IMG/VR virus record: IMGVR_UViG_3300025141_000016
Span: 62,001 to 126,000 of that record
Direction: 5' to 3' (one strand)
Length of the DNA: 64,000 bases
Shown one piece after another: positions 1 to 64,000 of this stretch. Within the stretch, counting starts at the first letter, position 1. Each line of letters opens with the position of its first letter. The notes under the pieces are model-generated. The model made no database searches, was not told the DNA's origin, and worked only from the letters and a program-made list of their open reading frames with translations. The position numbers and the translations under genes are program-made.

Positions 1-1
1 C

Positions 2-2053
2 ACGGGCTACGTTTACGCCATCCCGATCTGCTTCATCTTCCGACGCAACGACGCGACTACTACCGGTGGCTTTGCGCCGGTAAACAACACCAATGGGGCT
101 CTCGCAGCCACCCATGCGCTCTACACCAACACCAACGGCATCGGGTCCATCCCGGTGGATACGTCCGACCGGCCTGACCGCAACTTCCATGACGCTATCG
201 TCAGGGGGGATCTTCTCGACCTACGGAGGCATGTCTCTCCCGGTGGTGTAGACCTCAAAGCCGAACTGGAATCCCAGATGACGGCGCTGCTTGACGGCAC
301 TACTCGTACCTGGGCCATCGACACCCAAGGGGTCACCGAACTTGGCGGGGGTTCCGGGGATGTGTCCTCGGTTTACCTCGTCTGCAACGAGATCGGAGAC
401 ACAGACACGGTGCGTGGGGAGACGATTGGGACTTGGGACCATATCCGTCGCCGCTTCGGTGACCAGTCAGTCGTGGAACGACGAATCTTCCCGATTATCC
501 CTACCGCTGCCTCTGCTGCCAATCCGGGCCTCTTTATGAACCCCAGTGCAGCGGGGTGGGCACAAGGGTCGGTAATCAACATCGACTTGGACAATCTCGA
601 TGCGACAGGTCTGGGGAACTGGGTTCCTACCGGGGCACCCGATTTCGTGACTAACCTGTGGCCTGTGGGAACCAAGATCACTAACGTCCTGGCGGTCACC
701 CACGATGACGGGAACTATGGGGCTCCCATTTCACAGGACGTAGAGATTGACCTCATTCAAGGGATGGGGACACCCCACATCCAGATCACTTTGGCCGAGA
801 ACATCCTCCAGGCCAACGGTGGGGTCAGTGGGGCAGCCAACTACGACCTATGCCCTCTTGCTGTGGGCACGTCCGCTCGACGCATCTATGTGGAGTTGGA
901 GATCACCTATCCCGTTGGTTCCGGCTCCTCCGCAACCCCCGATGAGGTCATTTCGGCAGACCCGACCGTGACGATCTACCATGGCGCAGGCTTGGAGAAC
1001 GACACTTCCAAGCGACCTACCGATTGGGAAGACCTCATGGACCCGCAGTTCCGTACAGGGAAGCGGGAACTGGGGATGGAGTATGTGGCCAATGATGGGT
1101 TGACTGTTCCAGCTTCGGGGGATCCAATCTCTGACTCGGTGGTGAGCCAGACCGCTCTCCTATTGGAACTCCCTCGACGTTTGAACGGCAACAAGAGTGC
1201 CCTTACGACGGTCACCGAGGTCGGTAATCCTGGCCCTGCCATCAACCATCTGGTGGACGTAACCAGCACTTACTGGGGATCATCTTCCCGGCTCTTGCAA
1301 GTCCAGGCTGGCCTCACGGCAGCCCAGAGCCTCTGCAACATCGAATACTTTGCCCAAGATCCGGTCCCGAACTTCAGTAGCCCTGGCCCGCGCTATCAGG
1401 TCAGTGTTTATTACCGCTCCAATGCCCCCCAGACGGTAGGCGTGCAGGCGGGCGCTCCGGCGAGTATCCCACTTCCTGACCCGCTGACCCTACGTCCCCT
1501 GGTCATGTCTCGTGACCTGTGGACCGATACCGTTTCGGTGGGGTCCGTTGACCTGCCGTACCCCTACAACAACCCGTCCGACCAGATCGCGGTAAACGCA
1601 GACCTGACGACGGGGGGCTCTCCCGCCTTTCCGGGGGAATGGGCCTTGATGAGTCTCGCCAAGATCAGCGTCGGTGACTTCGACGCGGAGACAGGGCTTC
1701 TCAACCTTCACCAGATGGTTCCCGTTGACCCCAACACTGATTTGGCCTTCTCCAACTTGGACTGGGATACGGATTTCCGAGCCCACTACAAGTCTGGGGA
1801 TCCCACCGCTTACCGACCGACTGCTATGGCACAGCCCTTGTCAGGGGTGGCTACCCACAAGGTTTGGTTCCCCTTCCTCGCGCAAGCCACCGTGGACACG
1901 GTGTACTTCCGCAAGGGAGAGGTTCTTCTCGTGGTAGTCAGTCGATACGCCCTATTAGATGGAGACAACGTGGTTCGGTTTACCAGCACCGACAACGAGA
2001 CTTGCGCGGCGGTGTACCGCACTCGTGGTCTTCTCCTGTTGGCCTCGGAGTGA
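2..2053 (+). CDS. Large virion structural protein (5'-truncated), paralog of 10042..15378
   Basis: The frame is open from base 2 (GYVYAIPICFIFRRN...RPDRNFHDAI...DLLDLRR). This matches GYSYAIPVCAIFRRN...RPDGRYADEI...DILDLRR in 10042..15378. T/G/S/D-rich and lies upstream of the tail spike. Confidence 0.7.
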   Translation, partial: TGYVYAIPICFIFRRNDATTTGGFAPVNNTNGALAATHALYTNTNGIGSIPVDTSDRPDRNFHDAIVRGDLLDLRRHVSPGGVDLKAELESQMTALLDGTTRTWAIDTQGVTELGGGSGDVSSVYLVCNEIGDTDTVRGETIGTWDHIRRRFGDQSVVERRIFPIIPTAASAANPGLFMNPSAAGWAQGSVINIDLDNLDATGLGNWVPTGAPDFVTNLWPVGTKITNVLAVTHDDGNYGAPISQDVEIDLIQGMGTPHIQITLAENILQANGGVSGAANYDLCPLAVGTSARRIYVELEITYPVGSGSSATPDEVISADPTVTIYHGAGLENDTSKRPTDWEDLMDPQFRTGKRELGMEYVANDGLTVPASGDPISDSVVSQTALLLELPRRLNGNKSALTTVTEVGNPGPAINHLVDVTSTYWGSSSRLLQVQAGLTAAQSLCNIEYFAQDPVPNFSSPGPRYQVSVYYRSNAPQTVGVQAGAPASIPLPDPLTLRPLVMSRDLWTDTVSVGSVDLPYPYNNPSDQIAVNADLTTGGSPAFPGEWALMSLAKISVGDFDAETGLLNLHQMVPVDPNTDLAFSNLDWDTDFRAHYKSGDPTAYRPTAMAQPLSGVATHKVWFPFLAQATVDTVYFRKGEVLLVVVSRYALLDGDNVVRFTSTDNETCAAVYRTRGLLLLASE

Positions 2054-2056
2054 TCA

Positions 2057-5000
2057 ATGCCTCGTAAAGTAGACCCAGGACAGATTGCCGTTGGAAAGGG
2101 CCTCGCTCCCGAGGGAACCGTCGAGGACAACTCGTTCCGGTATCCCGAGCGAGATGCAGACCCTCTCCGCGTTCATATCCATGACCCCAGCCGCGCCCAC
2201 ATGGCTTCTTCCATTGGGATCGTGGATGAGGCAGATTGCTACATTTCCGATGAGGTCGAAGGCGCACTCCAAGAACTTTGTGGAGGCTACTCCGCAGGAC
2301 GGCTCAACGGACTCATCCGAGGCGGTCTTTTCAATGAGGTCAAGGCTGGGCTTCCCACAGGGGGAACCACACTGACCCTGGAAACCACCACCGAGATTGC
2401 CATCGGGGGACACGTCTTTGACGCGAGTGGGCTGACGATCACGTTGCCTACAGGGGCGAATGACTACTTCGTCTACTGCGACACCTACTCCGGCAGCCCG
2501 GACTATCGCACCCTCCAGTACACCACGGGGGCTCCCCCCCAGGTCGAGAGTGATTCACCCGAGATCGAACATGTGATGCTGGCGAAGATCACTGTCGCAG
2601 GTGGGGTCATTACGGCCTACCAAGACGCTCGTTTCTTCGTGCGGAACCTTGACCGGAAGGTGCTCTACTCCTCTCGTCAAGGCGAGAATGTCGATGCGTG
2701 GTCAGAGGGGTGTTTCGCCACTCTGAACGCGGCGATGTTCTGGATGGAGTTCTATGGGGACACCGGCACCTCCGAGGAGGAGAAAGGAACCATTCTCGTG
2801 CGTGGGCTCCATGAACTGGAAGCTACCTTGGTGGTTCCTTCCGAGCATGTGGAGTTTGTCGGGGATGGTGAAGGAATCATCCGTGCCAAGGCTGGGTTCG
2901 TGGGCTCGCAACTCATCGAGATCCCCAACGCAGTGGATGGTGGGCACGTTTCCTTCCGCAACATCACCTTCCAGACAGATGTGGCTGGTATCCAAGGGAT
3001 CTATGCGGATGGAGTAGGGGATCTGGGGAAGGTCCGTATCGACTCATGCCTTTTCGACATCTACAACGCCAAGACGTTCACGAAGGCTATTGTGCTGCGG
3101 TCTACCGGTCCCCACGGGGTCACGCAGTTCTGGATGAACAACACCATCGTCAACGCCACCATCACTGGGCTGGAGTTGCGCCAACCTCGTCGGGCAGAGG
3201 TGCTTGGGTGTACCTTTGTCGGTCCTGGCTCCGCTGCGGCGGGCATCCAGGGAATCTGGGCCTGGGAGGGCCAGAACCTCGTCATTTCCGGTTGCACGAT
3301 GGAGGATTGGTCCGATGGGATCTTCCTGGCCCAAAGCCTGACGGACGTTCGCATCGAGACAACCCGCATCGAGAAGTGTGCTAACGGCATCAAGTACGAT
3401 GCGGGCGGGATTGGCCAGGACATTCAGATTTCAGATTGCGTCATCGAACTCGATGACAATGACGCGGTAGCGGGCATCTGGATGGATGATGTGAAGCGGG
3501 TTGGGATCTCCAACACTCACATCAGGGCGATCCGAAACAACTGGGGTGGTGGGTTCAACCCCTATGGCATCGTCGTTGGAGCCTTGACTGGAGTCCCTGC
3601 GTCAGCGGCTACCCAACTGGACTTGCAGATCACGGGTTGCTACATCGAGGGGTTCTTGAATGAGGCAGATCCCGATCTCGGGAAGGGAATCTACGTCGCG
3701 GGAACCCCCACTGCTTGGGCGGTGAACACGACCATCACAGGTAACGTGCTGAACGGGAACACCCTGACGGTTTACTATGCGGAGAACACGACCATCACAG
3801 GCAACACCTTTGATGGTCCTTCCGTCGGTCCCAGTGCGGCCCCTCTCATCAATCTGGTGGGAGCATCCCACTCCACCATCACCGGAAACACCGTGCGCGG
3901 AAGGGGAAAATCCACGACCGGTATCTACGTTGGTGAGTTTCTTGCGGACAATACTCCCTCTACGAACGTGACCATTAGCGGGAACACCATCCAGGCCACC
4001 ACCCTTGCAGGTATCGAGTTGGAGAACACGGTCAGCGACTTCACGGTGTCTGACAACACGATTGACCTCTTCCTCGCGGGTGACCCAGCGGCGTATGGGG
4101 GAGCACTTATCGTGCTCTCCAACTCTACTACCGTGAATCCTCCGAGTCGGGGAACGATCACTGGAAACACTGGTTACAGGGCTCAAAACGGAATCCTCGC
4201 CAGAGGAGAGGAGACGAATGAGGGCTCCCACCTGCTGATTGCTCACAACGTCATGGCGAACATCGCCAACGACGCTGCTCTCGTGGCCGATAGCTTTTCT
4301 GGTTCCATTGGCATCGGCATCGAGTGGTACAAGAAGTGTACGATTCAAGGCAACAAGTTGGACGGGATCGGGGCTTCCCCCGGTCTGGCTTTGACGGACG
4401 TACACCCACGTCCCATCCTGGCAGTCGATTGTGAGGTGTTGACCATCGAGTCCAACATGAGCACTGGTTGTATCACGCAAGGAGTTGGGGAAGCCGAGAG
4501 CATCAGCGTCTATACCGTCAACGACACGGTGGGGATCGAGAGATCCAACTTCAACATCGTGGGCAACGTGCTTCAAACGGGGGCGCTTACCGACTCCTTC
4601 GGCATCAACTTCTTGGTGAAGCGCCTCGTTGGGGACAGCCCCATGAGGGTGCGGAATGTCCTGATCGCAGACAATACCATTACGAGAGTGGGGGGGAATC
4701 TCGTAGAGGGCATCCGTGTGGGCCTCTTCAGTTGTGCGGACATGTTTGACCTCACCGTTCGCGACAACATCGTGAACCACTATCTGTTGAGCGGGATTGA
4801 CATTCAGATTATTGCCGATGCCGTAGTAGGTTTTGTGATGCTCGACTCTTTCCGGGTGGTTGGGAACACCCTTCACGGGGCAGACCCCGGAGACAGCTAC
4901 ACACAGCGTTGCCTCTGGGTGAAGGCCGATTCCAGCGCCACGGCGGCGTGCGCTGTTGTGGACGGGAGCGTCAGTTCCAACAAGATCATCGGCGGCTTTG

Positions 5001-7723
5001 ACTTTGGTGTCTACTTGGACTTCAACGGTCTTGGCGGGGTGGGCACCGAACTGGCGGCGGCCAACATCTACGTCAACGACAACGAGATCAGTGAACTGGA
5101 ACTCTCGGTTGGCCAACCCTACACCAATGGGATCTACGTCAGGGGAACGGGAGCCCGAAACGCATGGTGGCCCTCCGGCCTTATCAACTTCCAGATCAGC
5201 CGGAACACCATGAGAAACTGGAATCTGGGCACTCTCTCCCAAGGGATTCGGTGGATCACTGGCGGGATGCCCGTGAACATCCTCAATGTCGATAACAACG
5301 TCATCGTGGGCGAAGGGACGGACTCCTATCCCGCTATCGTGTACTTCTCCGCTGATGCTACATCGGAAGCCTCCGTAGGGGCATGGACGCAAGTCTCGAT
5401 CTCTGGGAACGAGATCATCTCGTCCAAATCGGGGAGTGTGCGGGATGTGGTGGTCATGGACTTCGCTGACTTCCAGTTGGAGAAGTTGAAGGTTGTTTCC
5501 AACACGTTGCAGGCTACCGGGGTCGTGAACCGAGATGGGTACGGCCTTATCGTCAGGTCCGAGTACAAGAACAGCAGCGACAACTCGGTAAGCGACGTTA
5601 TCGTGGACGGGAACGCCATGGTAGGTGGGGTGCTCTTTCACAACTCCGGTGCTTCGCTCTCGGACTGCTCCGTCAGCAACAACCATATCACTTGCGTATC
5701 TGCGGATACGGGCCACAACCCTGTCCGGTTCGACATGGATGGCTTCGGGGTTCAGCCTGTCCTGTTTGGCATCCAAGTCCAGGGGAACACCCTCATCGGG
5801 GGAGCCACTGGTTGCCTGATCAAACCTGTAAGTAGCGTCCAGTATGTGAAGGATGTTGCCATCAAGGACAACATCATTTCCGGGGGCTTCTACTCGGCTT
5901 TCTACCTTGACGCGAGCAACGCCAGCGCCGTGGGTGAGATCCGTAGCTTGTCCGTCTCGGGGAACCAGATTTACACCACTCCGCGTGGGATCATGGCCCA
6001 TGTGTATGAAGCCACCATCGCTGGTTTGACCATCAGGGACAACGAACTCCGCGAAATGGGGGAACAAGGTATCGTCTGCCTCTTGGGTGGCGACAGCGCA
6101 ACTGACTCGGCAGCCAATGTCCTCATCGACGGGAACACCATCTTCAACGTGACGGCAACTTCGGGTGAGCCGGTGATTGAACTTGGGATGCACGTCCCCG
6201 CACCGGGGAACCCTGGTGACGCGAAGAACTTTTCGGTGAGCCGCAACACCATCGCCCAGGTGGGGCCAAGAGACAATGGGCTCACCTACATCTTCGTGGA
6301 CGCGGCTGGCTGGGACAACTCCCACAATGTTCGCATCTGCGACAACAACCTCATGGGCGACCCCAATGAGAAGGACGGGATGAATACGGGCATCTATGTG
6401 GCCGTCGCCCCGGTCAACTTCAATACCCATGTGGATAGGAACCAGATCCAGGCGGCCAGTCGGAAAGGAATCTACATGGCGAGTGGGGGAGACAGCCGCG
6501 TCTGGAGTGTGTCGAACAACAACGTCACGAACATCTCAGATTCCGTGCAGCACGGTGTCCACATCGAGGTTTCGGGCGACCATATTGAGCAGTGGCGCGT
6601 CAACGACAACGTAGTACGCCATGTTCCCGCGTCTGCCGGGTTGTCTTCCACCGAGGGCATCTTCGTGAAGCAGACGGGACAGGCGGGTCAGTGGGTGGAG
6701 GGGTCGATCTCTCGCAACAACATCGACAACTACGGTTACGGTATCCGTGCCGATGCTGACAACCCTACTGCATTTATGAAGCAGATGGCCGTTGACGACA
6801 ACCTCATCGGCGGCCATCGAACGGTGTCTGATCAAAACGTCATCGAAGCCATGATGTATGGCATCCATATCGTCGCCACAGAGTTCCTTTTCCTCATCCC
6901 AACCCTCCCCATCAGTGGCGAGTCCATCTTGGGGTTGAGTGTGTGCCGCAACCAGATCAACTCTCCGGCTATCGGGACAAACAACGACCCTGGTTCGGGG
7001 GTTCTGGTGGTGGGTGGTTTTCTGGCCAACAGTGAAGTCTGTCGGATGGTCAACATTTCTGACAACAAGGTCTACCAGACCGACACCTCGTATGACACGA
7101 AGAGTTCGGGAATCATCACCTATTTCCTGGCAGACAACAATGTTTCCGAAATCTCTGTGGACAGGAACCAGATTCGGAACATCTCCGAGTATGGGGTCTT
7201 CACCATCGGTAGGTGTGCCTGGGATAACGCATCAGCGTGCTCGTTGTGGTCGGTGTCTGGCAACCAAGTTCAGGCGAGTGCTTCCTTTATGACTGACATC
7301 GCGGACAACGATGAGCCTTTCTGCAACATTGGGATTGCTTTCCCTGGAGCGCAAGGCAACGAATCCACGGTGAAGGATGTGCGTGTCGTGGGCAACCAGA
7401 GTGTTGTGTATCTGGCGGGTGAACACTGCAACTACTACTTCGGGCTCGCCAAGGATGATTTACCGGGACCGTCAACAGGTTGGTGGGTTTGCGACAACGA
7501 CGCACGAGGGGGCACACTCACCTATAGCGTCGTGACAGACGGCAAGTGTGGACAGAACGCCGCTTGGCCGTTGGTGAACACTTGGGCGGGCGTAGGTGAG
7601 CCCACTCACAAGACCGTCCATGACAATCGCTGTGAGGACACGGGGAATGACGATAACTGGCTGGCTGGTGTCTCGTGGCAAGGCGCAACCGCCGACAACA
7701 CCCACCATAACAGCAACTACTGA
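2057..7723 (+). CDS. Tail spike/fibre with extensive right-handed parallel beta-helix repeats
   Basis: 1888 aa with dozens of I-x-G/D/N-N-x-I repeats (ITGNT, VSDNTI, ISGNEI). The N-terminal HIHDPSRAHMASSI...VEGALQEL segment is typical of phage fibre attachment regions. Confidence 0.8.
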   Translation: MPRKVDPGQIAVGKGLAPEGTVEDNSFRYPERDADPLRVHIHDPSRAHMASSIGIVDEADCYISDEVEGALQELCGGYSAGRLNGLIRGGLFNEVKAGLPTGGTTLTLETTTEIAIGGHVFDASGLTITLPTGANDYFVYCDTYSGSPDYRTLQYTTGAPPQVESDSPEIEHVMLAKITVAGGVITAYQDARFFVRNLDRKVLYSSRQGENVDAWSEGCFATLNAAMFWMEFYGDTGTSEEEKGTILVRGLHELEATLVVPSEHVEFVGDGEGIIRAKAGFVGSQLIEIPNAVDGGHVSFRNITFQTDVAGIQGIYADGVGDLGKVRIDSCLFDIYNAKTFTKAIVLRSTGPHGVTQFWMNNTIVNATITGLELRQPRRAEVLGCTFVGPGSAAAGIQGIWAWEGQNLVISGCTMEDWSDGIFLAQSLTDVRIETTRIEKCANGIKYDAGGIGQDIQISDCVIELDDNDAVAGIWMDDVKRVGISNTHIRAIRNNWGGGFNPYGIVVGALTGVPASAATQLDLQITGCYIEGFLNEADPDLGKGIYVAGTPTAWAVNTTITGNVLNGNTLTVYYAENTTITGNTFDGPSVGPSAAPLINLVGASHSTITGNTVRGRGKSTTGIYVGEFLADNTPSTNVTISGNTIQATTLAGIELENTVSDFTVSDNTIDLFLAGDPAAYGGALIVLSNSTTVNPPSRGTITGNTGYRAQNGILARGEETNEGSHLLIAHNVMANIANDAALVADSFSGSIGIGIEWYKKCTIQGNKLDGIGASPGLALTDVHPRPILAVDCEVLTIESNMSTGCITQGVGEAESISVYTVNDTVGIERSNFNIVGNVLQTGALTDSFGINFLVKRLVGDSPMRVRNVLIADNTITRVGGNLVEGIRVGLFSCADMFDLTVRDNIVNHYLLSGIDIQIIADAVVGFVMLDSFRVVGNTLHGADPGDSYTQRCLWVKADSSATAACAVVDGSVSSNKIIGGFDFGVYLDFNGLGGVGTELAAANIYVNDNEISELELSVGQPYTNGIYVRGTGARNAWWPSGLINFQISRNTMRNWNLGTLSQGIRWITGGMPVNILNVDNNVIVGEGTDSYPAIVYFSADATSEASVGAWTQVSISGNEIISSKSGSVRDVVVMDFADFQLEKLKVVSNTLQATGVVNRDGYGLIVRSEYKNSSDNSVSDVIVDGNAMVGGVLFHNSGASLSDCSVSNNHITCVSADTGHNPVRFDMDGFGVQPVLFGIQVQGNTLIGGATGCLIKPVSSVQYVKDVAIKDNIISGGFYSAFYLDASNASAVGEIRSLSVSGNQIYTTPRGIMAHVYEATIAGLTIRDNELREMGEQGIVCLLGGDSATDSAANVLIDGNTIFNVTATSGEPVIELGMHVPAPGNPGDAKNFSVSRNTIAQVGPRDNGLTYIFVDAAGWDNSHNVRICDNNLMGDPNEKDGMNTGIYVAVAPVNFNTHVDRNQIQAASRKGIYMASGGDSRVWSVSNNNVTNISDSVQHGVHIEVSGDHIEQWRVNDNVVRHVPASAGLSSTEGIFVKQTGQAGQWVEGSISRNNIDNYGYGIRADADNPTAFMKQMAVDDNLIGGHRTVSDQNVIEAMMYGIHIVATEFLFLIPTLPISGESILGLSVCRNQINSPAIGTNNDPGSGVLVVGGFLANSEVCRMVNISDNKVYQTDTSYDTKSSGIITYFLADNNVSEISVDRNQIRNISEYGVFTIGRCAWDNASACSLWSVSGNQVQASASFMTDIADNDEPFCNIGIAFPGAQGNESTVKDVRVVGNQSVVYLAGEHCNYYFGLAKDDLPGPSTGWWVCDNDARGGTLTYSVVTDGKCGQNAAWPLVNTWAGVGEPTHKTVHDNRCEDTGNDDNWLAGVSWQGATADNTHHNSNY

Positions 7724-7734
7724 TAGGAGGGGAC

Positions 7735-8628
7735 ATGCTGTCGGTCGAAGAAACAGTCCTGAAATACATCGCCATTCAAGACAAACCCTACGCTGCCGGG
7801 GATCCTCGGCTCACAGGTTGGGAAAAGGAATGGGACGAGGCAGAAGTGACCGCCATCTACAACGGGGTCATCTCCCTCATCCCGGCTGGGGTCACCAAGG
7901 TTTTGGAGATCGGTTGTGGCGACGGCGAGTTGGGGCACCTCTTGGCAGCCGCAAAGCCTGGGGTGCAGTACGAAGGGTTGGAACTCTCTCTGGAGTTGGC
8001 CGAACAGGCAGCGGTGACCCAGAACGCCGTCACCCTCTCTATCGAAGCCGCAAACCTCTGGGAGTATCTGACGGAAGTGGCGGGGGACTGGGACTTCATC
8101 GTATCCGTGCGCTGTCTTTTCGATGACACCGCTTACGTTGGTGACCGTGAACTCATCCAACTGATTGACTCCAAGGCCCCCAAGGGTTTCATCATCGTTG
8201 CCCCAAAAACACGACTGGAACACCCAAGTCTCCAGAGTCGCCTTGCGGGCTATGTGACCTCCAACTCCACTGGGGTCACGGGGTCGTACTTCAACGGAAC
8301 GCCCCCCGCAGCTTTGGATTCCTCGGTCCTCAAAACCGACCTCTCCCACATCAGCATCTTTCGCACCTCTACTACCACCACCACGCCAGTCGCGAACCCA
8401 CGGTGGCAGGTGGTCCAGAATGACAAGTTTGAGGCTGCCCGAGCCCGAGGGAAAGTGTCGGTGGAAGCCGAGAAAGGCGTGGCCTCCACCGTGGACTACA
8501 AGGGCATCGCGAAGACGGGGGGGAGGATTACCGGCACCTCGATCAAAGCGATTGGCACGGCTCCGGCCTCGGCCAAGATCGCAGAGCATCAGGCCAAGCG
8601 GAACTTGAAGCACAGCAAGAAGGAATAG
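7735..8628 (+). CDS. Class I SAM-dependent methyltransferase domain protein
   Basis: Motif I VLEIGCGDG, acidic GLELS, WDFIVS; AGGAGG RBS. Confidence 0.75.
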   Translation: MLSVEETVLKYIAIQDKPYAAGDPRLTGWEKEWDEAEVTAIYNGVISLIPAGVTKVLEIGCGDGELGHLLAAAKPGVQYEGLELSLELAEQAAVTQNAVTLSIEAANLWEYLTEVAGDWDFIVSVRCLFDDTAYVGDRELIQLIDSKAPKGFIIVAPKTRLEHPSLQSRLAGYVTSNSTGVTGSYFNGTPPAALDSSVLKTDLSHISIFRTSTTTTTPVANPRWQVVQNDKFEAARARGKVSVEAEKGVASTVDYKGIAKTGGRITGTSIKAIGTAPASAKIAEHQAKRNLKHSKKE

Positions 8629-8631
8629 GAC

Positions 8632-9798
8632 ATGCGGATCTTTACTGACATAGCCAGTCACGACACCACGGCGGTTGATCCCGGTGGCCGGATCGTTCGC
8701 ACTGATTCGACACCAGAGTTCGGTTCGTCTACCACGACGAATGGGCAGTTCATCTTTCAGGTGCCGGAAGGGGCCGCTCTTACCATCGACGCAGACTCTT
8801 TCTACTTCCCGCAAGAGGACATCAACTCCATCTCGTCGCGGACGGGTGCCGAGTTCCTTATCCGCTACCCGATGTATGAGCACATCCTCTACAACTTCTA
8901 CTTGGACAACGAAGACCCCGCGACGTTCTCGTTGACGGTCCCGACTCCGCAGCCAACCACCACCAATACCACCCCCGTCCTTCCTACGAGCCTCATACCG
9001 CTGAACAATGCCGCCCCACGCTGCCAGATGGGCCGTGCTGCTGCCGCACCCGTGGGGATGGTGCCGAACTCGATGGCGATCCTTCCTCGGTCAATGACCC
9101 GTGCCTCCCCTGTCTACGGGTCACTCGTTACCGAGGTGATCGACCTCTGGCCTTACAACCCTTTCTACATCGACGTGACGGCTTCACCACCGGCAGCATC
9201 CACGATCTCGATTGCGGGGTTCCCTCTTGCGGCGGTAGCTGGGGTTCGCACTCCGGGTTCCGATAACTACAACAACGCCGCCCCAACGAGTGCCATCGCG
9301 CTTGACATTGTGGCTGCTATCAATGACGGGGCCAACTCGTTCTCGACCTTCGTGCTGGCTACGATTGACCCCGTGGTCAACACCCGAGTCCAGTTGCGAC
9401 CTATCCCATCCACGTCAACGATAGTGACGTTGGGAGCAGCACCCGCTGGCCTGTCCACGGTCGTCAGCCACCCCGGCACCGATGAAGTGATGATGTGGTG
9501 GAAGGTGGCTCGGATGAACACCTCCGCAGATCAGGTATCCGCCAGCCAAGGGCCGTCAGCGGGTGAGAACACCCCTGCTCTCGTGAGCCTGCAAGAAATC
9601 GACCGCGAAGATGCCTCGTTGCTGGTCTACGCGAGCGTAGACGACGGGGTGTCTTGGTATCGCATCCCATATTTGGAGCCCATCGACCTCATCAATGCGG
9701 GGACTGAACTCCGTATTGCTTTTCTCAACACCGGGGAGGACAAGATTTACGTTTTGGGCTTCTGTGTCCTCTTCCCCGACCTCTTGGCCCCCCTCTAA
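8632..9798 (+). CDS. Putative virion structural protein
   Basis: 388 aa, T/P/A/S-rich. ALDIVAAIND resembles ATNIAAALND/AQSITDAIND in 59797..61896. Lies in the structural operon. Confidence 0.55.
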   Translation: MRIFTDIASHDTTAVDPGGRIVRTDSTPEFGSSTTTNGQFIFQVPEGAALTIDADSFYFPQEDINSISSRTGAEFLIRYPMYEHILYNFYLDNEDPATFSLTVPTPQPTTTNTTPVLPTSLIPLNNAAPRCQMGRAAAAPVGMVPNSMAILPRSMTRASPVYGSLVTEVIDLWPYNPFYIDVTASPPAASTISIAGFPLAAVAGVRTPGSDNYNNAAPTSAIALDIVAAINDGANSFSTFVLATIDPVVNTRVQLRPIPSTSTIVTLGAAPAGLSTVVSHPGTDEVMMWWKVARMNTSADQVSASQGPSAGENTPALVSLQEIDREDASLLVYASVDDGVSWYRIPYLEPIDLINAGTELRIAFLNTGEDKIYVLGFCVLFPDLLAPL

Positions 9799-9801
9799 CC
9801 C

Positions 9802-9969
9802 ATGCGCCACCTCTCTATCCATGACCTCCAAGGGGATACACACCGTCGTTGGGCAGATGCCCGCAAGGGGATGTATCGCCAGATTCTACGGGATCCGTCC
9901 GTTTCGGACCATCAGAAAGAAACGGCACGACGCAAGCTGGCAGAGATTGATGCACCCCGTCGCCGGTAG
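9802..9969 (+). CDS. Small hypothetical protein (55 aa, MRHLSIHDLQGD...)
   Basis: Translated by eye (below the ORF-track cutoff). Fills the gap just after the 9798 stop. Confidence 0.45.
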   Translation: MRHLSIHDLQGDTHRRWADARKGMYRQILRDPSVSDHQKETARRKLAEIDAPRRR

Positions 9970-9978
9970 TCCGGCTAT
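9964..9978 (+). promoter_or_regulatory. Class L (putative late) motif CGGTAG-N5-CTAT
   Basis: CGGTAGtccggCTAT upstream of 10042; the motif recurs about 12 times. Confidence 0.6.
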
Positions 9979-10041
9979 GAGCCCTCCGGGGGTAAGGGTG
10001 AGGCACGCCTCGGCTCGGCATCATCTTCGGAGATAAAGATC

Positions 10042-13000
10042 ATGGCACAGGATTTCGGAAGCGGCGTTAGCCGAACCTTGTCGGCACTGGAACGGCAGTT
10101 CCAGACTGTCGTATGGCAAGCATCGAAGCCGCCGCTTGATTCCGAACTCAACCTGATGGCACAGGTTGATTGGGAGCGGGCGGCGAACATCGTGCGCTCC
10201 CAGATGCACTCGGGGTTCCTACTGGACCCCATGGGTGCAGACATGGACTTCGTGACATCCACCGGTTGGTCAAACTGGTTCAAGATGGGACGTACCACCG
10301 CGACAGATGACCACCCGATTATGTGGGCCAATGTGAATGGCTGGGTTCTGCCCATCACAGGGTCGGGAGTCTCGGACGGCGACGAGTCCAACCGTATCAA
10401 TCTCTGGCCACCCCCCTCGACTGATGCCCGCATCGACTTCGTGTTCCTTGAAGTTTGGATGGCGCAGATCGCCCCGAACCCCAGCACCAGCAATAAGCCC
10501 TCTGCGAGTACCATCTACCGCTTCGGAAACACCGAGTATGGTGGGTCCAACGTCACGGATGAGATGGAAGACCCGGCTATCGGGTTTGAGACGACCGAGC
10601 GGTGCCAGTTGCAATACCGTCTCCGTGTCGTCGGAAGCGGCACAGGTCTGGGGGACTCGGTTGACCTCGCCCAATACCCGGATGGTTTGGATGACCCCAA
10701 TGTCGTCGCCCAGGGAGCCATGACGGAAGCCGTTACGGGCTATGCGTGGACGAACATGGGGGATACTTTGAGTGACAAGGGGCTCTGGCGTTCCGGCAAC
10801 GGAGACTCCACGAGCCGCACGGATCTGGGAACGGTGGATGGCTACTCCTATGCCATCCCTGTGTGTGCCATCTTCCGGCGCAACACCAACCCTTTCGTGG
10901 CCGTGACCTCTTCGGGAAATGCCAACCAGAATGGGAGCCTCAACCGCAACCCCACCTCTGCTTCGATTACCACTCCCGTAGAAGCCACGCGCAGCTTCAA
11001 GCCTGTCACCCTCACGGCTGATCTTGCTGCTGACGGTGTGGGCAACATCGCGGTGACCGGACTTTCGGATTCAGGACTCGACAACACGAACATTGATTGG
11101 ACTTCCATGGCCCTCATGCTGGATGACGAGATCATCGTCATCGAAAGCGTGGACGTGTCTGGTGGGACCATCCAGATCGCTGACCCCACAGGGGCCTCGG
11201 CTATCCATGGCCGGGGGCGATTCGGAACCATGGCGGTTCCTCATGTCGCAGGCACCTCGATCCAGTTCTTCAACTTCCGACCTGATGGGCGGTATGCGGA
11301 TGAGATCGCCTCCGAGGACATTCTCGACCTGCGTCGGGGCGTCACCGCAGGGGAATGGTCTTACGAGGATGTGCTGAAGCACAACCTTGGACGGTTGCTT
11401 ACGGGCAACCTACGGACCTCTTACAAGCAAGGGAATGGCACCGACACGCAGGGGCTCCAGATCCTTGAAGTGGACACCTATCTCGGTAAGGGCACGGGAA
11501 CTCTCCCGAACCAGACCGAGCAGTTGGATGGCTTTGACGGCATCCGTACTGTCTTCACGGATGCGGCCACGGTTCAGAATGACGTGTCCCTCCTCTTGTC
11601 TCCGACATCTGGTGGTGGTGGTAGTCCTACTTCCGTGAGTGACTACACCTCGTCTAACGACTGGGAAGCGGCGGCAGGATTCCTCCCCGCTGGGTTCCAA
11701 CCCGACGACCGGGGATGGACAAACGGCACAACCGTTGAACTCTACCTGGGAGGGGCAGCCGGAACCGATGGGGCTCGCGCCACGTCTTCTACAGGCGACA
11801 TGTTCATGCGTTTCGTGTCGCCCCAGGAATACTGGCTGACCCGTGATAGTTGGCCCGGTTTTGCCGGGGGCACGGGACCGTTGCACGGCAACCAGAGCCC
11901 GTTTCTGCTCCGGTTCATTTCCGAGGCTTGGAGCAATCCGGCAGGGCGGGGGGAAAACCCGACCGACCACCCTGGTCCTATGTACCCCCTTCCCGAAACC
12001 AACTTTGAGCGTCCGTTCATCGTTCTCGGTGGCCTCGCCAACACGAACATGAGGGACACTTCCGGTACTACTGTGGTGACCGGGCCGCTGAATGAAATCC
12101 GCTTCCAGAGCGTGGGCTTGGACTTTGACACTGGGGGCCAATGGTGGGATGGCATCGAGATCGAGACCCTATCGTTGACCGGCATCACCAACACCCTCCT
12201 GCACGGGAAACGGAACCTGTACGACTTGCTGACCGCAGGGGGCATTGATCATACCGGCGCATCCTCCGAGTTGTATGTGGTCCTCTCGGGCGATACGACC
12301 AATGGAGGCAACACTGGGTGTTTCCGAGTTGTAGGGGCCGGGGCAACAGCCACGTACACCTCGCGCAACGCATCCACCTCGGATGCCCTCCTCATTGAGC
12401 GGGTGGGCGAAACGGCGGGGGCCTTTGTTACTGGTCGAACCGTCACTGTTGAAGCCCGTACCCAATACATGAACACCGGGGACAGCCCAGGGTCGGCAAC
12501 GGCTTCGGCAGTCATCGTCATTACCGACATTGAGGGTGTTGGGGGTGGGGTCGCGAACCCCTGGCACGGGGATGTGACTACCTTTAGCGCCAGTGATCTC
12601 GTCATCGACACCAGCATCCTCTATGGACCCTCGCGTGGTGCGATGGCCCGAGTGGGCGATGCCTTGTCCCGCTATACGGTTGAGAACCCGGCTGGGGAGA
12701 TCATGCTTCGGGAGGCTCCCGAGGACGTTGATCCTGACTCCACGGCGTTCCGGTCGCGTACCGGAGTCCCCGAGAACGAATACTATTACCCACCCCAGCC
12801 CATCCAGGCATGGAACAGGCTCCCCAGCCTGGGGATGCACTCGCCCGACGCACCTGCTTACGGGAGTGGGCGATACAACTTTGAGACACTTCGGGAATCC
12901 GAGTTGTTCGCGGATGAAGGGTCCAAGACCGTTGTGTTCCGACCCTTCCAGCAAGTGAACATGAGCCTGCCGTTGCGGCTTGCCACAAGCGCCCAGATCG

Positions 13001-15378
13001 GCACCTACACCGCTGGGGGCAACATTGATGGGGGCAATCTCTTTGGGGGGGCCTCCACGCTCAATGTGCTTGCAGTCCCTCCCGAGTACATGCCTCGGTT
13101 TGGTCGGCAGGACATTCCGATTCGCGCAACGGCTGGGACCAGTGGTCCGTATATTGGGCTCAACCATCTCTTTGGGGATTCCGCGACAAGCACCGATAAC
13201 GTCTTCGACATTATCGGCGGCCCCACCACCACTACGACCCTCGGTCTGGTGACCGGGGCAACTTCGGGATTCACCTACGGTGACTACGGCGCAATCACTG
13301 GCACTCTGAACGGGTATCAGGGGCGGCTTTACGAAGACGTGAACGCACGGTCAGCAGACTTGAATAAGCCTCTCCGGGCTATCCAGTTGCCCCCCAACCT
13401 CGGCATCGTCCGGGTTTACGGGGTCTACGACTACCGGGACTATGTGACCGGTGCGAATGGGTCAGCTTGGACCGACAACGGGTTCACGCCGGACACGGGT
13501 GCGGCAGCAGGAACAAACCTCCTTCGCACGGATGCCTCCAAGCAAACCATGTTCATCCTCAAAGGTGGTGCGGAGGATGTGACCGGCAACGCCGGGGACC
13601 ACACCTACATGATCCCAGAGGAGGCCATCGACATTTCGCTGTCGCCTGACTACACCGCAGGGGACACGTTCAACTCGATGGAGTTCGTGGTTGAGATGAC
13701 CGTCTTCGGCTTTGCCCGTGGGTTCATCGACAGCAACAACTACGTCATGCTTCGGGCAGATTCTACCGCCACAGTCCCGTCAGTAGTGTCCACCGTTCGG
13801 ATGATTCTGCCGATGGCGGCTCCGGCTGCTGTTCGTGGCTATTCGGTGTACCTCCGTACCGTCTATCAGGGTGATCCCTACATGACGCGGGATGGGGCGA
13901 CCATTCAGGTTGCGGATTACGAGCATCGGTATGGGCAGGTCGCTGTGGACGATGGCTTCGCGGTCAATGCCCCCCTCCAGCAATACACGACGGATAACCA
14001 GCAGATCCCCGAGATCCCCAATGCTCGGTCTTTGGAGATCCTGGCGAGTGTTGACTTCTGGACCACCCTCGGGACTGGCAAGATGGGCGGCCCCGTCAAT
14101 GCAGGAACCATGACCGATCCCGGCTTCCTGGGAAGTGTGGGGTCACGTCTTCCGGCGACTGCTACGGACAACCCCTACCAGCCCGAAGTGCGTGCTTTCA
14201 CGGCTCCCCAAACGGAATCGGCTCCAGCCGCGCAGATGATTATCCACATCTCGGATAACAGTCTCTTGACGACGGAACTGGTACGGATTGAACGAGCCGT
14301 TGGGCCGACTACCGCTACCGCGATCTTCGCGGGAATAACGTGGGTGGGGGCCAACGCAACCACTTCAGCCGCGAACCTCGCGGGAATGATCAACGCCTCT
14401 GACGTGGCCGGGAGAGTGATTGGAGTAGGGGCTGTGGCGGTTGCCAACGAAGTCCATCTTTTCAGCCTTGTGCCGGGACATACGGGCAACAGTACAATCG
14501 TACTGATCGATCCGGCTACGGGGAATCCGGCCCCCCTTGGGATTTTCCTGCGTCCTCCTGCTCCGATGGGGAAGAAGACGTTTGGTATGCCGATCTTCCG
14601 ATCCCACTTGGTCGGGGGAGAGAATCTTCCCATGAACGCGAATCTCGACTGGAACGCGACCACGCCCGTCAACTTGACGGGCATGACTGACCGACTCCCG
14701 CTGGGCATCTTGGTGAACGACTCTGACTTCATCGGGGAAGACCCCATGCTGGGAGGGAAAGCCTACAACGTGAGTTCAGGTGGGGGCACACAGTCCACTA
14801 CAGAGGTGATTCCGTTTGCCCCCGATGGCGAGGAATATGCTCGCCTCAACGGCAACGCAGGCACCATGGGGATGGCTGATGGGGCGATCCTTGAATACAC
14901 CGCGTACAACGCCGCCAGCGCACACGACGGGACCAAGCAGTTCCGTCTGTACCGGGGCGGTGGTTCGGCCTATGTGTTGGACTCTGTTGCTGGAGGTCCA
15001 GTGGACTTCTCTGTTGGCGGGTTCCCAGAGAACATCGACCCTGTGGTCAAGGGAGCCGTCCTGACGGGACGCGCCTACCTCGTCCGCAACCAAGCTGAAA
15101 CAGCGTTCGCCGGAAATGTGACTCGCTCCTACGGGGACGAGGTGCAGATGGTGGTCGTCACCAGTGCGGTCTACGGAAAGGGTGCTCTCTGTGGAGAGGG
15201 GTACTCCCTCGACGGGATCATCAGCCCGACCGACTACGGCAAGGGGTACTCCGCGTCTGACCGTTACCGGCTGGAAGGGAAACCGCTCGTCAAGGGACGT
15301 GCTGCACTCCCCGACCCGGACATTGAACTCGCTCCGTACCCACCCGAGGATCCGGCAGACGACGATCCTTGCCCGTGA
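10042..15378 (+). CDS. Giant virion structural protein (tail/baseplate-associated)
   Basis: 1778 aa; N-terminal VVWQASKPPLDSELNL and RIDFVFLEVW blocks; paralogous to 2..2053; T/G/S-rich. Confidence 0.7.
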   Translation: MAQDFGSGVSRTLSALERQFQTVVWQASKPPLDSELNLMAQVDWERAANIVRSQMHSGFLLDPMGADMDFVTSTGWSNWFKMGRTTATDDHPIMWANVNGWVLPITGSGVSDGDESNRINLWPPPSTDARIDFVFLEVWMAQIAPNPSTSNKPSASTIYRFGNTEYGGSNVTDEMEDPAIGFETTERCQLQYRLRVVGSGTGLGDSVDLAQYPDGLDDPNVVAQGAMTEAVTGYAWTNMGDTLSDKGLWRSGNGDSTSRTDLGTVDGYSYAIPVCAIFRRNTNPFVAVTSSGNANQNGSLNRNPTSASITTPVEATRSFKPVTLTADLAADGVGNIAVTGLSDSGLDNTNIDWTSMALMLDDEIIVIESVDVSGGTIQIADPTGASAIHGRGRFGTMAVPHVAGTSIQFFNFRPDGRYADEIASEDILDLRRGVTAGEWSYEDVLKHNLGRLLTGNLRTSYKQGNGTDTQGLQILEVDTYLGKGTGTLPNQTEQLDGFDGIRTVFTDAATVQNDVSLLLSPTSGGGGSPTSVSDYTSSNDWEAAAGFLPAGFQPDDRGWTNGTTVELYLGGAAGTDGARATSSTGDMFMRFVSPQEYWLTRDSWPGFAGGTGPLHGNQSPFLLRFISEAWSNPAGRGENPTDHPGPMYPLPETNFERPFIVLGGLANTNMRDTSGTTVVTGPLNEIRFQSVGLDFDTGGQWWDGIEIETLSLTGITNTLLHGKRNLYDLLTAGGIDHTGASSELYVVLSGDTTNGGNTGCFRVVGAGATATYTSRNASTSDALLIERVGETAGAFVTGRTVTVEARTQYMNTGDSPGSATASAVIVITDIEGVGGGVANPWHGDVTTFSASDLVIDTSILYGPSRGAMARVGDALSRYTVENPAGEIMLREAPEDVDPDSTAFRSRTGVPENEYYYPPQPIQAWNRLPSLGMHSPDAPAYGSGRYNFETLRESELFADEGSKTVVFRPFQQVNMSLPLRLATSAQIGTYTAGGNIDGGNLFGGASTLNVLAVPPEYMPRFGRQDIPIRATAGTSGPYIGLNHLFGDSATSTDNVFDIIGGPTTTTTLGLVTGATSGFTYGDYGAITGTLNGYQGRLYEDVNARSADLNKPLRAIQLPPNLGIVRVYGVYDYRDYVTGANGSAWTDNGFTPDTGAAAGTNLLRTDASKQTMFILKGGAEDVTGNAGDHTYMIPEEAIDISLSPDYTAGDTFNSMEFVVEMTVFGFARGFIDSNNYVMLRADSTATVPSVVSTVRMILPMAAPAAVRGYSVYLRTVYQGDPYMTRDGATIQVADYEHRYGQVAVDDGFAVNAPLQQYTTDNQQIPEIPNARSLEILASVDFWTTLGTGKMGGPVNAGTMTDPGFLGSVGSRLPATATDNPYQPEVRAFTAPQTESAPAAQMIIHISDNSLLTTELVRIERAVGPTTATAIFAGITWVGANATTSAANLAGMINASDVAGRVIGVGAVAVANEVHLFSLVPGHTGNSTIVLIDPATGNPAPLGIFLRPPAPMGKKTFGMPIFRSHLVGGENLPMNANLDWNATTPVNLTGMTDRLPLGILVNDSDFIGEDPMLGGKAYNVSSGGGTQSTTEVIPFAPDGEEYARLNGNAGTMGMADGAILEYTAYNAASAHDGTKQFRLYRGGGSAYVLDSVAGGPVDFSVGGFPENIDPVVKGAVLTGRAYLVRNQAETAFAGNVTRSYGDEVQMVVVTSAVYGKGALCGEGYSLDGIISPTDYGKGYSASDRYRLEGKPLVKGRAALPDPDIELAPYPPEDPADDDPCP

Positions 15379-15386
15379 GGTAGCTG

Positions 15387-15863
15387 ATGGGTAAGCCATC
15401 TCCCAAGCGGGTGGCCTCGGCCTCTGGGTTCTTGTCAGCGTACAAGAAGTGGACTCTCCCACACCTGATGGGGGATTCCCGCTACCGCTCATGGTGGGTG
15501 GACCGTAAGGGCAACCTCATTGAGATGAAAAATGACCCCTCCGGGTTGACCGAGGACACCCTGTTCGCGGCCAACACCGTTCTCTGGAAAGGGGATGCAG
15601 ATGACGGTCAGGGGGACATTCACTTTGAGTACCTGACGGTGAACCGAGATTTGCGAGGTCATGGCGTGGGGTCAGCGGTGTTGAAGGAGATTATCAAGCT
15701 GGCCGACAAGGCGGGTGCGTCCCTCTCACTGGAACCCGATGAGCGCGGTGGCCTCCTCTCTACCTCCCAACTTTTCGCGTGGTATCGAAGACACAACTTT
15801 GAAACGGTCATCCACCCAGAGTGGGGTGAGATTGAGGAGATGCTTATTCGCCAGCCCAGGTAG
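15387..15863 (+). CDS. GNAT-family acetyltransferase with N-terminal PSPKRVAS tag
   Basis: Acetyl-CoA motif A LTVNRDLRGHGVGSAVL; WYRRHNF (motif B-like). Confidence 0.75.
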   Translation: MGKPSPKRVASASGFLSAYKKWTLPHLMGDSRYRSWWVDRKGNLIEMKNDPSGLTEDTLFAANTVLWKGDADDGQGDIHFEYLTVNRDLRGHGVGSAVLKEIIKLADKAGASLSLEPDERGGLLSTSQLFAWYRRHNFETVIHPEWGEIEEMLIRQPR

Positions 15864-15900
15864 GCTGCGCGGTAAGGTAGGACGCACCGGAGAGACTCTG

Positions 15901-16683
15901 ATGAACTTGATCGCCTACCGCTCGTCTGTCGTGACCCAAGACACTTACGAAGCCATGCGCCGTCTGGAGATTGCGGCGAAGGATGAGGGGTCTTCTGTCA
16001 TCCAGTACGAGGGGGTCCATCGGAGCAGTTGCTCCTGGCGCGGAGTCGAGGATGAGCCGGGGCCAACCGAACTGCCCCCTCCGTTCTCGATGCGACCAGC
16101 CGGGAGAGAGGTTTATCTCCGTGTCGAAGTGGATGACCCCCTCCGGGGTCTTGCGCTTCTGTGGTCTTTGGCTGTCCCGTTGGGGTTCATGCCCTGGGAC
16201 CGCTATCCGCTCCCCTCTCCTACTTCCCATGTGTTCCACTACCCCGGCCCCTGGTCCTCTGTGGGAGATTTCCTGCACGGGGAAGGGCGTGGACACCTTT
16301 CCTGGCCTTCGATGTGTGTGGCAGCCCAATGCGAGGCTGGAACATGGGAAGGAGATCGCCTCTCCGAGAGGTCGGTCCAAACCCACCTTCACCGGCTCGG
16401 CATCCATTGTGGGCCTGTAGACGGACAGATCGGCACCCTCACCCTCTCCTCATTGAAGGCGTTGGGGCTCGGGGGGATGGGGCTGGAGGAGGCTTTGGAA
16501 GCCTTGACGCGCATGAAAGTCCCGAAGCCCCCAGCCATGGATCGGCAGCGAGGGCATGTCGTGTTGAATGATGTGTCTATGGAAGCCTTTTCATCAGGAG
16601 GCGTTCACACTGTGCGAACGCGCAACGGCTACTCCCTCACAGTGGATGGCCCCGGACGCTTGGTTTTGATGGTAGGTGATTGA
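15901..16683 (+). CDS. Protein with peptidoglycan-binding (PG_binding_1-like) domain
   Basis: VQTHLHRLGIHCGPVDGQIGTLTLSSL. Start moved to ATG 15901, which follows a GGAGA RBS. Confidence 0.55.
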   Translation: MNLIAYRSSVVTQDTYEAMRRLEIAAKDEGSSVIQYEGVHRSSCSWRGVEDEPGPTELPPPFSMRPAGREVYLRVEVDDPLRGLALLWSLAVPLGFMPWDRYPLPSPTSHVFHYPGPWSSVGDFLHGEGRGHLSWPSMCVAAQCEAGTWEGDRLSERSVQTHLHRLGIHCGPVDGQIGTLTLSSLKALGLGGMGLEEALEALTRMKVPKPPAMDRQRGHVVLNDVSMEAFSSGGVHTVRTRNGYSLTVDGPGRLVLMVGD

Positions 16684-17321
16684 TGGCAAGCCCAACGCTC
16701 TATTTCCCTGAAGGTGTCCCAGCCCACATTCGGCGTATCGTGGACCCAGACCAGATCCACAAGCACGTCCAAGAGGGTCTAAAGGGGCTGGAGAGAGACT
16801 GGAAGTCCTTGGTTGATGAGGCTGCGGAGATCGTCAATGGGGACCGACCTTGGTGGTTGCGGGTTTTCGGGGGCAAGACCGAGGTCAGTCCTGAATGGCT
16901 TGCGGAACGTCTCTACCAGCGTCCCCGCACATGGCCCACAGGCTTGTCGGCAGAGGATAAGGACATGCTTCGCCTCTTGCGGGCAACCCGTGATCTGGGG
17001 TCGCCCTTATCTTTGAAGGCCCCCAACCGCGAGATGCCTCCTCCCGAGGAGGACATGACAAAGGCGTTCAAGATGATGGCGAAGGACACGCGCCTATTCA
17101 TCTCATTCGGCCTGATGAAAGCCTATGAGGCGATGCTCAAAAATGTTGGGAAGGAGATTGAGGGTCTGTGCGAGGGGTTGCTTGGAGAGTCGTGTGAAGA
17201 CGATGCCGTCGATGTGGTCCATGCGGATGTGGATGCGGCCATCAAGACCAACCAGATCCAAGGCATGTCGCGAGACGGCGCACGTCTCCTCCAAGAGTTC
17301 TATCGCCTCGTCTACGTCTAA
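16683..17321 (+). CDS. Hypothetical protein
   Basis: About 212-aa ORF coupled to the upstream stop. Confidence 0.6.
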   Translation: MASPTLYFPEGVPAHIRRIVDPDQIHKHVQEGLKGLERDWKSLVDEAAEIVNGDRPWWLRVFGGKTEVSPEWLAERLYQRPRTWPTGLSAEDKDMLRLLRATRDLGSPLSLKAPNREMPPPEEDMTKAFKMMAKDTRLFISFGLMKAYEAMLKNVGKEIEGLCEGLLGESCEDDAVDVVHADVDAAIKTNQIQGMSRDGARLLQEFYRLVYV

Positions 17322-17375
17322 TGGGGGGTGGTAGGCACTCTGCGTCGGGTATTCGACGGGGAAGAGGAGTGCCCA

Positions 17376-18959
17376 ATGAACTTGACCGTCCACGAGAAGC
17401 TGAAACGTGTCCGTGAAAAGCCGGACCTCACCCTCCCTCGCCCTCCCTGTCTACGGGAGCACTTGACCCGTCGTGATGGGAGCAAGGTTCCTCTCGTCCT
17501 TCGCCCTTACCAACAGCAAATGGTCCTTCATCTCATGGCGATGATGCGCTTCATCGTTGGGGACGACACGGGACTCGGAAAGACAGTCGAGACGATTGCG
17601 GCTCTCTGCCAGTTGTGGGCACGAGATCCCGACACCAAGGCAGTCGTCCTCACCAAGAAGTCGAGCGTCCCACAGTGGGAGTCCGAGTTTGAGCGTTTCG
17701 CAGAGGGGGTCACGGTCATCATGGCTGTGGGAACGCCCCAGAAGCGTCAGAGAGCCCACGAAGCGTGGGAGAACGCTTCCGGCCCCGCCGTGTTGATCCA
17801 AGGCTACTCCTCGGCTTGCAACGACTTTGGGAGGCTCCAGCACTGGGAGGGGTACATCCTTATCTGTGACGAGGCCACCGTGTTCAAAACCCCCTCAACA
17901 CGGGTCCATAAGGTCTGTCGTCACCTTTCCTCCCAAGCGGCAAGGTGTTGGGGACTGACAGCCACCCTCATCAAGAACAACCTGATGGAAGGGTTTGGGG
18001 TCTACAAGGTGGTTGTCCCAGACCTGTTCGGTATGAGTAAGAACGGCTTTATGAACCACTACTGCATCACGCGGATGCAGCGGGTCGCCAATGGGCGACA
18101 GGTGCCCGTCATTGTGGGCTACCGCCAATCGGACATTGAGAAGTTCCGAGACGTGATTGACCCTTACTACTTGGGGAGGCCCAAGCACGCGGTAGCACAG
18201 GAACTCCCCGTACTGACGACCAAGAACGTGCGCCTGGGGCTCACGAAGTTCCAGTCCGAGAAGTACCAAGAAGCCCTCGGGGGCCTGTTGGAGATGGGGG
18301 ACGGCGATGAGCGCGAGACGACCCCCCTCACGGCTCTGATCTACTGCCAGGAGATCGTGAACCACCCGGCCCTGATCGAGTACCCTGACTACAAGAGCGA
18401 GAAACTTGACGCTCTCCTCGACATGGTGACGGAGGGTGGTGACTTCCATGACGAGAAAGTCATTGTCTTTAGCCGCTTCAAGACCATGGTTGACACCGCT
18501 ATCCCCCACTTGGAAAAGGCTGGGGTCAAGTGCGTTCGGGTCACGGGTGATGAAGACTCGGCCCAGCGCAAGGCTGCGATGGAGGCGTTTCAGAACCCAG
18601 ACGACCCCACCCGAGTCATCTGGATCACGATGGCTGGTGGGGACGCGATCAATCTCCAGGCAGCGAAGGCGCTCATCTTCTATGACACCCCCTGGAGTGC
18701 AGGAGATTACCTCCAGATTCTCGGGCGCATGATCCGCATTGGGTCAGACCATGACTCCGTGTACGCTGTCCACCTCGTCTGTCGAGACACCATTGACGAG
18801 CGGGTCCAAGAGGTCAGGCGCAAGAAGATGAGATTGATTGAGCAGGTCTTGGGTGAGCGGGTGCGGGGACACAAGGGAGAGGACGTGGTGTTCAATGCTG
18901 GCTCCGAGATCCGTGACGTTTTCGATGCGATGGTACAGGACGCTCGCCGCAGGGTTTGA
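17376..18959 (+). CDS. SNF2-family helicase/ATPase
   Basis: LRPYQ, GDDTGLGKT, CDEA, LTAT, KVIVFSRF, INLQAA, QILGRMIRIG. Confidence 0.92.
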   Translation: MNLTVHEKLKRVREKPDLTLPRPPCLREHLTRRDGSKVPLVLRPYQQQMVLHLMAMMRFIVGDDTGLGKTVETIAALCQLWARDPDTKAVVLTKKSSVPQWESEFERFAEGVTVIMAVGTPQKRQRAHEAWENASGPAVLIQGYSSACNDFGRLQHWEGYILICDEATVFKTPSTRVHKVCRHLSSQAARCWGLTATLIKNNLMEGFGVYKVVVPDLFGMSKNGFMNHYCITRMQRVANGRQVPVIVGYRQSDIEKFRDVIDPYYLGRPKHAVAQELPVLTTKNVRLGLTKFQSEKYQEALGGLLEMGDGDERETTPLTALIYCQEIVNHPALIEYPDYKSEKLDALLDMVTEGGDFHDEKVIVFSRFKTMVDTAIPHLEKAGVKCVRVTGDEDSAQRKAAMEAFQNPDDPTRVIWITMAGGDAINLQAAKALIFYDTPWSAGDYLQILGRMIRIGSDHDSVYAVHLVCRDTIDERVQEVRRKKMRLIEQVLGERVRGHKGEDVVFNAGSEIRDVFDAMVQDARRRV

Positions 18960-18963
18960 AGGA

Positions 18964-18993
18964 GGGGGGTTCAACTCCCCCTCTGTTCCAGTA
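18964..18993 (+). promoter_or_regulatory. Class E promoter-like motif, variant TTCAAC-N14-AGTA
   Basis: GGGGGGTTCAACTCCCCCTCTGTTCCAGTA upstream of 19026. Confidence 0.5.
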
Positions 18994-19025
18994 GAGGGGG
19001 GGAACCCCAAAGGAAGGAGCCTGAC

Positions 19026-19622
19026 ATGGGACAGCGAGGAAGGAAGCGTATCGAGGACAAGCACCCGGAACTGCTGGAGATGTTGGGCGTTCAGTCTGAC
19101 AAGGAACTCGCGGAGCAGTTCGGTTGCACGCCGGTCACCATCGGGAACGCCCGCCGTCGAGCAGGGCTCCCGTACCACCGAAGTCCGAGGACTCGGAGCA
19201 TCATCCATGGGATGAAGGAGGCCGAGAAGGATCTCCATATGGTCGTCGTTCCCCACCGCCTTACGGTTCGGGAGAGCGGCGAGGAACGTGTGGATGTGCT
19301 TCACGGCCATGACGGCGTTCGCGTCTACCATAAGGATGCGGTGGACTACCGGATCACGATGGGGATGACCGAAGACCTCCCTCACTTCCATTCGTGGGAT
19401 GAGTGCAAGAAATACCTGACCGAAGAACCGGGAGCCTTCCGCCCCTGTCTTCTCGACCTCTACATCGCTCGTCAGGTTTTCTCTTCGTCCTTTTCGGAGC
19501 CGTACTCTATTGCCCCGGACCCCACCGAGACGAAGGCCCTGGACAAGATTCGGGCAGCGGCAAAGGCAAACAAGCCGGTTCGATTGAGTGCCTCCGAGGT
19601 GCAGGCGCTCGTGAGGGTGTGA
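19026..19622 (+). CDS. Helix-turn-helix domain protein
   Basis: SDKELAEQFGCTPVTIGNARRRAGL. Confidence 0.65.
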   Translation: MGQRGRKRIEDKHPELLEMLGVQSDKELAEQFGCTPVTIGNARRRAGLPYHRSPRTRSIIHGMKEAEKDLHMVVVPHRLTVRESGEERVDVLHGHDGVRVYHKDAVDYRITMGMTEDLPHFHSWDECKKYLTEEPGAFRPCLLDLYIARQVFSSSFSEPYSIAPDPTETKALDKIRAAAKANKPVRLSASEVQALVRV

Positions 19623-19966
19623 TGTTTGAGCAGGATGCTGCCCGTCTCATTCGTGAGGCGGGCTGGAAGATTGTCCTCGGCCCCTTCTACAACACCAACC
19701 TCAGTCCGAAGGGTGTCCATGTCTGGTCCATCAAGTCGGTCCTCTCCAAGCAAGACCTCACAGCCCGAGGGATCAAGGCGACCAAGGCTTCCCCTCCGGG
19801 CTCCCAGAGGACCGTTCGGTTCCGAGGGGTGGTGGAAGATGGGGTACTGGTGTCTGTGGAGCATCTGACGAGTAGCGGGCGCAAGAAGCTGTCCCGTGGG
19901 GGTCCACGTCGGAAACGGCGCAGGACCAAGCCAAAGGGGGGTACTTCATTGGTGGAAGTCGGGTAA
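19622..19966 (+). CDS. Hypothetical basic protein
   Basis: ATG overlaps the upstream stop (TGATG); MFEQDAARLIREAGW... Confidence 0.55.
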   Translation: MFEQDAARLIREAGWKIVLGPFYNTNLSPKGVHVWSIKSVLSKQDLTARGIKATKASPPGSQRTVRFRGVVEDGVLVSVEHLTSSGRKKLSRGGPRRKRRRTKPKGGTSLVEVG

Positions 19967-20016
19967 CGAGAGGTGAGAGGAAACATGCGACCACCATCCG
20001 ACAAGCGAGGGGAACG

Positions 20017-20781
20017 ATGAGCACGCCTGACCCCGAGTGTTCCGAGTGCCATGGCACGGGACTCGTAGAACGGGATCCCACGCCCCCGCATCCTCCCTCT
20101 TTCTCACGGTGTGAGTGTGTCCTTCGCCAAGACATTCTGGCCAACGTCGAGCGTGGGATGACGGGTCTCTCCAGAGCCCCCGTCATTTCGGGGTCCGCGT
20201 TGGTGGGGCAGCACACCAACAACCTCTGGGTCACGGCTGACGATGATTTCTTGTCCCATCTCCGTCATGTGGCGGTGAGGCGACCAGCAACATGGTTGTT
20301 TCGCGTGGTGTCAGATGCGGAACTTGTGACTGCATGGCTCGCATCCATAGCCCTCAAAGGCGGCGAGATCATCGACCCCGATGCGTATATGGTGTCCACC
20401 AAGTACCTCACGGTCCCCGACCTTGTGGAGCCACCCGACCTCGTGGTTATCCGTATGGGGATCAAGGTGGCACGCAACGCGGCTGCATCCGAAGTGCTGG
20501 CCGAAGCATTGAACACGCGGCTCCATGCAGGTAAGCCGACGTGGTTGTGGGATGGCCCGATGCAGCCCCTTACGGTGGGGCACCTGTTCCACTCCCCCGA
20601 GGTTGAACGAGCACTGAATGGTTGGACGCGCCTGCGATCCCTTGCCCCCTCTACTTCGTCGGAAGGTGGGGGAGGGGAGGAGTCTGGGGGCACCCCGGAA
20701 CCCGGTGAGTTGGCCCCCCAACGGGAAACCACCAAGCCAGGATGGATGACCAACAAGACATTCCGAGGAAGTGACTCGTGA
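20017..20781 (+). CDS. Zn-finger protein, probable degenerate DnaC/IstB-like helicase loader
   Basis: CSECHGTG...CEC at the N-terminus; PDLVVI...EALNTRLHAGKPTWL resembles DnaC-like blocks; no Walker A; directly before DnaB. Confidence 0.5.
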   Translation: MSTPDPECSECHGTGLVERDPTPPHPPSFSRCECVLRQDILANVERGMTGLSRAPVISGSALVGQHTNNLWVTADDDFLSHLRHVAVRRPATWLFRVVSDAELVTAWLASIALKGGEIIDPDAYMVSTKYLTVPDLVEPPDLVVIRMGIKVARNAAASEVLAEALNTRLHAGKPTWLWDGPMQPLTVGHLFHSPEVERALNGWTRLRSLAPSTSSEGGGGEESGGTPEPGELAPQRETTKPGWMTNKTFRGSDS

Positions 20782-22256
20782 AGGTCTTGCTCCGCTCTAC
20801 ATTTCTGGACGGTCCTTCCGACGATGGTGACCTCTTTCTTCGGAACGCCCAGGCGCTTCGGGACAGCGGGCTGGGCTTTGAACTGGAAGAGGATGGGGTC
20901 ATCTGGTCCTACATCCAAGACTTCATCGCGCAGCACCACCACGTTCCTGCATCCTCCACTCTCCGGGGGCACTTTGAGCGGGTGAACCAAATACCGGTCA
21001 CTGACCGGCTCGACACCCTCTGCATAGAGCGACCTCGCACCCAAGGCGATTACCGTCAACTTCTCGACTCACGGGTGGAGGATCGCCGGATTCGGATTGT
21101 GGGGGAGGTGCTGCGGGAAGCCGCACGGATCGTGGACACTGGGGTCACCATCAAGGAAGGGCGCGAGGAGCGTATTCTCCGAGGCCCTGCTCATGCTGTG
21201 CGGTATGTCCTCGACAGGAGCCATGAGGTCATCACGCCTGTCACGGGAGTGCGGCTCTCTGGGGACGTGACCTCCGACGGGGACTCCTTTGTGAAGGAGT
21301 ATGAGCGTGTTGAGGCCGATCCCCTGGCGGGGATCGGGCAGTTCACGGGCATCCGGCAGATGGACGAAACGCTCAAAGGCGCGAAGCGGGGAGAACTGTG
21401 GACTCACGCTGCCTTCACAGGGGGCATGAAGTCCACGTTGGCGATGAACTGGCATTACAACCAAGCTGTCTACTACCGCCACTCCTCGGTCCTCTATTCA
21501 TTGGAGATGCCCTACCAGCAGGTACGCCGCATCTTGTACGCCATGCACTCCGGGCACGAGAAGTTCGCAGAGGTGCGGAAGACCCTCGGCATAGGGAGGA
21601 GTCTCGACTACGCCAAGATCCGCGACGGGGAGTTGAGCGAGGCAGGGAAGACCTTTTTGGTGAAGCATGTGGTCCCTGACTTCAATGACCCTGCCAACAC
21701 CTATGGGCACATCCACATCGAGGTGGCTGACCCCGACAAGTCCGACTTCACGATCAATGACCTACGGACTCGCAGCGAACTCCTCTACACCAAAGACCCA
21801 GCGATTCAGATGCTCACCATCGACCATGCGGGGCTCATGCAGTCGAGGGGGAAGTACCGCTCGACAACGGAACGACTGAATGAGGTGCTGCGTGACCTCA
21901 AACGCCTCTCCATGTCCTTCAACCGGGGCATGGGGATCGCTGTCGTTGCGTTGTTCCAGATCAGCCGAGAGGGATACAAGTCTGCTGTGAAGTCAGGTGG
22001 GCGGTACAACTTGACTCACCTCTCCTACGCCAACGAGGCGGAACGGTCGTCGGACGTGGTGACCGCAGCCTGGGTGGACACGGAACTCATGGAGTCAAAC
22101 CTCGTGAAGTTCCAGTGCTTGAAGTCACGGGACAACGCTCCTTTTGAGGACTTCTACTCGGGTGTCTTATGGCCATCCCGACGTATCTTCACCACGACGG
22201 ACGTGACCCCACAGCAAGCCCAACGGGTCGGCGCTGAAATCGACTTGGACATTTGA
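20778..22256 (+). CDS. dnaB: Replicative DnaB-like helicase
   Basis: TGIRQMD, Walker A-like AAFTGGMKS, YSLEM, IDHAGL, LFQISR, ERSSDVV, KSRD. Confidence 0.85.
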   Translation: MKVLLRSTFLDGPSDDGDLFLRNAQALRDSGLGFELEEDGVIWSYIQDFIAQHHHVPASSTLRGHFERVNQIPVTDRLDTLCIERPRTQGDYRQLLDSRVEDRRIRIVGEVLREAARIVDTGVTIKEGREERILRGPAHAVRYVLDRSHEVITPVTGVRLSGDVTSDGDSFVKEYERVEADPLAGIGQFTGIRQMDETLKGAKRGELWTHAAFTGGMKSTLAMNWHYNQAVYYRHSSVLYSLEMPYQQVRRILYAMHSGHEKFAEVRKTLGIGRSLDYAKIRDGELSEAGKTFLVKHVVPDFNDPANTYGHIHIEVADPDKSDFTINDLRTRSELLYTKDPAIQMLTIDHAGLMQSRGKYRSTTERLNEVLRDLKRLSMSFNRGMGIAVVALFQISREGYKSAVKSGGRYNLTHLSYANEAERSSDVVTAAWVDTELMESNLVKFQCLKSRDNAPFEDFYSGVLWPSRRIFTTTDVTPQQAQRVGAEIDLDI

Positions 22257-22257
22257 G

Positions 22258-22860
22258 GTGGGCAGGGCGAAGCAAGCAGCCGACCGTATCCGAGAGGAAA
22301 TCCCCATCGTTCAGGTGTTGGTGGACTATGGGTACATGGTTCATCCTGATGGCGGGGACAGAGAGCAACAGTTCTCGTGTGACCTCCATGGCGACGGGAT
22401 GGACACCAAACCATCGGCGCGGGTGTACCCGGACTCGGCCTCCTTCCACTGTTTCGCCTGTGGTCGAAGTCGTGATGCCATTACCTTGGTGCGGGAAAAG
22501 GAAGGGATTGACTTCTGGCCTGCCGTGAAGGCGTTGGAGGGGCGCTATGGGCTCCCCTCCCTTCCCTGGACTGCTTCCCTGGAGGAACCCAAGGACAAGA
22601 CGTTACGCAAGGTGAGTGAGGCTTTGGCAGGCACCCAACAGACCGCCGAAGAAGTCCTCCGACGGGTGGAGCGGCTGGTCGATTCTTTGTGCCGGGAGAG
22701 AGCCTGTACTCCCGACCAGTGTGCGGCTCTGTGGGAGGCCCATGATCGGGTGTCTCTCCTATTGGAGAAAGAGGCTGCCCCCGAGAAGACGGCCAAGGAG
22801 GCCGCCCTCCGTGTATTGGCCCATGTGCGGATGGTCATGGGGGTAGGAGAAACCCGGTAA
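22258..22860 (+). CDS. CHC2 zinc-finger (primase Zn-binding domain) protein lacking TOPRIM
   Basis: CDLH...DTKPSA...FHCFACG...DAITLV; only 200 aa. Confidence 0.75.
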   Translation: MGRAKQAADRIREEIPIVQVLVDYGYMVHPDGGDREQQFSCDLHGDGMDTKPSARVYPDSASFHCFACGRSRDAITLVREKEGIDFWPAVKALEGRYGLPSLPWTASLEEPKDKTLRKVSEALAGTQQTAEEVLRRVERLVDSLCRERACTPDQCAALWEAHDRVSLLLEKEAAPEKTAKEAALRVLAHVRMVMGVGETR

Positions 22861-22890
22861 ACGGGTACACGTCCCAAAGGAGATTGCCTC

Positions 22891-25671
22891 ATGGACATTC
22901 TGGAACAGTTCCGTGACCTCAACCGTCCCCCTGTCGGGCAGAAGCCATGGATGAAGGGTGTGGACCTGCGGTTGGCTACCCGTGAGGATCTTGACACTAT
23001 CGCCCAGGAGTGCATCGAAGCAGGGATCTTTGGCCTGGACTTGGAGACTACCGGGTTGGACCAGAGGTCTTTCCCTTCCCAATCGGGACGCAGAGAGACG
23101 GTGGACAAGATCGTGGGCTACTGCATCGCCCCTTCCACGGAAAAGGGGTGGTACATCCCTGTCCGGCATCGGGATGAGGGCTCCCACGCGAACGTGCCCC
23201 CACGGCTCCTCGCAGAGTTGATCAGCAAGATTCAGGCGGGGGGCGCGGTCGCCGTCTTCCACAATGCCAAGTTCGACGTGAAGTTCCTTCAACATGAACC
23301 CGCTGGAAGGGCTGGAGAGTGGGATGACTACTCGCTCTGGGAGGACACCCAGATCCTCGCTTATGTCCGCAACACGCGGGAGCGAAGGAAGAGTTTGAAG
23401 GTGCTGTCCAAGAGGGAACTGGACCGGGAGATGATTGAGTTGGAGGAGTTGTTTCCCTCCGAGATGGTCAAGGCCAAGAAGCTGGATTTCTCGACGCTTG
23501 ACCCCACCTGGGAGCCCGTCGTCTGGTATGCCGCCGCTGATGCGGTGAACACCCTGGCCCTCTACCAGATCCTCCACCCGGAGGTGGTTGAAAAGGATGA
23601 ATACGGCCTCCAACAGAAGAACATCTACCGGTTGGAGAAAGCCTGCTTGGTGGCAACCATCTGGATGGAAGATTGCCGCATCCACATCGACCGGGATCGC
23701 CTCTCCGACCTCATTCGTCTGGGACAACAGGAGTGGTGGAACTGTCTTACCGAGGTCTACGCCGAAGCCTCGGATCTGTTGGAGAGGGACGTGCGACCCT
23801 CGTGGTTCAAAACCATGGGGGATTCGTTTGATCCCACGGTGATGGAGCCCCATTACATGGCAGTCCGTGAGGAAGCCATGGTAGGCACCACCGACAAATC
23901 TCTCCCCACAACGGAACGGTCAGTCCCCAGGTTGGATGACCCCAAGCGCCAGGAGTCCGTCGAGTTCCCCGCCGCCTACGACGTGACCATCCCAGCCAGC
24001 CTGGGTCTGATGCTTCGGGAAATAGGGGTCCGGGGACTCACCACCACCGAGAAGTCGGGTCAGATCAAGACAGCGAAGGATGAGTTGGAGAGGGTCATTG
24101 ATGAAGCGGGGGCACAGTTCCCCTTCATGGCCAAGATCAAGAGGTTTCGGCAGGTTGCCAAGGCCCTCGGCACCAATCTGTTCCCGATCTACTGGGACAC
24201 CACTCCCGAACGCTCCCCCGATGGCTGTGTCTGGGCCAACTTCAACGGGCAGAAAGTGGATACGGGGCGCTTTTCCACCCCCACCCCACGGGAGAAACGC
24301 AAAGAGTTCTTTCACGGGCAGGTGCGGTGGAATGTCCACAGCACGACCGCCACCTATGACAAGTCGATGCCCGAGTGTGCGCGGAGGCAACGAGAGTGCA
24401 TTACAGCGCGGCCAGGACATATCCTCTTTGCCATCGACTACTCTGGGGTCGAGTTACGGATCGTCACCTGCTTGTCCGGGGAACCAAAGTGGCTCACCGA
24501 GTTCTTCCGCTGTTCTGGGTGTGAGCACACCTTTGAGCGTGGGACGTTACCTCCCCCTTTCTGCCCGGAGTGTGGGTCCGACAAGATCGGTGATCTCCAC
24601 TCTCTGACTGCCCTTGGGGTCTTCGGGGAGGGCATCCGTGGCACCCCCGAGTTCAAGCAGCGTCGGCAGGAAGCGAAGGCTCTGAACTTTGCCATGTGCT
24701 ATGGCGGGGGTGGCTTGGCAGCCCAACGGGCTGTCGGTGTGAGTAAGGATGAGGGCTGGCGTATCAAGAACCAGTTTGATGCGACGTACCGTTCCCTACA
24801 GCGGTGGTGGAGGAGCCAGGAAGCCCTGGTCAAGAAGCGGAAGTACGTCGTTACCGCCTACGGGCGGAAGTACCCGTTGCCTGACATAGCCCATGAGTTG
24901 GGGGGCTTCCGTGCCAAGGCCAAACGCAACGCCGTGAACGGCCCCGTGCAGGGAACCAGTGCCGACATAATGAAGCTGGCGATGGCGAAACTCCACAAAG
25001 AGTTCAAGGAGCGGGGGTGGCTACGGCGCGTGATGATGGTCATTACCATCCATGATGAACTCGTGTTTGAGATTGAGGAGGGGCTGGGAGGGGAGGCCGT
25101 TGAGGTCATTGAAAGGATCATGGTCCATGAAGCAACAGCGGCATTGAAGTGGCCTGTCCCCCTCAAAGTTGATGTGGAGTTCGGAGAGGACTGGACTGTC
25201 CCCTTCAACCTCACCGAGATGATGTGGAACAAGGGAGGGGGAGCATGGGATGAACGGTGGGTCAAGGCGTTCCCTGTCCAATACCAGCACTACCTCTCTT
25301 GTGGTGGGGCTCCTGTTGACGGCGCTTCCGTAGCCGTTGCTGCTCCCACCGTCCCTACCGTCCCTACCGTTACCGTCCCTACCGTCCCTACCGAACTGGT
25401 GGTGGAGGATGCCAACATCGACTTGGATATGACGGAGGACATTCCCACCCGCCCCGTGGAAATGAACGGGGACTCTTACGTCTTCCGGGTGAGCAACGCA
25501 TTGATGACCCCGGATAATGCGGAACGGTTGGCACGGGTTGTCGTCCGCTGTATCGGTAAAGGGGTAGACACCCTCCAGATCAAGGATGAAAGGGACAACG
25601 ATCTCCTCGGAGGCCCCATCCGGGTAGCCTACGAGGAGTTCAGGGTGATCGCTGACTACGAGGGGCTATGA
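22891..25671 (+). CDS. polA: Family A DNA polymerase with 3'-5' exonuclease
   Basis: Exonuclease motifs DLETTG, HNAKFD, YAAAD; TGRFS; motif A DYSGVELR; motif B RQEAKALNFAMCYG; NGPVQGTSAD; motif C IHDEL. Confidence 0.95.
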   Translation: MDILEQFRDLNRPPVGQKPWMKGVDLRLATREDLDTIAQECIEAGIFGLDLETTGLDQRSFPSQSGRRETVDKIVGYCIAPSTEKGWYIPVRHRDEGSHANVPPRLLAELISKIQAGGAVAVFHNAKFDVKFLQHEPAGRAGEWDDYSLWEDTQILAYVRNTRERRKSLKVLSKRELDREMIELEELFPSEMVKAKKLDFSTLDPTWEPVVWYAAADAVNTLALYQILHPEVVEKDEYGLQQKNIYRLEKACLVATIWMEDCRIHIDRDRLSDLIRLGQQEWWNCLTEVYAEASDLLERDVRPSWFKTMGDSFDPTVMEPHYMAVREEAMVGTTDKSLPTTERSVPRLDDPKRQESVEFPAAYDVTIPASLGLMLREIGVRGLTTTEKSGQIKTAKDELERVIDEAGAQFPFMAKIKRFRQVAKALGTNLFPIYWDTTPERSPDGCVWANFNGQKVDTGRFSTPTPREKRKEFFHGQVRWNVHSTTATYDKSMPECARRQRECITARPGHILFAIDYSGVELRIVTCLSGEPKWLTEFFRCSGCEHTFERGTLPPPFCPECGSDKIGDLHSLTALGVFGEGIRGTPEFKQRRQEAKALNFAMCYGGGGLAAQRAVGVSKDEGWRIKNQFDATYRSLQRWWRSQEALVKKRKYVVTAYGRKYPLPDIAHELGGFRAKAKRNAVNGPVQGTSADIMKLAMAKLHKEFKERGWLRRVMMVITIHDELVFEIEEGLGGEAVEVIERIMVHEATAALKWPVPLKVDVEFGEDWTVPFNLTEMMWNKGGGAWDERWVKAFPVQYQHYLSCGGAPVDGASVAVAAPTVPTVPTVTVPTVPTELVVEDANIDLDMTEDIPTRPVEMNGDSYVFRVSNALMTPDNAERLARVVVRCIGKGVDTLQIKDERDNDLLGGPIRVAYEEFRVIADYEGL
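25348..25393 (+). repeat. 9-bp tandem repeat ACCGTCCCT (PTV linker) in polA
   Basis: Four full copies plus partial copies, encoding PTVPTVPTVTVPTVPT. Confidence 0.85.
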
Positions 25672-25982
25672 TGGACACCGAAGGAAGCACGGACGATCAG
25701 ATCCTCCAGCGGCTTACTTCTTTGACCGAGGCCGTAGGAGAGATTCTTCTGTGGGCGCGGGAGGTCGAGAAAGCTGGAGCAGTCCCGAAAGGAACACTCC
25801 ACCGAGCCCGCATCGCCCTCCAACGAGAGCAGGTCCAAGAACGTCTCGCATCCTGTCGGGAGGTGTTGGAGGCGTTGGAGGGGCACGATGTTCCGGCTAT
25901 CCGCCGCAGGTTGGTGAGTACCATTATGACATTGGAGGCCAGGGCCGAGGTTTTGGCGCAGGAGGTACAGACCAATGGGTAA
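25668..25982 (+). CDS. Hypothetical helical protein
   Basis: Overlaps the polA stop; 104 aa. Confidence 0.6.
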   Translation: MMDTEGSTDDQILQRLTSLTEAVGEILLWAREVEKAGAVPKGTLHRARIALQREQVQERLASCREVLEALEGHDVPAIRRRLVSTIMTLEARAEVLAQEVQTNG

Positions 25983-26283
25983 GAGAAGCATGTGTCCACT
26001 TGAAGTGGATGGGAAGGAATACCGGTGTGCTAACGAGGCGATCTGGCCGCCGATTGAGATTGAGGTCTATGGCCCCACCGCCGAGCACGTCCGCTACATC
26101 GTGTCGGATGTGAAATACCAACGGATCAAGACGTGGGAAAAGCTGTGCGGGCTCCGGCAAATGGAGGCAACCAAGTGCTTGAAGTGTCCCTTGGTTACCC
26201 ATGAGGGGGAGCCTCTGGCCAAGCGTTCGGCTGGATACCCTGTCTACGCTGTCTCCCTTTCCAAGAACCCCCAGAACCGTTGA
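25975..26283 (+). CDS. Hypothetical Cys-containing protein
   Basis: AGGAGG RBS; CLKC motif. Confidence 0.6.
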   Translation: MGKRSMCPLEVDGKEYRCANEAIWPPIEIEVYGPTAEHVRYIVSDVKYQRIKTWEKLCGLRQMEATKCLKCPLVTHEGEPLAKRSAGYPVYAVSLSKNPQNR

Positions 26284-26352
26284 AGGGGGTCGCGGAGGTA
26301 GCAAACTTGGGTAGGTTGCCCATATCCACTCCCTATAAGAGAGGGGAAACCC

Positions 26353-26895
26353 ATGAGTAACATCTTCATCACCGACCAAGACCCCCGTGAGTGTGCTGAC
26401 ATTCTTTCGGACCAGCACATCCGTTCCCAACTGGGCACGACCGCCCGAACCCTGGTCGCGGCTCTGCGGGAGCGTGGAATCACAGGACCAATGCTTCCCC
26501 CCACCAAGATGGAGTCTCCTTTCAGCCAGTGGGCGGCAAAGGGCTGGGACAACTTTATGTGGCTTTCCTTCCACGGGATCGCTTTGACCGAGGAGTACCA
26601 TCGTCGCTTTGATGCCATCCCCCCAACGAGCGCCCCCGTCTTGGTGGCAGGGCAGATAGGGCATCTCATGTCGGGTGGGGTCTTCGACTTTCCAATGAAC
26701 TGGCCGTGGTCTGACGCGGCCAAGAGGCACGCCAAGTCGGGGAGTGTGTTCTCGGCCTACCAAAATGCGCTGCGGGACAAGTACGAGACATGGTGTGAGG
26801 AGGGAGAGATGCCCACTTGGACCAATGCCTACCCCCCTTCCTGGCTGGCGGATACCGGTGAAGTCTTGCTCTGGACAGACGACCTTTCTTCATAG
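26353..26895 (+). CDS. Pyrimidine-dimer DNA glycosylase-like protein (possibly degenerate)
   Basis: MSNIFITDQDPRECADILSDQHI..., WL...GIALTEEYHRRF, and a W...PPSW ending, all typical of the family. Confidence 0.65.
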   Translation: MSNIFITDQDPRECADILSDQHIRSQLGTTARTLVAALRERGITGPMLPPTKMESPFSQWAAKGWDNFMWLSFHGIALTEEYHRRFDAIPPTSAPVLVAGQIGHLMSGGVFDFPMNWPWSDAAKRHAKSGSVFSAYQNALRDKYETWCEEGEMPTWTNAYPPSWLADTGEVLLWTDDLSS

Positions 26896-26896
26896 G

Positions 26897-26911
26897 CGGT
26901 AGGGCGGCTAT
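26897..26911 (+). promoter_or_regulatory. Class L motif CGGTAG-N5-CTAT
   Basis: CGGTAGggcggCTAT upstream of 26940/27263. Confidence 0.6.
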
Positions 26912-26939
26912 ACAACCGGTAGGGCGACGGAGGTTTGCC

Positions 26940-27266
26940 TTGCGGGCTTACACCAAGACTGTTCCTGTTCGGGTTGAGGTGGACGTTTCCCACGTTCGCC
27001 CCCAGAACCCAGTAGTAGAGGATTCTCCTCTGGTGTCTCTGCGTGCGCGGATTTCTCTGTCGGTGGACGTTGCGGGTTTCCGGCAACCGCTTTGGGTGAA
27101 TGCGGAGATCCAACTCTCCCCCAACCAACCACCCAAACTCGTGTGGATGGACCCCATCTATGGGAACATCACGGGCTTCCAGAGCAAACAAGCCCTGGTC
27201 CCCTTCAGGGATGCCCTGATGATGGCTGTCAACGGCACCCGGTTGAAGATCCTGGGTGTGGAATGA
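26940..27266 (+). CDS. Hypothetical protein
   Basis: GGAGG RBS, TTG start, coupled to the next gene. Confidence 0.55.
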   Translation: MRAYTKTVPVRVEVDVSHVRPQNPVVEDSPLVSLRARISLSVDVAGFRQPLWVNAEIQLSPNQPPKLVWMDPIYGNITGFQSKQALVPFRDALMMAVNGTRLKILGVE

Positions 27267-29305
27267 ATCTGCCGTGCCCCCATCGGGTCATGCTCCGCTT
27301 CGCTTCTCTCACTGTCGAGGAGTTTGAGGGGAGGGTCGGGAGAAAAGACCACCTCACCAGATGGGAGGAAGGAACGATCCCTACCTCTGAAGCCCTGAAA
27401 ATCGAACCCCCACGCCGATACCATGGACGTAGGGAGTGGAATGAGCGAGGGGGGGAGCGGTACTTCGGCAACTACCCGGAGGCCAAATGGAACGAGTTTC
27501 TGGAGGACATACGCAAGAACGGGATCAAGACCCCCCTCTGGATCTTGGTAGACCCCGGCAAGGAGCCGTTGCTCATGGAAGGTAACCATCGGGTGCAGGC
27601 AGCGGCACAGTTGGGGTTGCGCGAGGTGCCGGTCACCATCAAGTATTACGGCTTGGCTGAAGAAGATGGGTTGGCTGCGCCTTCGGTCAGGAGAACCATC
27701 AAGCACCAAGACCCCGAGCGAGTCCGGGCGGCTAACCAGTGTTCTCCCCATCGGGTTGCACTCCGATATGCGGGGCTCTTTGAGCCTCCCCCCATGGTGT
27801 TGAAGGCGGTGACGGACTGGGCACAGTCTATGTGGGCTGGGCACGCACTGGCTCTGATGGACAAGACCCTTGATGGCCCCAAAGACGACAGTGGGGCGCG
27901 GATACGCAAGATGGAAGCCCTGTCTGACCGGAGGGCACTGAAAGATGCGTTGGAGAAAGCGTGGGACAAGCAGCGGATGATCCGCATCCCGGTGAACCCC
28001 CGGTACGACGTGGCGGTCAAAGCCCCCTCCGATGAAGACGATTTCGGCTACGCCCGAGCCTTTTACGAACTTGTCAGGAAGAAACAACGGGTGCAGTTCC
28101 CACGGATGCCTGGGGAGTACGCCCGCGACTCCGAGTGGGATGATTGGTACGGGGATCGCTACCCCCTGGACCACATAGCAGGCATCATCTCGACAGAGAT
28201 CGCTGAAGGACTACAGGAGTACGCCAAGCGGCAGGAATCCTCCAGTGAGGTGCGACGGCGGCATCTCAAGCCCGAGCACCTTGTGGAACTCTCACTCGTC
28301 CGACGGGAAGCCCGGAAGCACACCTCTCGGGCCAAGTCGTACAAGACCAAGGCTGCGACGGTGATCCCAGTTGATCTCACAGGCTGGAAGTACCTCAATG
28401 AAGTTCCCGCCAGCGAGGGTGACCTCAACGTCGCTGATTGGCAGGCATTGATGAAAACACGCCTGGAAGCTGCGAACTTCACTTCCTTCAAGTGCATCTT
28501 GTGGTTCAAGGCCCATAAGCGTCGAGGGGGTCAATGGTCCCCAGGCAGGATGAAGATGGAGTTGGATCTCTGGTCCACCAGCGTCTACGACCTGAAGTCG
28601 TTTCGGAGGGGGATGCAGCGTATTGCATCCATCGCCAAGCACGAGTGCATCCATCTGGGGCAAGATGCCCTGCGAATCGCCAAGGGGTTGAATGAGGATG
28701 CGGGGCTTCCTTCGCGTGACCTCCGCGAGCCTGGGGTGAACCCGAGCGGGACGCGCATAGACTCATGGTCAAGCAAGCGCATCCCCCACCCCAAGCGAGA
28801 TGTGGAGTTCTACACACGGCTGTCGGATGAGGTGTTGCGATTCAAGGAGGAAGTGCGGTCAGTGGCGAAGCCCCTACGCCGTAAGTTCTTCAAGGACTGG
28901 CTGGACCGCCGTCAGTTCTTCACGGCGAACAAGCGGAACCAGGGCAAGTGGCAGAAACTCGTTGGAGAGTTCTGGGCGGCCTTGGGGCGCGAGGGGATTG
29001 AGATCCCGAAAGCCCCACGCGCCAAGACCAAGCAAGAGGAAGGGACTGTGGTGTGGGTTGAGCCCGTGGGAAACAGCAACCTCTATGAGCCCCAATGGGC
29101 CATCATCCTTGAATACCTGGGCAAAAGCAGTTGGACGGAGACTGATCCCCTGACTGGTGAAGAACGAAGCCCACATCGGTACTCCCTGCAAGGGTTGAAA
29201 AAGTACATCGGGGATTGGAACGACACCGAGTTGAACCTCGACCGCACCCCACCACCACGGGTAGTGCAGCAACTTCAACGTGCCCTGCGCGGGAGTGTGG
29301 ACTGA
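27263..29305 (+). CDS. Multidomain protein: ParB/Srx-like domain plus zincin-like HExxH domain, with two RVxxRY/F tags
   Basis: DIRKNGIKTPL...LMEGNHRVQAAAQLGLREVPV (ParB-N); AKHECIHLGQ; PCPHRVMLRFA at the N-terminus and CSPHRVALRYA internally. Confidence 0.7.
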   Translation: MNLPCPHRVMLRFASLTVEEFEGRVGRKDHLTRWEEGTIPTSEALKIEPPRRYHGRREWNERGGERYFGNYPEAKWNEFLEDIRKNGIKTPLWILVDPGKEPLLMEGNHRVQAAAQLGLREVPVTIKYYGLAEEDGLAAPSVRRTIKHQDPERVRAANQCSPHRVALRYAGLFEPPPMVLKAVTDWAQSMWAGHALALMDKTLDGPKDDSGARIRKMEALSDRRALKDALEKAWDKQRMIRIPVNPRYDVAVKAPSDEDDFGYARAFYELVRKKQRVQFPRMPGEYARDSEWDDWYGDRYPLDHIAGIISTEIAEGLQEYAKRQESSSEVRRRHLKPEHLVELSLVRREARKHTSRAKSYKTKAATVIPVDLTGWKYLNEVPASEGDLNVADWQALMKTRLEAANFTSFKCILWFKAHKRRGGQWSPGRMKMELDLWSTSVYDLKSFRRGMQRIASIAKHECIHLGQDALRIAKGLNEDAGLPSRDLREPGVNPSGTRIDSWSSKRIPHPKRDVEFYTRLSDEVLRFKEEVRSVAKPLRRKFFKDWLDRRQFFTANKRNQGKWQKLVGEFWAALGREGIEIPKAPRAKTKQEEGTVVWVEPVGNSNLYEPQWAIILEYLGKSSWTETDPLTGEERSPHRYSLQGLKKYIGDWNDTELNLDRTPPPRVVQQLQRALRGSVD

Positions 29306-30399
29306 TGGGAAGAAAACGCATGACATGGAAGCAAGGGGCCTCCCTATCTATCGGGGACCGCACGATGCCCCTGGAAGCTGACCAGACAGCAGATGTGTCC
29401 TACGACCATCCCTTGATCGGGAGCACCATCGAGGTGTCGTGCATCGCTGGGGGCACCCTCAAAGACCTCCGAGGAAAGAAAGCCCAGGTGCTTGGGGTCA
29501 TCGCCCGGTTTGGGCAGGATGTGGGATACAAGGTGGATGTTGACGGGGTTACCCGGCACGGATCTACCAAAGACTTCTTTCTCGACCGTTGCGTGGTCGA
29601 GGACGCGCAGCCCCCAACCGCTACTTCGGCGGCTCTCCGCGAAGGGCTCTCCCATTGGGGTCAACAACGGGACTACTGGCACACTGACACCAGCGGTCTT
29701 GAAGCCCTCTGCTTTGATCTGGCCTCGGTGACCCCACGCGCTGCCGTCGAGGCTCATGGGTGGGGGTGGCAGTTCTCTGTCCCAGCCCCGATGCCAGGAG
29801 AGTTCGGGGTGGTTGTCTGTCCCGCCGCTCTCCATGAGAACTTTTGGACCACGACCGCCATGGTCTACCCCTACCGCGCCATCGTTGAAGAGGAACGGCT
29901 CCCCAATGAGGGCGCTGTCCTCTCCATGCCCTTCATTGATGATCACTGGGCACGAGTGTTCTCGTGGACGTATGCGGTTGCGACAAAGATGGCAGCCGAG
30001 GGGTTCCCGTGGGAACAGGCTGCTCGTGGAATCAAAGCCCGAGCGACAGCAACGGCCCAGGTTCTTGTCCCCCTGGTCAGCCGCACCCTTCAACGCGCCC
30101 TGGATGTTCGCTATGAGGTCACGGGGGAGCGGCCTTACGTTTCCGCCGTGTCAGCGGGGTTTTCAGTGGTGCGGCTCAAAGCAGGGACGGTTGGGCTGAC
30201 AGAGCCCCCCACTGACCGGCGACCATACACCGTCATGTCAATCTCGCCCTCGGTCGCCAAAGATCCCGAGTATCTGGAACAGTGTGTCATCCATGAGTGT
30301 GTCCACATCGCTGTGGCCTCGGAGGGGGGCGACCCCCACGGTCCCCTATTCATCGAGGTTTCCGAGAAGATGGGGTTGAAACCTGAACATAGGGATTGA
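29305..30399 (+). CDS. SprT-like zinc metalloprotease domain protein
   Basis: C-terminal VIHECVHIAV...PHGPLF. Start uncertain (29305 or later). Confidence 0.65.
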   Translation: MGRKRMTWKQGASLSIGDRTMPLEADQTADVSYDHPLIGSTIEVSCIAGGTLKDLRGKKAQVLGVIARFGQDVGYKVDVDGVTRHGSTKDFFLDRCVVEDAQPPTATSAALREGLSHWGQQRDYWHTDTSGLEALCFDLASVTPRAAVEAHGWGWQFSVPAPMPGEFGVVVCPAALHENFWTTTAMVYPYRAIVEEERLPNEGAVLSMPFIDDHWARVFSWTYAVATKMAAEGFPWEQAARGIKARATATAQVLVPLVSRTLQRALDVRYEVTGERPYVSAVSAGFSVVRLKAGTVGLTEPPTDRRPYTVMSISPSVAKDPEYLEQCVIHECVHIAVASEGGDPHGPLFIEVSEKMGLKPEHRD

Positions 30400-30457
30400 G
30401 GGGGGTGGGGGGTTGCCCCCATCTCCGTAAGAGGGTCCAGACGAAAGGACGGACCCC

Positions 30458-31822
30458 ATGAAGATCGCCATCGTTTCGGCCCGGAAGCATTGTAAGAGCC
30501 ACATCACTGCTCTACGCAGGGATGGCTATGATGTTCGCTGCTTGGGGGCCTCCCCAACCAAGATCCCCCCGTCCTACGAGGTGGTGGTCATGCGAACGTC
30601 CTCTTGTTCCCATGGGGGATCCGCTACGGTTCTCTCGTGGTCACGGGAGACAGGTCGTCCTCTCATCGTCCACGATGGGTTATCCAGCATCCGGCGTGAC
30701 CTAAAGGCCCTGAACGGCCAAAACGGGGCTCCGATCCCCTCCCCCCGGATACCTCGCTCCCCGGCAAAGGTGCGTAAGGATCTGATGGAGTGGACTGCCA
30801 CCCTTCGACTAACGCACCCTGATTGGTCCCGCTGGAAAGCGGAAGCGACCCTTCAAGAGACGTTACGAGCGCAGATACCCGATGTAGGCTCCGAGTGTTT
30901 GGGAATGATTCCGCAAGTGCTGGATGAGTTCTTTGAGTGCTTGGAGCCTATTCCCCCCACCCCCCCAACACCCACGTCAAAGGAACAAGCACCAATGCTG
31001 ACTCCACCGACCCCACGCGGTCCTTTCCCCCACGAAGCCAAATGGGCAACCCTCTACACGGCCCCCAAGTTGGAGGGGGCGTTCCATGAGGCATCCCACA
31101 TCATTGAAGGGCTGACGGACAACAAGAAGAAGAAGTTTGCTCGCCTCTACTTGGCGTGTGAGTCGCCGGGAGTGCGGGAGGGCGACTACACCGCATTGGC
31201 GAAGGTTTCCCCCACACCGTCCAGAAAGTCGATCTTCGCCGGGAAGCCCCTCACCTACACGGCGTTCGTCTATCTCCTGTACCCCAAAAACCACGCAGCG
31301 AAAAAGCGTACTTTCTTCCTCACCTACCGGCACCTGACCGGCAAGGGAATGGATACCCGCATCCCTGATGCGGTGTCGTGGTTCCTGGGTCACCCCGAGC
31401 CCGTCAAGGCTGTGGCTGCTGTCAAGGGCGAGGCTACCAAGGCCCGGACGGTATCAGCAGAGACGCGGCGTGCCGAGCGGGACACTGTTCGCAGCGTCGG
31501 CCCCCAGGATCTCGGGGCCTCCCGTTCCTTGCGGGTCCAGGGGACCGAAGACGTGCCCAGGCCCCCCTCGGATACTCTCGCTGCCGAGGTCAAAGAACAC
31601 GCTGACTTCATCCTCTCGATGGTGGAGGAGATCGACACCTTGAAGGGTGCGGTGGCTGGGTTGCAGCAGGAGTTGACGGAGGGTCTGGTGGACCTTGGCA
31701 AGACGCTCCGCGAGGGATCCGTGGCTCCCCCCCAGACCGACCCGTTCGCCAGCCTGGAGAGCCTGAAAGAACGTCTCCGTGACTTCGGCTTCCGGGGCAC
31801 CCTGACCCTCACCATTGAGTGA
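30458..31822 (+). CDS. Protein with N-terminal DUF2325-like alpha/beta domain
   Basis: VVVMRTSSCSH...GRPLIVHDGLSSIRRDL; C-terminal coiled coil. Confidence 0.5.
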   Translation: MKIAIVSARKHCKSHITALRRDGYDVRCLGASPTKIPPSYEVVVMRTSSCSHGGSATVLSWSRETGRPLIVHDGLSSIRRDLKALNGQNGAPIPSPRIPRSPAKVRKDLMEWTATLRLTHPDWSRWKAEATLQETLRAQIPDVGSECLGMIPQVLDEFFECLEPIPPTPPTPTSKEQAPMLTPPTPRGPFPHEAKWATLYTAPKLEGAFHEASHIIEGLTDNKKKKFARLYLACESPGVREGDYTALAKVSPTPSRKSIFAGKPLTYTAFVYLLYPKNHAAKKRTFFLTYRHLTGKGMDTRIPDAVSWFLGHPEPVKAVAAVKGEATKARTVSAETRRAERDTVRSVGPQDLGASRSLRVQGTEDVPRPPSDTLAAEVKEHADFILSMVEEIDTLKGAVAGLQQELTEGLVDLGKTLREGSVAPPQTDPFASLESLKERLRDFGFRGTLTLTIE

Positions 31823-31902
31823 CCGTCCCGCTTCTCGACAAGGAGAAAGATGGAGGCGGCGGGTAGGGTGCCTTGGAAGCCCCCAACGGGAGGAGAACCC
31901 TA

Positions 31903-32307
31903 ATGCCCAGAGGCAAGATCAAACGAATCGCCAATACCGAGCAGAAGTTCGGTGCCAATGCCGAATACTTGTTCCTCAAAGTCCAAGCGGATTGGGACGC
32001 GGACGCGGAGGAGTACCTGCTCCTCACCGACCATGAGTATGACGAGGCCCTGGAGCGTTCGGGCAAGAACCCCGAAGACCTCCCCAGACTTTCACGCGGG
32101 GAGTTCACTCGGGTAGACAACACCCAGCGCAAGTTCGGTGCCGACTCCTACTACGTCGCCATCCGGGTGAAGCCCGAGGGAGGCGGCAAGTGGGCCACTC
32201 TCCTGTTCACCGAGGAAGGGCTCGACCGCATCCGCGAGCGCGTCCAGAAGAACGCCGAAGACATTGAGGCAAACAGGGAAAGCTGGTTGGCCGACCTGTT
32301 CGATTGA
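31903..32307 (+). CDS. Hypothetical protein made of two tandem ~60-aa repeats
   Basis: RGxxxRxxNTxxKFGAxxxY...LLxT...ERxxKNxED occurs twice. Confidence 0.75.
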   Translation: MPRGKIKRIANTEQKFGANAEYLFLKVQADWDADAEEYLLLTDHEYDEALERSGKNPEDLPRLSRGEFTRVDNTQRKFGADSYYVAIRVKPEGGGKWATLLFTEEGLDRIRERVQKNAEDIEANRESWLADLFD

Positions 32308-32330
32308 GTCAGACTCCCCCCGAGGATAAG

Positions 32331-32367
32331 AGAAAAGCCCCGACCGGACTCCGGTCGGGGCTTTTCT
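32331..32367. terminator. Bidirectional intrinsic terminator
   Basis: Perfect inverted repeat AGAAAAGCCCCGACCGGA-C-TCCGGTCGGGGCTTTTCT. Confidence 0.8.
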
Positions 32368-32421
32368 AATGGGGGGTGGGGTAGACAGATCAACGGGTAC
32401 ATCAAATACGGAGAGGTGGAA

Positions 32422-32730
32422 ATGAGCCAGAAGTCGAAGTGGGTGGAAACCTCTTATTTGGTAGGGGGTGAAGAGATCGTCCTCCCCCTCCGATGCTGCA
32501 TCGAGGCCCGGAAGAACCGTATCCGCACCATCCTTCAACAGTACAACGAGGCTCGGGACGAGTGGGGAAAGGTGTTCCAGAGCCAGTGGGTAGCTTCCCC
32601 CAACGCACACCGAGTCCGTGGGAGCCAACTGGATGAAGCGGCCTTCGTGATCGCGGATACGATTGAGGACGTGGTGGGAGAAGAGGTGCTACAGAACCTT
32701 GGTCGCGGACACAAGATCAGCGCCGGGTAG
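32422..32730 (+). CDS. Hypothetical protein
   Basis: GAGG RBS; about 102 aa. Confidence 0.55.
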   Translation: MSQKSKWVETSYLVGGEEIVLPLRCCIEARKNRIRTILQQYNEARDEWGKVFQSQWVASPNAHRVRGSQLDEAAFVIADTIEDVVGEEVLQNLGRGHKISAG

Positions 32731-32926
32731 CAGCCAGCAACTCCACACAAACCTTGTACCCTTCCTTTGTGGAGTCACCGCTCTCGGCCATGCAGTCCAT
32801 GACCGCGTAGCGGAACTCGTCCTGGGGACGTACATACAGGCAGTACCACACCACCATCGCTACGAGGACAAGGATGAAGGGCACCACCGTATCCTTCATG
32901 TTTTCCATCAAGTCAGTCTTTGTCAT
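32717..32926 (-). CDS. Small single-pass membrane protein
   Basis: TM segment VVPFILVLVAMVVWYCLYV; GGAGG RBS; directly behind a class E motif. Confidence 0.7.
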   Translation of the reverse strand: MTKTDLMENMKDTVVPFILVLVAMVVWYCLYVRPQDEFRYAVMDCMAESGDSTKEGYKVCVELLAATRR

Positions 32927-32942
32927 GTCAACACCTCCGACC

Positions 32943-32976
32943 CCTATACGGAGATAGGGGGGCGAGTTGAACCCCC
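32943..32976 (-). promoter_or_regulatory. Class E (putative early) promoter TTCAAC-N15-CGTA
   Basis: The reverse complement reads GGGGGTTCAACTCGCCCCCCTATCTCCGTATAGG, oriented with the minus-strand gene. Confidence 0.8.
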
Positions 32977-33028
32977 GTCGCCCAGGTTTTTTCAGAAAAC
33001 CTCTCGGACGACAGATGGGGCTGACCCC

Positions 33029-33421
33029 TTACTTCAAGGCCCCGCTCACGAGTGCCTTGAAGAAGATGGCCCCAAAGGTGCCCACGAGTTTTCCAGCCTT
33101 GGTGGCAGCCTGTCGAGCCGACTTCCGTTGCTGGCACTCGGCGTTCTGGAGGAGAGCGACGGCATCGCTCGCTGTCCGGGGGTTTGCCCAGTCAATGTCA
33201 GCGGGCTCCCCTCGTAGGAGTTTGTTGACCTCACGCTTGGCGACCTTGACCCCCTCGGGACCGAGTTCTTCCACGGCATCGGCCATGAGCGAGAACACGA
33301 GTTTCTTCGTGGGGTCATCAGCATCGGTGGCGAGATCGGAGAGTTCTTTCTCGGCCTTGGAGACAGCGGCGGCTCCGAGGATGGGGATGAGTGCTTCCAG
33401 GGTGTTGGCTATGTCGGACAT
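33029..33421 (-). CDS. Hypothetical protein with C-terminal hydrophobic segment
   Basis: 130 aa, follows the lipoprotein gene. Confidence 0.65.
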   Translation of the reverse strand: MSDIANTLEALIPILGAAAVSKAEKELSDLATDADDPTKKLVFSLMADAVEELGPEGVKVAKREVNKLLRGEPADIDWANPRTASDAVALLQNAECQQRKSARQAATKAGKLVGTFGAIFFKALVSGALK

Positions 33422-33424
33422 GGG

Positions 33425-33823
33425 CTAATCCTCCTCGGTGGCGGAATCAATGTCAGATTCGGTGGGCGCTGCGGGCAGCGGGCACATGGGGGAGGGAATG
33501 GCGGGGGGTAGCCCAGCGGGCTCCACTTCAACGAGCCCACCATTGTAGAGGCTCATCTGCTTGTGCCACTCATGGCGGTACTCGACCGTCAGCACATAGT
33601 CGGCGGCTTCTTCGCACTTCACTTCGTTGAACTGCGGTCCCTCTGCATCGGATTCGCAAGTACAGTGTTCCTCGATGAAGCCGCGTAGGTACTTCGCTTG
33701 CTGGACGGCCCAGTTGTCGTACTGGTTGATTTCGGCCTGATAGGTGTTGGCATCACGCAGTACATAGCGGTGACCACAACCTCCCAGGAGAGTGAAAAGG
33801 AGGAGGATGGTGAGGTTTTTCAT
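33425..33823 (-). CDS. Lipoprotein
   Basis: Signal peptide II MKNLTILLLFTLLGG|C; AGGAG RBS. Confidence 0.75.
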   Translation of the reverse strand: MKNLTILLLFTLLGGCGHRYVLRDANTYQAEINQYDNWAVQQAKYLRGFIEEHCTCESDAEGPQFNEVKCEEAADYVLTVEYRHEWHKQMSLYNGGLVEVEPAGLPPAIPSPMCPLPAAPTESDIDSATEED

Positions 33824-33962
33824 GTGGGATCTCCTGTAGTTGCATCGAGGGGGACTATACCGGGCAACGAGAGTTTTGCGGCGAAGAAAGGCGGAACGGG
33901 GGTGTGGTATCCCACCACCCCGCTGATCCCGCTGGTCCTAAATGTGACTTTTTTCGTTTGGG

Positions 33963-33997
33963 GGGGGGTTCAACTCGCCCCCCTATCTCCGTATGGG
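33963..33997 (+). promoter_or_regulatory. Class E promoter
   Basis: GGGGGGTTCAACTCGCCCCCCTATCTCCGTATGG. Confidence 0.8.
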
Positions 33998-34041
33998 GGT
34001 GAACCGCGTGACCCATGCCCCGTAGGGGGCCAGGAGCATCT

Positions 34042-34500
34042 GTGATTATCTCCCCCGATTCCTACCTTTTCACCGAGGACGGCACTTATCTTTGGTCGGT
34101 GCCTCGCGTCAAGGCGGCGTGGAACTCTGCCCGTACAGAGTTCCAGCGCGTCCTTTCGTGGCCGGTCAAGCCCTCCAAGGTCGTGCTCCTCATGGGGATG
34201 CCTGCCAGTGGTAAGTCCACTTGGCTCGCAGAGCACGAGGATGAGACGGTCCTCTACTTCGATGCTTGCCTTGACCTTCCGTGGAAGCGGGAGCCGTTCA
34301 TCAAGCAGGCTCGCGCTATGGGCATCTCTGTCGAGGTCGTGTGGTTCTGCACCCCTTTGGAGGTGTGCATCGAGCGCAACGCGGCACGGTCCCCAGACCG
34401 CCAAGTACCGGCAGACGTAATCCGAGCGATGGCTCGGAAGATCGCTTCCTCCCCTCCCACGGAAGGCGAAGGATTCGCCCTTATCCGCTGGGAGGGCTGA
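34042..34500 (+). CDS. P-loop polynucleotide-kinase-like (AAA_33) protein
   Basis: LLMGMPASGKSTW, FDA, PLEVCIERNAAR...VPADVI. GTG 34042 follows an AGGAG RBS (alternative ATG 34015). Confidence 0.8.
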   Translation: MIISPDSYLFTEDGTYLWSVPRVKAAWNSARTEFQRVLSWPVKPSKVVLLMGMPASGKSTWLAEHEDETVLYFDACLDLPWKREPFIKQARAMGISVEVVWFCTPLEVCIERNAARSPDRQVPADVIRAMARKIASSPPTEGEGFALIRWEG

Positions 34501-34513
34501 CTTTCTTTCCCCA

Positions 34514-34548
34514 GGGGGGTTCAACTACCCCTGGTATCTCCGTATAGG
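34514..34548 (+). promoter_or_regulatory. Class E promoter
   Basis: GGGGGGTTCAACTACCCCTGGTATCTCCGTATAGG. Confidence 0.8.
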
Positions 34549-34616
34549 AGTGAGGCCCAAGCCTCCCTTCCCTTTTCCCACGAGCCCGACTGACGGGCCA
34601 ATGGAGACAAGACATT

Positions 34617-35747
34617 ATGGCTATCACCTACCGTAACCCCACCAACTACGACGGCACCCCCAAGCCCACCTACGAGGGGTGCGTCCTGTCCACTCACGTT
34701 GAGCGGGACCGGCGCATCATGTCCGACGTATGGGCAGATTGCTTCTATGCCGAAGTCTGGACCGGGACCGAGGTCATCGAAGTGAGTTTGGGCGCGAACC
34801 ATGTCTCTAATGGTGTGGACAACGCGGACACAGATGCGACCGATGAGGTCAAGGTGCTGGTCGCTGCGTGGCGCGAGGCCAAGGCCGAAGCGGCTCGATT
34901 GGAATGGGAAGCCAAGGCTCCCGAGCGTGAGGCGGCTCGCATCAAGGCCGAAGCAGCGGCAACGAAGAAGGCCGTCCGCGAAGCCAAGGCATACCTCAAT
35001 GACCCCACCAAAGGCGACCGGGTAGTGGTTGCACGTCGGCGTGGACGCAACGCCCCTCCCAAGGGAACCGAGGGCGAGGTCTTCTGGACTGGCACCAGTG
35101 GTGATTTCGGAACCCCCCGCGTTGGCTTCAAGGATGATGCAGGTGAAACCCACTGGACCACCGCAGGCAACTGCGATGTAGTCCTGCCGGGTCTTGCCGC
35201 TGGCGAAACCCCTTCCGAGGGATGGGTGGCCTACGCTGACCGCATTCGCGGAGAGCGCAAGGTTGCGGGTGACAAGATCACCGCTGATAGGAAGACCAAG
35301 GCCGAGGCTGACCTCGCCACCCTCCCAGCGATAGGCACCTGGGTCTGCTTGAAGGACGATCAAGCTGTCATCGGCAAGGTGTTCTGGCGGGGCATCACCA
35401 AGAAGGGCCAAGGTCAGGCTCGCATCGGATTCAAAATCCGCAAAAAGGACCGGGATGCTTCCTGGGCTGGGATCGGTGAGTTCGTTGTTCTGACCGGCGA
35501 CCCTCGCAAGAGGGGTGTGCCTGTGGCGGCGTTGGATGCGGTCAAGCCGGACCCCACCAACACCTACGCGGACCCCGCTCCTGTGGTCGAGGCCCCCCTT
35601 CCTCTCGCTCACCTTCCTGCTCCTTTCAACAAGATTGTGGGCGTGGACGGTGAGGGGACCGCCTATGGCGAGCATGGCGAAGTCATCGTCACGCTGACCC
35701 CCGACGCTGCATCCCAGATTGCGGCACTGTTGAGAGGTGTCGCATGA
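34617..35747 (+). CDS. Hypothetical protein with two SH3/KOW-like beta domains and shared C-terminal LPxPF domain
   Basis: Repeated GxVFWxG...RVGFK / GKVFWRG...RIGFK; C-terminus LPAPFNKIVGVDGEGTAYGEHGEVIVTL. Confidence 0.7.
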   Translation: MAITYRNPTNYDGTPKPTYEGCVLSTHVERDRRIMSDVWADCFYAEVWTGTEVIEVSLGANHVSNGVDNADTDATDEVKVLVAAWREAKAEAARLEWEAKAPEREAARIKAEAAATKKAVREAKAYLNDPTKGDRVVVARRRGRNAPPKGTEGEVFWTGTSGDFGTPRVGFKDDAGETHWTTAGNCDVVLPGLAAGETPSEGWVAYADRIRGERKVAGDKITADRKTKAEADLATLPAIGTWVCLKDDQAVIGKVFWRGITKKGQGQARIGFKIRKKDRDASWAGIGEFVVLTGDPRKRGVPVAALDAVKPDPTNTYADPAPVVEAPLPLAHLPAPFNKIVGVDGEGTAYGEHGEVIVTLTPDAASQIAALLRGVA

Positions 35748-35932
35748 TCCTCCGACACTTGGCGGCGTTCCTTCACCGTGCTCGATGTGACCGACAGGTG
35801 CTTATCCCCATGCTCGACAAGTTGTCAGAGCAGGAGCAACAAGCCCTGTGGCGACTTCTCCAGAATGTCGAGGCCGATGCGAAACAGGCGGGTGCCCGTG
35901 AGGGTGCCCGCCAACCGTGGAGGCACATGTGA
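35744..35932 (+). CDS. Small hypothetical protein
   Basis: ATGA coupling; GAGG RBS. Confidence 0.55.
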   Translation: MILRHLAAFLHRARCDRQVLIPMLDKLSEQEQQALWRLLQNVEADAKQAGAREGARQPWRHM

Positions 35933-35934
35933 GT

Positions 35935-36231
35935 ATGATTATCACTGTGAAAACCCAGGCTGCTGGAGCCCTCCCTCGGACGTGTTCGGGAGAAATGCTC
36001 GGTGTCAGACGGGGGATGGGGAGGCTTTTCCTCCTGACAAACCCGTATGGACACTGCCATCGCGAGGGCAAGCCCCCCATGCGGCTTGCCTTGGTGGACG
36101 ACCACAATCAGACCATCTACATCTGGTACTGCGACAAGGCCCCGCGTTGGGCACAGAAGATGCTGGACTCCTACAACACCCGCACGGGGCGGGCCTCCGA
36201 GGCCCCACCCATCGGAGAGCACCATGAGTAA
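35935..36231 (+). CDS. Hypothetical protein
   Basis: Fills the gap in the operon. Confidence 0.45.
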   Translation: MIITVKTQAAGALPRTCSGEMLGVRRGMGRLFLLTNPYGHCHREGKPPMRLALVDDHNQTIYIWYCDKAPRWAQKMLDSYNTRTGRASEAPPIGEHHE

Positions 36232-37096
36232 GATTGACGATCTCATCGAAGGTTGGGCCAAGGGCATGAAGTCCTCGGTTCGTGAAGACCCAGACAAGCC
36301 CCTGGAAGGCTTTGAGGAGTGGACCCTGGACGGGAGCAAGCCCAAGATGGCTTTTGTGCCCGCAGAGTGCCTTGACCCTGCCGACATGTGCGCGAAGGAC
36401 ACGCTGGATGGCCAGCACTGGACTCTCCAGGGACAACCCTTGGAAGCTGCTCATGCCGTTCGTGAGGCTGTCCTCGCCAAGACGGGTCGGCGCTTGAAGG
36501 TGGACTCATGGAAGCCTGTTGCAGCAAAGGTGTTGGGGGTCTCCCGGCTGTTCGCAAAGCGGTGGAAGGGAGTCCTCGATGCTGGCATCGAAGCGGGCTT
36601 GTTTCGTATTGACGACGAGACTCTTTCCTTCCCCATCCTCGTGGCCTTGGACCCCGAGCCTGACATGACCGAGGAAGAGGTCGAGGAGATCGCCACTGGC
36701 ATGTTCGGGTGTCCCCCGAAACCAGAGGTCGAGGATGCCTACATCTACACCCCTCCCGAGAACTGGAACCCCCCTCACACCCTACCGGAGTGTGGGCACA
36801 TGTCCTTTGGGACCAAAGAGGAGCACGAAGCCGCCCACGCCGAGGGGAAGTGCTGCGCCAACTGGAAGCAGGGAACCGTCAACTGGCAGGTGAAGGGGTT
36901 GCACACCCCGGTTCCCCTGAACCGAAGGCGAACGGTCGAAAAGGACGAAGGCTCTGGCTGGCCTGGGCTGTGCTGTGACTCCGAAACGGGGCTCTACATC
37001 GGGGGCCTCGGTAACAACTGCCGCCATTACCACGAAGGACCGGAACGGTGCGTGGTCCATGGGCGGAAGAAAGGGGCCAAGCGCAAGAAGAAATAG
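36224..37096 (+). CDS. Hypothetical protein with Cys/His-rich C-terminal region
   Basis: ATG 36224 after GGAGAG; CGH, CC, CC, CxH, CVVH. Confidence 0.65.
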   Translation: MSKIDDLIEGWAKGMKSSVREDPDKPLEGFEEWTLDGSKPKMAFVPAECLDPADMCAKDTLDGQHWTLQGQPLEAAHAVREAVLAKTGRRLKVDSWKPVAAKVLGVSRLFAKRWKGVLDAGIEAGLFRIDDETLSFPILVALDPEPDMTEEEVEEIATGMFGCPPKPEVEDAYIYTPPENWNPPHTLPECGHMSFGTKEEHEAAHAEGKCCANWKQGTVNWQVKGLHTPVPLNRRRTVEKDEGSGWPGLCCDSETGLYIGGLGNNCRHYHEGPERCVVHGRKKGAKRKKK

Positions 37097-37121
37097 GTGC
37101 GGTAGCACCACCATCATGGAG

Positions 37122-37176
37122 AGGGCCGATAGGCGCTCGCTGCCTTTTGTGGCGGTAGAGCGGCTATCGGCCCTTT
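37122..37176 (+). terminator. Long hairpin (probable terminator) overlapping a class L motif
   Basis: Outer stem AGGGCCGATAG/CTATCGGCCCT; inner CGCTC/GAGCG and GCTGCC/GGCGGT; followed by TTTCTCT. Confidence 0.55.
37153..37167 (+). promoter_or_regulatory. Class L motif
   Basis: CGGTAGagcggCTAT upstream of the baseplate operon. A CCAT variant lies at 37100-37114. Confidence 0.6.
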
Positions 37177-37198
37177 CTCTGTACGGAGGTCAAGCCCT

Positions 37199-38377
37199 TT
37201 GAGCACCGAAGTCCAAATCGGGTTTCCATGCCCCCACCTCATCGTTGAGGAACCCGTCCCTCTCGGGGAAGATCGTAGGTCGCTGGAGCCCAAGGCCCCT
37301 GTGGCTAACGTGGGAAGTGTTCGCATCCTCATAGACGATGCGCTCTACGTCCCTTCCTCGGGGTTGTATTCCCAAGCACTGCTGCAAGCTGCGCCTGGGC
37401 CTTACCGGATTGAGCGGTGTGTTGGGGTCAAAGGCCCCAACGCTAACGTGCTTACGGTGACGGCATCGGGAGGGACTGTGGAGGTTGCCCTGCCCGTGGG
37501 GAACCGCATCAAGGTGGCCTCCCTGGTGAAGACCTTGAAGCTGGGCGCTCTCAATGATCTTGTCACCATCACTTCCCGCAACGGAGCCATCGCTTTCGGG
37601 GACAGCCAGACCACCGGGGCCAAGTCCTTCATCCGAGTCGAGGGGAAAGGGACAGAGGCTCTGGGCTTCTCCCAACTCGGGGCTCGTGGAGTAGAACTCT
37701 ACCCTGCCTGGGAACTGGTCGCTCGCGAGGGCGTGTACCCAAGCGCCACACCACGCGGTTTGCTTCCCGTCCCTGTTCGATACCCCAGGTTCCGTAAGGC
37801 TGTCCGAGGCAACCCAGACATAAAGGTGACCTACAGCGCGATGCCAGAACGGTGCCCACGGTGTCAGGCTACTTACGTCGAGAATGATTACCGGTTCGAT
37901 CTGGAGGGGGCGGTTATCACCGTCCAGAACGAAGACCTCCTGTACCAAATGTGCCTAAAAGCACTCTTGACCCTCCGAGGGTCCAACCCCTATCACCCGG
38001 CCTATGGCTCACGGATCATGTCGCGGGTGGGCAGGAAACGGATGGCGGCTTCGGCGGCTCTGATCCAAGAGGACGTAATGAGTTGCTTGTCTCGTGTTCA
38101 AAGCGTCCAGAAGCAGCAAAGCCAGTACCAGCAGGTCAAGGACCGGGAACGGCTCTACAAGGTCAGCGGGGTTTCCTTGCGGCCAGCCGTGAGTGACCCC
38201 ACGGTGATTCTCCTCGACGTGGCCGTCACCAACGGGACCAACACCCCTGTCACCCTCAACATCGTTTACTCGGCTCCGGGGGCTATTGCTCTGGCAGGGT
38301 CTAACGGACAGTCCCTTGGGCTGGAAACGTCAGGTATGTCGCGGTCGCAATCTCAACGCTTCTTGCTGGACGGGTAG
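37199..38377 (+). CDS. Baseplate wedge protein with gp25/GPW-like C-terminal domain
   Basis: LYQMCLKALLTLRGSNPYHPAYGSRI, a typical gp25-like motif; CPRC; precedes baseplate J. Confidence 0.75.
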   Translation: MSTEVQIGFPCPHLIVEEPVPLGEDRRSLEPKAPVANVGSVRILIDDALYVPSSGLYSQALLQAAPGPYRIERCVGVKGPNANVLTVTASGGTVEVALPVGNRIKVASLVKTLKLGALNDLVTITSRNGAIAFGDSQTTGAKSFIRVEGKGTEALGFSQLGARGVELYPAWELVAREGVYPSATPRGLLPVPVRYPRFRKAVRGNPDIKVTYSAMPERCPRCQATYVENDYRFDLEGAVITVQNEDLLYQMCLKALLTLRGSNPYHPAYGSRIMSRVGRKRMAASAALIQEDVMSCLSRVQSVQKQQSQYQQVKDRERLYKVSGVSLRPAVSDPTVILLDVAVTNGTNTPVTLNIVYSAPGAIALAGSNGQSLGLETSGMSRSQSQRFLLDG

Positions 38378-38386
38378 AGGTAGTAC

Positions 38387-41300
38387 ATGTCCGACACTCC
38401 ACAAGTCTATGGTCCAGACGGCACCCTCCGCGAGACGGTCGTGTTCAGCACCACTGTCCTCACTCGGTTCTTTACGGGTGTGGTCCCCCCCAGTGCTGTC
38501 GAGGTGCAGGTATCTATCAATGGGAGCGGCTTCTCCTCGGACGAAACCCTCGCTCAATGGGGGGACGGTTCATGGGTGGTGCCCAACCCTTCCTATGAGC
38601 CCGATGGGCTGATTCTTTTGGAGGGTGAGAACACCGTTGAAGTGAGAGCCATCCTCCCCAGCGGGACGACCACAGGATCGGCAACTATGACGGTGAGGCT
38701 CGTCACCTCTGCGGACCTTGGAGTGGTAGTAGCTGCTCCCACCAACATCTCGGTGGTCCAACTAAACAATGCGGTTGTGGTCCAGGCCGAGGCCCCCGAG
38801 GACGATAACTTCACGGGGATGAACTACTACGCCTCGATTTACGCAGGGGGTGGGATCACAGGGTACACCCGGATCAATGTCGAGCGTATCGCAGAGGGCG
38901 CTATCACCCAGGAAACCTCCGAGTTTGCTTCGGAGACTGCCGAGTTTGCGGTCAGGGTTGATGCCAACAACGAGCCTGTTGCCGACCCGCTCTACTTCCG
39001 GCTGATGGCTCTCCAAGAAGACGAGGACGAAGCTGTCCTCCAGAGTGACCTTGATGAGCGGTATGAAGTTCCCGAAGAAGCCAGGACCATCCGACTGAAG
39101 TCCACCATGTCGCAGGTTCGGGAAGTGACGGCATACCAGTTCACCCATAACAGGCGGTCGGATCCGACTTCCACACCGGCCACAGTACGGGTCAGTTCTT
39201 TCTCCAACATGGACTCGGGCGACCCCCTTTACTATGTGGTGACTGCCGTTTTCTACGACACCGCCCAGGCCCTTGAATACGAGTCTGCTTTCTCTCCCGA
39301 GGTGGTGGGGAGCCCTGAACTGGTCACTACGGCTCTGGGAGCGATCCCCGCAGTCAATCGCCAGAGCATCGTCCGAGAGTTCATCACGGCCATCTTTAGG
39401 TCCAACCCCCAGATCAAGGTCGAGGTGGGGAGTGTCCTGCGAGACACGGTGATTGACCCGTTCTCATCAGAGAGCGAGAGGGTTCGGTTCCTCCTCGACT
39501 TCTATCACCGAGCACGGACTCCAACCCTCCTCCTCCAGATCGATGACCCCAGCGGATCTGGTACAAGCGTGGCGGTAGCTGACAGCGCCTACAAGCTGGG
39601 CCTCAAATCGGCGCTCTACATTGACTCGTCCCAGCAAGTCCAAGACTTGATCGACTCGGCTTTTGGGGCCTACGCGAGCAACCTCGGGATCCGTCGCCGG
39701 ACAGGAGCCGCTTCCCAAGGGGAAGTGCTGTTCTACACGTCCAAGAAGCCTTCCTCTTCCCTGGTGATCCCGTTGGGGACAACAGTGAGTGGAGGGGGAG
39801 TCTCCTTCATAACGACGCGGGAAGCCACCATCGCCTCTGCCACCATCGCCAGCTACTACAACCCTGTCACCGGGAACTACCAGATTTCGGTGCCCGTCAA
39901 CGCAGGAACCACGGGGTCTTCCACCAACGTCGGGATTGGGCAGATCAAGCAGATCGCCTCATCCGTGACTGGTTCTTTCAGCGTGACCAACTTGGCCGCG
40001 ATGGTGGGGGGACAGGATGCAGAATCCAACCTCGCGCTAACAGCCCGTATCCAGAATCGCCTTGCATCTGTCGATTCGGGGACGGCCCGAGGGTATCTCC
40101 AAACGGCTGCTGATGTACCCGGTGTGGTCAAGGCTAATGTCGTTGCTTCCGGGGATCTCCTCATGCAGCGGGACATAAACGACTCGGGGGTCCACAAGGG
40201 CGGCAAGGTAGATGTGTGGATTCAGGGCAGCAACGAGGTGACCATCACGGACACCTTTGCCTTCACCTTTGAGATAGCCCAGGACATTCAGTTTGAGGTT
40301 GTGGGGGCAGTCACCGACTACACTTTCCGTGCGCTGGACTCGACGTTGAGTGACAGTGACCCCATCGTGGAGATGCTGGACGATGCTGCTGTCGGCTACG
40401 AGTTCCGAAACGCCTCCACAGGGGAGGTCTTTGACCTTACTGGGGTCACCATCACCGCCTACAACACCATCCAGTTGGACACGGATCTTGCCCAACCAGC
40501 CGTAGACTTGACCGACGTGCTGTTGGGGTCGTACCGCCGACGGGTCGGAAGTGAGTTCATTCTCCCACGCCAACCTGTCAGTTCGATCACCGCCGTCGTT
40601 GGGACTGTGGCGGGAACTCTCCCCGAAACCGCTTACCTCTTGGTGCATCCTGATGCGCCCCTCGACATTGGGCGCTCCTCTCTTGCCACCGATTACCTCC
40701 AGATCATTGGGTACACCGATGATGATGGCGAGACTGTTCCCAGTGGGGACACCATCACTATCACCGACGAGGAACACGTCCTTATCGGTCAGTACCCCGA
40801 ATATGTGGACAACCTGGGGGCCAACTACTTGACCATCGTGGTCATGTCCTCGGATGGGCTCACTACCTACGCTGGACCAAACGACCCCGGTGGCAACCCC
40901 GACTACACCATCTCACTGGGAACACAGACCACAGCGGTATCCCTCACGCGAACGGAAGCCAGCACCATCCCGAATGGGGCGACTGTACTGGTGTCTTACT
41001 CGCATGATGAGAACTTCACGGCTACCTACACCACCAACCTGATCGTTGCCCTTACCCAGAACGCGGTGGATGAGGACAAGCACGTCACCGCTGATGTGGT
41101 CGTCAAGGAAGCAATCGAGGTTCCTCTGGACCTCGATTCCACCATCATCTTGATTCGGGGCAGGGACCAAGCAACGGTAGACACAAGCCTCCGCACCAAC
41201 CTCGCCAACTTCTTTGCCAATCTCCGTCTCGGAGATCCGGTACGTCAGTCAGACATTATCGACGTGATAGAGCAGACAGACGGGGTGTCCTATGTAGTCG

Positions 41301-41851
41301 TGCCTCTGACCAAGATGGTTCGGCAAGAGGGATCTACCGTCGTGCGGGAGGTCATCTCCACCGACACTGTGACCGAGAGCACCCTGGTCACGAGCCTGAC
41401 AACCAATACGGCGGTGGTGTTCCTCCTCAAAGAAGAACTGTCGGCAGCTACCACGGATGGGGGAGGCCCGGAAGGATCCTTCAAGTCCGTCTTCCAAGAC
41501 GACGTTGCGCTGACCCTACTGGATGAAGGGTCCACCTTGGCTTCGTTGGGGTCAGCCGTAGGGTATGTCTATATCCTCGGGTCCGAGGGGCGTTCCATCG
41601 AGGGTATCTCGGACGATGCGACACTTTACGCGGAAGGCTTCGTCACGCCAACAGCCGCCGAAGCCCGTCGGGTGGAACTCACGGCCAACCGTGTTCTCGT
41701 CTCCGTCGAGGCAGGAGATTCCCCCGTGGAGCACACCTACGCGGTGACCTATGTCGTAGGGGAAGACACCGGAGCCAAGAACATTGACCCGGATGAGGCC
41801 GAGTATTGCTCGGAGGGCACCTTTGTCCTCACCTATGACGAGGACCAGTAG
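38387..41851 (+). CDS. Baseplate J-like (gp6-like) protein
   Basis: GSVLRDTVIDP, GIRRRTGAASQGEVLF, GGQDAESNLAL..RI, GTARGY...VPGVVKANVV, GGKVDVWI. Confidence 0.85.
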   Translation: MSDTPQVYGPDGTLRETVVFSTTVLTRFFTGVVPPSAVEVQVSINGSGFSSDETLAQWGDGSWVVPNPSYEPDGLILLEGENTVEVRAILPSGTTTGSATMTVRLVTSADLGVVVAAPTNISVVQLNNAVVVQAEAPEDDNFTGMNYYASIYAGGGITGYTRINVERIAEGAITQETSEFASETAEFAVRVDANNEPVADPLYFRLMALQEDEDEAVLQSDLDERYEVPEEARTIRLKSTMSQVREVTAYQFTHNRRSDPTSTPATVRVSSFSNMDSGDPLYYVVTAVFYDTAQALEYESAFSPEVVGSPELVTTALGAIPAVNRQSIVREFITAIFRSNPQIKVEVGSVLRDTVIDPFSSESERVRFLLDFYHRARTPTLLLQIDDPSGSGTSVAVADSAYKLGLKSALYIDSSQQVQDLIDSAFGAYASNLGIRRRTGAASQGEVLFYTSKKPSSSLVIPLGTTVSGGGVSFITTREATIASATIASYYNPVTGNYQISVPVNAGTTGSSTNVGIGQIKQIASSVTGSFSVTNLAAMVGGQDAESNLALTARIQNRLASVDSGTARGYLQTAADVPGVVKANVVASGDLLMQRDINDSGVHKGGKVDVWIQGSNEVTITDTFAFTFEIAQDIQFEVVGAVTDYTFRALDSTLSDSDPIVEMLDDAAVGYEFRNASTGEVFDLTGVTITAYNTIQLDTDLAQPAVDLTDVLLGSYRRRVGSEFILPRQPVSSITAVVGTVAGTLPETAYLLVHPDAPLDIGRSSLATDYLQIIGYTDDDGETVPSGDTITITDEEHVLIGQYPEYVDNLGANYLTIVVMSSDGLTTYAGPNDPGGNPDYTISLGTQTTAVSLTRTEASTIPNGATVLVSYSHDENFTATYTTNLIVALTQNAVDEDKHVTADVVVKEAIEVPLDLDSTIILIRGRDQATVDTSLRTNLANFFANLRLGDPVRQSDIIDVIEQTDGVSYVVVPLTKMVRQEGSTVVREVISTDTVTESTLVTSLTTNTAVVFLLKEELSAATTDGGGPEGSFKSVFQDDVALTLLDEGSTLASLGSAVGYVYILGSEGRSIEGISDDATLYAEGFVTPTAAEARRVELTANRVLVSVEAGDSPVEHTYAVTYVVGEDTGAKNIDPDEAEYCSEGTFVLTYDEDQ

Positions 41852-41853
41852 AG

Positions 41854-42156
41854 GTGGAGAAATCACCCTTACAATCCAAGAAGTTCCTCGCCTTCCTGCT
41901 CTCCGAGGTGACGTGGAAGATCATCATCATCGTCTGCGTGGTGAAACTCATTGATGACGCGGAAGGGGGACCACTCCTCCTCCACTGGGTCATGCTCACC
42001 GCAGTTCTCATCGCAGGGTTCATCGAGGCAGGATTCATTGGAGGACAAGCGTGGCTCGACAAGTACGTCCGTCTCGCCAAGATCACCACGGAGGCGGCAA
42101 CAGGAGCACCATCCCCCGACCCAGACCCAGAGGGTGCTGGCTCCAGTGATCGGTAG
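41854..42156 (+). CDS. Putative holin
   Basis: SKKFLAFLL N-terminus, two or more TM segments, directly before the endolysin. Confidence 0.6.
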   Translation: MEKSPLQSKKFLAFLLSEVTWKIIIIVCVVKLIDDAEGGPLLLHWVMLTAVLIAGFIEAGFIGGQAWLDKYVRLAKITTEAATGAPSPDPDPEGAGSSDR

Positions 42157-42179
42157 GTTCAACTATAGGAAGGTGAGTA

Positions 42180-42854
42180 GTGGCGAAGGCACTGTTGAAG
42201 GTTGGGTCGCAAGGCCCCAGCGTGAAGGAAGCCCAAAAACTGTTGGGTGTGGGAGCCGACGGCATCTTCGGCCCGAAGACCGAGGCTGCCACTAAAGCCT
42301 TCCAGAAGAAGCACGGGCTCACCGAGGATGGGATCATCGGACCCGCGACGTGGAAGGCCCTTGACCCCACCCCTGCCGTTGCGCCGCCGGACCCTCTCCT
42401 CTCGGGACCAGCCCTGGTGCTCCCGATCTCTCCGAGTCGGAAGCCGTACCTGACTGTGGGGTCACCGTATGGGCCTCGGACCTCTCCCATCACTGGGAAG
42501 GAGTCGTTTCACAGCGGGATCGACATCGGTGCCGCACAGGGAACACCCCTCATCGCTATCGGGTCGGGCCTCGTCGGCAAGGTCCAAGAACTCCATGCGG
42601 TCAACGGGAACGCAGTCTTCCTCGATGTGGACGGTTACCGAGTCTGCTACCTCCATCTCTACGAGATTCATGTGTCCGAGGGTGAGGCAGTCGTTGTCGG
42701 TCAGACCATCGGTTTGGTAGGCACCACCGGGCAAAGCACTGGACCCCACCTCCACCTGACCATCTATGACCCCAGCGGAAACCGTATCGATCCGGCCACG
42801 CTGTACCCAGCCGAATGGCTCCGCAACCGTCAGGGCGAACCTCTCTTGGGATAA
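42180..42854 (+). CDS. Endolysin: PG-binding domain plus M23 peptidase
   Basis: ADGIFGPKTEAATKAFQKKHGLTEDGIIGPATW; HSGID, YLHL, STGPHLH. Confidence 0.92.
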   Translation: MAKALLKVGSQGPSVKEAQKLLGVGADGIFGPKTEAATKAFQKKHGLTEDGIIGPATWKALDPTPAVAPPDPLLSGPALVLPISPSRKPYLTVGSPYGPRTSPITGKESFHSGIDIGAAQGTPLIAIGSGLVGKVQELHAVNGNAVFLDVDGYRVCYLHLYEIHVSEGEAVVVGQTIGLVGTTGQSTGPHLHLTIYDPSGNRIDPATLYPAEWLRNRQGEPLLG

Positions 42855-42862
42855 GGGCGGTG

Positions 42863-42877
42863 CAGTACCTACCCTAT
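42863..42877 (+). promoter_or_regulatory. Class L motif
   Basis: CAGTACctaccCTAT upstream of 42906. Confidence 0.5.
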
Positions 42878-42905
42878 TGATCCCCGAGGACAGGAGAGAT
42901 CGAAG

Positions 42906-43835
42906 ATGCCCACAAAGAAAGAGATTGAGATGGTCCATCTCGTTCAGAGCATCATCGAGAAGCCCGAAATGAGGAGATACCTAAAGAAGCACTACCAAAA
43001 GTCCATCGGGGAGGGGGCACACCCACACACGGGTTTTTGCAGCATGGCTTCGGATGCGCTGCGCCGTATTCTTGGGGGCCAAGTCCGGGGATTCTCGGGC
43101 TACAAACTGTGCCGCGTGGTGCATGAAGGTGAGCCCCACTATTACCTCACCACCCCTTCGGGAGAGGTGCTTGACCCCACGAGTTCCCAGTTCAAGAAAC
43201 GACCTCCTTATGATCGAGGGCGGGGAGTAGGGTTGCCCACCCCCAGTCGCATCCCTGGAACTGATGTTCAATCTCCTACACAGGGGGCGCGGGCAATCAT
43301 GGAGCACCGACGCAGATCCTCATCCTCTGGCCGGTATCCACCCTATCGAGGTCAGGGGGGTAGGAGAAGTATTATGAACCCTGACCGCTCGGCTCTCATC
43401 CGATTGGCCTCGGCGTTACCTGTCGGGAACGCAGACAGGAAGACCATCCTTACGGGGTTGACCTCCAGCCCATTGAGGACACGCCAAGCAGGGCGGGTTC
43501 CTTCCAACGCCCCAAAGCAAGTGAAGCAAGTGGCGAAGGCTTGGGTCCAGAGTGCCATCAAGGCAGGTGAGGAAGTGATCGCAGAGGAAGGGGAAACCGG
43601 GGCCGAGGCCAAGGGCACCCGTGGGTTCTGGAAGGACCGCCTCTATGTGTATGTTGAGGACTCCGACAAGGGTCCGCGCTGGGTCGTGGGGGACAACTAC
43701 GACCGAGCCACGAACATGATCTACTACCCCGATTCTGATGAGTGGTACTCGATGCCCAGCTATGGGTCAGAAAGGCTCATGCGCGGGGGTTTCCAAAACG
43801 CCTTGGGCAGCGCCGAGATCATCTGGACGGGCTGA
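42906..43835 (+). CDS. Papain/transglutaminase-like (Cys-His-Asp) domain joined in frame to a DRSALIRLAS-leader protein
   Basis: GFCSMASDAL...PHYYL...VLDPTSSQF. Internal AGGAG RBS and ATG at 43374 (MNPDRSALIRLAS). Confidence 0.6.
   Translation: MPTKKEIEMVHLVQSIIEKPEMRRYLKKHYQKSIGEGAHPHTGFCSMASDALRRILGGQVRGFSGYKLCRVVHEGEPHYYLTTPSGEVLDPTSSQFKKRPPYDRGRGVGLPTPSRIPGTDVQSPTQGARAIMEHRRRSSSSGRYPPYRGQGGRRSIMNPDRSALIRLASALPVGNADRKTILTGLTSSPLRTRQAGRVPSNAPKQVKQVAKAWVQSAIKAGEEVIAEEGETGAEAKGTRGFWKDRLYVYVEDSDKGPRWVVGDNYDRATNMIYYPDSDEWYSMPSYGSERLMRGGFQNALGSAEIIWTG
43332..43346 (+). promoter_or_regulatory. Class L motif internal to ORF 42906
   Basis: CGGTATccaccCTAT, then AGGAG and ATG 43374. Confidence 0.55.
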
Positions 43836-44166
43836 CCCTCGGGTCATCCGGTCCCAGGCCACGGCACCACTTGGAGTCGGATTGCGCCCACTTGGTCCTG
43901 GCCGTACCTCGCTTACCTTTCTTCAACGCTCGCTCTGCCTTCATCGCGTCGGAGCGTCCCTCATAGGGTCCGTACACGGCACGGATCACCCACGGTCGGT
44001 GCTTGCTGGTGTACTTCCCCCCACCCACGATCTCTCCGTTGTGTTGGCGAAGCCGACGAGCCACGTCGGTCGTACAGCCGACGTAGTGGAACCCAGGCAG
44101 CGGGTGACCCCGTTTGCCGACCCTGCGTTCAAGGGACTGAATGACGTAGACCCAGTATTCGGCCAT
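43819..44166 (-). CDS. GIY-YIG nuclease, SLX1-like
   Basis: WVYVIQS...YVGCTTDVARRLRQHNGEIVGGGKYTSKHRPW...AMKAE; GGAGG RBS. Confidence 0.88.
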   Translation of the reverse strand: MAEYWVYVIQSLERRVGKRGHPLPGFHYVGCTTDVARRLRQHNGEIVGGGKYTSKHRPWVIRAVYGPYEGRSDAMKAERALKKGKRGTARTKWAQSDSKWCRGLGPDDPRVSPSR

Positions 44167-44175
44167 CACTACCTC

Positions 44176-44190
44176 CGGTCGGGAGTCTAT
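44176..44190 (+). promoter_or_regulatory. Class L motif
   Basis: CGGTCGggagtCTAT upstream of 44220. Confidence 0.5.
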
Positions 44191-44219
44191 ACCCCTCCTC
44201 CCCACAGAGGACCGTACCC

Positions 44220-45092
44220 GTGAACCACCCATCCCCCAGCCGTGTGGCCTCCCGCTGGATCAAAGCAGCCCCCGCCGTGGATCTTGATCCACGGAAGGTC
44301 TACTACCACGGGACACCCTCGGAGAAGGCGGGGAAGTCCATCCTCCGCTCTGGCATCGAACCGCCTGACCTTTCGACCCGCAAGGGTCCGCTTCGCCCTG
44401 TGGGCGGCAAGGTGTACCTGACTGACAAACTCTCCTATGGGGTCATCTACGCTCTCGGGGGGGCCGTGGCAGGACACGAGTATCCTGAGCGGCATTGGCA
44501 GGGCAGCGAGTGGGGATACCTGTTCGTGGTGCCGGGGAAGGCTCTCAAAGAAGTCCAGCCCGATGAAGATTCCGTGGGAGAGATGATCTCAAACTCGACT
44601 GGTCCCGGCTGGCTTGATGACTTGGCCGAAGAAATCCTTACGAAGAAACACCCAGCAGAACCCGAGCCTATCGCATTGTCCTATTCGTTCGACTTCGACA
44701 GCGACTTGAATGACAAGGCCAAAGAGCAGTTCTTTTCAGACACGGGGATTGACCCCAGTACGTTCGACTACCACGACGACCGAATCACCCTTGAAGGTTG
44801 GTTTTGGGACGAGGGTTCTTCCTACAACGAGGACTGGTTTTGGGAATATGAGCAAGGGAACCTGTACGACCTCGTGATGGACGGTGACTATGCCGCCTGG
44901 GCTGAAGCCGGAAAGATCCTACTTGGTGAGATGGACTCCGAACAGGAGTTGGAGTTGATCTCATTGGGGGCACACATCGCCCATGAAGGGAAGATCACCC
45001 CGACCGAGTGCTGGAAGATCCACAAGAGCAAGGCACCCCTGTTGAAGAAGAACGGGTCCAACTTCTTTCAGGTTGCGGAGCGGTGCCGATGA
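44220..45092 (+). CDS. ADP-ribosyltransferase-fold protein with N-terminal PSPSRVASRW tag
   Basis: YYHGT...ILRSGI...VYLT...Y.VIYA pattern of H-Y-type ART domains. Confidence 0.6.
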   Translation: MNHPSPSRVASRWIKAAPAVDLDPRKVYYHGTPSEKAGKSILRSGIEPPDLSTRKGPLRPVGGKVYLTDKLSYGVIYALGGAVAGHEYPERHWQGSEWGYLFVVPGKALKEVQPDEDSVGEMISNSTGPGWLDDLAEEILTKKHPAEPEPIALSYSFDFDSDLNDKAKEQFFSDTGIDPSTFDYHDDRITLEGWFWDEGSSYNEDWFWEYEQGNLYDLVMDGDYAAWAEAGKILLGEMDSEQELELISLGAHIAHEGKITPTECWKIHKSKAPLLKKNGSNFFQVAERCR

Positions 45093-45574
45093 CCAAGCCT
45101 TCCCCCAGCCGTGTAGCCTCCCGTTACCGAGAGGCCGCGATCACCTTTCGGGATGAGAGTTCGCCCCGTGTGCAGTACGCCCGACGGTTCTCACTGTGTG
45201 ACTCGGAAGCAGACCCACCCCGCAAGCGTGAGTACCTGTTCACGGATGAGTACCGAACCCACAACCGCAAGACATACAAGCGGTTGAAGAAGCCGGTGCT
45301 GGAGAGCCGTGGGGTCACCGACCCTTGCGACGTTGCCTACATCGACTACGGCGGGGGCGGGAAAGACCTGTATCTTCATCTGGTGATCACGCGAGAAGAC
45401 CACCGAGGGAAAGGGCTCGCCACAAGGCTACTCAAAGAGTTCTACTCCAAGAAGGTGCCCAAGGGAGCGGTTGTGCGCTGGGGTCGCATTATGAACCCAA
45501 CCAGCATGGCTCTGTTTGAGAAGATGAAGAAAGCACGCCCCGATGTGGTTCACATGGGCGGCAAGTTCTACTGA
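45089..45574 (+). CDS. GNAT-family acetyltransferase with N-terminal PSPSRVASRY tag
   Basis: LYLHLVITREDHRGKGLATRLL; NPTSMALFEK. Confidence 0.75.
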   Translation: MTKPSPSRVASRYREAAITFRDESSPRVQYARRFSLCDSEADPPRKREYLFTDEYRTHNRKTYKRLKKPVLESRGVTDPCDVAYIDYGGGGKDLYLHLVITREDHRGKGLATRLLKEFYSKKVPKGAVVRWGRIMNPTSMALFEKMKKARPDVVHMGGKFY

Positions 45575-46488
45575 CTTGCTCGTAGTCGCCATTCCCCTGC
45601 TACCTCGCGGATGAGGCGCAGCATCCTGGCGATGAGGTTGGGGTTGGACTTGGTGAGTCGCGCAATCTCGGACTTCCGGTAGCCCTGGACCATCAGGCCA
45701 ACGCACTCATGGGAGAGGGTGGCGCACATCCCTCGTTCGGTGGCCCGACTCCCGACCATGGTCATCAGCCCATCCGTGAGGGTTTGGAGGTCTGTCTCGT
45801 CTTCCTGGGAGGGGCCGACTATGGCTATGTCTGCACCCGCAACGTCCTCTATTACATCATCGAGCCCTGGGACTCCGAAGACCTCGTTGCGCTCCAGGCG
45901 AGAGTACCGACGACGGTAGTTGGATACGATGCACCCACACACCATGTGGACATAGTGCCCGAAGGAACTCTTGCGGGGGTCAAAAGGGCACTTCCCACCA
46001 TTCCGCACAAGTAGGCCCTTGTAAATCTCTTGCAGCACATCGTCCGGGTCGTAGCCGTACTTGATGACGCGCCGACCGTATCCCGCATAGAACAGTTTTC
46101 GGACCTCGTGTCCCCGCTTCTCCAAGTCAATCCCCAAGGGGGCAACGGGAGCCTCAATGGAGAGGACACGGCTGGTGCGGATCATCGCCTTGGGTTTGAC
46201 AACCGTGAGGTCAGGACGATTCTTGAAAAGCCGGAGGGTGTCAATCGCAGGCTCGGGGGGCCGATAGGTTCCCTGGCGGAAGTAGCGATCAAAAGTGACC
46301 TTGGGATCACGGTGATGAGATCGAGGCTTGGGGTCTTGGTTGACCAACGCCATGATGGTCTGTCGAGCGGAGGGGTATCTCACCGATCCGTTGGGCCACG
46401 AGACGAGAAAACCATTGGTATCGGCCAACACGCGATGACCCCCATGTTCTGTGCGTGCGTAAAAGGTTCCCTCTGTCCTCATCAACAT
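45568..46488 (-). CDS. Phage-encoded sigma-70 ECF-like RNA polymerase sigma factor with N-terminal extension
   Basis: Region 2: DPDDVLQEIYKGLL...FDPRKSSFGHYVHMVCGCIVSNYRRR. Region 4 HTH: GYRKSEIARLTKSNPNLIARMLRLIR. Confidence 0.75.
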   Translation of the reverse strand: MLMRTEGTFYARTEHGGHRVLADTNGFLVSWPNGSVRYPSARQTIMALVNQDPKPRSHHRDPKVTFDRYFRQGTYRPPEPAIDTLRLFKNRPDLTVVKPKAMIRTSRVLSIEAPVAPLGIDLEKRGHEVRKLFYAGYGRRVIKYGYDPDDVLQEIYKGLLVRNGGKCPFDPRKSSFGHYVHMVCGCIVSNYRRRYSRLERNEVFGVPGLDDVIEDVAGADIAIVGPSQEDETDLQTLTDGLMTMVGSRATERGMCATLSHECVGLMVQGYRKSEIARLTKSNPNLIARMLRLIREVAGEWRLRASQ

Positions 46489-46585
46489 ACGATCTTCCTC
46501 CTCATCAGCGTAGATAGTGGTATCACAGTACCGACTTCCAGGGAAACCTTACCCCCTCATACAAGCCCTCAAAGGGGCGATGTGT

Positions 46586-46600
46586 CGATAGTGGTCTTAT
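46586..46600 (+). promoter_or_regulatory. Class L motif
   Basis: CGATAGtggtcTTAT upstream of 46676/47482. Confidence 0.55.
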
Positions 46601-46675
46601 ACCCCTCTGCGGGCAGAGAGGTGCGGACCATGTGCGCGAAATGCAGTAACGTACTGATCGGTTCCTGGCTTCCTG

Positions 46676-47479
46676 TTGGGGTACACCGATATGTATGAGA
46701 AAAACGCCGGAATCAAGGAATGGATGGGGTGGATGGCACAGCCTCTTTCCGTCATCCTGAAAGGGCACAAAGACCTCATCTACGGACCCGTGGATGGCCT
46801 GATGGATGAAGTGATCCGTCAGATCGCTCCCCAGATTGTGAAGGCCATTGGAGAACGAGAGATCGATGAGGACGTGGAGGAGTTTCTGGAAGGTGCCCAG
46901 GAAGGCCGTTTCGATGCCCTTTCAGGCTACCTTGCTGACCCTGACCTCACGGCCCCCGACGATGAACAGGCGGGTTACGACTGGGGGTTTTCTCATGCCG
47001 AGGAATGGAAGGGAAAGACTCTCCCCACCGCTGTCGAGCGAAAGGTGGTGCAGGAGCAGATCAAGGAGTTCCGAAGCCGTGTCACAGAAGAAGTGGTCAT
47101 TGACCTCATGGAAAAGACATGGCACGCCCTATCACCCTCCCACACCATCAAGGCCATCATCAGGGCCGTCAAGAAGCATGGTTGGAAACTCGGTATCGGG
47201 TTTGTGCTCTTTGAGATCGTTGAGCACGCCCTCTTGCCAGCCGTGATGATCAAGCTGACGGGCAACCCCCACTGGGCTATTTTGGGCACCCTCCCCATCG
47301 GTGAGATCATCTACGCCATCGCCATGCGTGTGTTGGGCAGGGCAGACAAGAACTTGGACAAGTTGGACGAGGACGGTCACTTGGATTGGTATGAGGCCAA
47401 GTACGGCCCGGTGAGACTGGCCTCCCAACGTCGCCCTTCGTGTGAGCAAGTCGCATACCGCTACTGCACAGGGAGGTAG
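46676..47479 (+). CDS. Hypothetical protein with hydrophobic hairpin and C-terminal PSCEQVAYRY tag
   Basis: Hydrophobic region LGIGFVLFEIVEHALLPAVMI...; start uncertain (ATG 46691). Confidence 0.65.
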   Translation: MGYTDMYEKNAGIKEWMGWMAQPLSVILKGHKDLIYGPVDGLMDEVIRQIAPQIVKAIGEREIDEDVEEFLEGAQEGRFDALSGYLADPDLTAPDDEQAGYDWGFSHAEEWKGKTLPTAVERKVVQEQIKEFRSRVTEEVVIDLMEKTWHALSPSHTIKAIIRAVKKHGWKLGIGFVLFEIVEHALLPAVMIKLTGNPHWAILGTLPIGEIIYAIAMRVLGRADKNLDKLDEDGHLDWYEAKYGPVRLASQRRPSCEQVAYRYCTGR

Positions 47480-47481
47480 CC

Positions 47482-49344
47482 ATGAGCAGTTGCCCCATTC
47501 GGTCACAGGCATACGGCGGCCTCCCTTCCGTCGGGGGCTTCGGATCCATCATGGAGTTCGGAGTCGGGCTTGGGACCATCTTTGAGGCCGCTCATTGTCT
47601 ACTTGGCTCCCTCGGCAAGAATCTGGGGAGAGAGGATGACTGGGTGGCGATGCTCGGTGTCGAGAAAGGCCATCTGAACGAGGAAGCTGGGATCATCAAG
47701 GACGCCCTCCGTGAGTATGCTCGACCTGTCTACCGCGAGCAGATGCTCGACTTCTCCCAGTACAAGCCCGAGTGGCAGGAGAGGATGCGGGAGTCTGCGG
47801 AGAGGCAGGTCGAGGACATTCAACAGGCTGGACCCAAGTTGGCCTCTCTCGCCAAGGGTAGGGCATCGGCTTTTGTGGAAAATCTGGAAACGGAGGATGC
47901 CCCTGTCGAGTGGGTGAACACCGTTGAGGCCACCTACCTCATGGTGATCGCGTTGGCCGAGGCTGCGGTGAAGGCCGTGAATGACTGGCCCGACTCTATG
48001 GGGAACCCCTTTGCGGACCCCAAGGTGACCCGAGCCGCTGGGCTCATGGAAAAGCATCTCGCGGCTCTGTTCCGATGGGGATCCTCCCAGCGGGTTGCGC
48101 GTCGATACGCTTCCCAGAAGTTCCAGTGGACGCGCTCTCCCCTCTCCTACAACGTGAGCGGGACTGCGAAGCGGCTCGGACTCCTCGACTCGGAAGCAGG
48201 TGACCCCGATGAGTGGGAGACTTACTTCGCGGAAACCCAAAAGGAACTCCGCAAGAAGAACCGCCAGCGGTACAAAAAGCCTCGGTACGAAACAATCCCT
48301 GGTGCGGAACCTGGGACGGTTGCCTTCCTCGACTACCACGAGTTCCCAAACTACTACGGGGACGGGAAACTCTACCTTTACCTCGACTATGTATCGACTC
48401 GGCATGACCGGCTCGGTCAGGGGCACGCTCGGAAGCTGTTTGAGGAGATGCTGCGGAAGCACGGCAAGGACTCCCACTACGATTTCGGACGCATCGCGCA
48501 CAAGGCGGTCTACAAGATTTTCCGCGACTGGCAGTCGCGGGGGATCAACGTCCGGGGAAAGAACTGGGGCGGCTACACCGACGAGGAAGTCGGCCTCCGA
48601 AGCGCCTCTGCCGTCCGGGTCGTTGCTCGCTTTGAAAATCTCCGAAAAACAGACCGGCACACCGTCTACCACGGGACAGGCATCGGCCAACTCCCCCAGT
48701 TGATCAATGGGTTTGATGCAACCAAGATGAAAGGCCGAAGCTACAACACGCGCCCCCACAAAGGGATGTTTGTCTCACCCGACCTTGCCACTGCAAAGAA
48801 GTTCGGTCAGGTGATCCTTGAACTGGAAATCCCCGCCCGTTTCCTGCATGGGCGCGATTGGGCCGGAAAACCCTTACACCCCAAACTACAAGAGGAAGCG
48901 GAAGGGATGTTCCCCGAGTCGTTCCGCCCCGACCTCTCTTACATGCTGGAAGCCGGGGAACCACAGGCATTGGTTCTTGGCCTCGTTTCGCCCAGGCAGA
49001 TCCGCCGCGTGCTTTATGACGGGAAATGGTACTCCCGTAAAGACTTCCTCGCCCTCGACTGGGAAGACCTCAAAACCCCTCGCCGTCGCCCTATGCGCGA
49101 TCTCGGAGTGGATGTTTCTGATCCCAGCCTTTCGTGGGAGGACTTCATAGAAGCCAGCGCAACTCTCTTTGAGTCACCCGTCGCCCGCATCCAAAAAGTG
49201 CTTGGTCGTTGGGTGGAGCAAGGGAAGAACGCCCGCTGGGTGGCGAAGCAGCTTGAAGTGGTGTGGGAACCTCTCACCGCTCGTCGCTATGCCGAACGAT
49301 TCTTCGGGACGCAAGACAGGGAGGCACAGAGGGGGATGCCGTGA
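47482..49344 (+). CDS. Multidomain protein: helical domain plus GNAT plus ART-like domain, separated by RVxxRY/F motifs
   Basis: SSQRVARRYA; LYLDYVSTRHDRLGQGHARKLF (GNAT); ASAVRVVARF; VYHGT...GMFVSPDLATAKKFG..ILELEI (ART). Confidence 0.7.
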   Translation: MSSCPIRSQAYGGLPSVGGFGSIMEFGVGLGTIFEAAHCLLGSLGKNLGREDDWVAMLGVEKGHLNEEAGIIKDALREYARPVYREQMLDFSQYKPEWQERMRESAERQVEDIQQAGPKLASLAKGRASAFVENLETEDAPVEWVNTVEATYLMVIALAEAAVKAVNDWPDSMGNPFADPKVTRAAGLMEKHLAALFRWGSSQRVARRYASQKFQWTRSPLSYNVSGTAKRLGLLDSEAGDPDEWETYFAETQKELRKKNRQRYKKPRYETIPGAEPGTVAFLDYHEFPNYYGDGKLYLYLDYVSTRHDRLGQGHARKLFEEMLRKHGKDSHYDFGRIAHKAVYKIFRDWQSRGINVRGKNWGGYTDEEVGLRSASAVRVVARFENLRKTDRHTVYHGTGIGQLPQLINGFDATKMKGRSYNTRPHKGMFVSPDLATAKKFGQVILELEIPARFLHGRDWAGKPLHPKLQEEAEGMFPESFRPDLSYMLEAGEPQALVLGLVSPRQIRRVLYDGKWYSRKDFLALDWEDLKTPRRRPMRDLGVDVSDPSLSWEDFIEASATLFESPVARIQKVLGRWVEQGKNARWVAKQLEVVWEPLTARRYAERFFGTQDREAQRGMP

Positions 49345-49446
49345 ACTGGGTGGCGGCCAACTTCAATCAGTACCGGAAGTTTCTGACCTGCTGACTCACC
49401 GGGCGGAACCTAACCTCCCAATAAAAAGGTAGGTTTTTCTTCTGGA

Positions 49447-49481
49447 GGGGGGTTCAACTCGGGCCGGTATCTCCGTATAGG
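49447..49481 (+). promoter_or_regulatory. Class E promoter
   Basis: GGGGGGTTCAACTCGGGCCGGTATCTCCGTATAGG. Confidence 0.8.
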
Positions 49482-49553
49482 CGTGAACCGTAGGGTGACC
49501 TACGCTCTTTACTCACCCCTTCCATGCTCCATTGAGGAGCCCCGGAGATCGTC

Positions 49554-49766
49554 ATGGGCCGCAAAATCCGCCGTCAACGTGCCAAGGGCAAACGGGCTGA
49601 CCGTATCCACGCCAGCATCAAGGCCCAGCGTGGGCTCGACAGGGCTGAACACTTCGCCAAGGGTGGCGATCTCGTTCAGTATTGGGGTGGACCCAAGACG
49701 GTGACGCGAAACCGCAAGCGGGATGCGTCCCGTAATGCGTGTCGCGTCACCGTGAAGGACTACTAA
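49554..49766 (+). CDS. Small basic hypothetical protein
   Basis: GGAGA RBS; R/K-rich, 70 aa. Confidence 0.65.
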   Translation: MGRKIRRQRAKGKRADRIHASIKAQRGLDRAEHFAKGGDLVQYWGGPKTVTRNRKRDASRNACRVTVKDY

Positions 49767-49780
49767 CCCCGGAGTCTTCT

Positions 49781-50167
49781 ATGTCCCCCACCACCGAAAT
49801 CAGTATCGCCTTCCTTCGCCGCATCTATGCCAAGGGAAGTCTCTCGATAACCGAGGCGGTGACCGCTTTTGATGACCGGTGGGGTGCCCTCCCCGAAGGG
49901 GGTGGCACCCTCAACTACCATCTCCAGTTCTCGCTGGCTCACTACCTGGGGGAACTGCCTTCCTACTCGCACCTGTCCCCCACAGTCCTCGTCGCTGCCC
50001 CCACCACGGACAAGCAACGCGAGGTGTTGAAGGTGTGGGAGGAAGGCACCGATGGCGGCAACCTCCCTGCCGACTTCGATTGGACCACCTACGAGTCTAT
50101 CCCTTACCGCTTCGCTCCAGGCTGGCGGCGACGGTACAAGACGATTGAGCCCTGTCCTTCCTGCTGA
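49781..50167 (+). CDS. Hypothetical protein
   Basis: ATG 49781 after GGAG. Confidence 0.6.
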   Translation: MSPTTEISIAFLRRIYAKGSLSITEAVTAFDDRWGALPEGGGTLNYHLQFSLAHYLGELPSYSHLSPTVLVAAPTTDKQREVLKVWEEGTDGGNLPADFDWTTYESIPYRFAPGWRRRYKTIEPCPSC

Positions 50168-50211
50168 CCTTTTGACCCCCGGACTCGCACCGAGCGAGCA
50201 TGGAGAGTTTC

Positions 50212-50718
50212 GTGGATACCAACGTCCTTCGCGGTGCGAAAATCCTTGCCATTGAGGGCATGGCCCCTTCCTCGGAAACCGTCACCCTTACGACCGACCG
50301 AGGGGTGCTGCGTCTGCACCACCATCAGGATTGCTGTGAATCCGTGGCGGTGGAAGACGTGACCGGTGACCCTGCCGACTTGATCGGTGCGATCATCCGT
50401 GACTTCCGCGAAGACACCAAGGACCACCCTGACACCAGTGAGTCCTGGGTCCAGATGTGGACGTTCTACAACATCGTGACGGACAAGGCTGATGCCCAGA
50501 TCCGTTGGTGCGGGGCCAGCAACGGCTACTACAGCATCTCTGTGAGCATGGAGTGGGAGACTACCCTTCCCCCCATCTCCAAGTGCCTGCCGCCCCCCTT
50601 CGCCGGGATCCGCAGGATTGACGAAGACGGCACCGCCCGGAACTACCAGGGCGACGTGCTCGTCACCCTCCCCCCAGAGTCGGTGAACAACATCCTCTCT
50701 GCCTATGACCTCTCGTGA
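50212..50718 (+). CDS. Conserved-type phage protein (HHQDCCE...SNGYYS) with shared C-terminal LPxPF domain
   Basis: HHQDCCESVAVED, WTFY, RWCGASNGYYS. GTG 50212 follows GGAG (alternative ATG 50200). Confidence 0.7.
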   Translation: MDTNVLRGAKILAIEGMAPSSETVTLTTDRGVLRLHHHQDCCESVAVEDVTGDPADLIGAIIRDFREDTKDHPDTSESWVQMWTFYNIVTDKADAQIRWCGASNGYYSISVSMEWETTLPPISKCLPPPFAGIRRIDEDGTARNYQGDVLVTLPPESVNNILSAYDLS

Positions 50719-50729
50719 TGGAGCCTCCC

Positions 50730-51500
50730 ATGACTGACCCCAAGCCCCGCTTGTCCGTCGCTCCATTGAACGAGGATCGACTCCGGCAGTACGTCCTCGA
50801 CATTCTGTCGGGTCAGGTGCTCACGAGCGACCAAGTTCGTGCTCGGGACATAGGCATGGTCTTCATGCCTCTGATCATGGGAGCCCTGTCTCCCCCGGAC
50901 GAGGTGATCGTCAAACACATGGGGAGTGCGACTCCCCCCGAAACCCTCGACGGGGATCCCCCCAAGCCGGAACATCCTGGCTACCCAGAGGGAGTAGGGG
51001 AACCTCCCACCAAACCTGTCCTGGGCAAGATCAATCCCCAGATCCTCTCTGACCTTGATTGGGGGGAGACTACGGAGATCGAGGTGAATGAAGCCAAGGC
51101 CATCGTGGAGGCCGGAAACTCCCGGCTGGTTCGGGAGTGGGACGCAGCCCTGATGGCGTGGGAACGCGCAATCGAGGCCGAGGGGAAGGTCCGTTGTGAG
51201 ATAGACGCGACCCATGAAGCTGCAATCGAGGCGTGGAAGGCCAAACTGGCCGTCCACACGGATCGCCAAGCCGAACGCCAATCTGCCCACGACGAGTGGG
51301 TGGCCCGTTTCGATGTGGTCTTTGACGAGTGGCGGAACAACATCGCCGTCGTCGCGGGCAACATGAAGGACACCTTTCCCCGGTCGATCAACGGCTACCC
51401 CATGTTCCATGCTATCGCACTCATCGGCCATGACGACTGGAAGCGCATCCGTGCTGCCGTCATCCGTGAACAAGATCGCGCCAAGACCTTGGAGGTCTGA
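50730..51500 (+). CDS. Hypothetical protein (Pro-rich plus coiled coil)
   Basis: Long ORF; PRSINGYPMF block. Confidence 0.65.
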   Translation: MTDPKPRLSVAPLNEDRLRQYVLDILSGQVLTSDQVRARDIGMVFMPLIMGALSPPDEVIVKHMGSATPPETLDGDPPKPEHPGYPEGVGEPPTKPVLGKINPQILSDLDWGETTEIEVNEAKAIVEAGNSRLVREWDAALMAWERAIEAEGKVRCEIDATHEAAIEAWKAKLAVHTDRQAERQSAHDEWVARFDVVFDEWRNNIAVVAGNMKDTFPRSINGYPMFHAIALIGHDDWKRIRAAVIREQDRAKTLEV

Positions 51501-51877
51501 TGTACGTCCGAGAAATCGAGCATGAGGATGGGTCAGTAACGGTCGAGAAATACACCCCTGGGAGCCCCCAGGAAGCCATGGCAGCTTTCAGCGACCTCTG
51601 GGCGATGGAATCCACCCATGGCCCCTACACCATATCAACGGTCTTTCTTGCGCTTGGCCCGTGCCCTTATGAGACGATGGTGTTTGTCGGGGATTCCAAT
51701 GCCGACAGAGAGATGGACCGCTACAGCACCCGAGCAGGAGCGATCAAGGGGCACCACCGGATCTCGTGTAAGTGGCGGGACATTTTCACGGCTAACCTTG
51801 CCCTGTTGGGGGAGGGTTTCTGGCTTCCTGTTGGAGAAGATTCTGCGGAGAAAACACCCACCACCGCTGAACTTTAG
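51500..51877 (+). CDS. Hypothetical phage protein (YETMVF...RYST...GH type)
   Basis: ISTVFL...YETMVF...RYSTRAGAIKGH; TGATG coupling. Confidence 0.65.
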   Translation: MYVREIEHEDGSVTVEKYTPGSPQEAMAAFSDLWAMESTHGPYTISTVFLALGPCPYETMVFVGDSNADREMDRYSTRAGAIKGHHRISCKWRDIFTANLALLGEGFWLPVGEDSAEKTPTTAEL

Positions 51878-51884
51878 TGCCCCA

Positions 51885-51919
51885 GGGGGGTTCAACTCGC
51901 CCCCCTATCTCCGTATAGG
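51885..51919 (+). promoter_or_regulatory. Class E promoter
   Basis: GGGGGGTTCAACTCGCCCCCCTATCTCCGTATAGG. Confidence 0.8.
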
Positions 51920-51977
51920 AGTGAGGCCCCCATCTATACCCTTTTCCAGCCCTGCATCGAGCAGGCAAGGAGCCCCT

Positions 51978-52469
51978 ATGACCTACCGAAATGTCGAGTA
52001 TCCCGAGGCTGTTGCCGCAGCTAATGAGGGACTTCCCTTCACGATTTGCTGGGAGTTCTCTGGTGCCAATGGCAAGAACAAATCCGGCACGTCCGACAAG
52101 TTCTGGCTGATTGAGCGCACCTGCAAAAACGGTGAGGTGTACCGACGGTTCGGCAAGAAAGGAGCCAACGGCCAGCGTCAACTGATTCCGAGTGTCGCGA
52201 GCGGGCTGCTCCAAGGTCGGGGAAAGGAAAAAAAGGGGTACGTCCTCTCCTTCGCTTCCGTTGTCGCTCCCGCTGGGCAGTCCGACCACCCCGACCCGAG
52301 GGTAAGGCCCCTGATCTCCAAGATGCTCCCTGCCCCTTTCTGCCACATCCGCATGGTCCATGAGGCACCGATTGGGACATGGAACGCCTATGACAGCGAA
52401 GGGAACGTCGTGGTCACCCTGGCTGCGGACACGGCAGCAGAAATCATCGCAACCTACACGCTGGCATAG
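51978..52469 (+). CDS. WGR-like domain protein with shared C-terminal LPxPF domain
   Basis: SDKFWLI...VYRRFGKKGANGQ...KEKKGY; AAGGAG RBS. Confidence 0.7.
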   Translation: MTYRNVEYPEAVAAANEGLPFTICWEFSGANGKNKSGTSDKFWLIERTCKNGEVYRRFGKKGANGQRQLIPSVASGLLQGRGKEKKGYVLSFASVVAPAGQSDHPDPRVRPLISKMLPAPFCHIRMVHEAPIGTWNAYDSEGNVVVTLAADTAAEIIATYTLA

Positions 52470-52477
52470 GAGCAAGC

Positions 52478-54526
52478 ATGTCCAAGAATCTCGACACCCT
52501 TGCTCTGGCCCAGCGTCTTCGTGAAGCCTCCGCTGCCTACTACAGCGGGGGCAAGCCCTCTATGTCCGATGCCGAGTTCGATGCACTGGAAGCCGACCTC
52601 CGCAAGCGTGACCCCAAGCATCCTGCGCTCGCAGAGGTGGGTGCGCCTCCGTCCTCCGGCTGGCCCAAGGTCACCCATCCCATCACCATGGGATCGCTGG
52701 CGAAGGTTCAGAACAATGCCGAGTTGGACTCCTGGGTCACCCCTCTTGTCCGCAACAGCAGAATCGGGGGATGGAACTCTAATGGGTCCAAACTCCGCGA
52801 AGGGAACCAGGGCTGGTGCGTCACCGAGAAGATGGACGGGATTTCCGTTCTCCTGACATACACGGACGGTGTTCTTGTCCGAGCCGCCACCCGTGGTGAC
52901 GGAACCACGGGGGAAGACATTACGCGCAACGTGCGAGTAATGAAGGGTGTCCCGGCCACGCTGCCAACGCTCCCTCGTGGGGACGTTCATATCCGTGGCG
53001 AGATCATCTGCAAGAAGTCCGACTTTCTCCGAGAGTTCGCGGCAGATGGGTACAGCAACCCCCGCAACACGGCTTCGGGAACCTCCAAGCGTCATAGCGG
53101 ATGGCAGAAGTGCCGCCACCTGACGGTCTACGCCTACAACCTGTTCGGAGCCGGTGTCCCTGCCGATGCCGACAAGCGCACTTCGGAGATGATTACCCTG
53201 GCGAAATGGGGGTTCAATGTCCCCTGGACCGAGGCGACCGCGTTTGAGGGAGGTGGGGGAACCACCTCGACCGACCGTATCCAGGCTTTCCACGACCTCT
53301 ACACCAGCGGTAAGCGTGAGTCGCGAGACTACGAGATAGACGGTCTGGTGGTGGAGGTGAACGACACGGCTTCCCGCGAATCCCTTGGCACGACCCCAGA
53401 TGGTATGCGTCCGAAAGGCGCAGTGGCGTACAAGTTCCCGCATGAAGCCCAGCAGACCACCCTGCGAAACATTCGTTGGCAGGTCGGCACGACGGGTCGC
53501 GTGACCCCTGTGGCCGAGTTCGATGCTGTGGACCTTGCGGGCGCGTCGGTCAAACAGGCCAGCCTCCACAACCTCGCCAACATCGAGAAGTTGACTAACG
53601 GTGCTGGGTTCATGGAGAACGCCACCATCCTCGTATCTCGGCGCAACGACGTAATCCCTTATGTCGAGGCGTTGCTGTCCCAGCATCCCCAGGAAGATGA
53701 GTTTGAGGCACCCCACGACTGCCCCGAGTGTGGGTTCGACTTGGCGATGGACGGGGAATACCTCGTCTGCGGTAACGGAGGCGACGGCCCAGGTGATCTG
53801 GGGTGCCCCGCACAAATCCTTGGTGGTATCCGACGCTGGATCAAGAAGATCGGTGTGCTCCACTTCGGGGACCGGCTCATTGAAGCGGTTGTCGAGGCAG
53901 GGATGGTCAAGACCATCCCCGACCTTTATCGGCTGGACGAACAAGCGATGGCTGCGCTTTCGCTCAACGGTCGTCGTGTCGGTGGGGCTGCAAAGCGGGC
54001 TCTGGGTTCACTTCATGCTCACAAGACCCTCCCCCTCGATACCTTCGTGGGATCGTTGGGCATCCCGTTGTGTGGTCGCCGCATGGTGGGGATGCTCATG
54101 GATGCTGGTATCTGTGACCTCAACATGCTGTCCGAGGCTACCGAGGCCCAACTGGCTCTCGCCCCTGGATTCGGCGTGGACAAGGCCAGGGCATTCCGGG
54201 TCGGGTTCGATGAGTGCAGGGACACCATCATTGGCCTGTACGCCGTCGGAGTCACCGTGGCTCCCCCCCAGCCCAAGACCGCTACCTCGGGGGTCCTCTC
54301 CGGTGTGTCCGTCTGCATGACAGGCTTCCGTGACAAGTCCATGGAGAACGCCATCAGTGCTGCCGGGGGGACTGTGAAGTCCAGCGTCAGCAAGGCTCTC
54401 GGATTGTTGGTCGCCAAAGACCCCAACAGCACGTCGGGGAAGGCGAAGAAAGCGCGGTCCCACGGCATCGAGGTCATTGACCCAGCCGAGATGTGGACAC
54501 GCCTGGGGGGTCAGGCCCAGCCTTGA
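52478..54526 (+). CDS. ligA: NAD+-dependent DNA ligase
   Basis: AYY...SDAEFD, EKMDG, TRGDGTTGEDIT, RGE, NPRN, DGLVV, AVAYKF, CPEC...C...C Zn finger, HhH, BRCT (VCMTG). Confidence 0.96.
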   Translation: MSKNLDTLALAQRLREASAAYYSGGKPSMSDAEFDALEADLRKRDPKHPALAEVGAPPSSGWPKVTHPITMGSLAKVQNNAELDSWVTPLVRNSRIGGWNSNGSKLREGNQGWCVTEKMDGISVLLTYTDGVLVRAATRGDGTTGEDITRNVRVMKGVPATLPTLPRGDVHIRGEIICKKSDFLREFAADGYSNPRNTASGTSKRHSGWQKCRHLTVYAYNLFGAGVPADADKRTSEMITLAKWGFNVPWTEATAFEGGGGTTSTDRIQAFHDLYTSGKRESRDYEIDGLVVEVNDTASRESLGTTPDGMRPKGAVAYKFPHEAQQTTLRNIRWQVGTTGRVTPVAEFDAVDLAGASVKQASLHNLANIEKLTNGAGFMENATILVSRRNDVIPYVEALLSQHPQEDEFEAPHDCPECGFDLAMDGEYLVCGNGGDGPGDLGCPAQILGGIRRWIKKIGVLHFGDRLIEAVVEAGMVKTIPDLYRLDEQAMAALSLNGRRVGGAAKRALGSLHAHKTLPLDTFVGSLGIPLCGRRMVGMLMDAGICDLNMLSEATEAQLALAPGFGVDKARAFRVGFDECRDTIIGLYAVGVTVAPPQPKTATSGVLSGVSVCMTGFRDKSMENAISAAGGTVKSSVSKALGLLVAKDPNSTSGKAKKARSHGIEVIDPAEMWTRLGGQAQP

Positions 54527-54556
54527 TCTCCGTAACTGCCCACATAGGAGGCAATC

Positions 54557-54847
54557 ATGTTGACATTCGCACGGGGTGACCCGTACACGGTGACGTTAGC
54601 CGTCACGAAATGCGGGATCCGAATGGAGAGCCCCGCCGTCCTACCCGGCGCAAAACTGACAGCCGAGGAAAGGGCCACGTTGCTCGACCATGGCTGGAAG
54701 ATGCACGAGGGGTTGTACTACCACCCCAACGGTGTGCGGAGCGGCTACTTCCACCGGCTGAAAGCACGTTCCAAGGCAGCAGCCAAGGCCCGTGAGGCCG
54801 AGGCCACCGAGGTTGAGGGCACCCCTCCCGAGGAAGATGGGTCATAA
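54557..54847 (+). CDS. Hypothetical protein
   Basis: AGGAGG RBS. Confidence 0.6.
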   Translation: MLTFARGDPYTVTLAVTKCGIRMESPAVLPGAKLTAEERATLLDHGWKMHEGLYYHPNGVRSGYFHRLKARSKAAAKAREAEATEVEGTPPEEDGS

Positions 54848-54857
54848 AAAGGCCCAG

Positions 54858-54891
54858 GGGGGGTTCAACTCCCCCACCTATCTCCGTATAG
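54858..54891 (+). promoter_or_regulatory. Class E promoter
   Basis: GGGGGGTTCAACTCCCCCACCTATCTCCGTATAG. Confidence 0.8.
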
Positions 54892-54940
54892 AACCGCATC
54901 CTTTTCCCTGTGCCCGACTGACGGGCCAACTGGAGAAACC

Positions 54941-55309
54941 ATGACCCGAGAAACCACCATCATCGAGCGCGGGACCGCTGCTCGTCGTCTCGTGGAGTCT
55001 GTCGATGAGCGTCGGCGTGAACGCGCCAACCGCATCGACGTGATCAACGCCACCGAGCGAGGGGACCGCCTCATCGCTACCGTCCGGTCGGAAGACAAGG
55101 CGAAGACCTACAACACCGTGATCTCCCTCGACGTGAGGGGACGGCGAGGTTGGGTGCGCTGTGACTGTGATGACAACCACCGACGGAACTTGCCCTGCAA
55201 GCACTCTGTTGCTGTTGCCAACCGCTACCGCGCTACGAAGCGCGAGGAACTTCTACGGCTCCGGGGGGATGCCGCCACCCAGGACACTCCAACCCCGGAA
55301 AAACCATGA
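54941..55309 (+). CDS. SWIM zinc-finger protein
   Basis: VRSE...YNTVI...CDCDD...PCKHSVAV. Confidence 0.8.
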   Translation: MTRETTIIERGTAARRLVESVDERRRERANRIDVINATERGDRLIATVRSEDKAKTYNTVISLDVRGRRGWVRCDCDDNHRRNLPCKHSVAVANRYRATKREELLRLRGDAATQDTPTPEKP

Positions 55310-55593
55310 TCCTCCAACGAGAATGGCTGTTGGCCCGCTTCGACTTCTACCGTTGCCCCAACAGCGAACGCATCTCGGCCTGTGTCAAAGACAGCACCGA
55401 TGACAAGCTGATGTGTGGCTGTGGGCAAGTCAACCCCATCGTCAAGGAAAGAGGCTACAGCGAGCCAATAACCAGTGGAATAGTCCACCATTGGGTGCGT
55501 GATCTCTCTCCTGCATCCGTAGACGAGTTCATGGTCTGGAGGGAGAAATGGGTCCAACTCATCAAATCCCGCCGTGGTGGGGGTGTGCGATGA
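55306..55593 (+). CDS. Hypothetical Cys-containing protein
   Basis: ATGA coupling; CGCG. Confidence 0.6.
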   Translation: MILQREWLLARFDFYRCPNSERISACVKDSTDDKLMCGCGQVNPIVKERGYSEPITSGIVHHWVRDLSPASVDEFMVWREKWVQLIKSRRGGGVR

Positions 55594-55883
55594 GAATGCT
55601 CCTACAACAAGCCCCTCGGATTCGCCTCGCCATTCTCTGCGAGGTGTGCGGGGAGGATGCTCCCAGCCTGAACGGGCTGGTGGAGGAAGACCAAGACGGC
55701 GCTCTCACGGCGAGGGCTTGGAAAGCCGAGAACGACGCTACCGAGATCGAATACCTCGTCTGGTTGGTCGCCAACGGTCATTGTCCTGCTTGCCACGGCA
55801 AGCGGTGGGGAGGCCAAACCCCCGATGACGTGATCACCAAATGGATGGCCCACTACAAACGGACCCGCACGGAGGGCATCTGA
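55590..55883 (+). CDS. Hypothetical zinc-ribbon protein
   Basis: CEVC...CPAC; ATGA coupling. Confidence 0.6.
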   Translation: MRMLLQQAPRIRLAILCEVCGEDAPSLNGLVEEDQDGALTARAWKAENDATEIEYLVWLVANGHCPACHGKRWGGQTPDDVITKWMAHYKRTRTEGI

Positions 55884-55908
55884 CCTTTTTCACCTCTCCC
55901 GATAAGGG

Positions 55909-55938
55909 AGGGGGGTCAACTCCTGGCTCGGTCGAGTA
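55909..55938 (+). promoter_or_regulatory. Class E variant promoter (GTCAAC-N14-AGTA) upstream of the ncRNA candidate
   Basis: GGGGGGTCAACTCCTGGCTCGGTCGAGTA; same variant geometry as 18964. Confidence 0.55.
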
Positions 55939-55944
55939 AGGGGG

Positions 55945-56695
55945 GCCAAGAGTTCTTTTACATCTCAAACGAATCTCAACACGCCTTTCGGGGCGTGGCA
56001 GAGTGAACCCTTGCTGACGGGTTCCCAAACCGATGTACCCTTGCCGGGTCGTTGGCTCCCTCGGGAGATAGGCAGAACCCCGATTGGGAAGGTGGCCTTC
56101 ACAGGTCATGCCGCCCAATCTGTGAGGGGGGACGAGTTATGCGGTGTGGAAACCGCGAGAACCGTCCAGTGTCCCGGCGCATGAGCCGACGTTCCACCGT
56201 CGGAGTGCTGCAAAGGGAAGTCCCGTACTTGTCGGTTCAACGGGACAACGGTTGCAGGGCACAAACCATGACGAAAGTCTTGGGAAGGGGGTCGTTCCCC
56301 AGAATCGGACTGCTGAATGCAGAAGCCTCTCTGGTCATCGGGGCAACTTGGTGGCCGTCCCGAAAGGGGGCAACTGGCGATCTTCCCAAGGGATCAAAGG
56401 TTGTCGTGTGAAGGGTTGGGGAAGGTACACTCCACAACCCGGAGCGCAGAATGTAGGCAGCAGTATCGCGTGCTGTTCCGTCGTAGGAGACTGCGAAGAA
56501 CAGGGAGGAACGCTGTGAACCGTTTTACTTACGGGTGTTCACACTCCTAACCCGAGAGGGGACAGGCTCAAAAGGCTTGGAGGTCACGGCATGGGAGCAG
56601 GCCGATGTGCTGCTTGTTTGTTCCCTTATGAGGGGGTCATCCGAAAGGGTGGCCCCCTCCCCCTTTCACAGTCGCCCGAGAGGGCGACTTTTTTT
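55945..56695 (+). ncRNA. Large structured non-coding RNA candidate (~750 nt)
   Basis: No credible CDS. More than 15 hairpins, with GAAA/GCAA/GAGA/UUCG tetraloops and many G-U pairs. Bounded by a promoter motif and an intrinsic terminator. Confidence 0.75.
56670..56695 (+). terminator. Intrinsic terminator
   Basis: AGTCGCCC-GAGA-GGGCGACT followed by a T tract. Confidence 0.88.
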
Positions 56696-56702
56696 CGTCC
56701 AG

Positions 56703-56737
56703 GGGGGGTTCAACTCGCCCCGGTATCTCCGTATAAG
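56703..56737 (+). promoter_or_regulatory. Class E promoter
   Basis: GGGGGGTTCAACTCGCCCCGGTATCTCCGTATAAG. Confidence 0.8.
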
Positions 56738-56757
56738 CGCGGAGGCATTGGATACAC

Positions 56758-57528
56758 ATGACCCGAACAATAATCATTGGCGACGTTCACGGAATGTTGC
56801 CCGAACTGGAAAGCCTCTTGGGGCGACTCCAACCTACGACGGACGACGAGGTTGTCTTTGTCGGTGACCTCGTGGACAAAGGCCCCGATAGCGTTGGGGT
56901 GGTCCGGCGAGTGCGCGAACTGGCCGACACGGTGCCTGTGGTGCTCGTAGAGGGCAACCACGAGGACAAGCACCGACGGTTCCGTAAGAACCTGACCGTG
57001 CGGCCCGAAGTGGCTGCGGGTCAAGCCGAGCGGCAACCTGAACTGGCTACCATCACGGAAGGCTTGTCCGAAGAAGACGTGGCTTTCCTCGACGGTGCGG
57101 TCATGTTCCACCGAGTCCCCGACCATGGGGTGCTCGTGGTTCACGGTGGCATCCCTGGCGATATGGTCGAGTTCCCAGCCACCCCCGAGGAAGCCGCTGC
57201 GTTGACAGGCAAGGCCAAGAGAGCACTGTCCAAGACCCTGCGGACACGCTACCTTTCGGGAGAGACTGGCAAGTTTCTCCAGTTGGGCAAAGAGGGACCG
57301 GAAGACCCGTTCTGGGCCGGGGTCTGGGATGGGCGGTTCGGGCACGTTGTCTTCGGGCACGAGCCTTTCCTGGCTGGTCCCGCATTGTTCCCCCACGCTA
57401 CTGGTGTGGATACGGGAGCGGTGTTCGGTGGATCGTTGACGGCCTTGGTCATTGACGATGCGGGTGAGCGGTCCTTCGTGTCCGTCCCCAGCCGTCCAAT
57501 GGCTCCTTTCCGCTTCATGCTGACATAG
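56758..57528 (+). CDS. Calcineurin-like metallophosphoesterase (ApaH/PrpE/Pnkp-phosphatase-like)
   Basis: IGDVHG, VGDLVDKGP, GNHE, VHGG, VFGH, GVDTGAVFGGSLTA. Confidence 0.92.
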   Translation: MTRTIIIGDVHGMLPELESLLGRLQPTTDDEVVFVGDLVDKGPDSVGVVRRVRELADTVPVVLVEGNHEDKHRRFRKNLTVRPEVAAGQAERQPELATITEGLSEEDVAFLDGAVMFHRVPDHGVLVVHGGIPGDMVEFPATPEEAAALTGKAKRALSKTLRTRYLSGETGKFLQLGKEGPEDPFWAGVWDGRFGHVVFGHEPFLAGPALFPHATGVDTGAVFGGSLTALVIDDAGERSFVSVPSRPMAPFRFMLT

Positions 57529-57544
57529 AGGGTCACTGACCCCC

Positions 57545-57572
57545 AGCCCTCCCTCCGGGGAGGGCTTTTGTT
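57545..57572 (+). terminator. Intrinsic terminator
   Basis: AGCCCTCCC-TCCG-GGGAGGGCT then TTTGTT. Confidence 0.7.
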
Positions 57573-57575
57573 GTA

Positions 57576-57971
57576 TCAACCCCAAAAACCCCGCTCCTCC
57601 AGCACATCGAACCAATGCGGTTCGGGCTGGGGGGGCGGGGTTTTTCTCGTTTGGGCTCCCGGTTTCCACCAGTCAGGGTCATCCAAGTTCGTGATGAGGT
57701 CGTAAAGTTCGACCGGGAGTTCCGCCAGGGCTCCTTCCTCAAACCATTCACCATCGTTGCGAGTGCCCCGATGGCGCATGGCACGGTGAATGCCGTGTTC
57801 CCGGTGACCCTGGTCGGGAGCGTGCAGGATCAGACGGAAGCGATGGGGGCACGCGGTCTGTAGTTGCTTCAATCTTCGGTGAACATCCTTTGACCTTCCC
57901 ACCTTCACAGCGCCCGTAGTGTCCATCTGAATGATATAGAGGTCTTGGCCTCGATTTAGGATTTGGGACAC
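57576..57971 (-). CDS. T5orf172/MUG113-type GIY-YIG domain protein
   Basis: LYIIQ...VKVGRSKDVHRRLKQLQTACP...EHGIH...GEWF; GTG start after GAGGA. Confidence 0.82.
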   Translation of the reverse strand: MSQILNRGQDLYIIQMDTTGAVKVGRSKDVHRRLKQLQTACPHRFRLILHAPDQGHREHGIHRAMRHRGTRNDGEWFEEGALAELPVELYDLITNLDDPDWWKPGAQTRKTPPPQPEPHWFDVLEERGFWG

Positions 57972-58006
57972 AGGTTCCTCGATACCGGGGTGGGCGCATC
58001 TGGGGT

Positions 58007-58021
58007 CGGTGGCTTCGCTAT
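58007..58021 (+). promoter_or_regulatory. Class L motif
   Basis: CGGTGGcttcgCTAT upstream of 58054. Confidence 0.5.
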
Positions 58022-58053
58022 ACCCCTTCACCAGTGATTAGGAGATTGTCCCG

Positions 58054-58356
58054 ATGACCGAAAGTAGCCCCGATGGATGGCACAGAGCACTGACCTGGGG
58101 GAAGGACGTTCTTGTTATTCTCGTCTTCCCTGTGCTCATCTGGACCGTCAAGCTGGAGATCGGGAACGCGGAGCGGGACATGCTTATCGCCCAATCGGAT
58201 GCGGAAATCTCACGGTTAGAGGAACGCATAGGCGAGATGAAGGACATTGATGACCGAGTTCAAGAGAACGCCCTCCAGTTAGCCCGCTTGGAAGGCAAGC
58301 TGGACACTGCAAATGGGAGATTGGATGAAATCCGCAACTTGCTTCTCGACAGGTAA
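58054..58356 (+). CDS. Single-pass membrane coiled-coil protein
   Basis: TM segment VLVILVFPVLIW followed by heptad repeats. Confidence 0.7.
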   Translation: MTESSPDGWHRALTWGKDVLVILVFPVLIWTVKLEIGNAERDMLIAQSDAEISRLEERIGEMKDIDDRVQENALQLARLEGKLDTANGRLDEIRNLLLDR

Positions 58357-58609
58357 GGTATGCGCTGCGTGCCTTGTGGTCGTCACCATCCTGACTGCGA
58401 CCAACTTCTACAAGTTGTGGGTGTGCCATGCGCCAGCGGCAGCGAACGCCACCGAGCCTGTGCCTGAACCACCGCAGGAAGTTGACCCCACACAGCAGTT
58501 AGACCGGAAGATGGACCAACAGACTCAACTCCTGTTGGAGATTCATCAAGACATGGATGAGGTCAACTCCAACCTCAACGAGATTCAAGTCATCCTCAAA
58601 GATGAGTGA
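58313..58609 (+). CDS. Single-pass membrane coiled-coil protein
   Basis: Hydrophobic CAACLVVVTILTA, Pro linker, coiled coil; start uncertain. Confidence 0.55.
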   Translation: MGDWMKSATCFSTGKVCAACLVVVTILTATNFYKLWVCHAPAAANATEPVPEPPQEVDPTQQLDRKMDQQTQLLLEIHQDMDEVNSNLNEIQVILKDE

Positions 58610-58639
58610 CCGGGTACGGTGTGACTCGGAGGCATAATC

Positions 58640-58957
58640 ATGCAAACCCCTACGACCGAAGCAACCCCCACGAACCCCACTCCCACCACCGAAAACGGTA
58701 GTGAGAATGGATCTTACGGCGAACTCGCACCAGAAGTGCTCAACGCTGTGACCCAACTCCGTGCCCGTAGCGAGGCCCTTGTGGCCGAGGTCGGTAGGAT
58801 GGAGATCCACAAGGCCGCTCTCACCCGTGAGGCTGTCGAGATCAACCAAAAGGCGCAGAGTCTTCTCCAACAGGAAGCCCAGCGTCTCGGAATCCCCAAC
58901 GGAACCTCGTGGCGGCTCACCCCCGAGGGAACCGCGATGGCTGTCGAGGACCGGTAG
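58640..58957 (+). CDS. Hypothetical coiled-coil protein
   Basis: GGAGG RBS. Confidence 0.65.
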   Translation: MQTPTTEATPTNPTPTTENGSENGSYGELAPEVLNAVTQLRARSEALVAEVGRMEIHKAALTREAVEINQKAQSLLQQEAQRLGIPNGTSWRLTPEGTAMAVEDR

Positions 58958-58966
58958 GCTGACTAT
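58952..58966 (+). promoter_or_regulatory. Class L motif
   Basis: CGGTAGgctgaCTAT upstream of 59011. Confidence 0.6.
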
Positions 58967-59010
58967 CGCTCCACAGGGGTATCAAGACCCTTCGTCGGGG
59001 AGGACCAGCT

Positions 59011-59739
59011 ATGTCCCGCACCTTTACTGCCGCTGACCGTTCTGCTCTCATCCGCCTTGCTTCCACACTCCCCGTGGGAAGCAAGGAACGGAAGGCTATC
59101 CTCCGTGGGTTGGTCAAGGTCGAGGCCAAGACTGCCAAGACCGCCATGGCCTTCAAGCTCCCCCATTTCCCCATCAAGGGAAAGGGGGACAAGGTGGTGG
59201 TGATGAAGCCTTTTGAGGCTGGGACGGAACCCTACGCGGGGGGGATGGTGCAAGGCCGTAAGATCAAAATGCGTCCCGGCAGCGTTCCAAACGGGTTCGT
59301 CATCGACATGATCAAGGGCTACAAGTCGAACCCATCATCTGCCATGATGGACCAACTCGGTCCCGCTGCGTGGCAGAACGATGAGCCTGACCAGTACCTT
59401 ATCAACTTCGGCGGCATGAAGGTTTACGTCACCGAAGATGACTGGAGAGACAAGAAAGTCATGGCTGTGCCGCCTCCGAAGGAATGGAGCACAAGCCTGC
59501 TCAAAGCATCCCAAGATGATCTCATGGAAGTCTTACGGGAGGAGATGGGGGTAGCTAATGACTACTCCTCCCGCACCCTGTGGCTTCACAACCCCAAAGA
59601 GGTCGCGAAAAAGTGGGATGAAGCCCACGGGCGGGGAGCATGGGGCAAGTTGTTGGTGGACAACCTCGTTCGCCAGTTGGGCGGTGAGTTTGAGGCCGAC
59701 GTTATGAAGTTCATTCGGGAAGAAGCCCGGAGCATGTAA
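59011..59739 (+). CDS. Hypothetical protein with DRSALIRLAS leader
   Basis: MSRTFTAADRSALIRLASTLPVGSKERKAILRGL...KTAKTA. Confidence 0.7.
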   Translation: MSRTFTAADRSALIRLASTLPVGSKERKAILRGLVKVEAKTAKTAMAFKLPHFPIKGKGDKVVVMKPFEAGTEPYAGGMVQGRKIKMRPGSVPNGFVIDMIKGYKSNPSSAMMDQLGPAAWQNDEPDQYLINFGGMKVYVTEDDWRDKKVMAVPPPKEWSTSLLKASQDDLMEVLREEMGVANDYSSRTLWLHNPKEVAKKWDEAHGRGAWGKLLVDNLVRQLGGEFEADVMKFIREEARSM

Positions 59740-59747
59740 GGCTGGTC

Positions 59748-59762
59748 CGGTATCTGGCCTAT
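59748..59762 (+). promoter_or_regulatory. Class L motif
   Basis: CGGTATctggcCTAT upstream of 59797. Confidence 0.6.
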
Positions 59763-59796
59763 GGTTCCCGACCAGTATGACTGACGGGAGCCAACC

Positions 59797-61896
59797 ATGA
59801 CGACAGGGTGGGAACCAGTTGACGGCACATTCCCTTGGCCTCCGGCCAACGGTACGGCCATGTCTGCGTTCCACAGTTCGGATACCGACATTCGTTGGGA
59901 CGATCCCTCTACCCTCATCACAGGCCCCACCACTCCCTCTACACGGGCTACGGTGTCGGTCACGGTGGCGGGGATTCCTGACGTACTCACCGCCGCTACA
60001 GCGTCCTTTACAGTGGTCGGGGCTCCCATCACGGCAGGGGACACCATCGAGGTAGGTGGGGTTGTCGTGACTGCCGTTGCCGGTGTGCCTGGGGTGGACG
60101 AGTTCGACGGTTCCTCTGGTGTGGTGGCGACCGTTGCCACCAACATCGCTGCTGCCCTCAACGATGGCAGCGTCGGAGGATGGGGTATCGCCACCGCCGA
60201 GGCTGCACTCGGGGTCATCACCCTTACCGCAGGAACGGCAGGCGAGGCTGCAAACAGCACGACTCTTTCGTCGGACTCGGCTCTCATCACCGCATCTGGG
60301 AGCACGTTCTCTGGTGGTGCTGACCCCGACACCCTTACCATCGGGGGCGAGGTGCTGTCAGCGGTTACCACACGCACAGCGGGGGGCATGGACTTCGCAG
60401 TTGGCCCCTCCAACTTTGACACTGCCCAGAGCATCACCGATGCGATCAACGACTCGGACAACACGTTGGGGTTCATCAGCGCCACCGTATCGGGTGACAT
60501 AGTGCTCATCGCCGCGTTCCTCGACGGGACGATGGGCGATGGGATCATCATCTCGACCACCAATACGACCGCCCTGGTGACCAGTGACTCGCAGACCACC
60601 GGGGGAGAGGGAGTTGCCTGCACTGGGAAGTCCAATACCGTGTGGGAGATCCTTGGGGTCAACGTCTACCGGTCGGACACTGGGGAGCGAGGCCCCTATT
60701 TCCGGGTGAACAGCATCCCTGTGATGACCAACTTCTACCGGGATCGCACCGATGTTGTGGAAGTGACCGGCGAGGGGATCGCTTGGGCTACGGGGTGGGT
60801 CTTCCGAGGGAGTGCGCCGAACCAGCCCAATGTGTGGCGGCTCCGGGTCAAAAACCATGAGATGGTCAAGCGAACCGGGAACGCGGTTGCGGCTGACTCC
60901 TCCTTCGATGTGGAGGTTTACATCGACGGAGCACGGGTGCCGGTTGCCCAGGTATCGGGGTCAGTGGGGGAGATCACTCTCGACACCATGCCTGTTTGGA
61001 ACCAAGGCACGGATTCGTGGGATGAGTTCACGGCCCCCACAGACACCAGTTCGGTGACGGTCAGCTACTTCTGGAAGCGTGGGAACAAGCTGGTCAACAC
61101 CCTCGACAAACGCTCCAAGGTCTTCTATCGACTCACCACCGTTGCCATCGACACGTCGAGCACGACGGGCTTGATCGAGACACCGATGGGGTACTCGGAA
61201 CCCATCTCTCCGATGAACAGCGAGAAGATGGACTACATCTGGCGTGAGGCCATCCGGCGCAACCGCTGGATTCTGGAGCAGGGGGGCGAGAGGGTCAAGT
61301 TGTTCATCCGGCGTATCACTGGGGTCAAGTGCGACTGCATCTGGGATCCCAGGCTGGAGGAATACTCCCAGCAACCCCTGAACTCTTGCGTGAAGTGCTA
61401 TGGCACTGGCTGGCGCGGGGGGTACGAAGGCCCCATCGACATTATCGTCGGACCAGACGACACCGAACGGCGAGTGACGCAGACGGCCAATGGACGGCAG
61501 TTGCAGCATCAGTACGAGGTCTGGATTGGACCGACCCCCACGGTCAGCCAACGGGACTTCATCGTCAAGCAGAACGGCGAACGCTACAGCATTGGGCCTA
61601 CCCGCCGCACCCAGGTCCGTGGGGTCATCCTCCAACAGTCCTTCCAGATCGGCTACCTCGACACCACCGACATTCGGTACAAGGTGCCGATGGGCCAGTT
61701 GGAACGACTGCCTTGGCCCCAGACTCGGTACACTCGACCGGAAGACGCGCCCTGCAAGACCGCTGAACCGTATCCGGTGGGGTACGACTACCAAGCATCC
61801 CCCATGGGGACAGAGGTCAACAAGATCGATGATGCTCGTGAGCAGCGGGGTCGGACTCCCGTGTGGGCCAACATCACTTATGGCGGGGGTGGGTAA
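59797..61896 (+). CDS. Putative virion structural protein (head-tail/neck-like) with C-terminal Zn-finger domain
   Basis: T/G/A-rich duplicated domain (TITV/IGG...F...TAxxIxxAIND); C-terminal CDC...CVKCYGTG, RDFIV. Confidence 0.6.
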   Translation: MTTGWEPVDGTFPWPPANGTAMSAFHSSDTDIRWDDPSTLITGPTTPSTRATVSVTVAGIPDVLTAATASFTVVGAPITAGDTIEVGGVVVTAVAGVPGVDEFDGSSGVVATVATNIAAALNDGSVGGWGIATAEAALGVITLTAGTAGEAANSTTLSSDSALITASGSTFSGGADPDTLTIGGEVLSAVTTRTAGGMDFAVGPSNFDTAQSITDAINDSDNTLGFISATVSGDIVLIAAFLDGTMGDGIIISTTNTTALVTSDSQTTGGEGVACTGKSNTVWEILGVNVYRSDTGERGPYFRVNSIPVMTNFYRDRTDVVEVTGEGIAWATGWVFRGSAPNQPNVWRLRVKNHEMVKRTGNAVAADSSFDVEVYIDGARVPVAQVSGSVGEITLDTMPVWNQGTDSWDEFTAPTDTSSVTVSYFWKRGNKLVNTLDKRSKVFYRLTTVAIDTSSTTGLIETPMGYSEPISPMNSEKMDYIWREAIRRNRWILEQGGERVKLFIRRITGVKCDCIWDPRLEEYSQQPLNSCVKCYGTGWRGGYEGPIDIIVGPDDTERRVTQTANGRQLQHQYEVWIGPTPTVSQRDFIVKQNGERYSIGPTRRTQVRGVILQQSFQIGYLDTTDIRYKVPMGQLERLPWPQTRYTRPEDAPCKTAEPYPVGYDYQASPMGTEVNKIDDAREQRGRTPVWANITYGGGG

Positions 61897-62474
61897 TGCC
61901 AGCGCCAAGGCTGTTCCACACTACATCATGGAGGGAAGCTGAAAAGGCGTTGAAGACAGGCAAGATCACCAGCATCTCTCCCTTCATCTCCTTGTCCGAG
62001 AAGCCCCTGTTCGGGGGAGACATTCGCCACGGCGACGTGGCTCTGGTCCTCGATGCGGGTGGGATCAAAGGTCAACTGGTCAAGGTGGAGTACACCGAGC
62101 GTTGGGCCGAAGCCAACCCCGAGCAGACTTCCTACATCGCAGGCGAGGGGTGGCGAGAGCAGTTCACTTACCCAGAGGACTGCGTTGACGAGGAAGGCTG
62201 GGAAGACGACGAGTGCATGGAACGGGCGTACCACGAGGCCGAGGTTGACTCTTTCCTTTGGAAATCCGACGAAGCTGAATGGCTCACGAAGCGGGAGGGC
62301 GCTCCTCTCTCTGTAGGCGGGGCAATCACGGGGCTTCTCGTCCCCGATGAGCGCAGCAAGGGACACGCGGAATCACTCATGGGGGGTCTTGGGCTGGACT
62401 TGCCGGTATTCATAGGGAGAGGAGCGTCGGCTGTGCGTGTTGCAAAGCGGTTTCTTCTGGGAGATGCCGCATGA
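61896..62474 (+). CDS. ART-fold-like protein with C-terminal ASAVRVAKRF tag
   Basis: LFHTT...ISLSE...VALVLD...DEAEW. Confidence 0.5.
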   Translation: MPAPRLFHTTSWREAEKALKTGKITSISPFISLSEKPLFGGDIRHGDVALVLDAGGIKGQLVKVEYTERWAEANPEQTSYIAGEGWREQFTYPEDCVDEEGWEDDECMERAYHEAEVDSFLWKSDEAEWLTKREGAPLSVGGAITGLLVPDERSKGHAESLMGGLGLDLPVFIGRGASAVRVAKRFLLGDAA

Positions 62475-62767
62475 CTGCTACTGAAATCCTGAACCAACTC
62501 CAGCAACACAACCCCGAGGCGCTGCTCTTGGAGCCCCGCGAGGTCTACGACAAGGCTCTGGTTGGGGTCACGAACACCCCTGACGACCATTGGCCGCGCA
62601 CTAACGGCATCTGGGTAGCGGTGTATGACGAGGAACTGTGCCTGGAAGCCATCATGGAATGGCATGAGTGTGGTTACAGCGATGCCGCTGACTGGTTCGG
62701 CCACAACACTTCCGGGGCATGGGCTGGGGAGGGCACTCCGACGTTCCGCTCACACGGCGAGGAATGA
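62471..62767 (+). CDS. Conserved-type phage hypothetical protein
   Basis: YDKALVGV...AVYD...DAADWFGHNTSGAWAGEGTP. Confidence 0.7.
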   Translation: MTATEILNQLQQHNPEALLLEPREVYDKALVGVTNTPDDHWPRTNGIWVAVYDEELCLEAIMEWHECGYSDAADWFGHNTSGAWAGEGTPTFRSHGEE

Positions 62768-62788
62768 CCCAGAGCGCCCCCCTCGGGG

Positions 62789-62803
62789 CGGTACTTCCTT
62801 TAT
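62789..62803 (+). promoter_or_regulatory. Class L motif
   Basis: CGGTACttcctTTAT upstream of 62830. Confidence 0.55.
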
Positions 62804-62829
62804 GGGAAGGTAGGGTGGCAGGAGTGTGA

Positions 62830-64000
62830 ATGGAATCCCTACCCAAAATGCAGGCCGTTGTAGATCGGCTTCATATAGACGGGGTGTTGTGGCCTCACAT
62901 GGATGTGTATTTCGACTACCAGCGGGTTCCCGCAAAGTTGAAGGATCATGCCGCATGGTGGGTGTATAGAGGCTCGCACAAAGATATGCTGTTCAAGGCT
63001 TGGCGTGCGCTCCCCCCAGAACAGAAGGAAGCCCTCGACATCGCCAACGAAGCCGCCCATCAAGGATCTACGCTGACCCTCTACCGAACCCCCACCGGAA
63101 CAGAGCACACCGATCATGCAGGGGCCTCCTTCACGACGGACAAGAGCTTGTGGGGCGACGAAGGCTACGCGGTGCGTGTGCCCGTGGGTGATGTGTTGAT
63201 CTCCTACAAGACTCCGGGCTTCGAGGACATCTTCAACAACCAACGATACGGGCACGAGAAGGAGGTCATCCTCAAACCGACCGCATCAGCCGCTCGGGTC
63301 GCTTCCCGGTACATTCGGGCAGGTGGGTCGTTTCCTGCTATGCAATCCGCTGTGGACCGGCTCTACAATGAGGGTGTCATCGACTACCCCATCGAGGTCC
63401 GGTACTTCGGCCCCAGTGGTAGTGGGAACGTCGAGATTCAACTCCTCAAAGACGGTCGCCCCGGTGACTACGCTGGTCACTTCTTCACGTCCAAGCACGC
63501 GGATGGGTGGGAATCTCCGAGCACCTTGCGGGGGATCTCCGATCCATGCTTGAAGGCATACCGTAAGGTGCGGCGCAAGAACAAAGGCGCAGGTCTATGG
63601 TCAGTCCAATGGGCTTTCCTGAAGGACAAGGCCCTGTGGGGTCACGGGCTTGGCAAGATGGCCTACGAACAGATCCTCAAAGACGCGGGCAAGTTTGGGG
63701 CTGTCGTGTTCCCTGCATGGTGCGCCACAGGAGGGTCCACTACTCCGATGGCACAGCGAGTGTGGGACTCCGTAGGGAAACGCCATAGCACCGAAGGGGT
63801 GGTTGTCATCCCCAAGAACCTCCGGGTCGCTTCGACGGTAGGCGTTGCGACTCGGTACGCGAACCGCACACTCACCCAACAGACCCAACGGCTGGAGAGT
63901 GCCGTCACAGCCTTCATGGACGCTCTGCGGGAAACGGGGCGAGCCATCGGAGGGTGGAGGCGCAAGCCAATGCCCCCAGGCACCCCGGCTGCTATGCGGG
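62830..64000 (+). CDS. Multidomain protein (3'-truncated): R-S-E ART-like domain plus GNAT-like domain, separated by RVASRY motifs
   Basis: Absent from the ORF track (no stop in the window). Translated by eye: MESLPKMQAVVDRL...LTLYR...ASFTT...HEKEVIL-KPTASAARVASRYIRA...LWGHGLGKMAY...TPMAQRVWDS...RVASTVGVATRYAN. Confidence 0.75.
   Translation, partial: MESLPKMQAVVDRLHIDGVLWPHMDVYFDYQRVPAKLKDHAAWWVYRGSHKDMLFKAWRALPPEQKEALDIANEAAHQGSTLTLYRTPTGTEHTDHAGASFTTDKSLWGDEGYAVRVPVGDVLISYKTPGFEDIFNNQRYGHEKEVILKPTASAARVASRYIRAGGSFPAMQSAVDRLYNEGVIDYPIEVRYFGPSGSGNVEIQLLKDGRPGDYAGHFFTSKHADGWESPSTLRGISDPCLKAYRKVRRKNKGAGLWSVQWAFLKDKALWGHGLGKMAYEQILKDAGKFGAVVFPAWCATGGSTTPMAQRVWDSVGKRHSTEGVVVIPKNLRVASTVGVATRYANRTLTQQTQRLESAVTAFMDALRETGRAIGGWRRKPMPPGTPAAMR

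What the first reader, a model, noticed from the sequence alone, without database searches (positions are those of the whole stretch)
45568..46488. Phage ECF-like sigma factor with a ~115-aa N-terminal extension
Seen: region 2 and region 4 signatures preceded by an unrelated N-terminal domain. It is one of the few minus-strand genes and is divergent from a class L unit. Inference: it is the likely reader of the class E or class L motif, so both regulator and target sites lie in this window. The extension may be regulatory.
Basis: partly seen in the sequence, partly recalled or inferred. Interest (0 to 1): 0.6.

Follow-up and report, generated by a model that had tools for sequence, protein, structure and literature searches.

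The report
Huge-phage sigma factor with novel N-domain
This gene of a roughly 300-kb marine phage encodes a two-domain (ECF-like) sigma factor fused to a conserved N-terminal domain with no structural match in the libraries searched, and it probably redirects the host RNA polymerase to about 23 phage promoters of the type GGTTCAAC-N15-CGTATA, seven of which lie in this window.

Summary
The 306-aa minus-strand ORF at 45568-46488 is real. Pfam finds nothing in the single sequence. A 39-member family profile matches a solved sigma-H colinearly across sigma2 and sigma4, 26 of 39 members touch Sigma70_r2, and the AlphaFold model superposes domain by domain on ECF sigma2 (residues 119-204) and sigma4 (226-306). 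Residues 1-75 form a confident, basic, beta-rich domain with no structural match, joined by a disordered 30-66-aa linker. An exhaustive profile search finds this domain only in front of this sigma.

De novo motif discovery gives a bipartite element, GGGGGGTTCAAC-N15-CGTATAG, with about 23 copies in the genome and 7 in the window (0.01 expected). The copies are intergenic and sit 5-110 nt upstream of co-oriented genes. Six related phages carry variants that keep a (C)GTA -10 core but change the -35 half. This parallels the protein: sigma2 is 60-95 % identical and sigma4 14-51 %.

The sigma gene has a different upstream element, and distant orthologs have sigma70-type promoters, which suggests a cascade. 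No phage RNAP was detected. The sigma call is solid. The sigma-to-motif pairing is inferred (about 0.6). The N-domain's function is unknown. This is a new variant of a known kind.

The parts
45568..46488 (-). Sigma-factor gene, 306 aa (P0001), including the stop codon
   Evidence: ORF list and translation. There are 592 full-length homologs on phage contigs of up to 350 kb.
46264..46488 (-). N-terminal domain, residues 1-75: four strands and a helix, followed by the invariant [TS]-F-x-x-Y-F motif. Basic, mean net charge +6.
   Evidence: AF2 pLDDT>90 in two models. Best PDB match Z 3.9 and best Atlas TM by query 0.43. Of the 150 listed hits of the exhaustive profile search, 122 carry this sigma's sigma2 core, and the exceptions are truncated ORFs or partial FN3-repeat matches. 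Charge.
46135..46263 (-). Linker 1, residues 76-118: disordered, Pro/Leu/Ser-rich, variable in length (30-66 aa)
   Evidence: pLDDT 41-60. Mean pairwise identity 0.31. Composition.
45877..46134 (-). Sigma2 domain, residues 119-204. Nearly invariant core: GIDL..EVRKLFYA..DPEDVLQE..CPFD..KSSFGHYVHMV..NY.RR
   Evidence: VIA-align Z 8.4 to RpoE sigma2, plus SigK, SigR-N and SigE-N. TIGR02937 and Sigma70_r2 weak hits. Mean pairwise identity 0.72.
45742..45876 (-). Linker 2, residues 205-249: acidic (mean net charge -6.8) sigma2-sigma4 connector. There is no sigma3 domain.
   Evidence: Low pLDDT over residues 201-230, with no room for a three-helix sigma3 domain. Charge.
45571..45741 (-). Sigma4 domain (HTH), residues 250-306; the structural match starts at about residue 226. 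Fast-evolving.
   Evidence: Z 9.2 to 3mzy sigma4, Z 8.4 to CnrH, Z 7.3 to sigmaE region 4 bound to -35 DNA. Mean pairwise identity 0.28.
46497..46503 (-). Shine-Dalgarno GAGGAGG, 8 nt before the ATG
   Evidence: Read from the sequence.
46529..46555 (-). Class-2 promoter-like element (GGGGT-N18-GGTA) upstream of the sigma gene, ending 41 nt before the ATG
   Evidence: Conserved upstream of the sigma orthologs in L001-L006. About 23-25 intergenic copies in the genome. Strict pattern: 31 observed against 8 in the reversed control. Coordinates.
46513..46521 (+). Copy 1 of the local direct repeat GATAGTGGT (ACCACTATC on the sigma strand), just downstream of the class-2 GGTA. Possible operator.
   Evidence: The only paired intergenic occurrence in the genome. 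Function unknown.
46587..46595 (+). Copy 2 of the local direct repeat GATAGTGGT, upstream of the class-2 element
32946..32971 (-). Class-1 promoter-like site (TTCAAC-N15-CGTAT), 20 nt before a 69-aa gene
33969..33994 (+). Class-1 site upstream of the PNK-like AAA_33 gene (34015-34500)
34520..34545 (+). Class-1 site heading the plus-strand run of genes that leads to baseplate-J (38387-41851)
49453..49478 (+). Class-1 site nearest to the sigma gene, upstream of a 70-aa gene (49554-49766)
51891..51916 (+). Class-1 site upstream of the NAD-dependent DNA ligase region (52478-54526)
54864..54889 (+). Class-1 site upstream of the SWIM zinc-finger gene (54941-55309)
56709..56734 (+). Class-1 site upstream of the metallophosphoesterase gene (56758-57528)
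43819..44232 (-). GIY-YIG gene (137 aa), the conserved same-strand downstream partner of sigma in relatives. Here it is separated from sigma by two inserted plus-strand genes.
   Evidence: Pfam PF01541 E=2.7e-9. Synteny in L001-L003 and L005-L007, with 56-93 % identity.

Best explanation
The gene encodes a phage sigma factor of the minimal two-domain (group-4, ECF-like) type. It is made early, from a promoter that does not depend on it: a class-2 element here, and sigma70-type promoters in distant relatives. It then binds the host RNA polymerase core; no phage RNAP was detected. Its nearly invariant sigma2 domain reads a conserved -10 element with a (C)CGTA core. Its fast-evolving sigma4 domain reads a lineage-specific -35 element, GGTTCAAC in this phage. 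Together they switch on about 23 transcription units, 7 of them in this window. These units include repair-type enzymes (PNK-like, NAD-ligase, phosphoesterase), many small unknown genes, and the operon that runs into baseplate-J. The family-exclusive, basic N-terminal domain on its flexible tether is an accessory module acting in cis. My best guess is that it docks on a conserved protein surface (RNAP, or the sigma2 domain itself) to control or stabilise holoenzyme formation, and does not set promoter specificity. Shown here: the ORF, the sigma2 and sigma4 folds, the family, the motifs with their placement, and the comparative pattern. Inferred: RNAP binding, the sigma-to-class-1 pairing, the timing, and the N-domain's role.
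For: Sigma identity: the profile hits sigma-H 3mzy at E=1.2e-4 across both domains. 26 of 39 members hit Sigma70_r2. Domain-wise structural matches to ECF sigma2 and sigma4 reach Z 8-9, and the characterised phage sigma gp36 (9m7y_F) matches at Z 7.6 over residues 119-306. There is no sigma3 domain and the sigma2-sigma4 linker is acidic. Target: class 1 gives 7 exact sites in the window against 0.01 expected. About 23 copies occur in the genome, intergenic, mostly 5-110 nt upstream of co-oriented genes, with an A/T run upstream. The AAC...CGT layout is typical of ECF promoters (my own knowledge). Comparative: the same geometry (a G-G/T-T/A-T start lying 22-23 nt before CGTA) was found, mostly de novo, in G001, G003 (14 copies), G004 (26), G006 (14) and G007 (CCGTAWR in 37 of 162 upstream regions against 6 in the control), with a diverged form in G009. 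The -10 core is conserved and the -35 varies, in parallel with sigma2 at 0.60-0.95 identity and sigma4 at 0.14-0.51. Class 2 is identical in G000 and G003, where class 1's -35 and sigma4 both differ, and class 2 is absent from G007. The sigma gene lacks class 1 upstream. Distant orthologs have sigma70-type promoters, for example TTGACA-N17-TACAAT in L009. This is the only sigma-like gene detected in G000, G001, G003 and G006, and no RNAP beta core was found in any of the six records searched (G000, G001, G003, G006, G007, G009). Precedent: phiEco32 gp36 works this way (PMC12276001).
Against: There is no experimental or transcript evidence; only DNA runs hold this phage. The single sequence fails the Pfam and NCBIfam thresholds. 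G007 also encodes two canonical sigma genes that could read class 1 there. The 68-kb fragment G002 and the N-domain-less-sigma phage G012 showed no class-1-type motif. Overall sigma4 identity does not sort by -35 type: G000-G003 score 0.51 and G000-G001 score 0.40. Many class-1 genes are small unknowns that look like typical early genes, which would be awkward for a promoter class that needs a phage-made sigma. G000 is only about 67 % complete, so another sigma or an RNAP could lie in the missing part. The PF00940 search rang in no control genome, so it is uninformative.
Confidence: 0.6

Rival explanations
1. The sigma reads class 2 (GGGGGGT-N17/18-GGTA), which includes its own promoter. That would give ECF-style positive autoregulation together with the replication genes. 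Class 1 would then be read by another factor.
For: Class 2 sits 41 nt upstream of the sigma gene and is conserved upstream of orthologs L001-L006. Autoregulation is typical of ECF sigmas (my own knowledge). In G004 the sigma's upstream element (GGGGGGT-N20-GTAGAG) has the same spacing and -10 as that phage's class 1, so the two classes may overlap.
Against: Class 2 is absent from G007 (2-4 observed against 5-14 in the control), although the sigma family and a CGTA class are present there. Distant orthologs carry sigma70-type promoters instead. Class 2 is unchanged between G000 and G003 even though their sigma4 domains are only 51 % identical.
Confidence: 0.15
2. Class 1 is read by a host sigma or by an undetected phage factor or RNAP, and this sigma reads a third, undetected class such as late promoters.
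For: Class-1 genes look early-like: small unknowns and repair enzymes. G000 is incomplete. A possible third motif, cGGTA-N5-CCCTATC, occurs about 28 nt before some starts. In G000 a hairpin brackets the -35, which recalls hairpin promoters of phage-encoded RNAPs (my own knowledge).
Against: The CGTA-type class tracks the sigma family across phages of 45-62 % GC, which presumably infect different hosts. No RNAP beta core was found in any of the six records searched, including the complete G009. The hairpin is absent in G003, G006 and G007.
Confidence: 0.15
3. The protein has a sigma fold but does not act as an initiation factor. It could be a decoy that sequesters RNAP or host anti-sigma factors, or a plain HTH repressor.
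For: It scores below the threshold of every curated sigma model. It has an unusual N-terminal domain. Complex prediction gave no information.
Against: Both sigma domains are present in the canonical order with an acidic linker. The sigma2 core, including the DPEDVLQE-type segment, is under very strong constraint. A matching bipartite promoter class co-occurs with it.
Confidence: 0.07

Closest known systems
phiEco32 gp36, a phage-encoded distant sigma homolog (PDB 9m7y chain F; PMC12276001)
   Same: It is a two-domain sigma2-like plus sigma4-like phage protein that uses the host RNAP core. It is made under sigma70 control and then drives a phage-specific promoter class defined mainly by a -10-region element. 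The structural match is Z 7.6 over residues 119-306.
   Different: gp36 has no N-terminal domain and relies on a separate co-factor, gp79, which displaces sigma70 and stabilises gp36. Its -10 element is AATGTA. I found no detectable sequence homology by the searches run. The present family comes from about 200-440-kb phages, not a 77-kb podophage.
Bacterial ECF (group 4) sigma factors such as SigH, SigK, RpoE, CnrH and SigW
   Same: Only sigma2 and sigma4 are present. These are the best structural matches. The candidate promoters have the ECF-like AAC (-35) and CGT (-10) layout.
   Different: It fails the curated HMM cutoffs. It has no adjacent anti-sigma gene and no class-1 motif at its own promoter. 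It carries a folded 75-aa N-terminal domain. It is phage-encoded, and phage ECFs were not captured by the ECF classification (PMC7826278).
ECF sigmas with N-terminal extensions: BldN (ECF121, a cleaved pro-sequence), SigC (ECF36s4) and sigmaR' (ECF12), all from PMC7826278
   Same: An N-terminal extension precedes sigma2, joined through a region that could be cleaved or regulated.
   Different: According to PMC7826278, those extensions are rare and generally shorter than C-terminal ones. Here the extension is a well-folded, strongly conserved, basic domain (mean pairwise identity 0.56, higher than sigma4) plus a long linker, and it is found only in this family.
T4 gp55 and SPO1 gp28/gp34, phage sigma cascades (my own knowledge; PMC7824862 for jumbo phages)
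   Same: Phage-encoded sigma proteins reprogram the host RNAP in temporal cascades. Jumbo phages without their own RNAP commonly encode sigmas.
   Different: gp55 is a minimal, sigma2-only protein that is activated by the sliding clamp. Here both domains are present. A link to the clamp was considered but not supported: the clamp gene occurs with both N-domain-bearing and N-domain-less sigmas.

Membership tests
Sigma-70 family, group 4 (ECF) | Sigma2 domain fold | tested here: met
   Residues 116-204 match RpoE (Z 8.4, 2.4 A, 79 aa) and also SigK, SigR-N and SigE-N. 26 of 39 members hit Sigma70_r2.
Sigma-70 family, group 4 (ECF) | Sigma4 domain fold (HTH) | tested here: met
   Residues 226-306 match 3mzy (Z 9.2), CnrH (Z 8.4, 2.0 A), SigD4, SigR region 4 and sigmaE region 4 bound to -35 DNA. 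The profile alignment to 3mzy runs through sigma4.
Sigma-70 family, group 4 (ECF) | Absence of the sigma1.1 and sigma3 domains | tested here: met
   Between sigma2 and sigma4 there is only a 45-aa acidic linker with low pLDDT. The N-terminal domain is basic and beta-rich, so it is not sigma1.1-like.
Sigma-70 family, group 4 (ECF) | Scores above the curated family thresholds (Pfam Sigma70_r2 and r4_2; TIGR02937) | tested here: not met
   P0001 has no Pfam sigma hit at E<=1. TIGR02937 scores 13.7 bits against a 42.9-bit cutoff.
Sigma-70 family, group 4 (ECF) | Cognate anti-sigma factor encoded next to the sigma gene | tested here: not met
   The conserved downstream gene is a GIY-YIG protein. 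The other neighbours are a GNAT, a 290-aa ORF and unknowns, and none gave an anti-sigma family hit. A novel anti-sigma cannot be excluded.
Sigma-70 family, group 4 (ECF) | Autoregulation: own promoter carries the target motif | tested here: not met
   There is no class-1 site in 46489-46690. A class-2 element is there instead. This row would be met under the rival reading in which the sigma reads class 2.
Sigma-70 family, group 4 (ECF) | Bipartite target promoters of the AAC(-35)/CGT(-10) type | tested here: inconclusive
   A candidate regulon has exactly this layout, but its link to this protein is inferred only from co-occurrence and parallel conservation.
Sigma-70 family, group 4 (ECF) | Binds RNAP core and confers promoter-specific initiation | not testable with these tools
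   The host is unknown and there are no RNA data. This needs biochemistry.
phiEco32 gp36-like phage sigma | Structural similarity to gp36 over both domains | tested here: met
   9m7y_F: Z 7.6, 157 residues aligned, model range 119-306. The rmsd is high (17 A) because the relative domain orientation differs.
phiEco32 gp36-like phage sigma | Partner co-factor of the gp79 type | not tested
   I did not search for a gp79 homolog. The N-domain might supply such a function in cis, but that is speculation.

The most novel reading that the evidence does not exclude
The family-exclusive N-terminal domain, with its invariant [TS]-F-x-x-Y-F edge motif on a long tether, is a built-in takeover module. In this reading it docks on host RNAP, or on another conserved machine, to evict the host sigma or to gate holoenzyme assembly. 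It would do in cis what phiEco32 does with the separate protein gp79. That would make this a self-contained sigma-plus-appropriator of a kind not yet described, with a regulon whose -35 specificity has diversified naturally across hundreds of phages.
Probability: 0.2. Interest if true: 0.75.

Novelty: new variant of a known kind. Interest (0 to 1): 0.55.

Why it matters
Phage sigma factors that hijack host RNAP are a known principle, and some members of this family already carry an automatic 'sigma24' label. Three things are new here. First, this is a large and coherent family: at least 592 clusters at 90 % identity, and 170 representatives at 50 % identity that carry the N-domain, found in marine and other huge phages. 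Second, the sigma is fused to a folded N-terminal domain that has no structural match in the libraries searched and occurs nowhere else. Third, a concrete and testable regulon has a conserved -10 half and a naturally diversified -35 half. Transcription programmes of uncultivated huge phages are essentially unknown, so a sigma/promoter pair readable from sequence lets their genomes be partitioned into temporal units. The set of orthologs with different -35 specificities would also be a ready source of orthogonal sigma/promoter pairs. Finally, the N-domain could reveal a new way of regulating or anchoring a sigma factor.

Tried and rejected
1. Single-sequence searches found no usable sigma assignment: Pfam, PHROGs, NCBIfam and PDB phmmer gave either no hit or only sub-threshold hits.
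2. N-domain fold searches gave no convincing match: VIA-align against 48,161 PDB chains (best Z 3.9), the ESM Atlas by features and by structure, and a weak profile hit to DUF2559 at E=0.58.
3. Complex prediction of the N-domain (1-75) against sigma2-sigma4 (119-306) gave no verdict (score 0.00). This is neither support nor evidence against binding.
4. The clamp-coupling idea (a T4-like mechanism through the F-x-x-Y-F motif) is unsupported: the phage clamp gene occurs with both N-domain-bearing and N-domain-less sigmas.
5. A fine co-variation test was inconclusive: overall sigma4 identity does not sort by -35 type.
6. GATAGTGGT as a genome-wide class is rejected. It is only a local pair flanking the sigma promoter.
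7. TGACCCCAC as a promoter is rejected. It has about 75 copies, mostly inside genes and on both strands.
8. CTCCCGAGGA is a coding tandem repeat outside the window.
9. No sigma70-type promoter was found near the sigma gene in this window.
10. RNA evidence is not available: only marine DNA runs hold the phage, so I did not use read laying.
11. No class-1-type motif was found in G002 or G012, and the exact TYTCCGTAWR word is not enriched in G011-G015.
12. The PF00940 search for a T7-type RNAP rang in no control genome and is uninformative.
13. A phage-collection tblastn found only one unannotated 485-kb record.
Full report
OBSERVATION. The minus-strand ORF 45568-46488 encodes 306 aa, with an ATG start and a GAGGAGG ribosome-binding site 8 nt upstream. 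The window is positions 62001-126000 of a 297,104-bp linear viral record. It has 59.5 % GC and CheckV estimates it at about 67 % complete. Only marine-metagenome DNA runs hold it. The window encodes baseplate-J, a beta-helix fibre-like protein, a family-A DNA polymerase, SNF2 and DnaB helicases and an NAD-dependent ligase, so this is a tailed huge phage. A crude gene map based on codon usage shows that the sigma gene is a lone minus-strand gene among plus-strand neighbours.

IS IT A SIGMA FACTOR? The single sequence is not recognised by Pfam even at E<=1 or by PDB phmmer. NCBIfam gives only a hint: TIGR02937, E=0.035, residues 138-202.

The word-index search found 592 homologs. All are about 300 aa and match over their full length, on contigs of up to 350 kb. 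Some are labelled 'sigma24 family' by IMG and most are 'hypothetical'.

A 39-sequence alignment (A1) shows five segments:
- a conserved N-terminal domain (residues 1-75);
- a variable linker (76-118);
- a nearly invariant block (119-204);
- an acidic variable linker (205-249);
- a weakly conserved C-terminal helical domain (250-306).

The A1 profile hits the solved sigma-H 3mzy_A at E=1.2e-4, colinear over both halves. 26 of 39 members individually touch Sigma70_r2, 3 touch Sigma70_r4_2 and 4 touch Sigma70_ECF.

The AF2 model has mean pLDDT 82 and pTM 0.35, meaning rigid domains in flexible arrangement. By Foldseek it returns almost only sigma factors, though at weak E-values from 4e-3. By domain-tolerant alignment, residues 116-204 match ECF sigma2 domains (RpoE: Z 8.4, 2.4 A over 79 aa; also SigK, SigR-N and SigE-N). 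Residues 226-306 match sigma4 domains (3mzy: Z 9.2; CnrH: Z 8.4, 2.0 A; also SigD4, SigR region 4 and sigmaE region 4 on -35 DNA). The characterised phage sigma gp36 of phiEco32 (9m7y_F) scores Z 7.6 over residues 119-306.

There is no sigma3 and no sigma1.1. I regard the sigma assignment as solid (about 0.9). Curated ECF thresholds are not met, so it is ECF-like and not a filed ECF member.

THE N-TERMINAL EXTENSION. Residues 7-70 fold confidently as four strands and a helix, ending in the most invariant motif of the domain, [TS]-F-x-x-Y-F. pLDDT exceeds 90 in both the full-length model and a domain-only model.

No structural relative was found. The best of 48,161 PDB representatives scores Z 3.9 and none reaches 5. 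The best Atlas TM by query is 0.43, and the Atlas feature search gave nothing usable.

A clean N-domain profile (A4) was searched exhaustively against 1.84 billion representatives and found 170 proteins at E<=1e-3. Of the 150 listed, 122 carry this family's sigma2 core and 110 its sigma4. The exceptions are short ORFs that look truncated, and FN3-repeat giants that match only a 24-residue hairpin. The domain is therefore exclusive to this sigma.

The domain is basic (mean net charge +6.1), unlike the acidic sigma1.1. Its tether is Pro/Leu/Ser-rich and 30-66 aa long. A sister sub-family (L013, L016-L020) has the same sigma2 core but short, unrelated N-termini, so the domain is an accessory module.

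A complex prediction of the N-domain with sigma2-sigma4 gave no verdict. A clamp-docking idea found no support from co-occurrence. The function remains open.

CANDIDATE TARGETS. Intergenic k-mer enrichment found one dominant composite element. Read in the direction of the genes, its consensus is t.t.t...aGGGGGGTTCAACTC.CCC...tATCTCCGTATAgg.Gtg (22 sites). I call this class 1.

The core pattern TTCAAC-N15-CGTAT occurs 7 times in the window against 0.01 expected, and none of 100 shuffles reached that count. About 23 copies occur genome-wide. Nearly all are intergenic, co-oriented with a gene start 5-110 nt downstream, and preceded by an A/T run. This is promoter behaviour, and the AAC/CGT layout is ECF-like (my own knowledge).

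In the window, class 1 heads a PNK-like ATPase, the gene run leading to baseplate-J, a 70-aa gene, the NAD-ligase region, a SWIM protein and a metallophosphoesterase. Elsewhere it heads mostly unknown proteins.

A second class, class 2 (gGGGGGt-N17-cgGGTA), has about 23-25 intergenic copies. The strict pattern gives 31 observed against 8 in the reversed control. It heads the DNA polymerase, clamp, primase, exonuclease and methyltransferase genes, and the sigma gene itself at 46529-46555.

COMPARATIVE TEST. I fetched the full records of relatives and looked for motifs, mostly de novo.
- G001 (sigma 66 % identical): the window's class 1, 4 copies in 42 kb.
- G003 (67 %): CGTTAAAAC-N13-CGTAAGTAGGTGA, 14 copies.
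- G004 (50 %): GGGGGTTCC-N15-CCGTA[GAT], 26 copies, its top dyad.
- G006 (50 %): GGKTTCCC-N14/15-(A)CGTAA, 14 copies.
- G007 (34 %, only 45 % GC): GGGATCG-N17-CGTATA. The word TTTCCGTATA occurs about 19 times against fewer than 1 expected, and CCGTAWR is in 37 of 162 upstream regions against 6 in the control. No other recurrent class was found.
- G009 (38 %, complete genome): a more diverged GGYCTTATY-N13-AGAGTAGTCTAGGTG.

In most of them the element is followed 15-45 nt later by GGAGG and ATG.

The -10 core (C)GTA is therefore conserved while the -35 half changes. The protein shows the same asymmetry. Sigma2 has mean pairwise identity 0.72, and 0.60-0.95 among the seven orthologs, and the KSSFGHYVHMV..NY.R segment is almost invariant. 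Sigma4 has mean pairwise identity 0.28, and 0.14-0.51 among the orthologs.

Class 2 is unchanged between G000 and G003 and is absent from G007. Distant sigma orthologs are preceded by sigma70-type promoters: TTGACA-N17-TACAAT in L009, and similar ones in L010 and L014.

This family is the only sigma-like gene detected in G000, G001, G003 and G006. No RNAP beta core was detected in any of the six records searched (G000, G001, G003, G006, G007, G009).

Together this supports a cascade like that of phiEco32 (PMC12276001): a promoter independent of this sigma drives sigma expression, and sigma then drives class 1.

CAVEATS.
- G007 has two further canonical sigma genes.
- G002 (a 68-kb fragment) and G012 (N-domain-less sigma) gave no class-1-type motif.
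- Overall sigma4 identity does not sort by -35 type.
- Many class-1 genes look early-like.
- There are no RNA data, and the genome is incomplete.

I put the sigma-to-class-1 pairing at about 0.6, the rival in which sigma reads class 2 (autoregulation) at about 0.15, and the rival in which another reader handles class 1 at about 0.15.

COMPARISON WITH KNOWN SYSTEMS. The protein works like phiEco32 gp36, SPO1 gp28 and other phage sigmas that appropriate host RNAP. Jumbo phages lacking their own RNAP commonly encode sigmas (PMC7824862).

By fold and domain content it is ECF-like. However, it fails the curated HMM cutoffs, lacks an adjacent anti-sigma gene, and does not carry its presumed target motif at its own promoter.

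The ECF re-classification paper (PMC7826278) notes three relevant points. N-terminal extensions are rare and generally shorter than C-terminal ones. BldN's cleaved pro-sequence is the only well-described case. Phage ECFs were not captured by the classification. A folded, conserved, family-exclusive N-terminal domain is therefore a new variant.

The claim that the gene is divergent from a class L unit was not reproduced.

Noticed in passing
Class-1 sites in the window (e.g. 33955-33990, 34506-34541) and genome-wide: In this phage only, a G-run/C-run hairpin of 4-11 bp brackets the -35 TTCAAC, which sits in the loop. Over 21 sites the mean z is -3.0 against shuffles, and some stems show compensatory changes. 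The hairpin is absent in the variants of G003, G006 and G007, and it is not terminator-like. Its function is unknown.
   Followed up: partly
Whole genome; e.g. window 827, 2609, 11181, 22204, 43172, 45317: The 9-mer TGACCCCAC occurs about 75 times in 297 kb, mostly inside genes and on both strands, against a chance expectation of a few. It is also over-represented in relative G003. It could be a Chi-like, uptake-related or methylation-related word, or a codon effect (Asp-Pro-Thr).
   Followed up: no
Window 45008-45574 (+) and 47482-49344 (+): GNAT-type acetyltransferase paralogs flank the sigma gene. Residues 170-347 of the 620-aa protein match the 188-aa GNAT protein at E=2e-15 (32 % identity), including a shared 'S.RVA.RY' N-terminal motif. 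The 290-aa ORF 44220-45092 has a faint PARP/ART-like hit (E=0.19). Together with sigma this may form a host-takeover module.
   Followed up: partly
Window 43819-44232 (-): A small GIY-YIG protein lies directly downstream of sigma, on the same strand, in relatives L001-L003 and L005-L007. At 56-93 % identity it is often more conserved than sigma itself. In this window two plus-strand genes have been inserted between the two.
   Followed up: partly
Window 45877-46134 (-), sigma2 residues 167-188: Two cysteines (C167, C186) are invariant across the whole family, including the N-domain-less branch. H178 is invariant and H181 nearly invariant (at least 90 %) in the main clade. The spacing is C-x10-H-x2-H-x4-C, which could be a metal or redox site inside sigma2. 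I could not check the geometry.
   Followed up: no
Window 46513-46521 and 46587-46595 (+); hairpin near 46608-46625: The local direct repeat GATAGTGGT flanks the sigma gene's class-2 promoter, at roughly +5 and -60 relative to it. A short palindrome, CTCTGC-GG-GCAGAG, lies in the same intergenic region. These may be operator sites for an unknown regulator of sigma expression.
   Followed up: partly
Upstream regions genome-wide, e.g. window 26353 and 46488; genome positions outside the window: A possible third upstream motif, cGGTA-N5-CCCTATC, occurs about 25-30 nt before several start codons. I have not established it as a class.
   Followed up: no
Proteins P0134, P0204, P0214, P0217, P0219 (not in the window): The N-domain hairpin 'GF.V.WP.G...YPSARQT' resembles a repeated segment of FN3-repeat giant proteins ('GYKVQWKSG..YDAARQATV'). 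These gave multi-stretch hits in the exhaustive search. This is probably motif-level similarity only.
   Followed up: no
Relative G007: 155358-155504 and 191336-191539: This distant relative (45 % GC) encodes two additional canonical sigma-70-family genes (Sigma70_r2 E=1e-12 and 3e-18) besides the ortholog of this family. It may therefore run a three-sigma programme.
   Followed up: no
Genome 224543-224660 (outside the window): A tandem 15-nt repeat of units such as GAACCTGCTCCCGAG. Its reading frame was not checked.
   Followed up: no
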